Part shown: piece after piece, positions 1-64,000 of the stretch | Position numbering within the stretch: position 1 is the first letter of the stretch | Layout: each line of letters begins with the position of its first letter | Origin: Mobula hypostoma | Taxonomy: Eukaryota | Reading direction: 5' to 3' | Assembly (NCBI RefSeq): GCF_963921235.1 | Contig: NC_086097.1 | Coordinates: 106,518,001 to 106,582,000, forward strand | Length of the DNA: 64,000 bases | Notes under the pieces: model-generated | Told to the model about the DNA's origin: nothing | The model's database searches: none | The model's input: the letters and a program-made list of their open reading frames with translations, nothing else | Program-made: the position numbers and the translations under genes

Positions 1-1330
1 GTCAATAGCAAACTTATAGATGGTGCTTGTGCCATGCCTAGCCATACAGTGGTGGGTGTAGACAGCAGAGCAGTGCTCTAAGCACACATCCTTGATGTGC
101 ACCAATGTTAATAGTCAGCGAAGTGGAATTGCTATGCTTGATCCACACAAACCATAGAAAAACTACAGCACAGAAACAGGCCTTTTGGCCCTTCTTGGCT
201 GTGCCGAACCATTTTCTGCCTAGTCCCACTGACCTGCACACAGACCATATCCCTCCATACACCTCCCATCCATGCATCTGTCCAATTTATTCTTAAATGT
301 TAAAAAAGAACCTGCATTTACCACCTCGTCTGGCAGCTCATTCCATACTCCCACCACTCTCTGTGAAGAAGCCCCCCCTAATGTTCCCTTTAAACTCACC
401 CTTAACCCATGTCCTCTGGTTTTTTTCTCCCCTTGCCTCAGTGGAAAAAGCCTGCTTGCATTCACTCTATCTATACACATCATAATTTTATATACCTCTA
501 TCAAATCTCCCCTCATTCTTCTACGCTCCAGGGAATAAAGTCCTAACCTATTCAACCTTTCTCTGTAACTGAGTTTCTCAAGTCCTGGCAACATCCTTGT
601 AAACCTTCTCTGCACTCTTTCAACCTTATTTATATCCTTCCTGTAATTTGGTGACCAAAACTGAACACAATACTCCAGATTCAGCCTCACCAATGCCTTA
701 TACAACCTCATCAAAATATTCCAACTCTTATACTCAGTACTTTGATTAATAAAGGCCAATGTACCAAAAGCTCTCTTTACAACCCTATCTACCTGCGACA
801 CCACTTTTAGGAAATTTTGTATCTGTATTCCCAGATCCCTCTGTTCTACTGCACTCCTGTGGTCTCCTGGTGAGGAAGTCAAGGGTTCGGTTGCAGAGGG
901 AGGTATAGAGGCCCAGATTATGGAGCTTTTTGATTAGAACTGGGGGTATGATTATGTTGAACGCTACACAGCAGTCAATAAAAACTATTGTCCGGGGTGA
1001 GTGGAGAGCCAGTCAGACTGCATCCTCTGTAGACCCATTGTGGTGATAGACAAACTGCAGCGGGTCCAGATCCTTACATAAAAGTTGATTTTAGCCATGA
1101 CCAACCTCTGAAAGTTCTTCATCACAGTAGACATGAGTGCTGCTTCTCTTATTGACTATCATCCGATAGTCACTGAGGCAGCTTACCCTGTTCTTCTTGG
1201 GCACGAGTATGATTGTAACTCTGAACTAAATATGTCCTCAAACACTCCTGCCTGTTGGTTGGCTGGTTGGTTGTTCCAACATGAGGAGGGGCTGTACTGG
1301 ACCTGGTGTTTGGTAATGAGCCTGATCAGT
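1..1330 (-). mobile_element. Degraded Rex1/Babar-like LINE RT fragment, interrupted by the CR1 at 151-858
   Basis: Minus-strand translation near 40-140 gives 'LTINIGAHQGCVL', matching 'TLNTGAPQGCALSP' of the intact RT at 35774-37495; similar decayed sequence resumes after 859. Confidence 0.6.
151..858 (-). mobile_element. 5'-truncated CR1 LINE 3' end (family 'D', same as 53055-58547)
   Basis: ORF 220..882 has the CR1 ORF2 C-terminal motifs 'LEYCVQFWSP', 'ERVQRRFTRM' and 'LGLYSLERRRMRGDLIEVYKI'; 3' hairpin plus TTCTATGG-type tail at about 151-200; near-identical to 53070-53780. Confidence 0.92.
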
Positions 1331-1334
1331 TGAC

Positions 1335-2660
1335 CGACAATTCAGTGGATGAACAGTTGGGGAGCAGTGATCACAACTCCTTAAGTTTTAAGGTAGTTAT
1401 TGATAAGGATAAGTATGGGCCTTGTGGGAGAGTATTAAATTGCAGCTGTGAAAATTATGAGAGCATGAGGCAGTAACTAGCAATTAGGAACAGCTGTTTT
1501 TGTGCAAGTCTACATCTGACTCACGGAGTATGCTTCAAGACCAACTGCACAGAGTACAGGACAGGTATGTGACAGTTAGAAAGGTCAAGGATGTCCTTGA
1601 ATGTCAAGAGAGGTGATCAATTCAGTCAAAAAGACAAAGGTTTAGTAGGAAGCTAGAATCATTGTCCTTGAGAATTATAAAGAAGCCGGAAAAGAATTCA
1701 AGAAAGGAATTAGGAAAGCCAGGATGGACTGTGAAAAGTCCTTGGTAAGTAGGATTAAAGAGAATTCCAGGACATTCTATACATACATCAAGAGCAAGTG
1801 GATAACTAGTGAGAGGGTAGCACCACTCAGGGATAAGGTGGGGGGGGGGGGGAGAAAACATTCTCTTGGATGAAGAGGATGTGAGTGAGGTCCATAATGA
1901 GTACTTTACATCAGTATTTACTAAGCAGAAGGAAGTGGAGGATAGGGAGATCCGTGTTGAGCATATTGATATGCTAGGGAATTTCAAAATGAAAAAGGAA
2001 GTAGTGTTGCTTCTCTTAAAGAGCATTTAGAGGTGGGTGTTGCATGGGCCTGATGGGATATATCCAAGATTATTGAGAAAGGCAAGGAAAGAGATTGCTG
2101 GGGCCTTGACCAATATCTTTGTGTACTCCCTAGCCAAAAGCGAGGTCCCAAGGGACTGGTGAGTAGCTAATCTTGTTTCATTGTTCAAGGAAAGAACCAG
2201 GGATAATCTTGGAAACTATAGATCAGTGAGTTACCTGAGAGAGTTCTTAGGGATAGGATTTATGAGCATTTAGAAAACCATAGCCTAATTAACGACAGCC
2301 AGCGTGGCTTTGTGCAGGGCAAGTCATGTCTTACTAATGTAAGTGTGATTTTTGATGAGATGATGCTGGTGATTGATGAAGGTAGCGCTGTGGATGTTCT
2401 CTGGATGGATTTTAGCAAGGTGCTTGACAAGATCCCTCATGGGAGGCTCAAACAGAAGATTAAGTTTCATGGAATCCATGGTGAATTGGCCGTTTGGGTT
2501 CAGAATTGGGTTGCCCAGAGGAAACAGTAGTGATTGAAGGGACTTATTCTAGCTGAAAATCTGTGATATGTGGTGTTATGCAGGGATCTGTACTGAGACC
2601 TCTGCTGTTTGTGATGTATATAAATGACTTGGATAAAAATGTAGATGGGTGGGTTAATAA
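1335..2660 (+). mobile_element. Old degraded CR1 ORF2 fragment
   Basis: 'QGKSCLTN...DFSKVLDKIPHGRL' (ORF 2312..2530) and decayed linker motifs; many stops and frameshifts. Confidence 0.85.
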
Positions 2661-3867
2661 AACAACTTGGAGTTAAAAGCAACACTGTCCAGATCAAATG
2701 AAAAATATAGGAGGCCAAATTGACACAGAGCAACAAATATTAGTAAAAAGAATTATTTAAAGAATGAGCAAGGAAGATAAAGGAAAACTGAAAGTTGATG
2801 TAGATTAGGTCAAATTTCAAATTAAAAAAGCAGGTATTTAGCACTTACAATAACGATCCGGAAAAAGGTAGAAATAGTAGATAACTTAAGGACGAGGAAC
2901 TTCTCCATTGGCTAATGGAGAATAAATAAAACGAAGCATGAATGAGAAAGACTGGTCTTGCATCATTAGCAATAAGGGACAAGTGAAACATGGGATAGGG
3001 CCAATAATGGAACCATTGAATGACGACTCATACAGCATAGAAACAGTCTTTCATTCTAGTAAGACAACGCTGGCCATCATCTTCCCATTTCTATCAGTCC
3101 CATAATCCCATTTTATCCTCCCCAATGTTTGAAGAAGACAAGGACATCGTGCAAAACAGGGTGACTACAGTATATTGTATGCGAAGTATCCTTTATAGAG
3201 TAAGTGATATTGGGAATATATGATCACGCAGAAGAGTGGGACTAAATTAGAGGAAAGAAATCGTGTGAACTTGGTGTGCATACAGAACTAACAGTGTAAG
3301 TTTATGCTCAGAAAGGTGATACCAAAGGTTTATTTAAACATGAGGCATAAAGCATGACTTCAGTTTACATAACAGTCTTATGTCTTGTGGTCTTATGGTC
3401 TTAACGATGAGTATGCAGAATTCAGCTAAAGGGAACATTTTCCATGATAGAAGTGACTTCCTGTTTCAAAATGTGTATCAGAATAATACTGAGCAATTAG
3501 CCTTAATGTAGGTGTTAATATGTGAGTAAAGCTTATTCTGAGAAACACTCGTAAACACTTGAGTATAGCAACAAATTTCTGTAAGGTCAGACAAACTTGA
3601 TCAACCTGAAAGAAGTAGATCGTGGAAATAAAATAGTTGATAGGTTTTTAAAAATACAGGCAATACATGCTGAATTGTGGCACAATAGGATTTGAGAAAT
3701 TTAATATCTGGTATAGAGATACAGATATTTGCAAGCAAAATGTGATGAATGTCATAAAGATATTCTCATGCATAGTATGGAGAGGGTGATGCATGAAAAC
3801 TGATACTGAGGGCATATCACTTTACAATACGTAAAAATAATTAGAAACTGAGAACAAAATTGAAATG

Positions 3868-3966
3868 ACTGCATACTTTTATGCAATGAGTTGCTGCTAC
3901 ATGATTGGCTGATAAGAGATTCGCATTAATGAGCAGGTGTACTTAATAAAATGGACACTGAGTGTA
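3868..3966 (+). mobile_element. Terminal fragment of a Tc1-derived non-autonomous element
   Basis: Ends in CAGGTGTACTTAATAAAATGGACACTGAGTG followed by TA, resembling a Tc1-type TIR; no partner end is visible. Confidence 0.45.
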
Positions 3967-4809
3967 GATGCTGTGAGGTAATTGTATGCAAATAAATAGA
4001 ATAGAAATTTGGTAAAGTATCTCAATCAAAATAAAGTGGTAAACCATCCATAAGTTAGAAAATAAAGTTACTATGGTTGTTGTAATCATTAACCACTTAT
4101 AACTTCCCTCCATCAAAGTTTGTATAAGTAACCACACAGATAAAGAAATATCTCACAGCAATGTTACATCTACTATGCTAAAGATGACATCCCATCCATC
4201 ACAAGCACACCATGGCTATAGTATGTGTACCCTATCTGCACATTTGCAATGCCCCAAGCCTTAACTTCCAAACTGTTGCCTTCCACCAACAAGGACAAGG
4301 GTAGCTGTCACCTGTCAACAATGTCACCTAAAATTGCTCTCCAATTTGTACACAATCCCGACACGGAAATACCTCACCACTCTTTTATCACTGTTGGAAT
4401 AAAATTCTGGGTCTAGGTATCCAATAGCCCTGTAAATATTTCTTCACTAGAAGACTACATTGATATGGAAACATCATCACTGGAAGGACTGCTCTGGTTC
4501 AGAAGTCCAGCCATTGCTGAGTGCTATTAGGAACGGGCAATTAATGATATTTTTACCATTGTTAAGATGGTAAATAGTTGTTTGAAAAATGGGAATACAG
4601 AAAGGTTGGTGGACAAGCAGAAGAGTGGGACTAAATTAGAGGAAAGAAACTGTATGAACTTGATGGGCTAGCTTCAATAACATGAATATCCAAGTACCAA
4701 TCCCATTTAAAAGTAGTGGAAAATCTCAGGGAATTTATTCATGACAGAACTTGCGGAGAGCAAAGGCAGCATTTCTCGAATGCACTTATTTCACATGGAC
4801 AAAGAGATA

Positions 4810-6371
4810 CAGGTTTTCCCCACCATCTGAAGGTAGTGTGTTCCTATGAAATGGTTCGTAAGCCGAAATGTTGTAAAGCGAAGAAGCAATTACCATTTAT
4901 TTATATGGGAAAATTTTGTGAGCGTTAGCAGACCCAAAAATAACCTACCAAGTCATGCCAAATAACACAACCTAACATAACAGTAACGTATAATAAAAGC
5001 AGGAATGATATGATAAATACACAGCCTATATAAAGTAGAAATACTTCCCTACAACGATTGCCTGCACAGATCTCCGTAACGAAAATCGCACGCAAGCGCT
5101 CTCGGTAGAAAATCTCATGCAAGTGCTGTTGGCATAAACACGCTCTCCAGTAACCTTTAAACTATGAAGCTGCCAAATCTACCAAATAACACGTAAAAAT
5201 ACACAGCCTATATAAAGTAGAAATAATGTATGTACAGTGTAGTATCACTTACGGGAATTGGGAAGACAGCGCCGAGCACACTGATGATGGTGTGTTAGAC
5301 TGAGTCATCGCAGGCTGGGTGGTGCAGTGGCCCCCACCCTCCAGGCCGCCGACCCGATACATTGCCGGGAAAAACGCAGGCGTCCAATGGTAGCCAGGAG
5401 GCACACAGCGCATAGTTAAGAAAAAAGCTGAAATAAACATGCTAATTAATTAGGTGCTGCCCGGCATGTAAATGTCGGTGCAGATCAGAGGTGATTGCTG
5501 ATTGCATCGCCTCTGGTCTGGGCCGACAATTACGTGCTAGGTGGCACCTAATTAATTAGCATGTTTATTTTGGCTTTTTTCTTAAAGATGTGCTGTGTGC
5601 CTCCCGGCTATCGCTGCGTTCACTGCGAATTGGTACAGTATCTGTCTGGGGCCCGGGTGTTGGGGTGGTGGGACTCGGGTGTCATCTCATTGTCGATCAG
5701 GGCAGGCAGCTGATCTCTGCCTCACCCGCCTCGATGTCGAAGGTCGAGGTTCATCGTCTGCTGTGGCTGATCTGGAAGGCTTGCTTGACTGCTGAGTCCT
5801 GCACATTTTTCTATCATACAGTTGTTTATAAGCACTCAAACCATCCTGCAAATATCCCCTAAATCTACGTATCCTTTCAAAATTAAAGTTGTACTTTATC
5901 ATTGCAGTGTAAATCTCACGTAGTTGCTTCACTTTCTGCATTCAGTTTTGATTGTTATCCTTTCCTCTTCCAATCGCATCAGCTTTTCATCTATCAGTTC
6001 ATGGGATGCCAAAACCTCTTCAACATCATCTTCGTCAACTTCCACAAGCCAAACTCACTTTGTCCTTGCTTCGTTCACCACGATCGAAACGCTTAATTAT
6101 GTCTAGTTTTACGCTAAGTGTAACACCCTTACTCTTTCAGGCACCTTAGAACTCGCCTTGCTAACGGCTGCTCAATGCAACGTGTTTAAGCAATGCCGTT
6201 CCGAATCTGGGGCAGAGCGGCTGCTCAGGGTGCGCTGCCTTTTATCGCGCACTGAATTTTTTTTTCGTAACAGTGAAAACACCTTCTGAAAGCGAAAGCA
6301 GGGTACTAATGTAGGTCTTTCGTAACAATGAGGTTTCGTAAAGTGAATGTTCGAAAAGCAGGGGACACCTG
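4810..6371 (-). mobile_element. Internally deleted Tigger/pogo DNA transposon
   Basis: Imperfect TIRs (CAGGTTTTCCCC... and ...GGGGACACCTG) with TA at 4808-4809; minus strand encodes a CENP-B/psq-like N-terminus 'KGVTLSVKLDIIKRFDRGERSKD' joined to a Tigger-like acidic C-terminus 'VEVDEDDVEEVLASH'; DDE domain absent. Confidence 0.75.
5391..5610. repeat. About 220-bp imperfect palindrome inside the Tigger remnant
   Basis: TAGCCAGGAGGCACACAGCGCAT..TTAAGAAAAAAGCTGAAATAAACATGCTAATTAATTAGGTGC.. is mirrored by ..GCACCTAATTAATTAGCATGTTTATTTTGGCTTTTTTCTTAA..ATGTGCTGTGTGCCTCCCGGCTA. Confidence 0.9.
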
Positions 6372-6399
6372 GTATCTGGCATTCTAGCTGGTTGCATCA

Positions 6400-6724
6400 T
6401 CATCTGGTATGGAGGGGAGAGGCCACTGCAGAGGTTCGGAAAAAGCTGTAGAAAGTTGCAAACTCAACCAGCTCCATCATGGGCACTAGCCTCCCCAGCA
6501 TTGAGGACACTTTAAAAGGCGGTGCCCCAAAGAGGCAGCATGCAGCATTAAGGACCCCTATCACCCAGGAATGCCCTCTTCTCATTGCTACCATCAAGGA
6601 GATGGTACATGTGCCTGAAGACACAAACTCTTATTGTAATTTATAGTTTTTTATTATGTATTGCAATATAATTTTGTCGCAAAGCAGCATTTTTCACGAC
6701 ATATTAAACCTGATTCTAATTCTG
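6400..6724 (+). mobile_element. Old Rex1/Babar-like LINE 3' end
   Basis: Decayed similarity to the C-terminal RT region at 37250-37450; ends AAACCTGATTCTAATTCT, a short tandem tail. Confidence 0.55.
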
Positions 6725-8026
6725 GAAGTTTCTACACAAACAATATATGAATAACAAACAGCAGTTGGTCACTCCTTAGTGACCAATATTGCAACTGTTG
6801 CATAGGTCACTATTAACTTGGTCAAGGAAGAAGACAGGATAGAATAGATGGAACCCACGCTATCTTAAATAGACATCTACTGACAAGGAATGAGTTAGAA
6901 AGAAAGGAAAGATTACGTGAGGACTCAAGCCGCAGGTTAGCTATGTATTTCAGTATACAGTTATACTGTACTGTGACTGAAAATCTACACCACACACCAA
7001 CCTAACAACAACATAATTCTCAGATTTTATGATTTCCAAATAGTTTTAATAACATTTATTGTAAATGAATTTTCTTTTACATCAGAATAAAATGAAAGAA
7101 TTACAGTATGTTTTACAATATATTTATAAATTATTCTACTTTTAATTTGCAAATTTAAGCCAAAAGAAACATACTCATTAAAATAGAAAAAAAATAATGT
7201 AATACTTTTATTCAGTGAGAAGGGTGCAGGGTAAATCTACTTTTACTCTACGTTAGTTATGAATCCTGATTTGACTGCTTATGCCAATTTGTAAGACTAA
7301 CCAGTGGCCACAGTGACATTTTAAAATCGAACATTCAGTTCAGAACCTGTTAAAAACATTTTTAACAAAAGAAAACATTACAGTCTGTTGCCGAAGTCCA
7401 GGTACTACAATTGGAACTGACAACCACAACAGATCTTCATCATGTTCAGTCATGTTCTCAATCAGTGCATTGCAGTTTCAAATGTAGTGCTTACATACTT
7501 CAAAAGCTATTTTTGCCAACAGACTATATATTTTTTCTTATACCTTGTATACCTTATTAACTTTATAATCTCAAAGACCCATGGACTAATGTTTTAATTG
7601 AAAATTATGACTTTGCCTCAAACCATCTGGTAAGTAAAGAAATAACTTGCATTATGTTCAGTTTGTTGGACATTGATTAATTGATTTCCTATTTCTCTGC
7701 AGTTTAGAAATATAGGTGAATTTGTGAGTGTTGACAATATGGTGCCTCACTAGATTTTACCACAGACTGACCGATTTTACTGCGATATGAAAATGTGATT
7801 AGCAGAAGCTAAATTTGAAAGGGGTAATGTCATGTTCAAGGGGTTGTGAGCCTCCTGAAAATGCTATCGGGCTCACAATGCAGAGGAAATTAAAATGACC
7901 GATTGCAATGCAGGCAGTGCAATAGTTTGAATGATTTCCAGGTCTTGCTTTAAATAACTTTGCCTTCCTTTGGGTGGTTACTCCAACTAATGCTCTATCA
8001 AGCACTGCACTACCTGTTATACAAGA

Positions 8027-8103
8027 AAAGAAACCTGCAGATACTGGAAATTTCAAAATAAATCACAAAATGCTGGAAATATTCAGCACATGTGGCAGTA
8101 TTC
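8027..8103 (-). mobile_element. Decayed PLE terminal (tail) fragment
   Basis: AAACCTGCAGATACTGGAAATTTC..CACAAAATGCTGGAAATATTCAGC resembles the PLE end at 61005-61085. Confidence 0.5.
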
Positions 8104-8421
8104 CTCCTGAACTGTAGAGAAGGCAGAGAGAAACTATTCCTCATCAACTCTCTTGCTTTTTAAATCTTTTTATTGAATTAGTACACAGAGTAAAACATAT
8201 AGCAACCAATACATTGTTAGAATATAAATATACAAGTAATATTAATACAAAAAAATACAGCATGTTAATTATAGAATAACAAGGTAATATAATTGTATAC
8301 TAATTTTCCATACATACCAATAGAACGAGAAAAAAAACCTACCGTGCAACTAACCTAACAAAGCAAAGCAATGGGCTAACTAGGTATATACTAGACTCGA
8401 ACAAATTAAACAATCACGTCC

Positions 8422-11400
8422 TCAAACCTGACCTCCACTAATAACAGATAAAATCCACAAAGGGATTGTATATATGGTCAAAGAGGAAAAAAAATAGATT
8501 AAATGAAAATATTGAATAAATGATCTCCAGGTCTGTTCAAATTTAACTGAAGTATCATAAAGATTACTTCTGATTTTTTCCAAATTTAGACACAGTATCG
8601 TTTGAGAGAACCAAAAAAATGTAGTTGGGGCATTAATCTCCTTCCAATGTTGTAGAATACATCTTTTCGCCATTGAAGTAAGAAATGCAATCATTCTACG
8701 TGCTGAGGGGGGTAAATTACTAGAAGTTTTGGGTAATCCAAAGATAGCAGTAATAGGATGGGGAGAAATATCACTATTCAGAACCTTTGAGATAACTTTT
8801 TGCAAAGACATTTTTAATATTTCCAGAGTAGGACAGGACCAAAACATGTGAGTCAAGGAAGCTATCTCCCCATGACATCTATCGCAAAGAGGGTTAATAT
8901 GAGAGTAAAAACAAGCTAATTTATCTTTAGACCTGTGTGCTCTATGGACCACTAAATTGAATTAAAGAGTGTTTGGAACAGTTAGAGGAAGTATTAACAA
9001 GTTGTAAAATATAGGCCCAGTCCTCAGCTGGGATAGTAAGACCCAATTCCCTTTCCCAGTCAGTCCTAATCTTGTCGAATGGAGCTTTTCTAAATTTCAT
9101 GATAGTATTATAATTAGTAGCCGTTACACCCTTCTGACACAGGTTGAGGTTGATGATAGCGTCTAAAATATTTGTGGGGGGTAACGCCGGAAAGGAAGAG
9201 AGTATGATATTTAGGAAATTTCTAACTTGCAAATATCTTTTTAAAAAAAAAGTGTTCTTGGTAAATTGTATTTGTTAGATAACTGTTCAAAAGACATAAG
9301 GGAGCCATCTGAAAATAAGTCAGAAAACCGTGATATACCATTAGTCTTCCAAATTTGAAAGGCACAGTCCATAGAGGAAAGGAGAAAAAATATATTGCCA
9401 ATAATAGGAATCGCTAGCACAAATTGATTAAGATCAAAAAATTTTCGGAATTGAAACCAGATACGTAAGGTATGTTTAACTATCAGGTTGCAAACCTGCT
9501 TATACCATTTCAAATCAGAAGGAAGAGAAGTTCCTAATATAGAGCCAAGTACATAGCCTTGAACAGAATGTAATTCCAATACTACCCACTTAGGAATGGA
9601 TAGTGTATCTTGGTCAAGTAACCAAAATTTCATGTGTCGAATATTAATTGCCCAGCAATAAAATCTAAGGTTAGGTAATGCCAAGCCTCCATCTCTCTTA
9701 GCTCTCTGTAGATGTATTCTACCCAACCTCGGGTTTTTATTTTGCCAAATAAATGAAGAGATTTTAGAGTTATTAATACGACCAGTCAAAGTTAAATAAA
9801 GTGGAGACCATTTAAAGGAAAGTTGTGTAATATGGTCAATTAAGGGTAAATAATTAGTCTTAAATAAATGCTTATGTTTACAGGTAATTTTAATCCCAAG
9901 ATATGAAAAATGATTATTAACCAATCTAAACGGCAGGTTCTGATATAAGGGAACTTGCTTATTAATGGGGAAAAGTTTACTCTTATTAAGATTTAATTTG
10001 TATCCTGAAAAAAGACTAAATTGGGCTAATAAATCTAGAGCTGCTGGGATAGATTTTTGAGGATTGGAAATATATAAGAGTAAGTCATCAGCGTAAAGTG
10101 ATACTTTATGAGACTTTAACCCACGAGTTACACCAATAATGTTAGGAGATTCTCGGATAGCAATTGCAAGTGGTTCTAATGCTATATCAAATAATAAAGG
10201 GCTAAGAGGACACCCTTGTCTGGTACCTTGAAATAGAGGAAAAGAGGGTAAGTTTTGAGTATTAGTACAAACTGACGCCATAGGAAAATGATATAACAAT
10301 CTGATCCAGGATATAAATTTCGGGCTGAAGTTAAACATTTCAAGCACCTTAAATAAGTAGGGCCATTCAACCCTGTCAAAGGCTTTTTCAGTGTCTAGGG
10401 AAATGACGCATTCAGGATCCGTTTGTGACGGCGTATAGACAATATTTAAAAGTGTACAAATATTATAAAAAGAGTAGCGATTCTTAATAAAACCCGTTTG
10501 GTCTTCCGAAATAATATAAGGAAGTGCTTTTTCTAGTCTATTTGCTAATGATTTAGAAAAAATCTTGGGAGTTAACATTTAACAAGGATATTGGTCTATA
10601 AGATGTGCATTGAGCGGGGTCTTTATCTTTCCTTAATATTAAAGAAATCGACGCTCTATAAAAGGATTCTGGTAGTTTATGAAGTTTTAATGAGGCCTCC
10701 AGAACCCTGGATAACCAGGGGATTAATGAGGATGCAAAATATTTTAAAAATTCCACGGTAAACCCATCAGGGCCAGGAGCTTTCCCCGAGTTCATAGAAA
10801 AAATAACATTCTTAATTTCATCAGTAGTGAAGGAAGTTTCTAACATAGAACATATATCGTGTGATATCTTGGGGAAATCTAGGTTATCTTAAAAAGTCAC
10901 ACACATGTTTAGAATCTCGTGGAGATTCTGATTGATATAAAGAGGAATAAAAATCAAAGAAGGATTGATTAATCTCAGCTTGATCAAACATCAGTTGATC
11001 TTTGATTATAAATCTGATTAATTTGAAATTTAATGGAGTTGGTCTTCAACTGATTAGTCAACAGTTTACCAACTTTGTCACTATGTATAAAATTCGCTTC
11101 TTGTCTTCATTAATTGATTTGCAATAGAGGACGAAAGTAATAAACTGTTCCATTTGAAGTTCAGTTCTTTGTTTATACAGCTTCTCAGAAGGAGCTGTAG
11201 CATATTTATCTATTTCCTTAATCTTGTCCACATGAGCAAGCTCTTCCTTCCTCAACCCTTTCCTCAAAGCAACAGAGTACAAAATAATCTGGCCACAAAT
11301 ATAAGCTTTAAAGGTATCCCAAAGGGTGTTCATAGATATATCCTCTGTACTGTTAATTGTAAAAAAAATCAATCTGTTCATTCATGAAGTTAACAAAATC

Positions 11401-12189
11401 CAAGTCCTGAAGCAACAGCGAATTAAAACGCCATTGTCTATTGTTATGAGCATTGGCCAATAATTTAATAGAAAGCTTAAGTGGAGCATGGTCCGAAATG
11501 GTTATAGAGTCATATTCACATTTAACTACTGAAGAAATAAGACACGAGTCAATAAAAAAATAATAAATTCTTGAGTAAGAGTGATGAACATGGGGAAAAA
11601 GAGAAGTTTTTTTCCTGGGGCTGTAAAAACTGCCAAATGTCCAATGACCCCGAATCTGAGAGAAATGAATTAATCAAGGTTGTGGATTTATTGGGTGCAG
11701 TCCGTATAGGGGCCAAACGGTCCAATAGTGGGGATAAACAAGTATTAAGATCTCTGCCCAGATTAGTGTAAACTCATTTAAATTTGGAAACATATTAAAT
11801 AACGATTTATAAAATTTCGGACAGTCCGAGTTTGAAGCATAAAGGTTGACCAGAACTACCTTTTTATTAAAAAGTAAACCACTAACCAGTAAAAATCTAC
11901 CATTCGGATCAGAGATAATATCCTGTTGCACAAATGTAATTGAGGGATCTATGAAAATAGAAACTCCTCTAACTTTGGCATTAGAATTCGAATGGTAATG
12001 TCCATCCTTCCAGAACTTAAAAAAAACATAATCTGTTCCCCCTCCGCACATGGGTCTCTTGTACAAATAGAATATGTGCTTTAAGTCTGCGGAATACTTT
12101 GAAGATTGTTTACTTTTAATTGGATGATTAAGACCATTAGTATTCCAAGAGACAAAATTAATAGTAGAATCCATAACCCCTAAAGTCAC
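8422..12189 (-). pseudogene. L1 ORF2 (APE endonuclease, RT, C-terminal CCHC), frameshifted
   Basis: 'SWNTNGLN' and 'DPNGRF' (endonuclease); 'GKAPGPDGF', 'YRPISLLN', 'TRQGCPLSPLLF' and 'YADD' (RT); 'CDRC..SLTHMFWSC' (zinc knuckle); spread over ORFs 11674..12189, 11058..11381, 10553..10846, 9241..10578, 8942..9232 and 8422..8952. Confidence 0.9.
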
Positions 12190-12889
12190 CCCTCAAATAA
12201 AGGGAGGATTGACAATAGATTCAACCCACGAACTCGGAAAGGGAACAGAGTAAATATGAGATAACGAGAAAGACAACGTGAAAAATACTTCAATAATATA
12301 TGAGTAGCCCAAGAAGGAAAAAAAATAAAAAGTGAAGCCCCCTCACTCCTGTAACTCCGAAGCTAAATCTAAAATAGACTGGCCAGATAGAAGCAAGCAC
12401 TAAATCTACCCCCATGACTTTCGATAAATGCTCATTAAAAGAAGTGTATATATAAAAAAAGATCAACTAAAGTTGTAAAACAGTAGAAGAGGGAAAAAAA
12501 TCAAGATGTACACCGACTAAAACGAAAAAGATATAATACAAAGAAAAAATAGATACATATTTTTTAAAAAAGTTGACATACACCAAACCGTATAATTAGG
12601 AAAGGAGATGAAATATCTGCATAGACTAGCAAAAAAAATTACGAAGTTTAAGGCTTCCAGGTATGTACGAAAAATGATGCTGTGGGAGTGGCCACCCAGA
12701 ATCCCCAGAGAAGAAGGAGGAATGACGCAGTTAAAAAAGAGTTTGGCAGCCATATTGATTAAACAAAAAAAAATTTCTGCCCTCAGATAGAACAAAAAAA
12801 AAAGAAAAAAAGAAAATAAAACCAGACAGATTAACACCCTCCAATCAGGCACTGATATTTTAACAGTGCAATTAGGATGTTGAAGGCAA

Positions 12890-13672
12890 AAGTTGATCCA
12901 GGTAACTCTGGGCATCTGACGGAGAGTCGAAAAATGAGAAGACCTATCAGACAATCGGATCCTCAAACGTGCAGGATATAGCAGAACTGGTTTTAAATGC
13001 ATCTTGTAGAATTCCGCCATCACAGATCTGTAACAAACGTGAACCTGTTTTCTAAAATCCTCCACCAATCGAAAGCGGAGATCTGAAAAATCAAAACTGA
13101 GCAACTTTTCCTTGTCTTGAAAATAATGAAATCATATAATAACATGCTGAGGTTTGTCTGACTTAAGACTAATACGATGGGACTCTATGAGCCCTGTCCA
13201 ATAGTGGTGGTTGATCAGGAAACAAGGTGGGAAATGAATCTTTTAAGAGTTGAGAGAAAATCTTAATGGGCTCTTCAGATTCCACACCTTCTTTGAGTCC
13301 AATAATTCTCATATTCCGATGACGCATTCTACATTCTAAATCAGAATTTTTAAAGGTAAGGAATTCAAGTTGTTTCTTCATTGTACTAATTGTTTCTTCA
13401 ATTTTTCCCATTTTAAGTTCATTCTGTTGCGTATAAACTTGGAGCTTAGATATGGCAGTCTGATGTTCCGTTATAGTTGTTCTCAGCTTATCAATGATTC
13501 TCTCCAGTTTAGATGAAATCTCCGCACGGATCAAATCAGATACAGCTTGCATAGTTACCGTCGGTTCAACAACAGGAGCAGGGTCGGTAACTTCCGGTCT
13601 GACGGGAGGTTTGACATTTTTCCCGTTCTTAGACATACTGGACATTAAAAACATCCAAATATATAATGACAA
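12890..13672 (-). pseudogene. L1 ORF1 (coiled coil plus RRM/CTD), disrupted
   Basis: 'DLECRMRHRNMRIIGLKEGVE..LDRAHRV' and downstream 'LLYPARLRI' are L1 ORF1p-type motifs. Confidence 0.8.
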
Positions 13673-13904
13673 TCAACTGCGAGGTATTGTAAAGGTTGGT
13701 GCCTTAAAAGTTAGCTGAAATGTAGCTGATCATAGGATAAAGATCAGAGGTGGTGGAGCAGATCTAAAAGACGACCTCACACCATGAGCACCATCGGAAG
13801 TCCATCAACTCTCATCCCACCCCAGCACTGATGATCCTTACTCACATCCTCAGCACTTCCCTTCCAATGGAACACACTTTTTCACAATCATTCCTCAGTG
13901 GAAC

Positions 13905-14893
13905 ACAATCATTCCTCAGAAACTGATTGGAAAGCTGAGCCTACTGGGCATGAACACCTCCCTCTGCAACTGGATCCTAGACTTCCTGACTGGGAGACCT
14001 CAGTCAGTCCGGATTGGAAGCAGCATCTCCAACACCATCACACTGAGCATGGGGGCCTCCCAGGGCTGTGTGCTCAGTCCACTGTTGTTCACTCTGCTGC
14101 CCCACGACTGTGCTGCAACACACAGCTCGAACCACATCACCAAGTTTGCCGAGGACACGACCATGGTGGGTCTTATCAGCAAGAACAATGAGAGGAGGTG
14201 CTGCGGCTAATGGACTGGTGCAGAGCTAACAACCTGTCTCTGAATGTAAACAAAACAAAAGAGATGGTTGTTGACTTCAGGAGGACAGAGCGACCACTCT
14301 CCACTGAACATCGACGACTCCTCCAAAGAGATCGTTAAGAGCACCAAATTTCTTGGTGTTCACCTGGCGGAGAATCTCGCCTGGTCCCTCAACAACAACT
14401 CCATAGCAAAGAAAGCCCAGCAGCGTCTCTACTTTCTGCAAAGGCTGAGAAAAGTCCATCCCCCACTCCCCATCCTCACCACATTCAACAGAGGTTGTAT
14501 TGAGAGCATCCTGAGCAGCTGCATCACGGCCTGGTTCGGAAATTGCACCATCTCAGATCGCAAGACCCTGCAGCAGTTAGTGAGGTCAGCTGAGAAGATC
14601 ATCGGGTCTCTCTTCCTGCCATCACAGACATTTACACCACACGCTGCATCCGCAAAGCAAACAGCATTATGAAGAACCCCACACACCCCTCATATTTTTG
14701 CACTTTATGCAGTCCTGGATAGGTCTGTAGTCCAGTGTAGTTTTTGTGTTTTTCTTGCGTAGTTCAGTGTAGTTTTTGTATTGTTTCATGTAGCTAGCAC
14801 TATGGTTCTGGAAAACGTTGTCTCATTTTCACTATGTTCTGTACCAGCAGTTATGGTTGAAATGACAATACAAGTGACTAGACTTGACTTGAC
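13905..14893 (+). mobile_element. 5'-truncated Rex1/Babar-like LINE
   Basis: '[35 protein letters not shown]' and 'KKAQQRLYFL'; (GACTT)n tail at about 14876-14893. Confidence 0.85.
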
Positions 14894-15366
14894 TTTTTAG
14901 CCTCTTACCTACTTTTGACCTTTTAATCTCTAATTGCCAAAATACCTTTGACCATCTTGACTTCTCGTTCCATCCTAACCCACTCTGAAGGTGGAATACT
15001 GCCCCCACCCCCAGAAGAAGTAGGGCTCCATTCAGTACGGTCCTGGTTGATCTGTGCTGGATCAGCTCCGCTTCTGTCCCAGCTCCTCATAGTCTACAAT
15101 TCTTCAATCTTTCAAATAGTTCTCTATCTCCACCTTAAATACATCTAATGATCTGACCACCAAAATATACTGATGCAGAGAATTTCAGAGATTCACTACC
15201 TGCCGAGAGATGGAATTTCTAAACACTCAAACAAAATGCTGGAGGGACTCAGCAAGTCAAGCAGCATCTAGAAAGATGAGAAAACAGTTGACATAAGTTT
15301 CAGGCAACACACATCAAAGTTGCTGGTGAACGCAGCAGGCCAAGCAGCATCTGTAGGAAGAGGTGC

Positions 15367-15402
15367 AGTCGACGTTTCAGGCCGAGACCCTTCGTCAGGA
15401 CT
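15367..15402 (-). ncRNA. Minimal type-I hammerhead ribozyme in the PLE pLTR
   Basis: Minus strand reads AGUC CUGACGA AGG GUCUCGG CCU GAA ACGU C GACU: CUGANGA and GAAA core, GUC cleavage triplet, stem I AGUC/GACU, stem II AGG/CCU, palindromic ACGU replacing stem III. Confidence 0.8.
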
Positions 15403-15704
15403 AACTGAAGGAAGAGCGAGTAAGGGATTTGAAAGTTGGAGGGGCAGGGGGAGATCCAAAATAATAGGAGAAGACAGGAGGGGGAGGGATAGAGCCAAGA
15501 GCTGGACAGGTGATAGGCAAAAGGGGATACGAGCGGATCATGGGACAGGAGGTCCGGGAAGAAAGACAAGGTGGGGGGGGGCCCGAGGATGGGCAAGAGG
15601 TATATTCAGAGGGACAGAGGGACAGAGGGAGAAAAAGGAGAGTGAGAGAAAGAATGTGTGCATAAAAATGAGTAACAGATAGGGTACGAGGGGGAGGTGG
15701 GGCC

Positions 15705-17187
15705 TTAGCAGAAGTTAGAGAAGTCGATGTTCATGCCATCAGGTTGGAGGCTACCCAGACGGAATATAAGGTGTTGTTCCTCCAACCTGAGTGTGGCTTC
15801 ATCTTTACAGTAGAGGAGGCCGTGGATAGACATGTCAGAATGGGAATGGGATGTGGAATTAAAATGTGTGGCCACTGGGAGATCCTGCTTTCTCTGGCGG
15901 ACAGAGCGTAGATGTTCAGCAAAGCGGTCTCCCAGTCTGCGTCGGGTCTCACCAATATATAAAAGGCCACATCGGGAGCACCGGACGCAGTATATCACCC
16001 CAGCCGACTCACAGGTGAAGTGTTGCCTCACCTGGAAGGACTGTTTGGGGCCCTGAATGGTGGTAAGGGAGGAAGTGTAAGGGCATGTGTAGCACTTGTT
16101 CCGCTTACACGGATAAGTGCCAGGAGGGAGATCAGTGGGGAGGGATGGGGGGGGACGAATGGACAAGGGAGTTGTGTAGGGAGCGATTCCTGTGGAATGC
16201 AGAGAGAGGGGGGGAGGGAAAGATGTGCTTAGTGGTGGGATCCCGTTGGAGGTGGCAGAAGTTACGGAGAATAATATGTTGGACCCGGAGGCTGGTGGGG
16301 TGGTAGGTGAGGACCAGGGGAACCCTATTCCTAGTGGGGTGGCAGGAGGATGGAGTGAGAGCAGATGTACGTGAAATGGGGGAGATGCGTTTAAGAGCAG
16401 AGTTGATAGTGGAGGAAGGGAAGCCCCTTTCTTTAAAAAAGGAAGACATCTCCCTCGTCCTAGAATGAAAAGCCTCATCCTGAGAGCAGATGCGTCGGAG
16501 ACGGAGGAATTGCGAGAAGGGGATGGCGTTTTTGCAAGAGACAGGGTGAGAAGAGGAATAGTCCAGATAGCTGTGAGAGTCAGTAGGCTTATAGTAGACA
16601 TCAGTGGATAAGCTGTCTCCAGAGACAGAGACAGAAAGATCTAGAAAGAGGAGGGAGGTGTCGGAAATGGACCAGGTAAACTTGAGGGCACGGTGAAAGT
16701 TGGAGGCAAAGTTAATAAAGTCAACGAGTTCTGCATGCGTGTAGGAAGCAGCGCCAATGCAGTCGTCGATGTAGCGAAGGAAAAGTGGGGGACAGATACC
16801 AGAATAGGCACGGAACATAGATTGTTCCACAAACCCAACAAAAAGGAAGGCATAGCTAAGACCTATACGGGTGCCCATAGCTACACCCTTAGGTTGGAGG
16901 AAGTGGGAGGAGCCAAAGGAGAAATTATTAAGAGTAAGGACTAATTCCGCTAGACGGAGCAGAGTGGTGGTAGAGGGGAACTGATTAGGTCTGGAATCCA
17001 AAAAGAAGCGTAGAGCTTTGAGAACTTCTTGATGGGGGATGGAAGTATATAAGGACTGGACATCCATGGTGAAAATAAAGCGGTGGGGGCCAGGGAACTT
17101 AAAATCATCTAAAAGTTTAAGAGCGTGAGAAGTGTCACGAACATAGGTCAGAAGGGATTGAACAAGGGGTGATAAAACAGTGTCGGG
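15705..17187 (-). pseudogene. PLE RT-GIY-YIG ORF, N-terminally truncated, one frameshift
   Basis: ORF 16132..17193 (RT) switches to the frame of ORF 15705..16601 (endonuclease) at a C8 run (G8 at 16147-16154) where the other copy has C7. Confidence 0.9.
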
Positions 17188-18213
17188 TGACATAAGTTTC
17201 AGTCTAAAATGTTTACTGTTTATTTTTCTCCATAGAGGCTACCTAACATACTGAGTTTCTCCAGAAGTTTATAAATGTTGCTCTTAGATTTTCAGCATGT
17301 GCAGAATCTCTTGCGTTCATGATTCTACACACTGTATTTGAAATAAGCATCATTATCTTGTTGCTATGTCCCCTTGTTTATGATCAACCAGCTGGAGAAA
17401 ACATCTACCCTAAGGATCTTATATGTTTGAACAGGAACATACCCCGTTCTTTAAAACTCCAAGCAATGCAAACAGGAATGATTAGCTTCTCTTGATTGGG
17501 CAATCCTCTCTGGTGAATCTCCTTTAGACTGCCTACAATGTTATTATTTTTAGGTGAAAGTACCGAAACTGTGAGCAGTATTACAGGTGTGACTTCATCG
17601 ATACCAGAAAAAACCGTAGCAAACTTCCTTATTCTTAAACACCAGTCCCTTTGCAATAAAACTTAATATGTCCTTTGCCTTTTCAATTACATTTTGGGCC
17701 TGCCTCATAAGTTTTTCATAATTCATGCGCTAGAACACCTCAATCCTTCTAACAAAACTTATTTGCAAGTCTTCCAGCAGATTATCTTTTGCTCCCTATT
17801 TCAGCATCTGGAGTCTCTTGTGTCTTCACTCATTTATAGTCTTTGGCAGAGTAGACTTGATGGACTGAACGGCCTCATTCTGTTCCTATGTCTTTGTCTA
17901 TTTTAATAATGATCAAACTTTTGATTACTCTTACTGAAGTGCATGACTTCATATTTCCCCATATTAAACTCCATATTTGTCAGGTTTATGTCCAGTTCCT
18001 AAATCTATATAGTGATTCTGCAATAGGGTATGTCCTTTACACAAAATACCCTCTTTTCATATCATTGGCAAAATTGGAAAAATTACATTTCTTTCTCTCC
18101 TCCAGGTAATTAATGTAAATAGTGAATAGCTGAGGGCCAAGACAGCTCACTGGGTTTATCCACTAGTTACATTTCTCCAGCTTCTAAAGGACCAATTTAA
18201 TCCAATTCAATAT

Positions 18214-18567
18214 ACCCAAAATGCTGGAAGAACTCAATAGGTTGGGCAGCATCTGTGGAGAGGAATAAACAGTCGACTTTTCAGGTCGAGTCACTTCATC
18301 AAGATTGGAAAGGAAAGGGGAAGAAGCCAGAATAAGAAGGTAGAGAGAGGGGAAGTGGAAGGAGTACATGACGGCAGATGATAGTTGAAAACGGGTGAAG
18401 GGAAAGGTGGGTGATTGGGGGAGGGGGATAAAATGAGAAGCTAGGAGGTAAAAGGTGGAAGAGGTTGAAGAAAAAGGAATTTGATAGCAAAGGAGTGGAC
18501 CATAGGAGAAAGGGAATGAGGAGGGCCACCAGACAGAGGTGATAGGCGGGTGAGGAGAAGAGAAGGA
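18214..18567 (-). mobile_element. Older PLE pLTR fragment with degenerate hammerhead (18271-18306)
   Basis: Collinear with 15304-15560; the ribozyme region reads AAUC UUGAUGA AGUGACUCGACCU GAA AAGU C GACU on the minus strand. Confidence 0.7.
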
Positions 18568-18681
18568 ATAATGTTTTCAATTTTGTTAGCACATTTCCTC
18601 CATTATATATTGTGCTCTTAATTTATTCACTAACTTCTTCTGTGACTCCTTGTCAAATGTCTTTCAGAAATTTAAATACAC

Positions 18682-19769
18682 TGTCACGGTCTGGTCCATG
18701 AAGTCCTCATTCTGGTTAACGGGCCGGTCCATCGATCCTTATTCCAGGTTTTCCGGTTTTCCCTTGTTCTGTTGGGTGGCTAAATTGAAGCACATGATTC
18801 TCATTTTGGGCTAGCTACATAAATAGCTCCTAGGTTCAGCTTCGGTTGCTGGACTGTTCCCTTCCCTTCACCTTCCTCCTGAAGCCTTGCCTGCAACCTC
18901 GCCTGTATCGCTGTCAAGTTCTACTGCTGGAGCAAGACCGGAGCCTTGCTGTGTCTAGATAAGGAACTGTCGTTCGTTGTTTGAAACTGTCCCTGTGTCC
19001 ACGCTTTCGCTAGGTAGGTCCAGCCGTTTGCTGCTACCTTGTGTTGGGAACCGTCTTTGTGTCTATGCCTTCGCTAGGTAGGTCTGGCCATTTGCCGCTA
19101 CCTTGTGTTTGGAACTATCTCTGCATCCACGCCTTTGCTAGGTAGGTCCGGCCGTTTGCTGCTACCTTGTATTAAGAACCATCTTGTCATGTTCAGCATT
19201 CTGTGTATGAGTCCCAGCCCTACATCCTGTTCCCAAGGAGGGATCCTGGCTCTTTGTTCTGTGTATGAGTCCTGGCCCTACTTCCTGTTCCCAAGGAGGG
19301 ATCCCGGCTCTGTGTTCTGCGTTCCTGTCTCCCAACACCAAGGCTCTGTGTTCTGCGTTCTTGTCTCCCAAGACCAAGTCAAGGCTTCGGGGTCTCATCC
19401 TGCCCTTGTGCCTTGCCCAGCCCAGAAGTACTTCGTCTAGTCCAAGCCAAGGCTTTGTGTTCTCGTCCTGTGCGGGAGTTTCACGTCCAGTCCGGTAGCC
19501 ATGTCTTGTCCCCGCCTAGATCCGGAGTCCGAGCCTGAGTCAAGACCCAGGTTCTGAGTCCCTGTCCAGTCCCTGGCTCGGAGTCCTCGTCCATGTTCTG
19601 CTTTTCTCGTCTAGTCCTAGCCAGGTCCTGTATCCTAGTCTCGTCCAGGGCCTGTGTTTTGTCCAGCGTTATTTCTTCCCTTGCCTTCTCGACACACATA
19701 GTCCTGTTCCTAGCACTTCAGTGCCTGTGTCTTGCACTTGAGTCCGCCATCAACGTCCTTCATATGACA
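18682..19769 (+). mobile_element. Probable solo LTR (Gypsy-like), about 1.09 kb
   Basis: Begins TGTCA and ends TGACA (5-bp terminal inverted repeat); TATA-like TACATAAATAG near 18817; internal tandem repeats; possible 5-bp TSD TACAC (18677-18681) versus T|ACAT split by the CR1 at 19771. Orientation is tentative. Confidence 0.65.
18984..19310 (+). repeat. Tandem repeats within the LTR: about 3 x 63-bp unit, then about 2 x 58-bp unit
   Basis: CGCTAGGTAGGTC..GCCGTTTGCTGCTACCTTGTGTT recurs near 19008, 19072 and 19137; CTGTGTATGAGTCC..CCTGTTCCCAAGGAGGGATCC recurs at 19201 and 19259. Confidence 0.85.
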
Positions 19770-19770
19770 T

Positions 19771-22700
19771 CTGTCGTCATTGGAGACTCTATAGTCAGGG
19801 GAGCAGACAGGAGATTTTGTGGACGTGAGAAGGACACCTGCATGGTTTGTTGCCTCCCGGGTGCCAGGGTCCGGGTTGCCTCTGACCGGGTGCACGACAT
19901 CCTGGTACGAAAGAGAAAGCAGCCAGAAGTCGTGATACATGTTGGTACCAACGACGTAGGCAGGAAGAGGGATGAGATCCTGAAGTGTGAGTTTCGGGAA
20001 CTAGGCAGAAGGCTAAAGAACAGGACCTCAAGGGTAGCGTTCTCAAGATTGCTGCCAGTGCCAAGTGACAGTGATGGTAAGAATTGGAGAAGATGGCAGT
20101 TGAAAGCGTGGCTGAAGAGTTGGTGCAAGGAGCAGGGTTTTAGATTTTTGGATTATTGGGATCTTTTCTGGGGAAGGTGGGACGTGTACAGATTGGATGG
20201 GTTGCACCTGAACTCAAGGGGGAGCAATATCCTTGCAGGTAGGTTTGCTAGCATGGTTCAGGAGGGTTTAAAATAATTTGCAAGGAGGATGGGATCCGAA
20301 GCGATAGAGCAGTGAAAGAAGTGCATGTAGTAAAGCCAGATCTGACATATAGAGAGGCCTTGAGGAAAGAGAAGCAGAATAAAGGGTGTAAAGGTAGTAA
20401 GGTAGAAGGGCTAAAGAGTGTGTACCTCAATGCAAGAAGCATCAGGAACAAAGGTGATGAACTGAGAGCTTGGATACATACATGGAATTATGATGTAGTG
20501 GCCATTACAGAGACTTGGCTGGCACCAGGGCAGGAATGGATTCTCAATATTCCTGGATTTCAGTGCTTTAAAAGGGATAGAGGGGGGGACAAAGGGGAGG
20601 AGGGGTGGCATTACTGGTCAGGGATACTATTACAGCTACAGAAAGGGTGGGTAATGTAGCAGGATCCTCTTTTGAATCAGTATGGGTGGAAGTCAGGAAC
20701 AGGAAGGGAGCAGTTACTCTATTGGGGGTATTCTATAGGCCCCCTGGTAGCAGCAGAGATACAGAGGAGCAGATTGGGAGGCAGATTTTGGAAAGGTGCA
20801 AACATAACAGGGTTGTTATCATGGGTGACTTTAACTTCCCTAATATTGATTGGCACCTGATTAGTTCCAAGGGTTTAGGTGGGGCAGAGTTTGTTAAGTG
20901 TGTCCAGGAGGGATTCCTGTCACAGTATGTTGACAGGCCGATGAGGGGGAATGCCATACTAGATCTAGTACTAGGTAATAAACCGGGTCAGGTCACAGAT
21001 CTCTCAGTGGGTGAGCATCTGGGGGACAGTGACCACCGCTCCCTGGCCTTTAGCATTATCACGGAAAAGGACAGAATCAGACAGGACAGGAAAATTTTTA
21101 ATTGGGGAAGGGCAAATTATGAGGCTATAAGGCTAGAGCTTGCGGGTGTGAATTGGGATGATGTTTTTGCAGGGAAATGTACAATGGACATGTGGTCGAT
21201 GTTTAGAGATCTCTTGCAGGATGTTAGGGATAAATTTGTCCCGGTGAGGAAGATAAGGAATGGTAGGGCGAAGGAACCATGGGTGACAAGTGAGGTGGAA
21301 AATCTAGTCAGGTGGAAGAATGCAGCATACATGAGGTTTAGGAAGCAAGGATCAGATGGGTCTATTGAGGAATATAGGGAAGCAAGAAAGGAGCTTAAGA
21401 AGGGGCTGAGAAGAGCAAGAAGGGGGCATGAGAAGGCCTTGGTAAGCAGGGTAAAGGAAATCTCCAAGGCATTCTTCAATTATGTGAAGAACAAAAGGAT
21501 GACAGGAGTGAAGGTAGGACCAATTAGAGATAAAGGTGGAAAGATGTGCCTGGAGGCTGTGGAAGTGAGTGAGGTCCTCAATGAATACTTCTCTTCGGTA
21601 TTCACCAATTAGAGGAAATTTGATGACAGTGAGGACAATATGAGTGAGGTTGATGTTCTGGAGCATGTTGATATTAAGGGAGAGGAGGTGTTGGAGTTGT
21701 TAAAATACATTAGGACGGTTAAGTCCCCGGGGCCTGACGGAATATTCCCCAGGCTGCTCCACGAGGTGAGGGAAGAGATTGCTGAGCCTCTGGCTAGGAT
21801 CTTTATGTCCTCGTTGTCCACGGGAATGGTACCGGAGGATTGGAGGGAGGAAAATGTTGTCCCCTTGTTCAAAAAAGGTAGTAAGGATAGTCCGGGTAAT
21901 TATAGACCAGTGAGCCTTGTGTCTGTGGTGGGAAAGCTGTTGGAAAAGATTCTTAGAGATAGGATCTATGGGCATTTAGAGAATCATGGTCTGATCAGGG
22001 ACAGTCAGCATGGCTTTGTGAAGGGCAGATCGTGTCTAACAAGCCTGATAGAGTTCTTTGAGGAGGTGACCAGGCATATAGATGAGGGTATTGCAGTGGA
22101 TGTGATCTACATGGATTTTAGTAAGGCATTTGACAAGGTTCCACACGGTAGGCTTATTCAGAAAGTCAGAAGGCATGGGATCCAGGGAAGTTTGGCCAGT
22201 TGGATTCAGAATTGGCTTGCCTGCAGAAGGTAGAGGGTCATGGTGGAGGGAGTACGTTCAGATTGGAGGGTTGTGACTGGTGGTGTCCCACAAGGATCTG
22301 TTCTGGGACCTCTTCTTTTCGTGATTTTTATTAATGACCTGGATGTGGGGGTAGAAGGGTGGGTTGGCAGCTTGCAGACAACACAAAGATTGGTGGTGTT
22401 GTATATAGTGTAGAGGATTGTCGAAGATTGCAGAGAGACATTGACAGGATGCAGAAGTGGGCTGAGAAGTGGCAGATGGAGTTCAACCCGGAGAAGTATG
22501 AGGTGGTACACTTTGGAAGGAGAAGCTCCAAGGCAGAGTACAAAGTAAATGGCAGGATACTTGGTAGTGTGGAGGAGCAGAGGGATCTGGGGATACATTG
22601 AAGGGATTGAAGGCAGATAAATCCCCAGGGCCAGATGGTCTGAAGGAAGTAGCCCAAGAAATAGTGGATGCATTAGTGATAATTTTTCAAAACTCGTTAG

Positions 22701-24814
22701 ATTCTGGACTAGTTCCTGAGGATTGGAGGGTGGCTAATGTAACCCCACTTTTTAAAAAAGGAGGGAGAGAGAAACCGGGGAATTATAGGCCGGTTAGCCT
22801 AACGTCAGTGGTGGGGAAACTGCTGGAGTCAGTTATCAAGGATGTGATAACAGCACATTTGGAAAGCGGTGAAATGATCGGACAAAGTCAGCATGGATTT
22901 GTGAAAGGAAAATCATGTCTGACGAATCTCATAGAATTTTTTGAGGATGTAACTAGTAGAGTGGATAGGGGAGAACCAGTGGATGTGGTATATTTGGATT
23001 TTCAAAAGGCTTTTGACAAGGTCCCACACAGGAGATTAGTGTGCAAACTTAAAGCACACGGTATTGGGGGTAAGGTATTGGTGTGGGTGGAGAATTGGTT
23101 AGCAGACAGGAAGCAAAGAGTGGGAATAAACGGGACCTTTTCAGAATGGCAGGCGGTGACTAGTGGGGTACCACAAGGCTCAGTGCTGGGACCCCAGTTG
23201 TTTACAATATATATTAATGACTTGGATGAGGGAATTAAATGCAGCATCTCCAAGTTTGCGGATGACACGAAGCTGGGTGGCAGTGTTAGCAGTGAGGAGG
23301 ATGCTAAGAGGATGCAGGGTGACTTGGATAGGTTGGGTGAGTGGGCAAACTCATGGCAGATGCAATTTAATGTGGATAAATGTGAAGTTATCCACTTTGG
23401 TGGCAAAAATAGGAAAACAGATTATTATCTGAATGGTGGCCGATTAGGAAAAGGGGAGGTGCAACGAGACCTGGGTGTCATTATACACCAGTCATTGAAA
23501 GTGGGCATGCAGGTACAGCAGGCGGTGAAAAAGGCGAATGGTATGCTGGCATTTATAGCGAGAGGATTCGAGTACAGGAGCAGAGAGGTACTACTGCAGT
23601 TGTACAAGGCCTTGGTGAGACCACACCTGGAGTATTGTGTGCAGTTTTGGTCTCCTAATCTGAGGAAAGACATCTTTGCCATAGAGGGAGTACAAAGAAG
23701 GTTCACCAGATTGATTCCTGGGATGGCAGGTCTTTCATATGAAGAAAGACTGGATGAACTGGGCTTGTACTCGTTGGAATTTAGAAGATTGAGGGGGGAT
23801 CTGATTGAAACGTATAAGATCCTAAAGGGATTGGACAGGCTAGATGCGGGAAGATTGTTCCCGATGTTGGGGAGGTCCAGAACGAGGGGTCACAGTTTGA
23901 GGATAGAGGGGAAGCCTTTTAGGACCGAGATTAGGAAAAACTTCTTCACACAGAGAGTGGTGAATCTGTGGAATTCTCTGCCACAGCAAACTGTTGAGGC
24001 CAGTTCATTGGCTATGTTTAAGAGGGAGTTAGATATGGCCCTTGTGGCTACAGGGGTCAGGGGGTATGGAGGGAAGGCTGGGTTCTGAGTTGGATGATCA
24101 GCCATGATCATAATAAATGGCGGTGCAGGCTCGAAGGGCCGAATGGCCTACTCCTGCACCTATTTTCTATGTTTCTATGTTTCTATATCCACAGATCCCT
24201 GAAAGTTGCCTCACAGGTAGATAGGGTAGTTAAGAAAGCTTATGGGTGTTAGCTTTCATAAGTTGAGGGATAGATTTTAAGAGTTGAGAGGTAATGATGC
24301 AGCTCTATAAAACTCTGGTTAGGCCACACTTGGAGTACTGTGTCCAGTTCTGGTCGCCTCACTATAGGAAGGATGTGGAAGCATTGGAAAGGGTACAGAG
24401 GAGATGTACCAGGACGCTGCCTGGTTTAGAGAGTATGGATTATGATCAGAGATTAAGGGAGCTAGGGCTTTACTCTTTGGAGAGAAGAAGGATGAGAGGA
24501 GACATGATAGAGGTGTACAAGATATTAAGAGGAATAGATAGAGTCGATAGCCAGCTCCACTTCTCCAGGGCACCACTGCTGAATACAAGGGGACATGGCT
24601 TTAAGTTAAGGGGTGGGAAGTTCAAGGGGGATATTAGAGGAAGGTTTTTTACTCAGAGTGGTTGGTGCATGGAATGCACTGCCTGAGTCAGTGGTGGAGG
24701 CAGATACACTAGTGAAGTTTAAGAGACTACTGGACAGGTATATGGAAGAATTTAAGGTTGGGGGTTATATGGGAGGCAGGGTTTGAGGGTCGGCACAACA
24801 TGCCTATGTTCTAT
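19771..24814 (+). mobile_element. CR1 LINE family 'A', copy 1 (5'-truncated in ORF1; interrupted at 22599-24186)
   Basis: ORF1 SGNH motifs GDS, GTND and DGLH with stop at 20274-20276; ORF2 'YLNARSIRNK', 'GDFNFP', 'KSPGPDG' and 'DFSKAFDKVPH'; tail CTATGTTCTAT; several stops and frameshifts. Confidence 0.95.
22599..24186 (+). mobile_element. Young 5'-truncated CR1 (family 'B') nested in CR1-A
   Basis: Uninterrupted 496-aa RT/C-terminal ORF (22598..24088, 'KFADDTK'); 3' hairpin GGTGCAGG..CCTGCACC; (TTTCTATG)n tail; host CR1-A resumes in register at 24187. Confidence 0.95.
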
Positions 24815-25268
24815 ACATGACATCTACTCTTCTGTCACATCCTGAAAGAATGAGTAAATTTGTCAAATATGATTTATCTTTCATAAAATCTTATTGAGTA
24901 GGTTTGCTTACCTTTAACTTTGTTGAATGTTTAGTTATTTCACATAAAGATGGAAGTGTGTGGTGTAAGGGTAATTAGTGTGTAATATGATGCACTTTCA
25001 TTTGTAAATTAGTTTTCAAACATGTTTTGTATTAGATGTCAGTTTTGAAATATGCCCAAGTGATAGAAAGAAGATACAGTGTAGGATTTGGTTTAATTGG
25101 AATTTGAGTGTTAGTGACACATTATTTGGAAGAATTGATTGCAGGTGCATAGGTGCTTCTCCTTTCCTCTCCCTTCCTTTGTTTTGTCTTCCACTTCCCC
25201 CCACCTCCCCCACCTTCTTCGCACTCCTCATTCTCAGCTGCTTGCAAAGCAGTCAAGTCTATCCCCTC

Positions 25269-25284
25269 ATGCTGACGTCAGCAT
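25269..25284. promoter_or_regulatory. Perfect 16-bp palindrome containing a CRE-type Maf recognition element (TGCTGACGTCAGCA)
   Basis: ATGCTGACGTCAGCAT in apparently non-repetitive sequence; function is not shown. Confidence 0.4.
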
Positions 25285-25450
25285 CAGCACTAATCATGAC
25301 ACACATGCATCCTGCCAAGTACTACAGTTTCTCCAGGTAGTGAAAATGTTACCTTAGATGTCAATAATTGATCCACATTTTGTGAAACCGCATGTCTTTC
25401 ATTGGAACAAGTTATGTCCACCTTTGAATGAGTTGGGCACCAAAATCATT

Positions 25451-25750
25451 GAAGTTCAAAGTAGACTTATTATCAAAGTGCATATATATCAGCATATATA
25501 TCACCATATACAACCCTGAGATTCATCTTCTTGTGGGTATACTCAATAAATTTATAGAATAACTATAACAGAATTATTGAAAGACTGCCCAAAGTCAGAG
25601 TTCAACCAAAGTGCAGAGACAACTGTGCAAATACAAAAAAAAATAATAATTATAAATATTGAGAATATGAGATGAAGAGTCCTTGAAAGTGAGTCCATAG
25701 GTTGTGAGAACATTTCAATGATGGGGAAAGTGCAGTTATCCCCTTTGGTT
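25451..25750 (-). mobile_element. Rex1/Babar-like 3' UTR fragment
   Basis: AAGTTCAAAGTAGACTTATTATC start resembles the reverse complement of a tail plus poly(A) signal; AT-rich UTR follows. Confidence 0.45.
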
Positions 25751-26772
25751 ATAGTCAGCCACTGGTGGTAAACTGCGGTCAGGATTATGGTGTAGAACTA
25801 CCTTGGTAAATAGAACGAGTGGCACTTGACCATTAGGTGTTCAGGGTCAGGGGAATACCAGTTCAATAAAACCACCAAATCAGACCACCGCCAAGAAATG
25901 ATCATGAAATTCACGCCTCCACCTTTTCAAGTTGTCTCACCCTGAAGCCAGCCTTTGCTTTGCCATTGTACAGTAAATAAATGACACACTTAAAAGAAGG
26001 CAGCATGAGGACTGACAGAATATCATGCACAGAGCAATATATGATTCACTGCCTCATTGAACAGTGAGGGAGTGATAGAGTTGACATGTGAAGCAGTGTG
26101 TGTGTTTGTCTGTAGCATCCTGAACCTATAGGAAAGCCTACAATATCAGTTAAAACTAATTGGGTACTCAATTTGCTTGTCCCTCATAAGCTGGATCTTT
26201 GAAAAATCCTTATGCAATAACAAACAACGAACTGCAAGTTCTTGCAAATTCTGCAAAGTTTATTGACGATTTTCTAATTGTGCGGTATAGTTCCAGCTTG
26301 CAACTATACCATACCAATTAGAAATCTATCACTAAATTTTGCCTTGACTGGTGCCATTGATCTTGCCATGTTCTGAAATTATATGTGACAGATTTAACAT
26401 GTTCTTTTCTAGGACTGAGGTCAGATAGAGAATTGCTTTATGAACATGCTGAGTTTGATTAAACTCCTCACTGAAACCCTTCTCCTCCTCCTCCTCCTCC
26501 TTGTAGATTTTGAAAGTCCACAACTCATTCTCCCAAGTATTCTGTATTCTATTGGGGTTTTCTATTTACGCATCATTTTGAGAGTAATTGATTTGTTTTA
26601 TAGACTTCAAATCCGCAAATAGACATACCACACATAGCCCTGTTGACATTAGCTACTCACATTAGCTCAGCAAAGTACCAAAGGCTTGTGGAAATGCTTT
26701 GACCATCAGAATAAATCAATCTGAATATAAGTGGTGATGATTCCTGTGAAGAGCAGTGTTGGGATTTCTTCC

Positions 26773-27020
26773 TAGTCATAGTCATAGTCATACTCATACT
26801 TTATTGATCCTGGGGAAATTGGTTTTCGTTACAGTTGCACCATAAATAATAAATAGTAATAGAACCATAAATAGTTAAACAGTAATATGTGAATTATGCC
26901 AGTAAATTATGAAATAAGTCCAGGACCAGCCTATTGGCTCAGGGTGTCTAACCCTCCAAGGGAGAAGTTGTAAAGTTTGATGGCCACAGGCAGGAATGAC
27001 TTCCTATGACGCTCTGTGGT
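26773..27020 (-). mobile_element. Short Rex1/Babar-like 3' end
   Basis: (TAGTCA)n tail followed by TTTATT (AATAAA on the minus strand); 'RHRKSFLPVAIKLYN' on the minus strand resembles 'RFGNSFFPTVMRLLN' at the end of ORF 35774..37495. Confidence 0.7.
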
Positions 27021-29589
27021 GCTGAATGCTCATTTTGATGTCAGAGGTCAGGAGAGAATGTTGGCCGGAATGCAAAGTTCAAAATAACTTTAATCAGTGT
27101 TGCCTGATGTTCACTGCTCATGTATGAACACTGTCACCAATGTGACATTAAGTATTTCTTTTGCCGTCCATATTGGGACTCTGAGTGTTCTTGTGGCACA
27201 TATTATCCCAGCTTTTGGGCCACATAATTCCCCTGGGCCCTTGGAATGACAGTACTGGTTGAATAAACACTCTCTCGAAAGAGCACAAGGGCAAAATCTA
27301 CAAGAGAGTCCACAATCAGCTTGGTAGACGGATTATTATAATCTGTATTTTATATATGACTAAGGCAGGCTGGTTCAAATTCTGCACTTGAAGATAAATG
27401 TACAACTAACAGTTGATTACCATTAAGGTTAGGAGTAACATTTATACCAATCTTCTTTCACAAAACAAAGTTCAGTACTTCAATAATCATGTGTGTTGTT
27501 TCAATGAGTTTTAAAGACTAAATGGTTTTGCTGTACTGATAATCCCTTTTTAATGTGACAAATTTTCTCAAAATAACAGAAAGAAAGATAATTTCTGCTC
27601 CAAGAGTCCAGCCAAGAAGATTTTGAATCCTGACTTTAAAAAGACACTGAAAAATAGATCTGACTTTAACCAAGCCACAAGCAAGCCATGCTATTTTCTA
27701 GCCCAACTGATCGAAATAACTTTATTCGGATTTACATGGATTTCTTTTCTGGATTTACAGTAATCTTTGAAGTCTAACCACTGACCTGTCTGTAAAACAA
27801 ATTCTTTCAGAACTTGCAGAAAATGTATAAATGGACTGTTTAGTATTTCAAATAAAAATGGAACTCGTAATCATATTCAGATTGCCTTTATTCTATTACC
27901 TTTTAAGCTTCACAATCCCATGCAGGTTTAGATAAATTATGACAAAATATGGCAATGTGAAATATAAAATCGTGCTTTAGATTTTCATGCTCAAGAAGAA
28001 TCATTCCGACGAGAGCCCTACATTGAATTTCAAACTTACTTTGAATATTTATATTTCATGTTAGGTAAAGGGATATTTCCTTCTCCTTAACGAATTTCCT
28101 TTCACATTATTGAAGATTTCAGATTGCACCTGTGTTCACCACAATTGGACACACAATCTGATCCTTGTGTAAAGATAATAATGATTTTCCTAGACCTGGT
28201 GTGATTGCTTATTTTCATTGATGTATTCTTCTTATTTGTGAAAATGCCTGCACTGTTTCTGTCTGCCTAATTATTAAAATAAAACAGCCCTATTTTGTTC
28301 CAGTTGGTCAGCAATCTGTCACTGTTTTACCACAAAAGGGATCAGTGCTTTCAGTGGCCTGACCTTGATTATGCTGGATCTTTTTTTCTGCTTCTCAGCT
28401 TAGTTCACCCTGTGCTGTAGTTGAAAGGACAAGAAGCTAACCACCCCACATTCACGCTACCCATTCTTCTGGCTACTTTGGACATTTTTATCTTTGATCA
28501 CGCACCTTGGCATAGCTGTGACTGGGAAATTCACAAGCTGTTGGAATTACTACGGAATACACTACAAAGCAAAACAATTGTAGACACCGGACTGGCTTTT
28601 AGCGGGTAAATTGACTTTTGTATGGCTGATTCTATTTTATGTTATTATAAACTTGTCCCAAATATAAGGATTTTAACTCGACATGAACCAGGGTGGGATG
28701 TGGAAAAGATAAGACTGGTAAATTTAGAAGTGTGGTTAAAAGAAGGCATTCTCTAACCCTTCAAGTGCAGAATGCCACTGAAATACATACAGTATGCTGT
28801 CTGTTTCTCTTCTGTCACAACTGTAAAACATGGCAATCAAGATTCAATGAGATTGCCGAATCATGGTGAACACACATTCACTATAAAAGGTTGGGGCTCA
28901 TTCATAAATAAAAATAGAAAGTACTTGAACTATACAGCAGATCAGGCATCATCTAAAGAGTGAATTAGAACTTACCATCTCAGGTCAGTTACATTCATCA
29001 AGTTCAAAATGTTCAAACTGATTTTCTCTGTAATATTGTTACTATATCAAGTGTTTTTTCCCACCTTGGGTTTTGATTTCAAGCTTCAGCAGCAACTTAG
29101 GATAAACGGACAAATTTGACAACACTGTGCTCCAGGTCATCAACCTTGCGTGGCATTATAATTCAACCTCTAACCCAGTCAGAAAATACATAGTACTTCA
29201 CTGATGATTTCATGAATCCATTTAGATGTGATATACAATTCATAATTCTGAATGTCAAGCCTGATCTAAGTTACTTCAACTCTATAGGACAGCTAAGCTG
29301 AGAACTCTTTGAAAGGGTGTGGGGGGGGGCGCAATTCAAACATAGATCTTCATTGTTATTTCTCAAGTTCTATTGGGAAGGGAGTGCAAGGACACTAAAT
29401 GAGAGTGGTTTTAGGTTTGCTTGCAATATTTTTCAGCTCAGAGTGAAGAATGACCACTTGATGATTTTCTAGAAAGTTTCTTTAAGTGCATCACAGACTG
29501 TGTCGATGCTTTCAGGAGAAAGAAAGTCACCAAAAAGGCATGATTACAATAGCTTTCCATTTCAAGTATCACCTGATGTCTAAAAGCAA

Positions 29590-30070
29590 TATTAAAGATC
29601 ACAATGAACCCCTCGGGATTCTCTTTCACCTTGCCTGGCACAGCAACCTCATGTCCTATTTTAGCCCTCCTGATTTTTCTCTTAAGTGTTTTTTGCATTT
29701 TCCTTACTCCTCCAGTCCTTCATCTGATCTCAACTGCCTATACCTGCTATGTACCTCCTTCATTTTCGATACCAGGCTCTCAATAACCAAGGTTCCCTAA
29801 ACCCATTAGACTTGACTTTTACTCTGACTGATACATACAGATTCTGAACACTCAATACTTTACTTTTGATGGCCTCAAATTCACCAAGCATCTCTTTGCC
29901 GGAAAATGAGATAACCCAATCCATGCTTGCCAGATTTCACCTGATGTAGTATCATACTCTCCCTAGTTGGGATCTCTACATATTGATTAAGGAGATTTCC
30001 TGATTGCACTTGGCAATGCTGTCCCATCCAGATTTTCTACAGTATTGGAGTCCTAGTCTATATGTGGAAA
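29590..30070 (-). mobile_element. Old CR1 ORF2 fragment
   Basis: 'LKRKIRRAKIGHEVAVPGKVKENPEGF' in ORF 29438..29698. Confidence 0.7.
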
Positions 30071-30074
30071 GAAA

Positions 30075-31730
30075 ATTACCTATTATCCCGGTGGATAACT
30101 AACCTAATCATTTCCCCTCTATCATCATGCTCCTCCATCTGGTGGAACTGGATCTCACCCTCAACAAGTTCTCTTTCAGCTCCTCTCATTTTCTCCAAAC
30201 CAACGTGTGTCCATGGGCACTCACATGGGACCCAGCTACATGTGCCATACATGAAACAGTGCACATTCCAAGCTTACACTGTTAATACTCCTAATTCTTT
30301 CACTACTACATTTATGACGACATTGGCGCTGCTTCCTGCACCCATGCTCAGCTTCTCAGTTTCATCAATTTGGCCTCCAACTTCAACCCTGTCCTCAAAG
30401 TTACATGGTCCATCTCTGACACCTCTCTTCCCTTTCACAATCTATCTGTCCCCATTTCTGGAGACAGACTATCAACTGACATCTACAAACCCACTGACTT
30501 TCAGAATTATCTTGACTATATCTTTTCCCATCCCGTCACATATAAAAATACTACTGCCTTCTCTCAATTCTATCTCTGCCACACCTGTTCCCAGGATGAG
30601 GCTTTCCATTCTAGAATATTTGAAATCCCCTCCTTATTCAAAGAATGGGGTTTCCTTTTCAGCACCATCGATGCTGCCCTCACCCAGCATCTCCTCCATT
30701 TCCCACACATCTGCCTTCATTTCATTCTTTTGCTATCGTAACAAGAGTAGGGTTCCCCCTCGTACTTACCTACCAACACACAAACCTCTGCATCCAGCAT
30801 CTCATGCTCAAGTTCTGCCATCTCCAACAGGATCCTACTACCTTTCCTTTCTCCAATGCCCCCCCCCACACCCCACTTTCCACAGGGATTGCTCTCTGCG
30901 TGACTCCCTTCTCCAGTAGTCCCTCCCCTTTGATCTCCTGGCACCAACCCTAGCAAGTGTGATGTGCTACAGCTGCACCTACACCTTCTCCCTCACCATC
31001 ATTCAGGGCCTCAAACAACATGTCCCGGTGAGGCAACACTTCACTTGTGAGTCTTTCAGGGTCACCTATTGTATCTAGTACAGTGTTCTCTACACAGGTG
31101 AGACCCACTGTAGACAGGGGACTGCTTTGTTCAGCACCTTTGTTCCATCCACCACAAAAGGTAGAATCTCCTGGTGACGACCACTTCAATTTGATTTCCT
31201 ATTCCCACACCAATATGTTTGTCCATGACCTCCTGCTGCCATGATGAGGTCAAGCTCAGGTTGGAGGAGCAACACCTCATATTCTGCCTGAGTAGCCTTG
31301 AACGTAAGGCATGAACATCGATTTCATTAACTTTCGCTAATTACTCCCCCCTCCCTCTCTCTTTATCTATTTCCCATTTTGGCTTCCCTCTCATCCCTTC
31401 TTCTTCTCACCTGCCCATCACCTTCCTCTAGTTTCCCTTCTCCTTCTCTTTATTCCATGGTACATTTCCTTATCTTCTATTAAATTCTTTCGTCTACAGC
31501 ACTTCTTCCACCTATCACCTCCCAGCTTTTTACTTCATCCCCACCCCTCCCACCTGGTCTTACCTATCACCTGCCAGTTTGTACTCATTTCCCTGCCTCC
31601 ACCTTCTTACTCTGGCTTCTGCTCCCTTCCTATCCTATGCTGTTGAAGGGTCTTGGCTCGAAAAATCAAAATATTTATTTCTCTCCAGAGATGCTGCTGA
31701 CCTGATGAGTTCCTCCAGCAATTTCTGAGT
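30075..31730 (+). mobile_element. Old, heavily mutated Penelope-like element with degenerate pLTR/hammerhead (about 31636-31672)
   Basis: 'ASNFNPVLKVTWSISDTSLPF..LSTDIYKPTD..CSQDEAFHSR'; collinear with 55021-56560 through the GIY-YIG region and the pyrimidine-rich pLTR. Confidence 0.85.
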
Positions 31731-32274
31731 GATGATCAGGACTTGAATGCCTTGCTGGAGGTTCTACATATTAAATGGGCAAGGGGCCTGCCAGGTCCAA
31801 CAGGAGAAATGAGAAAGCTAGAACTCTCATCTCCAGGAAAGAGAATCTTCACACAATACAACAATATCACAAGAAATTTAATTATCTCACAGAATATACC
31901 AAGGTGAACTGCATACCGGTGAATAAACAACTGTCTCACACTTCTCGAGATACAAACACACAACTCAAAAGTGGTTTTTCATTTACTCTACTCACATTGC
32001 AAGCATACGAACACTCTCCTGCTCTGTAAATTTTGGGAAGACTGTAAAATTTTACGCTTTCCATTACCCACATTAATATCAAATCTCCAGAGGTAAGTTA
32101 TAAGCCCTGCACGTTTTCCATTTAGTGTAAACAGTGAGGAATAAGAGCGAGTTCCTCAAAAGTGCAATGCCTCTCCAAGATTAAAGGGACTATCCTTCTC
32201 AAGGCCAAAATGACTAGAAGCTGTAAACAATTGTGAATTCTCGTTCCAGAAAATGCCTTCTCTCAATTCCTCCA

Positions 32275-32400
32275 TCTCTCCCACATATGCTCTCAGGATG
32301 AGGCATTCCACAACAAAGGAGAAAAGGGCTTCCCTTCCTCCACCATCAACGCTGCCCTCCAATGCATCTCTTCTATTTCACACATGTCAGCCCTCACGTC
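32275..32400 (+). mobile_element. PLE RT-thumb fragment
   Basis: GCTCTCAGGATGAGGCATTCCA..GGGCTTCCCTTCCTCCACCATCAAC matches 55404-55490. Confidence 0.65.
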
Positions 32401-33938
32401 ATTCTTCACGGAATTACACCTTATGACATTTCAATTGATCTCAAAGATTTTCCTGTCTGGCTTCAATCAGGAACAGTCTACCTGCACAATTTCACTGATA
32501 TGTAGCATGTCTGGCACAGTTGAATTGGCTGAAATATTTTATGGGCAATGCTTTGGAAGCGTGCCTCTCAAAGTCCAATCCTACGTGCCCATCGTAAGAG
32601 GTGGAAGGCAGGCCAACAGGACTCTGGTGAAGCTGTATGGGCCAATCCCCTGTATAGTAGATACACCCACTATACCATTGACTTTGGATGATGGAGATGT
32701 GGGGTCGTCGATGAGGAGCTAAGGGCCCAGGAAGAAGAAGCAGCAACAGCTTTGGAAGCATCATTGAAACAACTTTATCAGTGTTTCCATATGAGCAAGC
32801 AAAGGAGTTTTCATAGTTGACAGAATTCCCAAAATTTCCCGTAGGCCTAGAGTGCACTCACATAACAACTATAGTTACAGAGACCTCCTAGACCATTTCT
32901 TGCCAGGAGTGCAGGACTATCATTCCTGGGAATCTTCACAATCATTATGTTCATAAGCCCTTTGTACAAATGCCTCATGTGGGGATTGATCTTCATCAGC
33001 TTGTCCCAGGTTCTTGTGGCCATCATTGAAACACCTTCCCTCCCATTAGTACAGCATCTACTCTTGAAGCAGCATCCATCCCGGTGCAGTGGGATCCACC
33101 CCTTCCCAGTCTGAAAGTATGCAGCTTGTGTTCTAGTGTGTCCATTTAAGAGCTATTTCCCACAGCTGCACCTGTTAGACTGCATGCCTGCAGCTGAATT
33201 TGCATAGATCAGTAAGCTCACAGAGGAGCATTACAAACATAGCATCCTCAACACAGAAGGCCGCATTGAATGAGTCTTCAAAAAACAACATTAGGTTAAG
33301 ACATAATGTAACTAAAATGTGATAAGGCATTTTCTACACACTTGTCTGACTGCTCCACAGATGCTGCCTGATTTTTCAATGCTTTTGCAGTTTATTTCTG
33401 CTCCACTAGAATCTGACTATTTACATCTTTGGCATTTTGAACTTTAAGAAGGCTTTGGTTCCTGCAATTTGAGCCAACTTGCTTATCGAAGACTGTGGCA
33501 GTTAGTTAAATACATTCTATACTTACCTACAGCTTCTCTGCAATTCAGTCATAATTGTCAAAACTGGTTAGTCCCGTTTTATGCTTTGGTCCAGACATAT
33601 ATTAGATGTTAATTGTGAACTGTTGCCTGCCTCTGGACTCCAGGTCAGAGCATTACACTATTTTTACTCATGTTCATCTCAGCAAACTACAATGCCCCCC
33701 GTCATGAGATGAATCAGCTAAAATTATAGTATCCATGATAAATTAACAAGACAGGTGATCTGACACTTCTTACCAGGTTTTATAACCCAGGTAACAAAAA
33801 TACTAAAATGTACACAAAGAAAGATGGCGCTGGTAACTCAAACAACAGGAATCTCTGCAGATGCTGGAAATTCAAGCAACATACATAAAAGTTGCTGGTG
33901 AACGCAGCAGGCCAGGCAGCATCTCTAGGAAGAGGTGC

Positions 33939-33974
33939 AGTTGACGTTTCAGGCTGAGACCCTTCGTCAGGACT
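33939..33974 (-). ncRNA. Minimal hammerhead ribozyme (one stem-I mismatch)
   Basis: Minus strand: AGUC CUGACGA AGG GUCUCAG CCU GAA ACGU C AACU. Confidence 0.65.
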
Positions 33975-33998
33975 AACTGAAGGAAGAGTCCTTCAGTT

Positions 33999-34034
33999 AG
34001 TCCTGACGAAGGGTCTCGGCCTGAAACGTCGACT
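33999..34034 (+). ncRNA. Minimal hammerhead ribozyme
   Basis: AGTC CTGACGA AGG GTCTCGG CCT GAA ACGT C GACT. Confidence 0.8.
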
Positions 34035-35773
34035 GCACCTCTTCCTAGAGATGCTGCCTGGCCTGCTGCGTTCACCAGCAACGTTTATGTGTGTGGCGCT
34101 GGTAACTGGCGACTTTGCGCGTGCTCTCCCGAGCAAACTGCCCTCTCCACTATCCTATATCCGAGGAACCCTTTTAAACCTCCAATCTGGCAAGATCAAG
34201 ATCAACAACACCCTGGCAAAGCTACTGACCCAGCTGGAGACCACCACGCCAGAATTGCTCCTTAAATTCCAGACCGCACCTGGACCAGATCAGCGAGGCC
34301 CACCACGTTCCCGGAGACCCGTGGTTTGCTACTGTGCCGGAGCGTTTGGAGACACAGCCCATTCTGACCAGCACCTCTCCAGACCAGATGACCACACAGA
34401 AGTGACGGCATAGACCTCAAGATGCCCCAGATGCTTCCCTGGAGCGACCACCGTAAAGCCCCGTTGGTGGCCATCCACAGCTGCCAGAAGTGAGGCCTCC
34501 GCCGCCGACCTCGGAAATCGAGCCCGAGGCTCCGCTGGAGTGGAGGCCTCTGCAACCATGACTCGGCTTAAGGACTTGTTTCAGCCAGGAGCCCGGCCAT
34601 CCGGGATTAAGTGTCGGCTTCGGGGCCCGACCCAATCGACAGCCCGGGCCCCCGGCAGCTGGAAGTGGCAGCGGAGCTTCCCCCGTTACTCGGCCCGACC
34701 CGGAGCGTCCAACAACGCGACCCGCTGATCGATCCCCACGGGATGGGTCCACCAACCGCAAAGGGCTGACAACAACGCACTGCATCGATGGAAACCTGGA
34801 AAGGTGCACTATTTACCGAGGAAGCGTGGGAAAAGAGCTGGGCTGCTGGTCAGATTGAAGCTGAGGGGCTTCGGGGTCCCTATGCCCACCATCCTACTAG
34901 CTAATGTGCAAGCCATAGACAACAAGGTGGATGATCTTAAAGGGAGACTCACCTACTGCAGGGATATGCAGAACTGCTGCGTATTCTGTTTCACTGAGAC
35001 CTGACTCGCCCCTGCCACCCCCGACTGTGCCATCCGACCGGAGGGATTTTCGATCCATCAGAGGGACTGCACGGTGTCTTTGGGCAAGACGAGGGGAGGT
35101 GGTGTCTGCCTACTGATCAACACTGCGTGGTGCTCGGACACAGTGTCACTGACAAGCTCCTGCAGCCCGGACCTGGAACACCTGTCGGTGAAGTGTCGTC
35201 CCCACTATCTGCCATGGGAATTCACCTCAGTCATACTGACAGCGGTCTACATTCCCCCCCACCCCCCAGGCGGACGTGGAGTTGTCTCTGAACATACTGT
35301 ATGCCAACATCAGTGAACTTGAGACCAGGTATCCGGAGGCTTTGCTCATTACAGCCAGGGACTTTAACCAGGCCAACCTCAGAAAGGCGCTGCCAAAGTT
35401 ATACCAACATGTCTCCTGCCCCACTAGAGGCCCGAATATACTTGACCACTGCTACACAGCAGTCAAGGATGCCTACCGTTCCGTCCCACGACCTCACTTC
35501 AGAAAATCCAACCATCAGGCCGTACTCCTCCTCCCGGCTTACAAACAGAAACTGAAGCGGGAGGTTACAATGTCAAAAGTAGTGTCGCGTTGGACGGAGG
35601 AAACAGATGAGGTCCTCCGTAACTGCTTTGAATCGGTGGACTGGTTAGTATTCAAGGACTCAGCAGCTAACCTCGATGAGTATGCCTCAGCTGTCACGGA
35701 CTTTATTTGGAAATGCACAGAGGACTGTGTGTCTCGCAAGACGATCTGAGTTTTCCCTAACCGGAAACCTTGG

Positions 35774-37495
35774 ATGAATTATGAGGTCAAGTCCCTTTTA
35801 AAGGCTAGAGCTGCGGCTTTTAGGTCCGGGGATACCAGTCGCTACACGGAATCCAGGCGTGAACTCCGGAAAGCCATTAAGGGCGCCGAGAGGCAATATC
35901 GAGCCAAGTTGGAAGCTCAGGCTAACCAGAGTGATGCCAGTAGACTATGGCAGGGTCTAAATGAGATCACTGGGCGCAAAGAAAAGGCTGGGAATATCAA
36001 TAACTGTGGCGCTTCTCTTCCTGATGAATTTAACATATTCTACGCAAGATTCGAACAGAAGAGGAGCGTCCCACTCCCTCCGGATGAACCGGACTTGGTG
36101 GCACCGGGATTCATCGTCACCGAGGAGGATGTTAGAATGGCCTTCCTGAAGATAAATCCAAGGAAGGCAACGGGCCCAGATGGCGTCCCAGGACGGGTTC
36201 TCCGGGCCTGTGCAAGCGAGCTAGCTGGAGTGTTTGCTGACATCTTCAACTGCTCCTTGCTTCAGTCTAAGATCCCCTCGTGTTTTATGAAAGCAACGAT
36301 AATCCCAGTGCCGAAGAAGAGCAAGGTGGCATGCCTGAATGACTATCGACCTGTGGCTCTGACATCAATTGCTATGAAGTGCTTCGAGAGATTGGTTATG
36401 GCACACACCAACCACAGCCTACCGGTCAACCTCGATGCTTTGCAATTCGCCTACTGGAGCAACAGGTCAACGGCAGATGCCATCTCTCTGGCCCTACATT
36501 CCTCCTTAGAACACTTGGAGAATAGAGACGCATACGTAAGGCTCCTTTTCATTGACTACAGCTCTGCCTTTAATACCATCATTCCAAATAAACTGATTCC
36601 TAAGCTCCGGAACCTGGGCGTTAGCACTCAGATCTGCAGCTGGCTCTTCAACTTCCTCACAGAAAGGACCCAGGCTGTAAAAATAGGGGACAAGCTCTCC
36701 TCTACAATCACTCTGAACACTGGTGCCCCACAAGGCTGTGCACTCAGCCCCCTGCTGTACTCACTATACACCCATGATTGTGTAGCCAAGTTTCCATCAA
36801 ACTCAATATACAAGTTTGCTGATGACACAACAATTGTAGGCCATATCTCGGATAATGATGAGTTTGAGTACAGAGAGGAAATTAAGAATCTGGTGGCATA
36901 TTGTGAAGACAATAACCTATCCCTCAATGTCAGCAAGACGAAGGAATTGGTTGTTGACTTCAGAAAGAGTAGCGGACCGCACGACCCCATTTACATCGGT
37001 GGTGCGCAAGTGGAACAGGTCAAAAGCTTTAAGTTCCTCGGGGGCAATATCACAAATGACCTGACTTGGTCCAACCAAGCAGAGACCACTGCCAAGAAGG
37101 CCCACCAGTGCCTTTACTTCCTGAGAAAGCTAAATAAGTTTGGCCTGTCCCCTAAAACCCTTACTAATTTTTATAGATGCACCGTAGAAAGCATTCTTCA
37201 AGAGTGCATTACAACCTGGTATGGAAGTTGTCCTATCCAAGACCGAAAGAAGCTGCAGAAGATTGTGAACATGGCACAGCACATCACACAAACCAATCTT
37301 CCATCCTTGGACTCACTTTACACCGCAGGCTGTCAGAGCAGTGCTGCCAGGATAATCAAGGACATGACCCACCCAGCCAACACACATTTCGTCCCTCTTC
37401 CCTCCGGGAGAAGGCTCAGGAGCTTGAAGACTCATACAGCCAGATTTGGGAACAGCTTCTTTCCAACTGTGATGAGACTGCTGAACGGATCCTGA
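35774..37495 (+). CDS. Rex1/Babar-like reverse transcriptase, open 573-aa portion of a disrupted element ORF
   Basis: 'KATGPDG', 'DYRPVALTS', 'DYSSAFNTI', 'PQGCALSPLLYSLYTHDC' and 'KFADDTT'; the upstream endonuclease part has stops. Confidence 0.8.
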   Translation: MNYEVKSLLKARAAAFRSGDTSRYTESRRELRKAIKGAERQYRAKLEAQANQSDASRLWQGLNEITGRKEKAGNINNCGASLPDEFNIFYARFEQKRSVPLPPDEPDLVAPGFIVTEEDVRMAFLKINPRKATGPDGVPGRVLRACASELAGVFADIFNCSLLQSKIPSCFMKATIIPVPKKSKVACLNDYRPVALTSIAMKCFERLVMAHTNHSLPVNLDALQFAYWSNRSTADAISLALHSSLEHLENRDAYVRLLFIDYSSAFNTIIPNKLIPKLRNLGVSTQICSWLFNFLTERTQAVKIGDKLSSTITLNTGAPQGCALSPLLYSLYTHDCVAKFPSNSIYKFADDTTIVGHISDNDEFEYREEIKNLVAYCEDNNLSLNVSKTKELVVDFRKSSGPHDPIYIGGAQVEQVKSFKFLGGNITNDLTWSNQAETTAKKAHQCLYFLRKLNKFGLSPKTLTNFYRCTVESILQECITTWYGSCPIQDRKKLQKIVNMAQHITQTNLPSLDSLYTAGCQSSAARIIKDMTHPANTHFVPLPSGRRLRSLKTHTARFGNSFFPTVMRLLNGS

Positions 37496-39384
37496 CCCGG
37501 ATCTGGGCCGTAACCTCCAAATATCCGGACCTGCCCCTCCGTTTTTTTGCACTACCTTACTTTCCATTTTTCTATTTTCTATTTATGATTTATAATTTAA
37601 AATTTTAATATTTACTAATTTTACTGTTTTAAATATTTTTAATATTTAATATTTGTAATCCAGGGAGCAGGAAGCACAGAATCAAATATCGCTGTGATGA
37701 TTGTACGTTCTAGTATCAATTGTTTGGTGACAATAAAGTATAAAGTATAAGTATAAAGTCTGTTAAAGTCCCTTTGAAAGTATTGTGATGTGTTAATGGT
37801 ATGAGTTTATGCTTGAGTTCAGAACTGGTATTAAAAATTGCTTTTATTTTTAATTCAAACAAAATATTAGGAAAATAATCAAAACTATATTGGACAAAAA
37901 CAGGTGCAGCTTCAAATATTCTTTGGACTTCAGCAGAGGGCTTTACAATTTATTCAACTGATAGAAAATACCTTTGCAAAAAAAATTTATTTGCTGATTT
38001 TCAGATTCTAATCCTTTAGAAAATCACCACTTTTGCAAATAAGGTTTAGAAACTTTTTATGTAAATCTGAGGCAGTAATACAAAATGAATCACTGCCAGT
38101 GACTACTTGTGTGTCTTAAGGACCTGTTCTTTTCAAAGACTCCATTATTGGGTTAATTTCCAGAATCTGAATCAACCTCAGTCCCTTAAGGACACTCATA
38201 TTAAATTTCTTTTGACCATAGTATGGGTCACATGCCTGAACTCGTTATTAAGTTTTACCTGGATTCAAATGCTGTGTCAAATATAGTGCACCTGCAGTCA
38301 TCCACTTGGTGAAATCCTTGGCTTTGGCTCTGTTTCTGGAGATTTGTCAACAGTCAGTGTTCTATTAAAGAGACTGGGATGTGTAAAATGGATTATCATA
38401 CAATTAACAATGAGGTAAGTAGAATGGACAACTACACCTGTTGTCTGCAGGTTACTCAGAGGTCATTCATTTGCTGTCTGCAGATTACTCAGAACCCATT
38501 CGTTTGAAACACTGAGCCCAAATGGAAGGGGAAGACATTGTAATTTCCTGTAAAAGCTTTCCAAATGTCAGAACTGAGAGGGCAGAATAAGGCTATTAAA
38601 AATGTCTGATTTCTCATAGTTAAGTTTTTCTTTTCGGTCTCTATCATCCATTAACAGCAATTAATAAATGAGTTAAGATACTGTGTTACAATTCTGGAGG
38701 GCAGAGCCTGAGGGAACAGAGAGAGGGGATTGATAATACCCATTCTGTCCCACTCAAATCACAAACCATTGGGAGATCAGTCAAGAAGCAAGACCCTTTA
38801 TCTTCTAGAGATCTCATTATCTGTAGTTCTCAGCAGAAGAAGAAATCAATAACGTTTACTTTTTTTTATAGCAACTACAAATTTGATTTAATCCCTGAGT
38901 AACTCTGTGCAATGTCACATGTTGAGCTTCATAGGGTTGATTCAATATGAGAAGTGGTTCAGAAAGTGGAAGCCTATGAAAGCTGATTGGCTGTTAATCT
39001 GACTTTAAGAGTCTCAGTCTTCCACATGGATAGACTGCTAATGTTCACTGTAGTTGTTTAGTCACTAATTCAATGACATCTAACATCAGTGTGATCAGTA
39101 GATGAACACACCTCCTGAGATTTTCAATGGCACTTTATATTCATTTGCATTAGAAAAAATAAATAATTGCATTTATTTCCACATAAATAAAAAGTAATGC
39201 AAAAATAGTGAGGTAGTGTTCAATGAATCAACCCATGAACACTACTGTACCTCACTAATTTTGCTCTTTTTACACTACTTATTTAATTTTAATAGCTATA
39301 TTTCTTGTTGTAATTTGTATTTTTTGTATGTATTGCACTATACTGCTGCCACAAAACAACAAATTTCATGAGACACGCCAGTGA

Positions 39385-40100
39385 TACGTGTTGAGCACCC
39401 CATATTGGAAATGCTTGGGACGGAAGCGTTTCTGATTTGGAGTTTGGAACACTTGCATCTACAGTATATAATGAGATACTTGGGGATGAGATCCAAGTCT
39501 AAACACAAAATCCATTTATATTACATATGCAGCTTGTACATGTACACTGAAGGTAGTTTTATATAGTATTTTCCTCTACCGCCCAAGTGGACAGTCAGTA
39601 GCTGTCCATCATTTATGTGCTATCGGTAAGCAGCACTCATCTTACACTTGTTCATCACACATCTGTACTATTGCAGTCATTCAGTGTGTCAAATTTTCAT
39701 CAGTGGCGATCTTGCCAAACTCATCAATGAATTTCTCTGGTGTTTTATGGTCAGCACATGCTTTATCACCACAAATCTTTTTTTAAAAATGCTGTGCCTT
39801 TTTTAAACATTTCTGCAACCAGCCTGCTGAATATTCACAATTACCTTCAATTTTCAGTTTGTCATGATCGATTTTTGCTTGTTTCATGATCAGTATACTC
39901 TTAAGCAGGGTAAGTTCACTCTGATGTTGATGAATCCACTCTTTCAATTACAATCTCGAGATCTTCATTTTTCACTTTATACAGTTTTTCTTATTTTTCA
40001 TTAACTTCTCTTCATTATTTATGTGAGGTCACTTTTCAGAACTGTCTGTGGTACACAGAGACCTGCACATTACCTGGGAACCTTCCCAACGCCTTGTGGA
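39385..40100 (-). mobile_element. Tigger/pogo remnant (Tigger4/Zombi-Jerky-like)
   Basis: Terminus GTTGAGCACCCCATATTGGAAATGCTTGGGA..CCAAGTCTAAACACAAAAT resembles, from memory, MER46/Tigger4 ends; minus strand near 39710-39950 gives CENP-B HTH-like 'LKEWIHQ..CEYSAGWLQKCLKRHSI..ICGDK'. Confidence 0.7.
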
Positions 40101-40278
40101 AAGACTTTGAACAAGTTGTCAATGATAGGATTCTGCTATTTAAAAAAGAAGCCCTCCATGTACTTTGAAATTATACTCTTTGGTCATTAAACATAAGAAA
40201 CAGAAGTTTCTACCAACATTATTCATTTTGAGTCATCTTCCCTCAGGAAACTTCTAACCTATTTGCTCAGTTAAATAA

Positions 40279-40355
40279 GCAACATACACAAAATGCTGGA
40301 GGACCTCAGCAAGTCAGGCAGCATCTATATAGGGGAACAAATAATTAATGTTTCT
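40279..40355 (-). mobile_element. PLE terminal fragment
   Basis: GCAACATACACAAAATGCTGGAGGACCTCAGCAAGTCAGGCAGCATCTAT matches the arm ends of the fold-back elements. Confidence 0.65.
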
Positions 40356-40394
40356 GTTTGCAAAGCAAGAATCTATTTTGCCGTAGTCACTATT

Positions 40395-40988
40395 ACAATA
40401 TTATGCTGAGGCTTTATAAGGCGTTGATCAGACAGCACTTGGAATATGGTGAGCAGTTTTGAGCCCTTTATTGAAGAATGGATGTGCTGGCATTGGAGAG
40501 GGTCCAAAGGAGGTTCACAAGAATGATTCTGAGAATGAAAGGGTTAATGTATGATGAGTGTTTGATGGCTCTGGGCCTGTACTCACAGGAGTTTAGAAGA
40601 ATTGGGGGGGGGGATCTCACTGAAACCTATCAATTACTGAAAGGCTAAGCAGAGTGGACATGGAGAGAATGATTACAAGTGAGGAAGTCTAGAACCAGAA
40701 GGCACAGCCTCTGAAGGATGTCTCTTCAGAACAGAGAAGACAAGGAATTCCTTTAGGTAATGGTGGTGAACCTGTGTAATTCATGGGCACGGATGGCTCT
40801 GGAACCAAGTCTTTGGGTATATCCAAAGCAGAGGTTGATAGGTTCCTGATTAGTAAGGGTGTCAAAGGTTATGGGGAGAAGGCATGAGAATGCCGTATGG
40901 AGGGACAAAAAATCAGCCATGATGGAATGCCGAAACAGACTGAATGGGCCAAATTGCCTAATTCTGTTCCTATGTGCTATGATCTTAT
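40395..40988 (+). mobile_element. Old CR1 3' fragment
   Basis: Decayed 'LRLYKAL..HLEY..LERVQRRFTRMI' coding sequence and CR1-type 3' hairpin and tail. Confidence 0.8.
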
Positions 40989-41454
40989 ATTATTGAGAGA
41001 AAACTGGCAGCTCTGGGGTCAAAATGTTGCAATTTTATAAAGTTTGAGTCAACATCGCAATTCACTCGACTGCTTAAGATGAGGGCCAGTATTTAACATG
41101 TGGAAAAGGCTAGGTTGATTCAGTTACTAGGCTAGGTTGATTTAGCTTATCTCATTCAGAGCGGCACTTTAATTAGAGTAGGGATGGGAAGAAAAGTCAT
41201 AGATTTGAGTTTCACCTTGCTATTAGCAAAATCTGCAGAAAGTGTTTGCATATGCGTTGGATACAGACTGAATGAAACTCAAAAACAATGCACCACTCAG
41301 TTACACCTGATACTGCTCAAGCATGGAACCAATTTATAGCATGGGAGAAAAATGATAGTAAAAACAGACAGAAAGAAGATTATTCCTCAGTAATCATTGG
41401 TTTGAAAATAAATTATATAATCATGACATCCACTAACAGAAAATTATCCAAACA

Positions 41455-41671
41455 ACACACACAAAATGCTGGAAGAACTCAGCAGGCCAGGCAGCATCTA
41501 TGGAAAAGAGCACAGTTGACATTTCAGGCCAAGACCCTTCAGCAGTTCGGTCTCGGCCCGAATCGTCGACTGTACTCTTTTCCATAGATGCTGCCTGGCC
41601 TGCTGTGCTCCTCCAGCAGTTGGTGTGTGTTGCTCGGATTTCCAGCATCTGCAGATTTTCTCTTGTTTGTG
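41455..41671. mobile_element. Older fold-back PLE mini-element
   Basis: Arms about 41455-41536 and 41549-41632; turn-around inside the hammerhead; tail on the right; TSD-like ATTATCCAAACA (41443-41454) and ATTATCCCAACA (41672-41683). Confidence 0.85.
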
Positions 41672-42509
41672 ATTATCCCAACATTATCTCCAACAATTGC
41701 ACTAATGACAATTATGTTAAAAAATGGAAAATGCTGTTTTTTTTTCTATTTGCAGCAGTTAGCTGTTTTCATTAACCTCTGTTAAAAATGCCATCATTTC
41801 TTCACAGAAAAGAAAAGGTTTTTTTTGTGGCTTGAACACATTGATCAGTATTTACAACATCCAAGCTCATTATCACCACTCCATGGAATGCAAAATCTGT
41901 TAGGTAGAAACAGCAGATGGGCTGAGAAGGAATCGTTCAAGCCACACATTTTTGCTCAAGATTAATTATATGAAGGCACTGTGTACAAACATTAAAATCT
42001 CTGAATGATGTTATCATAGCTATTGCTGATAATAATTTTTTGATGCTGTCCAGAACTGCGACTTGCGGTGGTGATGAGGGAGGAACATGTTTTCACATAT
42101 TAAATCAGAACAGGACAGAGCATGTGTGTTTGTGCGTATGATAGAGAGAGAATTAGGAAGAGAGAGAGTGGGAACAAGCATTGAAAGAAGGTAATTTTGT
42201 TTTTCACGTTAGAGCTGCTCTTAAATTCTTAAATGTTCTAGGCCATTCAATAAAATGGGTTTATATAAATCAATATTCTTGAAACAATGATAGATTAGAT
42301 TAGATTAGATTAGATTAGAGCTTAATGGTCATTGCTCAGGTCAACAAGATTGCACTGCTTCTCCAGTCAGTGCAAAACAGCATATTGCCAATACTAAAAA
42401 CACAATGACTATGTTATTTATAATGACATATGTTACAACTGAATAAAAAACAATAAAACAATTAAAAGAATTAAAGAAACATTGCCTCAATCAAGTATTG
42501 CACATGCCC

Positions 42510-42955
42510 TTGTTATAAAATACAACATGAAACAGCATCAATAATTAAAGCTGAGATTTAAAAAATACAAAGATCTCTGAAATTAAAGGAAGGTAGCTGA
42601 CCCATTTAAACATAAGTACTGGACCCTCCAAGAGGACCGTAACCTTGTCTTACAGCTTGGAGGCTTGCATGCCACAATCACCTGGAAAGCTGTGCTGGCT
42701 GGAGTCAGGGCTTCATGTTTTGGCTCTTGCTAGGTTCACTTATGCCAGGCAGGTCAAAGGGTAGAGGACAGACTAAGAGTGGTTCCACTGGTCTTCAAGG
42801 TTCAGAGTTCAGCTCAACCCTAACTGGTAAAACAAAATTGTTATGGAAACTACAATGAAGAATCCTTCTGGGTGCAACAGTATGGACAGAGAGTGATGGA
42901 GGACCTTCACTGCTGCACTAAATGCCTGTGCTGTAATGGGCAGTAATTAACTAAC
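42510..42955 (+). mobile_element. Probable RTE-derived short element
   Basis: 14-bp direct repeat TATTGCACATGCCC at 42496-42509 and 42956-42969; body (ACCTTGTC..GGCTTGCATG..CAGGTC..TCCACTGG) resembles, from memory, RTE/BovB 5' UTR sequence; short TAAC-type tail. Confidence 0.5.
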
Positions 42956-43391
42956 TATTGCACATGCCCATGTGTTGCACTTAGAAAATGTCCATTGCAT
43001 CTATGGACTATTGGTGGGTGGGTGGGGAGGCACTGTTCAGTTGCAGAACAACTCTGGGGAAAATGCTGTTTTTCAGTTTGAATGGAGAGATGTTTCTGTG
43101 TCTCCTCCCAGATGGTAGGAAATTAAACAAGTAATTACTGGGTCATGATGTTGCAAGCCCGCTATAGACATTGTGAGCTGTAAATAGTTTTGATATCTGG
43201 TAGTTGTGTCTCAATGATGTTCTGTACAGTCCTGATCAGTCCTATAGTTGAAGGGTATTCTGGTTGATCTTGTTGCAGCTAGAATAACATACTGTCATGC
43301 AGTTGGTCGGTATGCTCTCAATTACACATCAATAAAGGTTTACTAGCAGCTTTGGGAGCAGATTTGCTTTCTTTAAACTCTTAAGATAGTA

Positions 43392-43681
43392 CTCTTACGA
43401 TGGAAGGTCCAACGGTCAAGAAGGCGGTCTCTGCAAGCGTCGTGGAACGTGTAGAGCAGGACAAGACACAGAAGATGTCCTGGTCATCCACTGCGCCTAG
43501 TCCCATCTCCAGCCGTCTAGACTCTGTCTTGCCACTGGATCCAGATGGGAATTGGGAAGAGAGAGTGAGGCTGACGCTGCGCAACTCTCCCTCACTTAAA
43601 TCCAAATCACGCGCCAGTCTCGACACCATCATTATGGTGTCGAGGTCCTCATCGACGTCAACGATGGACGAACAACCAACC
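43392..43681 (+). mobile_element. CpG-rich 290-bp SINE-like insertion, probably RTE-dependent
   Basis: 9-bp TSD AAGATAGTA at 43383-43391 and 43682-43690; hairpin CTCGACACCAT-CATT-ATGGTGTCGAG; (AACC)n tail. Confidence 0.75.
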
Positions 43682-43931
43682 AAGATAGTATAGGCACTGC
43701 TAAATCTTCCCTACTCTTAGGGAAGTGTTTAGGGAGGTGGTCCAAGAGAGCTCCTCTGTGATGTTCACTCTCAAAAAAATTAAAGCTGGAGACCCTTTCC
43801 ATTGCTTCACCATTTATGCGTAATGGAGCTTGTTCATACTTTCTTCATTTCCTGAAATCAATAACCATTTCTTTGTTGAGTGAAAAGTTATGGTTATTGC
43901 ACCATCCAAACCATCCATTGCACCATCCAAA

Positions 43932-46900
43932 ATCATGTGAGATGTGGCAGTTTTGGGGGAACGCCCCTCTCCCGCAGAGTCACATCTGCCAGAAGTGCAT
44001 ACAGCTGGGCGATCTGGAAGACCATGTAAGGAATCTGGATCAGCAGCTGGATGACCTTCGACTCATAAGGGAGAATGAGGCAGCCAAAAATGAGAGCTAC
44101 AGGGAGGTAGTCACACCTAGGCTGTCGGAAGCAGGTCGTTGGGTGATAGTCCGAGGGGGGAAAGCGAAGGTGAGCAGACAGGTAGTGCAGAGCACCCCTG
44201 TAGCCATTCCCCTGAATAATAAGTTTACAGTCCTGGACGGGGACGACCGACCAGATGTGAGCCGCAGTGGTAGGGCCTTCGGCACTGTGTCTGACCCAGT
44301 GGTGCAGAAGAGTGGTACGGAGAAGAGGAGAGCTGTCATCATTGGAGACTCTATAGTCAGGGGAGCAGACAGGAGATTTTGTGGACGTGAGAAGGACACC
44401 TGCATGGTTTGTTGCCTCCTGGGTGCCAGGGTCCGGGATGTCTCTGACCAGGTGCACGACATCCTGGTACGAAAGGGAAAGCAGCCAGAAGTTGTGATAC
44501 ATGTTGGTACCAACGACGTAAGCAGGAAGAGGGATGAGGTCCTGAAGTGTGAGTTTTGGGAATTAGGCAGAAGGCTGAAGAACAGGACCTCAAGGGTAGC
44601 GTTCTCAGGATTGCTGCCAGTGCTATGTGACAGTGATGGTAAGAATTGGAGGAGATGGCAGTTGGATGTGTGGCCGAGGAGTTGGTGCAGGGAGCAGGGT
44701 TTTAGATTTTTGGATCAGTGGGATCTCTTCTGGGGAAGGTGGGACCTGTACAGATTGGATGGGTTGCACCTGAACTCGAGGGAGAGCAATATCCTTGCAG
44801 GTAGGGTTGCTAGCCTGGTTCGGGAGGGTTTAAACTAATTTGCAAGGGGGATGGGACCCGGAGCAATAGAGCAGTAAAAGAAGTGCATGGAGTAAAGCCA
44901 GATCTAACATATAGAGAGGCCTTGAGGAAAGAGAAGCAGAATAAAGGGTGTAAAGGTAGTAAGGCAGAAGGGATGAAGTGTGTGTACCTCAACGCAAGAA
45001 GCATCAGGAACAATGATGATGAACTGAGAGCTTGGTTACATACATGGAATTATGATGTAGTGGCCATTACAGAGACTTGGCTGGCACCAGGGCAGGAATA
45101 GATTCTCAATATTCCTGGATTTCAGTGCTTTAAAAGGGATAGAGAGGGGGAACAAAGGGGAGGAGGAGTGGCATTACTGGTTGGGGATACTATTACAGCT
45201 ACAGAAAGGGTGGGTAATGTAGCAGGATCCTCTTTTGAGTCAGTATGGGTAGAAGTCAGGAACAGGAAGGGAGCAGTTACTCTATTGGACGTATTCTATA
45301 GGCCCCCGGTAGCAGCAGAGATACAGAGGTGCAGATTGGGAGGCAGATTTTGGAAAGGTGCAAAAATAACAGGGTTGTTATCATGGGCGACTTTAACTTC
45401 CCTAATATTGATTGGCACCTGATTAGTTCCAAGGGTTTAGATGGAGCAGAGTTTGTTAAGTGTGTGCAGGACGGATTCCTGTCACAGTATGTGGACAGGC
45501 TGACTAGGGAGAATGCCATACTAGATCTAGTACAAGGTAATGAACCGGGTCAGGTCACAGATCTCTCAGTGGGTGAGCATCTTGGGGACAGTCACCACCG
45601 CTCCCTGGCCTTTAGCATTATCATGGAAAAGGATAGAATCAGAGAGGACAGGAAAATTTTTAATTGGCGAAGGGCAAATTATGAGGCTATAAGGCTAGAA
45701 CTTGCAGGTGTGAATTGGGATGATGTTTTTGCAGAGAAATGTACTATGGACATGTGGTCGATGTTTAGAGATCTCTTGCAAGATGTTAAGGATAAATTTA
45801 TCCCAGTGAGGAAGATAAAGAATGGTAGGGTGAAGGAACCATGGGTAACAAGTGAGGTGGAAAATCTAGTCAGGTGGAAGAAGGCAGCATACATGAAGTT
45901 TAGGAAGCAAGGATTGGATGGGTCTATTGAGGAATATAGGGATGCAAGAAAGGAGCTTAATAAGGGGCTGAGAAGAGCAACAAGGGGGAATGAGAAGGCC
46001 TTGGCAAGTAGGGTAAAGGAAATCTCCAAGGCATTCTTCAATTATGTGAAGAACAAAAGGATGACAGGAGTGAAGGTAGGACCGATTAGAGATAAAGGTG
46101 GGAAGATGTGCCTGGAGGCGGTGGAAGTGAGCGAGGTCCTCAATGAATACCTCTCTTCGGTATTCACCAATGAGAGGGAATTTGATGACGGTGAGGACAA
46201 TATAAGTGAGGTTGATGTTCTGGAGCATGTTGATATTAAGGGAGAGGAGTTGTTGGAGTTGTTAAAATACGTTAGGACCGTTAAGTCCCCGGGGCCTGAC
46301 GGAATATTCCTCAGGCTGCTCCATGAGGCGAGGGAAGAGATTGCTGAGCCTCTGGCTAGGAACTTTATGTCCTCATTGTCCACGGGAATGGTACCGGAGG
46401 ATTGGAGGGAGGCGAATGTTGTCCCCTTTTTCAAAAAAAGTAGTAGGGATAGTCCGGGTAATTATAGACCAGTGAGCCTTACGTCTGTGGTGGGAAAGCT
46501 GTTGGAAAAGATTCTTAGAGATAGGATCTATGGGCATTTAGAGAATCATGGTCTGATCTGGGACAGTCAGCATGGCTTTGTGAGGGTCAGATCGTATCTA
46601 ACAAGCCTGATAGAGTTCTTTGAGGAGGTGACCAGGCATGTAGATGAGGGTAGTGCAGTGGATGTGATCTATATGGATTTTAGTAAGGCATTTGACAAGG
46701 TTCCACACGGCAGGCTTGTTCAGAAAGTCAGAAGGCATGGGATCCAGGGAAGTTTGGCCAGATGGATTCAGAATTGTCTTGCCTGCAGAAGGCAGAGGGT
46801 CATGGTGGAGGGAGTACATTCAGATTGGAGGATTGTGACTAGTGGTGTCCCACAAGGATCTGTTCTGGGACCTCTACTTTTCGTGATTTTTATTAACGAC

Positions 46901-47826
46901 CTGGATGTGGGGGTAGAAGGGTGGGTTGGCAAGTTTGCAGACGACACAGAGGTAGGTGGTGTTGTGGATAGTGTAGAGGATTGTCAAAGATTGCAGAGAG
47001 ACATCAATAGGATGCAGAAGTGGGCTGAGAAGTGGCAGATGGAGTTCCACCCGGAGAAGTGTGAGGTGGTACACTTTGGAAGGACAAACTCCAAGGCAGA
47101 GTACAAAGTAAATGGCAGGATACTTGGTAGTGTGGAGGAGCAGAGGGATCTGGGGGTACATGTCCACAGATCCCTGAAAGTTGCCTCACAGGTAGATAGG
47201 GTAGTTAAGAAAGCTTATGGGGTGTTAGCTTTCATAAGTCGAGGGATAGAGTTTAAGAATCGCGATGTAATGATGCAGCTCTAAAAAACTCTAGTTAGGC
47301 CACACTTGGAGCACTGTGTCCAGTTCCAGTCGCCTCACTATAGGAAGGATATAGAAGCATTGGAAAGGGTACAGAAGAGATTTACCAGGATGCTGCCTGG
47401 TTTAGAGAGTATGCATTATGATCAGAGATTAAGGGAGCTAGGGCTTTACTCTTTGGAGAAGGAGGATGAGAGGAGACATGATAGAGGTGTACAAGATAAT
47501 AAGAGGAATAGATAGAGTGGATAGCCAGCACCTCTTCCCCAGAGCAGCACTGCTCAATACGTGAGCACATGGTTTTAAGGTAAGGGGTGGAAGTTCAAGG
47601 GGGATATTACAGGAAGGTTTTTAACTCAGAGAGTCGTTGGTGCGTGGAATGCACTGCCTGAGTCACTGGTGGAGGCAGATACACTCGTGAAGTTTAAGAG
47701 ACTACTAGACAGGTATATGGAGGAATTTAAGGTAGGGGGTTATATGGGAGGCAGGGTTTGAGGGTCAGCACAACATTGTGGGCCAAAGGGCCTGTTATGT
47801 GCTGTACTATTCTATGTTCTATGTTC
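43932..47826 (+). mobile_element. CR1 family 'A', copy 2 (most of ORF1 plus ORF2)
   Basis: ORF1 with Cys motif ('CEMW..CQKC'), coiled coil and SGNH esterase, stop at 44836-44838; 651-aa open ORF2 segment 45329..47284; (TTCTATG)n tail; near-identical to 19771-24814. Confidence 0.95.
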
Positions 47827-48525
47827 AAACAGTTTTTGTACCTCCTCTCTCTATGCTGTTTCATTGTTATTTGTAATTAATCCCTTCACTGTAATGTCAT
47901 CTGCAAATCTGATGAATGAGGTAGTTGCAGAGACGGGGGCACAGTCATGGGTGAAAAGAGTGTAAAGGAGTGGGCTCAGTACACATCCCTGTGGTATTCA
48001 GTGTCAGGGAGTTTGATGTGTACTTGCCTAGTTTGACTGTCAGATGTGGTTAGTAAGAAAGTCCAGAATCCAGGTGCAAATTGATGCATTGGGTCCAGGA
48101 TTCTGTAGTTTAGCGATCAACTTGTTTGGGAGTATGGTGTTCAAGAAAGAACTGTACAGTGCCTTTTAAAGGAATTCACCCACCTAACAAGTTTTCATGT
48201 TTTATTGTTTCACAACATTGAACCACAGTAGATTTAATTTGGCTTTTTTGACACTGATTAACAGAAAAACACTCTTCCATGTCAAAGTGAAAACAGATCT
48301 CTCGACAAAGTACAAATATAAAACACAAAAAATTGATTGCATAAGTATTCACCCCCTTTAATATGACACAGCAAAATCATCACTAGGGCAGCCAGTTGGT
48401 TTTAGAAGTTACATAATTAGTTAAGTGGAGATCACCGTATGCAGTCAAGGTGACTGTAGTGAAAATACACCTGTATATGGAAGGTCCATCTGCTGGTGAG
48501 TTAATATCCTGGCAAAAACTACACC

Positions 48526-49966
48526 ATGAAGACAAAAGAACACTCCAAGCATCTCTGCAGAATGGTTATTGAAAAGCACAAGTCAGAAAATAGATACAAG
48601 AATTTTCAAGTCACTGTATATCCCTTGGAGTACAGTTAAGTCAATCATCAAGAAATTAAAAGATTATGGCACAGCTGTAAATCTGCCTACAGCATGCCTT
48701 CCTCAAAAACTGAGTGACCCTGCAAGAAGAGGACTAATGAGGAAGGCCACCAAGAGACCTATGACAACTCTGGAGAAGTTTCAAGCTTCAGTGGCTGAGA
48801 TGGGACAGACTACGCATACAACTGTTGCCCGGGTGCTTCACCAGTCGCAGTTTTATAGGAGTGGCAAAGAGAAAGCCACTGTTGAAAAATACTTACATGA
48901 AATCTCAGCTAGAGTTTGCCAGAAGGCATGTGGGAGAATCTGAAGTCATCTGGAAGAAGGTTCTATGGTCTGATGAAACCAAAATTGAGCTTTTTGGCCA
49001 TTAAACTCAATGCTATGTTTGGCGTAAGCCAAACACCGCACATCATCAAAAACACACCATCCCTACTGCGAAGCCCAGTGGTGGCTGCATCATGCTCTGG
49101 GGATGCTTCACTGCAGCAGGCCCTGGAAGGTTTGTGATGGTAGAGGGTAAAATGAATGTAGCAAAATACAGAGAAATCCTGGAGGAAAACCTGATGCAGT
49201 AACTGGGTTTCATCTCCTAAGTTACAGAGAAAGTTTGAACAAGTTAGGTCTTTCTTCTTTGGAGCGTAGAAGGTTGAGAGGGGACTTGATAGAGGTGTTT
49301 AAAATTATGAGGGGGATTGATAGAGTTGACGTGGATAGGCTTTTTCCATTGAGAGTGGGGGAGATTTAAACAAGAGGACATGAGTTGAGAGTTAAAGGGC
49401 AAAAGTTTAGGGGTAACATGAGGGGAAACTTCTTTATTCAGAGAGTGGTGGCTGTGTGGAACGAGCTTCCAGCAGAAGTGATTGAGGCAGGTTCGATGTT
49501 ATCGTCTTGAAGTTAAATTGGATAGATATATGGACAGGAAAGGAATGGAGGGTTATGGACCGAGTGCAGGCCGGTGGGACTAGGTGAGAGTAGGAGTTCG
49601 GCATGGACTAGAAGGGCCGAGATGGCCTGTTTCCATGCTGAAAGTCTGCAAGAGAACTGTGCCTTGGGAGGAGATCTGTTTTCCAGCAAGACAATGGCCC
49701 CAACCATAAAGCCAAAACTACACAGGAATGGTTTAAAAACAAGATTTACGTTTGGAGTGGCCAAGTCAGAGACCGGACCTTAATCCAATTGAAAATTTGT
49801 GGCTGGACTCGAAAAGGGCTGTTCACTTACGATCCCCATGCAATCTGACAGAGCTTGTGCAGTTTTGTAAAGAAGAATGGAAAAAAATTGCCGTGTCCAT
49901 ATATGCAAAGCTGATACAGACTCAAGGCTATAATTGCTGCAAAAGGTGCATCTACTAAATACTGAC
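48526..49966 (+). pseudogene. Tc1 transposase (DD34E type), frameshifted and CR1-interrupted
   Basis: ATG at 48526 ('MKTKEHSK'); HTH 'IPWSTVKSIIKK'; 'WSDETKIE'; 'FQQDNGP'; 'WPSQRPDLNPIENLW'; ends '..STKY*'. Confidence 0.88.
49201..49642 (+). mobile_element. Short CR1 3' fragment inserted in the Tc1 transposase
   Basis: 'LNKLGLSSLERRRLRGDLIEVFKI'; AGT repeated at both junctions (49198-49200 and 49643-49645); Tc1 sequence resumes afterwards. Confidence 0.88.
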
Positions 49967-52900
49967 TTGAAGGGGGCGAATACTAATACAATCAATTATT
50001 TTGTGTTTTATATTTGTAATTAATTTAGCTCACTTTGTAGAAATCTGTTTTCGCTTTGACACGAAGGAGTCTTTTGCTGCTGATCTGTCTCAAAAAAGCC
50101 AAATTAAATCCACAGTGATTCAATGTTTTAAATAATAAAACAAGGTATAATGTGCAGAGCAATGGAGGTAGTATCCTCAGTTGACTTGTTTGCCTTATAG
50201 GCAAACAGGTGCAGGTCCAGAATAGCAAGGATGGCGCCCTTAATGAGGGTCCCTCCAGGCACTCGGCGGCTATGAGGATAAATGCAGCTGGCCTATAGTC
50301 ATTGAGACATGTTACCATGAACTGCTTTGGGATTGGTATGATGGTTGATGTTTTGAAGCATACAGTGATCACCGCAAGGGACAGAAAGTACATAGAAGAC
50401 AGAACATAGAAACCTACAGCTCATTACTGGCTTTTTGGCCCACAATGTTGTGCTGACCATGTAACCTACTCTAGAAACTGCCTAGAATTACCCTATCACA
50501 TAGCCCTCTATTTTATTGAAGCTCCATGTACCTATCGAAGAAAGAGTCTTTTAAAAGACCCCATTGTATCCACCTCTGCCACTGTTACTGGCATTTCATT
50601 CCATGCATCCACCCACCACTCTCTGCGTGGAAAACTTACCTCTGACATCCCCTCTGTATCTACTTCCAAGCACCTTAAAACTATGCCCCCTCATGTTAGC
50701 CATTTCAGCCCTGGGAAAAAGCCTCTGGCTATCCACACGATCAATGCCTCTCATTATCTTATACTCCTCTATCAGGTGACCTCTCATCCTCTGTCACTTC
50801 AAGGAGAAAAAGCCGAGTTCACTCAACCTATTCTCAGAAGGCATGCTCCCCAATCCAGGCAACATTCTTATAAACCTCCTCTGCACTCTCTATATAGTAT
50901 CCGCATCCTTCCTGTAATGGGGTGACCAGAACTGAAGACAATACTCCAAGTGGGGTCTAACTAAGATCTTATATAGCTGGAGCATTACCTCACTGCTCTT
51001 GACCTCAATCCCATGGTGGATAAAGGCCAACACACCATATGCCTTCTTAACAATACTGTCAACTTGCACAGCAGCTTTGAGTGGCCTATGGACATGGACC
51101 CCAAGATCTCTCTGATCCTCCACACTGCCAAGAGTCTTACCATTAATATATTCTGTCTTCAAATTTGACCTACCAAACTGAACCACTTCACACTTATCTG
51201 GTTTGAACTCCATCTGCTACTTCTCAGCCCAGTTCTGCATCCAATCCATGTCCTGTTGTAACCTCTGACAACCTTCCAGACTATCCACAACACCCCCAGC
51301 TTTTGTGTCATCAGCAAACTCACTAACCCATCCTTCTACTTCTTCATCCACGTCATTTATAAAAATCACAAAGGGGTCTCTGATCAGATCCTTGTGGAAT
51401 ACTATTGGTCACTGACCTCCATGCAGAATACGAATCATCCACAACCATCCTTTGCCTTCTGTGGCAAGCCAGTTCGAGATTCATAAAGTAAGGTCTTTTT
51501 TGGATCCCATGCCTCCTTACTTTCTGAATGAGCCTTGCATGGGGAACCTTATCAAATGTCTTACTGAAATCCATATACACTACATCTACTACTCTACCTT
51601 CATCATTGTATTTTGTTACATCCTCAAAGACTTTAATCAGGCTCATAAGGCACGACCTTCCCTTGACAAAACCATGTGGACTATCCCCAATCAGATTATG
51701 TCCCACCAAATGCTCATAAATCCTGCCTTTCAGGATCTTCTCCAATAACTTGCCCACCACTGAAGTAAGACTCACTTGTCTATAATTTCCTGGGTTATCT
51801 CTACTCCCTTTCTTGAACAAGGGAACAACATCTGCAACCCTCCAATCCTCAAATCTCCTGCTTTGCTTCCCACAGCAGCCTGGGTTATATCTCGCTTATC
51901 TAGCTTAATGCTTTTCAAAGCTCCAGCACATCCTCTTTCTTAATGTCTATATGCTCTAGTGTTTCAATCCCCTCTAAGTCATCCCCACAATTGCTAAGAT
52001 CCTTTTCCCTGGTGAATATTGAAGCAAAGTATTCATTCATGACCTCCGCTACCTCCACCGACTCCATGCACATGTTTCCACTATCGCACTTGATTGGTCC
52101 TACTCTCACATGGCTCATCCTTTTGCCCTTCACATGCTTGTAGAATGCCTTGGGGATTTCCTTAATCCTGTTCGCCAACGCCTGGTCATGGCCTCTTCTA
52201 GTTTCATTCTTGAGCTCCTACCTAGGTTCTTGAACCTTTCATAAGCTTTTCTTTTCTTCTTAACTAGATTTTCAACATTCTTTGTACACTATGGTTCTTT
52301 TACCCTAATATCCTTTCCCTGCCTCAGTGGAACATACCTATTAGAATGCCATGCAAATATTCTCTGAACATTTGCCACTTTTCTGCTATGCATTACCCTG
52401 AAAACATCTACTCCCAAGTTTCTGCCTCATAGCATCATATTTCCCCTACCCAAATTTAATGTTTTACTAAATTTTCTGTTCTTATCCCTCTCCAACGCTA
52501 TGGTAAAGGAGATAAGCTGTGATCACCACCTCCAAAATGCTCTCCCACTGAGAGATCTGACACATGACCAGGTTCATTTCCCAATACCAGATCAAGTACA
52601 GCCTCTCCTCTAGTTGGCTTATCTACATATTGCATCAAGAAACCATCCCATCTAAACCCCCTGCTCTAAGAAGATGCCAGTCAATATTAGGAAAGTTAAA
52701 ATCACCCATCACAACAGCTCTATAATAATAATTGCCCTGTTCCAGAAGCTCTCTGCCCCCAGGTCTACTCCTCGATGTCTCTGTTACTATTGGAGGTCTA
52801 TAAAAAACACCCAGCAGAATTATTGCCCCCTTCTTGTTTCTGACTTTCACCCACACTGACTTAGTAGATAGTCGCTCGATGACTTCCTCCTTTTCTGCAG

Positions 52901-54457
52901 CCGTGATATTATCCCTGACTAGCAATGCCATAACCCCAACTCTTTTGTATCCCTCCCTGTTCTTTTGAAATCCTGACATACTCAGCAGCCACTCCTGCCC
53001 CTGAGACATCCAAGTCTCTGTAATGGCCACAACATCCTTATTCCACATATTGATCCATAGAACCATTGAACCATAGAAACTACAGCACAGAAACAGGCCA
53101 TTTGGCCCTTCTTGGCTGTGCCAAACCATTTTCTGCCTAGCCCCACTGACCTGCACACGGACCATATCCCTCCATACACCTCCCATCCATGCATCTGTCC
53201 AATTTATTCTTAAATGTTAAAAAAGAACCCGCATTTACCACCTCGTCTGGCAGCTCATTCCATACTCCCACCACTCTCTGTGTGAAGAAGCCCCCCCTAA
53301 TGTTCCCTTTAAACTCACCCTTAACCCATGTCCTCTGGTTTTTTTCTCCCCTTGCCTCAGTGGAAAAAGCCTGCTTGCATTCACTCTATCTATACCCATC
53401 ATAATTTTATATACCTCTATCAAATCTCCCCTCATTCTTCTACGCTCCAGGGAATAAAGTCCTAACCTATTCAACCTTTCTGTGTAACTGAGTTACTCAA
53501 GTCCCAGCAATATCCTTGTAAACCTTCTCTGCACTCTTTCAACCTTATGTATATCCTTCCTGTAATTTGGTGACCAAAACTGAACACAATACTCCAGATT
53601 CGGCCTCACCAATGCCTTATACAACCTCATCATAACATTCCAGCTCTTATACTCAATACTTTGATTAATAAAGGCCAATGTACCAAAAGCTCTCTTTACG
53701 ACCCTATCTACCTGTGACGCCACTTTTAGGGAATTTTGTATCTGTATTTCCAGATCCCTCTGTTCCACTTCACTCCTCAGTGCCTTACCATTAACCCTGT
53801 ATGTTCTACCTTGGTTTGTCCTTCCAACGTGCAATACCTCAAATTTGTCTGTATTAAACTCCATCTGCCATTTTTCAACCCATTTTTCCAGCTGGTCCAA
53901 GTCCCTCTGCAGGCTCTGAAAACCTTCCTCACTGTCTACTACACCTCCAATCTTTGTATCATCAGCAAATTTGCTGAGCCAATTTACCACATTATCATCC
54001 AGATCATTGATACAGATGACAAATAACAATGGACCCAGCACTGATCCCTGTGGCACACCACTAGTCACAGGCCTCCACTCAGAGAAGCAATTCTCTACCA
54101 CCATCTTTAGCTTCTTCCATTAAGCCAATGTCTAATCCAATTTACCACCTCTCCTTGTATACCTAGCGACTGAATTTTCCTAACTAACCTCCCATGAGGG
54201 ATCTTGTCAAAGGCCTTACTGAAGTCCATGTAGACAATATCCACGGCCTTCCCTTCATCCACTTTCCTGGTAACCTCCTTGAAAAACTCCAATAGATTGG
54301 TCAAACATGACCTACCATGCACAAAGCCATGTTGACTCTCCCTAATGAGTTCCTGTCTATCCAAATGCTTGTAGATTCTGTCTCTTAGTACTCCCTCCAA
54401 TAACTTACCTACTACCGACGTTAAACTTACTGGCCTATAATTTATAGGAAGAAGCGC

Positions 54458-54493
54458 AGTCGACGTTTCAGGCCGAGACCCTTCGTCAGGACT
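54458..54493 (-). ncRNA. Minimal hammerhead ribozyme
   Basis: Minus strand: AGUC CUGACGA AGG GUCUCGG CCU GAA ACGU C GACU. Confidence 0.8.
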
Positions 54494-56478
54494 AACTGAA
54501 GGAAGAGTGAGTAAGGGATTTGAAAGCTGGAGGGGGAGGGGGAGATGCAAAATGATAGGAGAAGACAGGAGGGGGAGGGATGGAGCCGAGAGCTGGACAG
54601 GTGATAGGCAGAAGGGGATACGAGAGGATCATGGGACAGGAGGTCCGGGAAGAAAGACGGGGGGGGGGTGACCCAGAGGATGGGCAAGAGGTATATTCAG
54701 AGGGACAGAGGGAGCCCATAGCTACACCTTTAGTTTGGAGGAAATGGGAGGAGCAAAAGGAGAAATTATTAAGAGTAAGGACTAATTCTGCTAGACGGAG
54801 CAGAGTGGTGGTAGAGGGGAACTGATTAGGTCTGGAATCCAAAAAGAAGCGTAGAGCTTTGAGACCTTCCTGATGGGGGATGGAAGTATATAGGGACTGG
54901 ACATCCCAGGTGAAAATAAAGCGGTGGGGGCCAGGGAACTTAAAATCATCTAAAAGTTTAAGAGCGTGAGAAGTGTCACGAACATAGGTCGGAAGGGATT
55001 GAACAAGGGGTGATAAAACACCGTATGGGTCCTAGCTATGCCTGCCTTTTTGTTGGGTTTGTGGAACAATCTATGTTCCGTGCCTATTCTGGTATCTGTC
55101 CCCCACTTTTCCTTCGCTACATCGACGACTGCATTGGCGCTGCTTCCTGCACGCATGCAGAACTCGTTGACTTTATTAACTTTGCCTCCAACTTTCACCC
55201 TGCCCTCAAGTTTACCTGGTCCATTTCTGACACCTCCCTCCCCTTTCTAGATCTTTCTGTCTCTGTCTCTGGAGACAGCTTATCCACTGATGTCTACTAT
55301 AAGCCTACTGACTCTCACAACTATCTGGACTATTCCTCTTCTCACCCTGTCTCTTGCAAAAACGCCATCCCCTTCTCGCAATTCCTCCGTCTCCGCCGCA
55401 TCTGCTCTCAGGATGAGGCTTTTCATTCTAGGACGAGGGAGATGTCTTCATTTTTTAAAGAAAGGGGCTTCCCTTCCTCCACTATCAACTCTGCTCTTAA
55501 ACGCATCTCCCCCATTTCACGTACATCTGCTCTCACTCCATCCTCCCACCACCCCACTAGGAATAGGGTTCCCCTGGTCCTCACCTACCACCCCACCAGC
55601 CTCCGGGTCCAACATATTATTCTCCGTAACTTCCGCCACCTCCAACGGGATCCCACCACTAAGCATATCTTTCCCTCCCCCCTCTCTCTGCATTCCGCAG
55701 GGATCGCTCCCTACACAACTCCCTTGTCCATTCGTCCCCCCCATCCCTCCCCACTGATCTCCCTCCTGGCACTTATCCGTGTAAGCGGAACAAGTGCTAC
55801 ACATGCCCTTACACTTCCTCCCTTACCACCATTCAGGGCCCCAAACAGTCCTTCCAGGTGAGGCATCACTTCACCTGTGAGTCGACTGGGGTGATATACT
55901 GCGTCCGGTGCTCCCGATGTGGCCTTTTATATATTGGTGAGACCCGACGCAGACTGGGAGACCGCTTTGCTGAACATCTACGCTCTGTCCGCCAGAGAAA
56001 GCAGGATCTCCCAGTGGCCACACATTTTAATTCCACATCCCATTCCCATTCTGACATGTCTATCCACGGCCTCCTCTACTGTAAAGATGAAGCCACACTC
56101 AGGTTGGAGGAACAACACCTTATATTCCGTATGGGTAGCCTCCAACCTGATGGCATGAACATTGACTTCTCTAACTTCCGCTAGGCCCCACCTCCCCCTC
56201 GTACCCCATCTGTTACTCTTTTTAATGCACACATTCTTTCTCTCACTCTCCTTTTTCTCCCTCTGTCCCTCTGAATATACCTCTTGCCCATCCTCTGGGT
56301 CACCCCCCCCCCCTTCTTTCTTCCCGGACCTCCTGTCCCATGATCCTCTCGTATCCCCTTCTGCCTATCACCTGTCCAGCTCTCGGCTCCATCCCTCCCC
56401 CTCCTGTCTTCTCCTATCATTTTGCATCTCCCCCTCCCCCTCCAGCTTTCAAATCCCTTACTCACTCTTCCTTCAGTT

Positions 56479-56514
56479 AGTCCTGACGAAGGGTCTCGGC
56501 CTGAAACGTCGACT
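56479..56514 (+). ncRNA. Minimal hammerhead ribozyme
   Basis: AGTC CTGACGA AGG GTCTCGG CCT GAA ACGT C GACT. Confidence 0.8.
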
Positions 56515-59500
56515 GCGCTTCTTCCTATAGATGCTGCCTGGCCTGCTGCGTTCACCAGCAACTTTGATGTATGTTGCTTGAATTTCCAGCATCTGCAGAA
56601 TTCCTGTTGTTTGGCCTATAATTTCCCGGATTACTTTTCGATCCTTTTTTAAACAACGGAACAACATGAGCCACTCTCCAATCCTCCGGCACCTCACCTG
56701 TAGACAGCGACATTTTGAATATTTCTGCCAGGGCCCCTGCAATTTCAACACTAGTCTCCTTCAAGGTCCGAGGGAACACCCTGTCAGGTCCTGGGGATTT
56801 ATCCACTTTAATTTTCCTCAAGACAGCAAGGACCTCCTCCTTTTCGATCTGTACAGTTTCCATAATCTCACTACTTGTTTCCCTTAATTCCATAGACTTC
56901 ATGCCAGTTTCCTTAGTGAATACAGACGCAAAAAACCTATTTAAGATCTCCCCCATTTCCTTTGGTTCCACGCATAGCCGACCACTCTGATCTTCAAAAG
57001 GACCAATTTTATCCCTTACAATCTTTTTGCTCTTAATATACCTGTAAAAGCTCTTTGGATTATCCTTCACTTTGACTGCCAAGGCAACCTCATGTCTTCT
57101 TTTAGCCCTCCTGATTTCTTTCTTAAGTATTTTCTTGCACTTCTTATACTCCTCAAGCACCTTATTTACTCCCTGCTTCCTATACATTTCATACAACTCC
57201 CTCTTCTTCTTTATCAGAGTTGCAATATCCCTTGAGAACCAAGGTTCCTTATTCCTATTCAATTTGCCTTTAATCCTGACAGGAACATACAAATTCTGCA
57301 CTCTCAAAATTTCTCCTTTGAAGGCTTCCCACCTACCGATCACATCCTTGGCAGAGAACAACCTGTCCCAATCCACGCTTTTTAGATCCTTTCTCATTTC
57401 TTCAAATTTGGCCTTCTTCCAGTTAAGAACCTCAACCCTAGGACCAGATCTATCCTTGTCCATGATCAAGTTGAAACTAATGGTGTTATGATCACTGGAA
57501 CCAAAGTGCTCCCCTACATAGACTTCTGTCACTTGTCCTAACTCGTTTCCTAACAGGAGATCCAATATTGCATCCCCTCTAGTTGGTCCCTCTATATATT
57601 GATTTAGAAAACTTTCCTGAACACATTTTACAAACTCTAAACCATCTAGACCCCTAAAAGTATGGGAGTCCCAATCAATATATGGAAAATTAAAATCCCC
57701 GACCACCACAACTTTATGTTTCCTGCAGATGCCTGCTATCTCTCTGCAGATTTGCTCTTCCAATTCTCGTTGACTGTTGGATGGTCAATAATACAACCCC
57801 ACTAATGTGGCCATACCTTTCCTGCTTCTCAGCTCCACCCATAAGAACTCAGTAGACAAGCCCTCTAATCTGTCCGGCCTGAGCACTGCTGTAATATTTT
57901 CCCTAACAAGCAATGCTACTCCCCCACCTTTCATTCCTCTGCCTCGATCACATCTGAAACACAAGGAACCCTGGAATATTAAACTGCCAGTTCTGCCCCT
58001 CCTGTAGCCAAGTTTCACTAATTGCTATAACGTCATAATTCCACGTGTCAATCCACGCCCTCAACTCATCCGCCTTCCCCGCAATACTCCTAGCATTGAA
58101 ATATATACACCTCAGAAGATTTTTACCACCACTCACAACCTTTCTATTAGCGGATTTGCTTGAACCTTTAACATCATTTATTTTCACTCCAGCCACACTG
58201 TCAGCTCTGGCACTCTGGTTCCCATCCCCCTACAAATCTAGTTTAAAGCCTCCCCAATAGCAGTAACAAACCTCCCTGAAAGGATATTGGTCCTCCTGTA
58301 GTTCAAGTGTAACCCATCTCTCTTGTACAGGTCCCACCTGCCCCAGAAGAGGTCCTAATTATCCTGAAATCTGAAACCCTGCTCCCTACACCAGTTCCTC
58401 AGCCACTTGTTCATCCTCCAGAGCATCCTATTCTCACCCTCACTGGCATGTAGCACAGGTAGCAATCCTGAGATTACCACCCTCAAGGTCCTGCTTTTCA
58501 ACTTCCTACCAAGCTCACTCTCCAGGACCTCCTCACTCTTCCTTGCTATGTTCGAAGTTCATCTGCCTTGTTTATGATCCTCCTTGTGTTAACACACACA
58601 TCTCAAATCATCTGGTTGAATGCATCTTTGCTCTATCATCTGCCTATCCTTCCTCACAAACTCCTTACAAGCTTTCTCTACTTGTGTGCCAACCGCCTCA
58701 TCCTCTGCCTCTTCACTTCGGTTCCCACCCCCCCGCAAACTGAGTTTAAACCCTCCCCAATAGCTTTAGCAAACCTCCCTCCCAGGATATTGGCTCCCCT
58801 CCAGTTCAGGTGCAACCTGTCCCACTTGTACAGGTCACCCCTTCCCCAGAAAAGGTTCCAATGATCCAAGGACTTAAAACGCTGCCCCCTGCACCATCTC
58901 CTCTGCCACTCATTCATCTGCGATATCTTCCTCTACTGACCTTCCCCAGCTCGTGGCACTGGGAGTAATCCGGTGATTACCACCTTGGAGGTCCTGTTCT
59001 TCCACCTCCTTCCTAACTCCCTGAACTTACTGCACAGGACATCTGCCCCTCTCCTACCCACGCCTCGCCTTTGGTAACAATATGTACCATGACCTCTGGC
59101 TGCTCACCCTCTCCTTCAAGAATATTCTGCAACTGCTCTACTGAGCTTATAGATTTCAGTAAAAAGCTCTGCCAGTCTCTGAGGACCGGCCTAAGTACAG
59201 CGTCTGGTCGAGCTGCTTTGTGTGTGCTGATACTGTGGAGAGTACATGTTAGCTCATGAGTGCTCAGTGTCAATGCTGTGTCCTTCTCAGGTGTTAATAT
59301 TAAACATGGATCTTGAAATTCACAGGTCTGAATAGACTGGAAAAGAATAGTAGTGCTGGAGCAAAAATTTTGGAGAGAACATGGTTTTGCTGGAATTCTG
59401 GTGAACCACAGATCTTTTTACTGTCTGCTGTCAAGGAGGGAATGAAAAACTGGCCCAACCTTGCCAAAATCAGGGTCATGTGAATGAGGAGGCTCTCATT

Positions 59501-59679
59501 TACTTTAAAAAATAGAACAATTTTCACCTACACATTTAATGAAGAGTAATTGATCCTAGAAGAGGCTAATTTCTTTTCTTAACAAACGTGCTCACCTAAA
59601 TGGAGCAAAAAAATAGGTTCAGATGAGGAAGATTTTCCTGAGTTCATCCAGGACCATCTCTTCATCACTGACATGATGT

Positions 59680-60300
59680 GGTAATTGTATTGCTTTATTA
59701 TTGTTACATCAATCAAGATACAGTGTAAAGTTTCACTTTTATAATGTTCATACAGATCAAGTCATTACGCCATACATTTAGGTAGAACAAGCTCAAACAA
59801 TAACAATGAAGTGTCAACCCTACAGGGAAAAAGCAGTGTGGTCAACAATAAAGTGCACAATCATAATGAGGTAGATTGTGAGGTCAAGACTCCATCTTAT
59901 CATAAAAATCTGATAACAATAGGACAGAAACTGTCCTTGATCCCAGTGTTACATGCTTTCATGGTTTTGTATCTTCTTTCTAATGAGAGAGGGGTGAAGA
60001 CAGAATATCCAGAGAGGGTGGGGTTTTTGATTATGCTGGTTTCTTTACTGAGGCAGCAAGATATATAGGCAGAATTCTTAGAGGGGAGGTTGGCTTCCAA
60101 GGGATGTGCTGAGCTGTGTCCACGACTCTGCAGTTTCTTGTAGTCACATGCGGAAAAGTTCTCCTACCAAGCCATTATGTATCTAAGTACAATGCTTCCT
60201 ATAGTGCATCAATAAAAATTGGTAAGGCTTGATGGGAACATGGGAATTTTTTTTAGCTTCCCGAGCATATAGAGGCATTGGTGAGCTTTCATTTTTGATA
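59680..60300 (-). mobile_element. Old Rex1/Babar-like 3' end
   Basis: 'KAHQCLYMLGKLKK..LTNFY' and 'SFCPIVIRFL' on the minus strand. Confidence 0.7.
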
Positions 60301-61004
60301 TGATTTGGTATTGGTATGGATTGAAATATTGCTGTATCAATCCAAATACTTTTACCAGTGGCTTGAGTTGCGAGCTGATGAAACACTCTTGCAGGAATGC
60401 AATACAGAAACCAGCAATAAAAATAACCATATGAGTGGTGGTCCCTCAAAAGTTGCATTACCGTGATTTCATCAGACTCACAAAATACTAAATAAAATAC
60501 TAAATAAAATCCTACATAATGGACCCGATACCTGACCTATGGGCATCCTGTACCACTGAATGAGCTCCCATAAACAAACAGTTTACAAGTATCCTCCTCC
60601 CTCATTTATATGTAACCTCTCTGTCGTAATCAAACACCATTGTTTTTCAAGAACATAACCTGCCTATTTCACTGCGGGCGGGCACTTAAATTTACTTTGG
60701 ACATTAACAAGACAACCTGTACTTGATAGATGTGCATCCATACACCCACTGAGGTTATTGAAACCTACCATTAAGCATGGGGCATCCTAACTTGTTAACC
60801 CTGTAACTAGATATGAGCAGACAATAAATAAATGCCTATGTTAATTGGCCCCTTTTGAAACCCCCTATGATGACACAATTCATGATATACTGTGAATGGA
60901 ATGATTACGATATCAGATGATTTTGTAAGTTTCTGATAATATTGATAAATTGACATCTGTATAAATGCAAACAATTGTAACTAGAGTTGGCTGGCACATA
61001 TGGA

Positions 61005-61198
61005 AACAACAGGAATTCTGCAGATGCTGGAAATTCAAGCAACACACATCAAAGTTGCTGGTGAACGCAGCAGGCCAGGCAGCATCTCTAGGAAGAGGTA
61101 CAGTCAACGTTTCAGGCCGAGACCCTTCGTCAGGACTAACTGAAGGAAGATCTCTTACTAACTCTTCCTTCAGTTCACCAGCAACTTTGATGTGTGTT
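61005..61198. mobile_element. Fold-back PLE mini-element with internally deleted right arm
   Basis: 34-nt tail plus full left arm (61005-61150); right arm TCTTCCTTCAGTT jumps via GTT to CACCAGCAACTTTGATGTGTGTTGC; TSD-like GCTGGCACATATGGA (60990-61004) and GCTAGCACATACGGA (61199-61213). Confidence 0.85.
61102..61137 (-). ncRNA. Minimal hammerhead ribozyme (GUU cleavage triplet)
   Basis: Minus strand: AGUC CUGACGA AGG GUCUCGG CCU GAA ACGU U GACU. Confidence 0.72.
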
Positions 61199-62189
61199 GC
61201 TAGCACATACGGATGTCGCTTGGGAATAGGAATAAGAAAATCAAAAGGAGGGCTGAAATAAAAACCCATGATTTCCTAAAAAGAAATAGCTGCCTCAAAT
61301 TGTATTCTTCTGTTATTCAAGAGCTAAACCCATGTTGCACATAGTGGAAATGTCGATCTCCCAAAATTAATTGTGAAATTGAGTCAAAAAAGGTAAAAGC
61401 TAGCACAACCACAGTTTGCACACCAATTTATTCAGTAAGATTGGATTTGTGCATTTCCTGTATTGTCTTCCATGCAGAATTTGCATCTGCTACATTGCCA
61501 TACTGACCAAAGGGAAGCAAGTCACAGATTAAAGAACTTTCTCTATGCCAACCACAACACAAATAAAATGGTTGCCACTGAATGGACGGAAAACCTGACC
61601 CTCTACAGCATGACTGGGATCCTCCTGAATTTGACAAACTGGCCCCGTTGACACTTGTGTCCTGTGTGGCTCTAAGCAATAAGCTTGTGATTGCAAACGA
61701 TTTTGCAAAAAAACATCAATGAGCAAATCAGAAATCACATTGAAACGCGAGGTGTCAATGTGACCTGCAGACATGTTAATTGTCTTCACCTTCCTAAATC
61801 TTGCATAATGATCTCCTGGTTTGTTAATGAGTGAATAACAAACATTGTAGACTTCCCTCAAATCTCCTTTTTTCTGTTAGAAGCACAGAAAACATGCTGT
61901 GCAACCTTTAATATCATTCGATGAACAAATAATGCTGGGCAAATTTCAGCCAAATCAAGATGAATTGTGCCAGAATGTGCCAGGCATATTTCCAATGTAA
62001 TATTCAAGGCAACTTTAATATCCAATTACAGATTAAAAACGTGTCCAGATTCAGCTGGTGATTGGTTCATGCTTTTCTTTCACTGTACATTCTATTATGA
62101 AGAATGTAATTTGACATTTTCAGTTTTTTGGGATGTGCCAAAAGCACACCAATCTAAAGTGATGGATTGATGACCTGTGTAAGTGAAGT

Positions 62190-62510
62190 CAATGGAACTG
62201 AATATGCAGAGATGAGTACCGCCAATAGGTAGTACTCATGATCCTGTCAAGCACTAATGAGCAAAAGTTATTGGAAGTCTGTATTTTGTGGCAGGGAGCA
62301 GTGTAGTGACACTCGATTGTTATATACATTAAGGACTCAGATATAAAAGCAGGAAGCATGATTAGTGAGGTTGCAGAAGACATGAAAGTTGATGGTGTTG
62401 TGGACAGCAAAGAAGCTTGGCTAAGGCTTCAGCATGATACCGATCATATGGGAAGTTGGGCAATGTGTTGATAAATACAATTTAATCCCATTAAATGCAA
62501 AGTGATGAAT
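62190..62510 (+). mobile_element. Old CR1 RT fragment
   Basis: Decayed 'IYIKDSD..ISEVAEDMKVDGVVDS..LQHDTD', the region homologous to FADDTK. Confidence 0.6.
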
Positions 62511-63334
62511 ATGTAATTAGTAAAATCAACAGCAGCACCAAGGAATCACAGATTATGGAAGCATTGTTGAAATTGAGAAAACAGTATTATCTGAAATATG
62601 CCTTCTTGTTCTTGATCCCCCAATCATCTATTTACCCAGTTACGATCTTATAATATTAGATTCAAGGCAACTAATTAAAACAAGTCAGAAACAAAAGAAA
62701 ATCTGCAGATGCTGGACAAATTAAAACAAGTGCTACCTTTATAACTTCCTGCCAATTATCAAACAATCACTTTAACACTAAAATAATTCAAAAACAAACA
62801 ATCTCTGTCACTGTCACAGCTTATGTGTAAATGCACTGAAACAAAAATATTGTTAGTATTTGTTCCTTGGTGGACTCATTTGGCCAAGTTCACACAAAGA
62901 AATGTTCAATTTGTTTGGCATGAAATTCAATTGCAAACTTAGAATGTGCCAATAACCAAATATGTGTCCAGATGGCAAGACCTGACAAAAGATTCAACAC
63001 TTGAATCGTTCAATTCTTAATACTTCCATCAAATATCGACAGATTGCCCCCAGGTTCCGGCAGGGATCCATTCCCGTGAACTATTTGTAACCTGAACAAT
63101 TGACAAGTCGGAAATATGACCGTGAACCAAGTTCCAACCCAGCAGAAGATGGCTGCAGGCGCACAGCAGCTGACTAATCCTTCCTGCCAGTCTCCCACAT
63201 GCTCAATTGCATATACAGGCTGTGTATAAGGCAGTCATTCATAAGTTAGGAAGGACCTGCAGTGATCTTGTTCACATTCCAAAATTAAATAGATAGTCCT
63301 AGAAAATCTTAAACCAGTTACCCTACAGGGCAAG

Positions 63335-63970
63335 TCAAACTCAAAGTAGAGCACATTGTCATATATACAAGTACATATATGCATATATCCAATGAAAAAC
63401 ATAAATTAGACATATCTTATACACAACTTTACAAGAAAGAACACAATTGGAAGAAAATTAGTCAGTTTCAGTTCAAAGTGATCAAGCTGTTGCTAAGCTG
63501 TGGTGATTAGTGTTTTGCTGTTTTGTTCAAAAACCAAATAGTTAAAGGGAAGTTGCAGTTGTTGAATCAGGTGGTGTGGGACTTGAGGCTTCTGTACCTG
63601 CTGCTAGTGGAAAAAGATAGCATGGCCAAATGGTGGGGATCTTCGATGAGGCTGTGCTTCCTGTAGATACTACTGATGATGGGAGGGGCATTCCCGTGAT
63701 ATACTGGGCAGAGTTCATGGCCTTCTGCAGCTTTTTATGATCCTGCATATTCAAATTGCTGTAGCATACCACGGTGAAACCAGTCAGGACACTTTCAATG
63801 ATAAACCTGTGGAAGTTTATTAGGAGTGTCCACTGACAAGCCAAATGTCTTTAACCTCCTAAAAAAGTAAAGAAGCTGGCACACTTTCCTTATGATTGCA
63901 TCTTTGTGCCGGGGTCAGGACAGGTCACCTGATATGTTAACTCCCAGGAATTTAAAGCTGCTGCATCTCT
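63335..63970 (-). mobile_element. Old Rex1/Babar-like 3' end
   Basis: ORF 63542..63844 contains 'LINFHRFIIESVLTG..KKLQKAMNSAQYITG'. Confidence 0.7.
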
Positions 63971-64000
63971 CCGGCAACAGTAATAAAAAATACTCTGGAC

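Follow-up and report, generated by a model that had tools for sequence, protein, structure and literature searches.

The window, a 64,000-nt stretch of the Mobula hypostoma genome (contig NC_086097.1, positions 106,518,001 to 106,582,000), harbors five insertions (A to E) with target-site duplications (TSDs) of 12 to 15 bp, and B, C, D, and E are two-armed with their 3' ends pointing outward (Table 1). The young carrier is an EN+ Penelope-like element (PLE), in which an RT is followed by a C-terminal GIY-YIG endonuclease and for which a pLTR, an inverted partner, a TSD, and a tail were all found. In A and B, a 36-nt hammerhead motif is found in sense orientation about 300 nt past the RT-EN stop codon, as expected for a pLTR location. 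The GIY-YIG domain of copy B (55663-56184) scores 23.5 bits and passes the Pfam cutoff. A C-X4-C-X2-C linker is situated at residue 178 of the EN frame, ahead of the endonuclease. A zinc-finger linker of the C-X2-5-CxxC type, placed between RT and EN, is a mark of Neptune and Nematis PLEs (Craig et al. 2021, PMC8557442), and the linker together with the vertebrate-like context places the carrier, by inference, in the Neptune clade. A homologue search with the EN-region protein, limited to longer proteins, returned one match, an uncharacterized protein of Narcine bancroftii (39% identity, 75% of the region), which is uninformative on the PLE clade and hints at a relative in another cartilaginous fish.

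Table 1. PLE insertions, hammerhead motifs, and associated features of the window
Feature	Position	Strand	Remarks
15-bp TSD of A	15289-15303 and 17188-17202		Target is the center of a two-arm copy of the same repeat that is older and decayed
Insertion A, 5'-truncated EN+ PLE	15304-17187	-	RT fragment, Zn-knuckle linker, GIY-YIG, pyrimidine-rich 3' UTR/pLTR, hammerhead, short tail
Minimal type-I hammerhead motif of A (flagged copy)	15367-15402	-	C17 at 15371; predicted cut between 15371 and 15370
Frame with C-X4-C-X2-C linker and GIY-YIG (A)	15705-16640	-	Stop at 15705; GIY-YIG E = 2e-4, 22 bits versus cutoff of 22.6
RT fragment with YIDD motif (A)	16132-17187	-	Frame differs from that of the endonuclease part; RVT_1 E = 0.0015, below Pfam cutoff
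Decayed hammerhead, older subfamily	18271-18306	-	
Decayed hammerhead at 3' end of older PLE	31636-31671	+	Older PLE at ~30102-31740, 68-70% identity to A/B
Insertion C, two head-to-head pLTR ends	33839-34093		Hammerheads 33939-33974 (-, two changes) and 33999-34034 (+, exact); 14-bp TSD
Insertion E, older two-arm copy	41455-41671		Decayed, 5'-truncated hammerheads 41514-41545 (-) and 41549-41571 (+); 12-bp TSD, 1 mismatch
Insertion B, 5' part inverted	54444-56611		pLTR (-) 54444-54713; inverted RT piece 54710-55020; RT-EN-pLTR (+) 55021-56611
Exact hammerhead of B left arm	54458-54493	-	Arm end 18 nt past predicted cut
Exact hammerhead of B right arm	56479-56514	+	Arm end 101 nt past predicted cut (long tail)
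Tail with predicted 8-bp stem (AGAUGCUG/CAGCAUCU)	56529-56594	+	Unchanged in 4/4 long-tail copies
Insertion D	61005-61198		Left-arm hammerhead 61102-61137 (-, C17 to U); right arm without motif; 15-bp TSD, 2 mismatches

The insertions resemble canonical EN+ PLE insertions (Arkhipova et al. 2013, PMC3846280; PMC8557442) in their inverted, 5'-truncated partner, their head-to-head pLTRs with a TSD, a tail that is optional on one arm, and a microhomology-type deletion, although the TSDs are longer here than the 8 to 10 bp of the rotifer examples in those papers. The older decayed two-arm copy around A (15223-15303 and ~17203-17284) is consistent with a tendency of PLEs to enter earlier copies, which has been reported (PMC6765202). 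The 13-bp TSD of B (54431-54443 and 56612-56624) lies within a LINE RT ORF. In the left arm of B (54444-55020), a pLTR piece is joined straight to an internal RT piece, with ~1.25 kb of the element skipped, which we interpret as a template jump or a deletion within the inverted arm. A and B, which have different TSDs and are independent, share a nearly identical 5' limit in the RT (17187 versus the equivalent of 17179; B at 55020), suggesting that both stem from one source copy already truncated or that the RT meets a strong stop there (n = 2). In its right arm (61150-61198), D jumps from just before the hammerhead to the middle of the tail at a short common GTT, and the whole motif is gone. 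The sequence-only reading of this DNA had described the motif as conserved in every young terminal repeat; this internal deletion is an exception.

The flagged motif is composed of helix I (AGUC/GACU), the core CUGACGA followed by an extra A, helix II with its loop (GGGU-CUCG-GCCU), GAA, and the palindrome ACGU at positions 15.1 to 16.1. The 36-mer recurs without change at all four sites claimed for it, in A, in both arms of B, and in the right arm of C. Two further copies had been read as single-site variants. This is correct for the copy in D, in which C17 is changed to U, while the left copy of C carries two changes rather than one: a loop II G to A and, at the helix I base adjoining the cut, another G to A. 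Each of the three changes is a CpG transition, C>T or G>A (CpG observed/expected is 0.33 across the window), which argues for decay after insertion; we therefore rejected the in-window variants as instances of covariation. The proposed relics were recovered at 18271-18306 (-), 31636-31671 (+), and 41514-41549 (-), with an additional arm at ~41549-41571 (+).

The core boxes CUGANGA and GAAA and the UH cleavage site are present as CUGACGA, GAAA, and GUC in the four exact copies, with U17 in one copy. Helix I closes the type-I fold with four Watson-Crick pairs. Helix III is absent, its place being taken by the palindromic ACGU, and a nested notation suffices to describe a strand-swapped dimer. 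Together with the GUC at positions 16.2 to 17 and the PLE context, this agrees with the identification of the motif as a PLE minimal type-I hammerhead (Cervera & De la Peña 2014, PMC4209133) made in the sequence-only reading. Judged by its sequence, the motif thus belongs to a class that has been known since 2014 (PMC4209133). The core pattern CTGACGA-N3-30-GAAA was matched six times in the window versus 0.39 expected and at most 2 in 100 shuffles, but these matches are copies of one repeat and hence not independent. An Rfam scan (E ≤ 1) gave no match to a hammerhead model. Its lone match was a mir-7131 hit below the Rfam cutoff at 5418-5585, a ~40-bp inverted repeat with an 87-nt spacer that is probably a MITE-like hairpin.

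Helix II had been drawn in an AGG/CCU register. RNAfold pairs GGGU with GCCU around the CUCG loop instead, with pair probabilities of 0.86 to 0.95 versus 0.02 for AGG/CCU, and in this register an additional A follows A9, in agreement with the published consensus (PMC4209133). Independent evidence on the register came from metagenome contigs, which were scanned with a pattern in which the core and the spacing were prescribed and helix I, the inner pairs of helix II, and position 17 could vary. The scan covered 124 of an estimated 910 loci; once matches with less than 12 nt of flank had been omitted, 127 matches with full flanks were kept, corresponding to 98 distinct 36-mers in 36 clusters. With one representative per cluster (n = 36), 54 of the 72 free helix II pairs were Watson-Crick in the GGGU/GCCU register after a bulged A (shuffle mean 20.5, maximum 33 in 2000 shuffles), while the AGG/CCU register, with 14 of 72 (shuffle mean 15.6), was not borne out. 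For helix I, 87 of 144 pairs were Watson-Crick versus a shuffle mean of 39.7 and a maximum of 56.

Both helices thus covary in relatives that represent the same kind of motif rather than the Mobula family: they were picked with a fixed core and differ from the window family at 11 positions or more, and the column shuffle ignores kinship between clusters. Position 17, which the pattern left free, is non-G in 90 of the 98 relatives. GIY-YIG homology was detected in the 250-nt flanks of 7 of the 124 loci, in six cases upstream on the strand of the motif, and the metagenome loci probably represent PLEs in the DNA of animal hosts. An estimated 910 metagenome stretches contain minimal hammerheads with this same spacing, and a few loci (L033, L034) bear inverted pairs. 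DNA patterns specific for the Mobula family had no matches in viral contigs and none in metagenome contigs, and a blastn comparison of the pLTR with the 124 metagenome loci likewise gave no match; one viral match to a 20-nt tail pattern, without a motif upstream, was dismissed as chance.

Variation closer to the window family was obtained by aligning contigs of sequencing runs to 56120-56612 at 80% likeness. This yielded 12,116 contigs from run X6 and 8,409 from X16 (both presumably RNA) and 132,059 from X5 (presumably DNA); in run X21, consisting of raw DNA reads of another organism, 1 of ~10 million reads aligned, which is uninformative. Among the 40 substitution rows listed out of 99, only one, 56502 T>C at 21, 30, and 33% of the depth, falls inside the motif. 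The young copies have a G10.1-U11.1 pair behind the extra A, and C11.1 is found in two of the four relics in the window. The T>C substitution turns G10.1-U11.1 into the canonical G10.1-C11.1, and it would break an A-U pair of the AGG/CCU register.

Loose contig ends pile up at the two edges of the motif, with 65 (X16) and 479 (X5) contigs before 56479 and 56 and 455 behind 56515. The X5 depth is 24.4 and 22.2 million in the motif bins, 10.3 million in the 3' linker, and 21 to 30 million in the tail. The piles and the dip in the linker suggest that other subfamilies remain alike over the motif while their flanks diverge. Counts of changes did not set the motif apart at a significant level, either in five of the six young window copies (3/180 in the motif versus 12/360 in the flanks, P = 0.41; the left copy of B, which misses the tail, was omitted) or among the listed read variants (1 of 36 positions variable in the motif versus 38 of 457 outside, P = 0.34).

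Measured from the predicted cut, the insertion end lies at 67 nt in A, 101 nt in the right and 18 nt in the left arm of B, 104 nt in the left and 63 nt in the right arm of C, and 101 nt in the left arm of D. The value of about 100 nt given by the sequence-only reading is therefore adequate for three of the six copies, while the flagged copy itself departs from it. The 3' ends cluster at 63 to 67 nt (two copies) and 101 to 104 nt (three copies) past the cut. No element end in the window coincides with the predicted cut between motif positions +32 and +33 (0/6 3' ends, 0/6 short-arm 5' starts), and the six 5' starts of the short arms of C, D, and E are spread from ~26 nt ahead of the motif to position 14 within it. 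Cleavage as the origin of the element ends was rejected on these grounds. Because the cut site is contained within the arms, uncut RNA was their likely template, as in the work on Anolis (Frangieh et al. 2024, PMC11167929). The short 3' end falls inside the predicted tail stem and the long 3' end just past it. No covariation was seen in this stem in the four long-tail copies. By analogy with Anolis, the tail stem is a candidate RT-binding element.

Taken together, we consider it probable that the 36-mer is a PLE minimal hammerhead predicted to cut after GUC only as an ACGU-paired dimer, likely slowly and with the help of the element's protein, and that uncut RNA was the probable template of the window copies, themselves likely passengers. 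According to this model, a latent ribozyme would be kept through selection on a master element. Two motifs, either in a head-to-tail tandem transcript or in trans, would swap strands, as proposed from published PLE work: pairing of ACGU with ACGU would form a 4-bp helix III between the two copies, each helix I would likewise form between copies, and both copies would cut 3' of C17, slowly and probably aided by a protein of the element. The element would owe its ends to internal initiation by the RT at two sites separated by ~35 nt (the PLE tail), and the dispersed copies of the window would probably be passengers made from uncut RNA. A minimal hammerhead of Schistosoma is active only as a dimer and at a low level (PMC4209133), and the Anolis PLE has a 30- to 40-bp tail, two RT start sites, an uncut template, and protein-assisted cleavage (PMC11167929). 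The dimer requirement, low rate, and protein help are extended to the window family by analogy with these two systems. No head-to-tail pair of motifs is present within the window, where the nearest young copies on the same strand are 6.6 kb apart and close pairs are inverted. Transcripts that run through a two-arm copy would include the antisense of their own motif, by which the motif would likely be blocked.

Computed energies raise the question of whether the motif has lost its activity. With nearest-neighbor parameters, the active swapped dimer has -9.5 kcal/mol, two monomers misfolded by pairing of GACG with CGUC have -20.0 kcal/mol, and the cofold minimum is -28.3 kcal/mol. Adding 13 nt of the native upstream sequence drops the helix I and II probabilities to 0.01, and its removal raises them to 0.65 to 0.95; the fold models omit tertiary and protein contributions. 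In addition, the 4-bp helix II of the young subfamily contains two G-U wobbles, a state seen in only 2 of the 36 cluster representatives. The motif of the young subfamily might accordingly be a dead or vestigial heirloom, weakened by the two wobbles and the competing upstream hairpin and kept beside the RT-binding tail. The rarity of the double wobble, the absence of the active fold from predictions in the native context, and the fact that all copies span the cut site speak in favor of this, as do Anolis PLE hammerhead mutants, whose insertion in vitro was unimpaired (PMC11167929), and the Naiad PLEs, which thrive without canonical hammerheads (PMC8557442). Loss of catalysis is nevertheless unlikely in our judgment, because all core bases are intact in four exact copies and the similarity between subfamilies breaks at the edges of the motif. 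Moreover, the equivalent GAYG/CGUY misfold is predicted in 13 of the 98 relatives, with C7 and C17, at a mean probability of 0.99; as these relatives covary strongly, misfolding in silico is no proof of lost function. Somewhat less probable still is a fold kept for a noncatalytic task: it might make the RT pause or switch templates, bind a protein, or signal RNA dimerization. Functions besides cleavage were left possible by the 2014 study (PMC4209133), and such a task would explain why the two-arm copies start in or just before the motif, yet the latter sample is small (six arms), and the catalytic core and the non-G position 17 of most relatives would be unexplained.

The effect of the upstream 13 nt can also be read as a switch. 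A pyrimidine tract and an AG abut helix I, with acceptor-like AGs ending at 56476 and 56480, and if they formed a 3' splice site, splicing would remove the strand that sequesters the core; in the Penelope hammerhead of Drosophila virilis, an intron indeed ends at helix I (PMC4209133). However, the same 1.6-kb pyrimidine-rich arm contains eight acceptor-like sites, no GT..AG joint is found among the 15 listed, out of 95, for 56120-56612 (the best donor-like sites, 55858 and 55877, lie outside), the loose ends before 56479 are pyrimidine-rich sequence of genomic type, and only 1 of 127 relatives has an AG at that position. Gating by splicing is thus very unlikely; if true, it would extend the D. 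virilis overlap of intron and helix I to a vertebrate Neptune-type element in which intron removal controls self-cleavage. A chance resemblance to a hammerhead, which would fit the lack of an Rfam hammerhead match and the folding z-score of only -0.37 for the 36-mer, is effectively refuted by the complete core, a site in the PLE pLTR as published, the covarying layout in relatives, and a family variant that restores the canonical pair. We therefore favor the slow, dimer-dependent ribozyme.

The motif is of the same type as the minimal hammerheads reported from PLEs of metazoans, including Xena, Poseidon, and Neptune of fishes (PMC4209133). In contrast to the published motifs, that of the young subfamily replaces the conserved G10.1-C11.1 with G10.1-U11.1 and contains a second wobble, and its host is a cartilaginous fish, a lineage unnamed in the compared portions of that paper. 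In the Poseidon element PAc of Anolis carolinensis (PMC11167929), a pLTR hammerhead is likewise followed by two favored 3' ends with ~35 nt between them, the copies run across the cut site and hence stem from uncut RNA, and both target strands are extended. The window element differs from PAc in its C-X2-5-CxxC linker, which is of the Neptune/Nematis and not the Poseidon type, and its young copies have no ATG inside the motif. Animal non-LTR retrozymes (10.64898/2026.07.22.740005) also carry type-I hammerheads derived from PLE pLTRs, with one chondrichthyan genome among their hosts, but retrozymes are head-to-tail tandem repeats, and no hammerhead-bearing tandem array exists in the window. A retrozyme arrangement was rejected, as no motif falls within any of the 10 TRF rows and the close pairs are inverted. 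In the open literature, we found no paper devoted to Penelope hammerheads of cartilaginous fish; the supplements of the retrozyme study, which lay outside the search, may list the family.

As a kind, the motif matters little, PLE minimal hammerheads having long been described. The in vivo role of PLE hammerheads is an open question in the field (PMC8557442, PMC11167929), and a young, very abundant family (132,059 contigs from one run) with a natural G10.1-C/U11.1 polymorphism is handy material for asking whether cleavage matters to transposition.

Other repeats are scattered between the insertions. Older PLE copies that are ~68 to 70% identical to A and B lie at 29987-31740 and 32237-32722, and a relic consisting of the tail only at 40277-40355. 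Short tandem arrays with periods of 64, 58, and 36 occupy 18978-19378, just upstream of a LINE-like element whose ORF with a GDSIVRG motif extends from 19539 to 20276; a related ORF is found at 43762-44838.

Follow-up and report, generated by a model that had tools for sequence, protein, structure and literature searches.

PLE insertions and their hammerhead-bearing relatives

The closest described counterparts of the locus analysed here are the insertions of EN+ PLEs (Arkhipova et al. 2013, PMC3846280; Craig et al. 2021, PMC8557442). Such insertions have pLTRs in head-to-head inverted orientation, the inverted copy being 5′-truncated, with palindromic sequence where the two meet. A tail of 30-40 bp is present at only one end, the flanking TSD varies in length, the repeated part contains a hammerhead motif, and the parent element has GIY-YIG and RT domains. 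PMC3846280 proposed self-priming or fold-back as the explanation, and the integration mechanism is still only partly understood (PMC11167929, PMC8557442). All of these structural features are also found in the window, i.e., the whole 64-kb stretch of DNA analysed here. However, in comparison with the insertions described in PMC3846280 and PMC8557442, the units here are cut to 105-146 nt per copy, so that only the hairpin is left. The palindrome in the window is the shortest size class of this published insertion form and is ordinary in kind. As a common by-product of a known retroelement class it needs no new category, and the suggestion of an earlier sequence-only reading that it represents an undescribed system is not sustained, since the inverted pLTRs, junction palindrome, single tail and TSD are already present in those sources.

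The hammerheads of metazoan PLEs were described as minimal motifs (min-HHRs) in which helix III is absent and helix I is short; they carry the CUGANGA and GAAA boxes, one additional nucleotide ahead of helix II and a palindromic 15.2/16.2 pair (Cervera & de la Pena 2014, PMC4209133), all of which are shared by the motif here. In vitro, these min-HHRs are poor at cleavage, and dimers are their suspected active form; pairs lying 100-700 bp apart on opposite strands were noted in the same study. However, the window copy has U at 11.1, which would form a G.U rather than a G-C pair, and it matches no Rfam model. A subsequent study of target-primed synthesis by a purified Anolis PLE protein (Frangieh et al. 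2024, PMC11167929) reported that the protein cleaves and extends both DNA strands, that reverse transcription has two neighbouring internal start sites, which bracket the "tail", and that RNA past the start site is needed for binding; extension of both strands and two internal starts flanking a tail would also describe the units here. The Anolis motif cleaves only with protein, and hammerhead cleavage was dispensable for insertion in vitro. Non-LTR retrozymes, according to a preprint (10.64898/2026.07.22.740005), are likewise short, non-coding, PLE-derived and hammerhead-bearing. However, they are head-to-tail tandem arrays for which circular RNA is suspected, whereas the units here are single, head-to-head and TSD-flanked.

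The palindrome and its relatives in the window

The palindrome at 33839-34093 (Table 1) comprises 255 bp with 109-nt arms, a 4-nt loop, which is also the terminal loop of the RNA fold, and a 37-nt one-sided tail. The arms (33876-33984 and 33989-34097) lie 4 nt apart and are 95% complementary, with mismatches at 5 of 109 positions; because the right arm shares its final 4 nt with the TSD, the arm length is 105-109 nt. The TSD is the perfect 14-bp direct repeat TGGCGCTGGTAACT at 33825-33838 and 34094-34107. The left flank is single-copy, with a contig word depth of 7.7 as against thousands, the right flank is repeated DNA, and an ORF downstream of the unit contains RVT_1. The end position of the tail is constant across 30 genomic copies. 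These measurements bear out the description given by the sequence-only reading, namely a 255-bp palindrome with a one-sided tail, a perfect 14-bp TSD and hammerhead motifs on both strands, the motif being identified here by descriptor.

Table 1. Features of the window unit and of related PLE copies in the window
Position	Strand	Feature	Basis
15223..15303	-	One arm of an old, diverged mini-hairpin; other arm at ~17203-17317; outer boundaries approximate	Read by eye
15305..17188	-	Younger 5′-truncated, tail-less PLE copy inside the old hairpin; own 14-bp TSD at 15291-15304 / 17189-17202	Alignment
33825..33838		Left copy of the 14-bp TSD	100% direct repeat of 34094-34107; left flank single-copy by contig word depth
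33839..33875	-	Tail, restricted to this arm; final 37 nt of the PLE 3′ module (x+68 to x+103)	Matches 3′ end of the PLE copy ending at 56613
33876..33984	-	Tail-bearing arm, PLE sense on the minus strand; inner end ~x-43 to x-46	Inverted-repeat search; BLAST against reference 55701-56613
33943..33970	-	Minimal hammerhead motif (CUGANGA box, helix II, GAAAC, GUC)	Pattern match, alignment, pair counts
33985..33988		4-nt turn-around loop	Gap between arms; RNA fold
33989..34093	+	Short arm without a tail; its end is at the inner start position (~x+67)	Inverted-repeat search; BLAST against reference
34003..34030	+	Minimal hammerhead motif; predicted cleavage site after 34030	Pattern match, alignment, pair counts
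34094..34107		Right copy of the 14-bp TSD, in repeated (LINE-like) DNA	Direct repeat; contig word depth
41446..41669		Older mini-hairpin of a diverged subfamily; tail on the right, turn inside helix II, 7-bp flanking direct repeat	Arm search and BLAST
54445..56613	+	Long PLE insertion of the same family as the window unit; tail 56578-56613; 11-bp flanking direct repeat	Inverted-repeat and direct-repeat search
61004..61201		Mini-hairpin with an internal deletion in the short arm	Sequence comparison, BLAST

The motif CTGANGA-N(6-30)-GAAACGTC occurs in the unit at 34003-34030 (+) and 33943-33970 (-), and five times in the window, whereas 100 shuffles give an expectation of 0.00. The columns of the CUGANGA and GAAA boxes, with H17, are at least 90% conserved across 88 aligned copies, and 88.3% of the cells in helices I and II pair, compared with 13-41% when the partners are slid, both as the min-HHR descriptor specifies; as it also specifies, a single nucleotide separates positions 9 and 10.1. 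Of the 82 distinct rows, 39 have G.U and 35 have G-C at 10.1-11.1, and 48 have C-G at 15.2-16.2. Covariation in the hammerhead helices was not above that of shuffles; the support for these helices is conservation, not compensatory change. No Rfam hammerhead model reached its gathering score anywhere in the window, nor was there a hammerhead hit at E<=10 in 33700-34250, as expected for a motif that lacks helix III. The identity of this putative ribozyme rests on the published minimal-HHR descriptor instead of an Rfam model.

The PLE origin of the unit follows from the match of its arms to the 3′ end of copies with GIY-YIG and RT remnants. In the long insertion at 54445-56613, to which all x coordinates refer (cleavage site 56510|56511), the inverted arm spans 275 bp (54440-54714, the reverse complement of 56257-56532, 99-100% complementary) and adjoins a 1.9-kb direct copy, whose ORF 55663-56184 contains GIY-YIG at 23.5 bits, above the Pfam cut-off of 22.6. 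The copy at 15305-17188 has GIY-YIG at 22.0 bits (15705-16640) and RVT_1 at 18.7 bits (16132-17238), both below the cut-offs (29.6 bits for RVT_1), so that for the parent family GIY-YIG exceeds its threshold and RVT_1 is weak. A full-length PLE that would place the RNA start was sought among eight long young copies in the first 1.264-Mb sample; the longest reached x-2222, every sampled copy was 5′-truncated, and the copies gave no position for the start of transcription or of the ORF. The same architecture had been said to recur at 41455-41671, 61005-61198 and 15223-15303/17188-17317, and it is indeed present, with boundaries at 41446-41669 (arms of 91 nt at 86%, gap of 12 nt), 61004-61201 and ~15223-15303/17203-17317, the last being split by the younger copy at 15305-17188. 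The palindrome at 5391-5610 was unrelated to this hairpin family on comparison.

Mini-hairpins in an unbiased genomic sample

An arbitrary 1.86 Mb (1.864 Mb) of the same genome, ~0.05% of its length, provided an unbiased sample of 219 PLE 3′ modules. Among these modules, a limit of 300 nt on the anchor-to-anchor distance gives 26 head-to-head pairs and one tail-to-tail pair, showing that the adjacency does not arise by chance; 3 of these 26 units come from the window itself. The mini-hairpin size class accounts for 52 of the 219 modules, about a quarter. The window unit is likely one of tens of thousands in the genome, with roughly 4-5 x 10^4 hairpin stumps in all. An exact flanking repeat of at least 7 bp is found in 23/26 units compared with 4.6% of mismatched-flank controls; the repeats range from 5 to 17 bp and measure 13 or 14 bp in 11/26. 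Several of the flanks look A/T-rich. Together with the TSD of the window unit, these repeats indicate that each unit is one insertion event, and a general absence of TSDs, which would have counted against the hairpin family proposed from sequence alone, is not what the sample shows.

Exactly one tailed end was found in 26/26 units, the 37-nt tail of the window unit falling within the 30-40-bp class. Tailed ends lie at x+98 to +103 (one at +83) and the opposite ends at x+55 to +79. Simple copies divide into 94 tailed and 55 tail-less, and if each end were chosen independently, about 47% one-tail units would be expected; by our own arithmetic, 26/26 then has P ~1e-8. In the window as in the sample, an inverted 5′-truncated copy adjoins a direct copy head to head, and larger insertions of this one-tail form also exist in both, e.g., 54445-56613.

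Tandem and inverted PLE structures are known to trouble assemblies (PMC8557442), and no compared read contig spans the centre of the palindrome, so an assembly fold-back artefact, or an inverted duplication after insertion, has to be considered. However, the arm mismatches and the TSDs of the sampled units speak against it, as do old decayed units, one of which was later hit by an insertion. In addition, the left junction is spanned without any difference by a 1255-nt contig from run X1 (33600-33879), and a contig from a second organism label (X5) extends as far as 33852 with 4 differences. Such an origin is thus extremely improbable. Runs X11 and X17, guessed to be RNA, cover the repeat and not the single-copy flank, a pattern that low-coverage DNA would produce as well.

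A second question is whether the hairpins propagate themselves as a non-autonomous family, retrozyme-, SINE- or MITE-like, being transcribed and copied by PLE enzymes. A whole-genome search gave 1954 first-look candidates, and each of the 40 places scored, on one strand, covers 234-255 of the 255 nt with 91-100% identity; several loop variants recur across loci, and two of the units have two arm asymmetries in common. However, these top matches were chosen for likeness to the query, and the 30 near-identical genomic copies are a product of this BLAST selection; in the unbiased sample, the turn differs in nearly every unit, each having its own flanks, loop and turn-around point. One loop variant was found on three states of a non-CpG marker site, and the shared arm asymmetries are CpG in 9/12 cases, some in both directions. 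The subfamily haplotypes at x6/7/18 in the units (TAG, CGT and CAG) each occur in long ORF-bearing copies too, and the two arms of a unit share a haplotype wherever both are readable. Arm divergence is 2.7% within units and 5.2% between units, with 0 mismatches over 96 positions in 4/30 units. There are no head-to-tail tandem arrays, as in retrozymes, among 87 direct neighbour pairs, in which the smallest spacing, 285 nt, separates two modules around 158 nt of foreign sequence. A MITE does not fit either, given the asymmetric ends with a one-sided tail and the flanking repeats of 5-17 bp. Moreover, the units end at the start site and would not include the RNA farther downstream, on which binding by the Anolis enzyme depends (PMC11167929), if that requirement holds by analogy for the window family. 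Self-propagation, one of the two readings offered from sequence alone, is therefore very unlikely. The units are likely made afresh at each insertion, because turn points and loops vary and haplotypes are shared with long copies. The other reading offered, that a step in PLE reverse transcription repeatedly makes the units, agrees with the individual flanks, loops and turns, with the TSDs and with the pile-up of inner ends described below.

Priming, turn-around and the hammerhead zone

Inner ends are concentrated within 60 nt upstream of the hammerhead cleavage site, a zone that holds those of 33/39 arms and 16/58 simple copies; the excess of inner ends there is about ten-fold. The turn-around had been placed near or inside the hammerhead, and the copies do end mostly inside this motif. 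A tabulation of turn points, proposed at the same time and run here on the sample, gave loops whose variation points to de novo formation, and the positions themselves are spread, the mean turn varying by copy from about x-5 (x-5.5) to x-66 relative to the cleavage site. In 17 units, the inner ends of paired arms are correlated (Spearman 0.63, p=0.006), with a median |a-b| of 10 compared with 15.9 when permuted (P=0.049). The tailed arm is longer in 11/17 units, and the tail-less arm extends further upstream in 3/17, where it carries 11-36 nt of parent sequence missing from the tailed arm; the BLAST end points have an uncertainty of a few nt.

On balance, the window palindrome is a single PLE insertion, with the last 105-146 nt of the element present twice, head to head, within one 14-bp TSD, and it probably arose by priming at both DNA ends. 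The PLE endonuclease would make a staggered cut, and both DNA ends would prime reverse transcription of the same 3′ module, one cDNA from the outer start site, giving the tail, and the other from the inner start site. Both cDNAs would stop in the hammerhead zone and then be joined end to end. Such a unit would be dead on arrival, serving as no template for more copies, and new units would come from the RNA of ORF-bearing elements. In L1 twin priming, which gives 5′ inversions, the second DNA end also primes and the inverted segment lies within one TSD. However, the inverted part of an L1 derives from a different upstream stretch of RNA, whereas the two arms here are copies of a single stretch.

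Copy-back (self-priming) of a single cDNA offers another route to a fresh, dead-end by-product. In this case, a cDNA begun at the outer site would stop in the hammerhead zone, and its 3′ end would fold back or jump onto the nascent cDNA and copy it as far as roughly the inner site. Loops of only 4-8 nt are common, the correlated inner ends and the longer tailed arm in 11/17 units are simpler under copy-back than under two-end priming, and palindromes at inverted PLE junctions were read as self-priming in PMC3846280. However, copying back a tailed cDNA cannot yield a longer tail-less arm, so the 3/17 units with parent sequence only in that arm indicate two separate cDNAs. The last 4 nt before the turn of the window unit are unpaired, which leaves no 3′-end priming by base pairing. 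The short arms end outward at the same inner position as tail-less simple copies, a start site in vitro (PMC11167929), and insertions such as 54445-56613 set a much shorter inverted arm beside the direct copy. We consider copy-back possible but rather unlikely.

Two observations besides the inner ends count against two-end priming. In a set of 30 near-identical units, the own partner is the closest or tied-closest relative for just 23/60 arms. In the Anolis system (PMC11167929), the two strands choose their start sites alike, whereas the hairpins here have one end of each kind, so the strict one-tail rule needs extra coupling; we would guess that one RNA is used twice, first from the inner and then from the outer site.

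A further, rather doubtful proposal makes the hammerhead zone a programmed stop and hand-over point. A folded, protein-assisted or dimeric ribozyme, or an RNA 5′ end produced in this zone, would halt the enzyme, the cDNA would be passed to its sister, and the one-tail rule would reflect inner-then-outer start use on one RNA. The RNA fold of the parent 3′ module is unremarkable (z -1.46), so that a plain thermodynamic block is not evident, and the ribozyme may be a candidate for the cause of the stop. If the hand-over proposal were true, the hairpin stumps of the genome would be fossils from which ribozyme folding and template ends in vivo could be read.

Each TSD-flanked stump records, for one event, the start site used at each DNA end, the reach of each cDNA and the joining of the two. 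The one-tail rule and the excess of inner ends constrain any model of PLE integration, and both are testable in the published in-vitro system. In genome annotation, these palindromes would best be masked as PLE fragments and not listed as novel hairpin RNAs or miRNA-like loci. Models of this kind did match the palindrome stem at E<=10 in the Rfam search (mir-3926 and mir-2432, along with PrrB_RsmZ), and these hairpin look-alikes were rejected as chance.

The hairpin unit and its Penelope-like sources

The sequence-only reading had described a palindromic, hammerhead-bearing unit in the window, and this 255-bp mini-hairpin (33839-34093) proved real, since its arms, TSD, one-sided tail and a motif on each strand were all found. 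The repeat search of the window showed arms of 109 nt each, 95% complementary around a 4-nt spacer, and a perfect 14-nt flanking direct repeat, and RNA of either strand was predicted by fold computation to form a single long hairpin (-223 kcal/mol, z -32). With regard to an artefact of assembly, the two arms differ at 5/109 positions, and decayed units are present in the genome, one of which was later struck by another insertion. A 1255-nt contig from sequencing run X1 spans the left junction (33600-33879) with 0 differences, and a contig from run X5, which carries a second organism label, extends to 33852 with 4 differences; none of the compared run contigs crosses the palindrome centre, the contig support being for the left junction. 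The tail of the unit has one extra base at 33853 relative to most genomic copies, which is missing in 29/30 aligned loci and is left out in >90% of the summed depth of contigs from four runs.

The source copies of the hairpin arms are Penelope-like elements (PLEs). In the window, the 3' termini of several further copies, including the insertion 54445-56613, match the tailed arm. The initial 275 bp of this insertion repeat 56257-56532 in inverted orientation (99-100% complementary), and the insertion is therefore very young. Identical arms (zero mismatches in 96 positions) also occur in 4 of 30 near-identical genomic mini-hairpins, and the PLE family has probably been active recently. For comparisons, 55701-56613 was used as the reference, with x counted from 56510|56511, where the hammerhead is predicted to cleave; on this scale, tailed copies end at x+103 and tail-less ones near x+67. 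The 36-nt tail of the reference contains two perfect adjoining 6-nt palindromes and is in part complementary to x+17..+24 in its own module, features that might mediate dimer or other RNA-RNA contacts close to the start sites. Several further LINE RT/EN ORFs, besides the one tabulated, lie in the window.

Features of the window (positions in the window)
Feature	Positions	Strand	Remarks
Tail of unit	33839-33875		37 nt, left side only
Inverted arms of unit	33876-33984, 33989-34097
Flanking direct repeat of unit	33825-33838, 34094-34107
Hammerhead motif	34003-34030	+	in unit
Hammerhead motif	33943-33970	-	in unit
PLE insertion	54445-56613		11-bp direct repeat on flanks
Inverted arm of insertion	54440-54714
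ORF in insertion	55663-56184		GIY-YIG above Pfam cut-off
Tail of insertion	56578-56613		palindromes 56593-56598, 56599-56604
Second PLE copy	15305-17188	-	weak RVT_1 and GIY-YIG matches; no tail; own 14-bp TSD
LINE	43762-47284	+	GDSL-like lipase/esterase ORF (at Pfam cut-off), then ORF with endonuclease and RVT_1
Palindrome unrelated to PLE family	5391-5610		105-nt arms, 85% complementary, 10-nt gap; a 12-nt palindrome in each arm (5442-5453, 5548-5559)

The predicted hammerhead and the inner ends

The pattern CTGANGA-N(6-30)-GAAACGTC occurs once per strand in the unit and five times in the whole window (3 outside the unit), versus 0.00 expected from shuffles. Rfam gave no hammerhead match in the window, which is expected because the motif lacks helix III. 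Compared with the descriptor that Cervera and de la Pena (PMC4209133) gave for minimal hammerheads, the motif possesses both catalytic boxes, the extra nucleotide ahead of helix II, a helix I of 4-5 bp, a helix II of 4 bp and the palindromic 15.2/16.2 pair. The catalytic box columns are >=90% conserved among 88 copies of several subfamilies, and in the copy alignment the proposed helix pairs form in 88.3% of cells versus 13-41% with partners slid, while covariation in the helices was no better than in shuffles. Thus, at the level of sequence, the predicted hammerhead motif is conserved and compatible with the fold.

Among copies >=85% identical to the reference, 33 of the 39 hairpin arms have their inner end in [x-60, x0) and 6 elsewhere, and the inner ends of the 58 simple copies (single 3' modules, i.e., terminal PLE stretches, without an inverted partner) fall in [x-60, x0) in 16 cases, in [-100,-60) in none, in [-200,-100) in 3 and beyond -200 in 35. 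Inside [0,+20) lie just 3 inner ends of arms and 2 of simple copies. BLAST end points are accurate to only a few nt, and inner ends past x+20 are harder to detect. The 60-nt zone corresponds to the hammerhead plus ~20 nt upstream of it and is broad, with no single position, nor the cleavage site itself, standing out. Synthesis could end there because the enzyme stalls on a ribozyme that is folded or protein-bound, or because template RNAs start there; the computed fold of the parent RNA is not unusually stable.

Formation of mini-hairpins across the genome

A search with the whole unit against its own genome (3.48 Gb, 200 contigs) gave 1954 first-look candidates, and each of the 40 loci scored, for a single strand, matches 234-255 of 255 nt at 91-100% identity. 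In 30 aligned near-identical units the flanks differ, TSDs are visible, the tailed end is constant and at least a dozen different loops occur, some recurring; this set is uninformative on turn-around variability because its members were selected for similarity to the query. An arbitrary sample of 1.864 Mb (20.0-20.2 Mb of nine contigs, i.e., nine 200-kb stretches, plus the window) contains 219 copies of the 3' module. With anchors at x+50, 26 head-to-head pairs of neighbours <=300 nt apart were found, including 3 in the window, versus 1 tail-to-tail pair at equal distance. Mini-hairpins thus hold 52/219 modules (24%), or ~13-14 units per Mb, which extrapolates to some 4-5 x 10^4 in the whole genome.

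Two origins had been proposed for these units, namely repeated generation by PLE reverse transcription and propagation as a retrozyme- or MITE-like family. Of the sampled units, 23/26 are flanked by exact repeats of >=7 bp (13 or 14 bp long in 11/26), versus 4.6% of mismatched-flank controls. Mean turn positions span x-5.5 to x-66, loops differ, and no tandem arrays of the 3' module were seen in the sample. The marker haplotypes of the units at x6, x7 and x18 (TAG, CGT and CAG) are each also found in long copies, and both arms of a unit agree at these sites wherever both are readable. Arm divergence in the 30 near-identical units is 2.7% within a unit versus 5.2% between units, and 9/12 asymmetries common to at least two units affect CpGs, some of them running both ways. 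However, the own partner is the closest or tied-closest relative for only 23/60 of these arms, which counts against a clean picture. The picture is also blurred by two units at different loci with different loops, L008 (G000:C78:9854727-9854978) and L009 (C12:63200613-63200861), which share two arm asymmetries, at x-22 and x-13, both CpG; this sharing could be coincidental, or the templates could have been two RNAs stemming from distinct source copies. Taken together, these results indicate that mini-hairpins, old and recent alike, arise anew with every insertion and derive from several PLE lineages. Repeated generation is thereby supported, and a self-propagating family finds no support in the sample.

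The one-tail rule and a proposed mechanism of synthesis

In 26/26 units a tailed end at x+98 to +103 (+83 in a single unit) is combined with a tail-less end at x+55 to +79, and the same rule holds in larger head-to-head insertions with contiguous arms. Simple copies in the 1.864-Mb sample comprise 94 tailed and 55 tail-less; by our own arithmetic, independent end choice would leave ~47% of units with exactly one tail, giving 26/26 a probability of ~1e-8.

Pieces of a mechanism are already in the literature. Arkhipova et al. 2013 (PMC3846280) report inverted pLTRs (PLE repeats), one of which bears a tail, together with TSDs and with palindromes where the inverted copies join, and propose self-priming, and Craig et al. 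2021 (PMC8557442) give an inverted 5'-truncated copy and a one-ended 30-40-bp tail as typical; the suggestion of an undescribed system is therefore unsupported. Frangieh et al. 2024 (PMC11167929) showed that a purified Anolis PLE protein cuts and extends both DNA strands, that it has two adjacent internal RNA start sites with the tail in between, that hammerhead cleavage is dispensable and that binding requires RNA beyond the start site. Both ends of a staggered cut probably prime on the 3' module, one per start site, and both cDNAs would terminate in the hammerhead zone, after which one would be extended on the other. Two cDNAs are favoured by the short-arm end, which coincides with that of tail-less simple copies, by parent sequence in the tail-less arm that is absent from the tailed arm (3/17 units), and by the very unequal arms of insertions such as 54445-56613. 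Alternatively, a single cDNA could be copied back. This would fit the short loops (4-8 nt), inner ends that correlate between the arms (Spearman 0.63, p=0.006, n=17) and a tailed arm that exceeds its partner in length in 11/17 units. Neither model as it stands accounts for the strict one-tail rule, which would be explained if synthesis on one RNA used the inner site first and the outer site next, with the first cDNA displaced.

A further arrangement, at a locus elsewhere in the genome (L039:2916-3320, G000:C2:20082916-20083320), consists of two direct tailed 3' modules (x-18..+101 and x-25..+101) around 158 nt of unrelated sequence, and an 8-bp direct repeat flanks this entire arrangement. It resembles a foreign insert enclosed by two pLTRs and is a possible instance of PLE enzymes taking along other sequence, which has been reported for Adineta vaga (PMC3846280).
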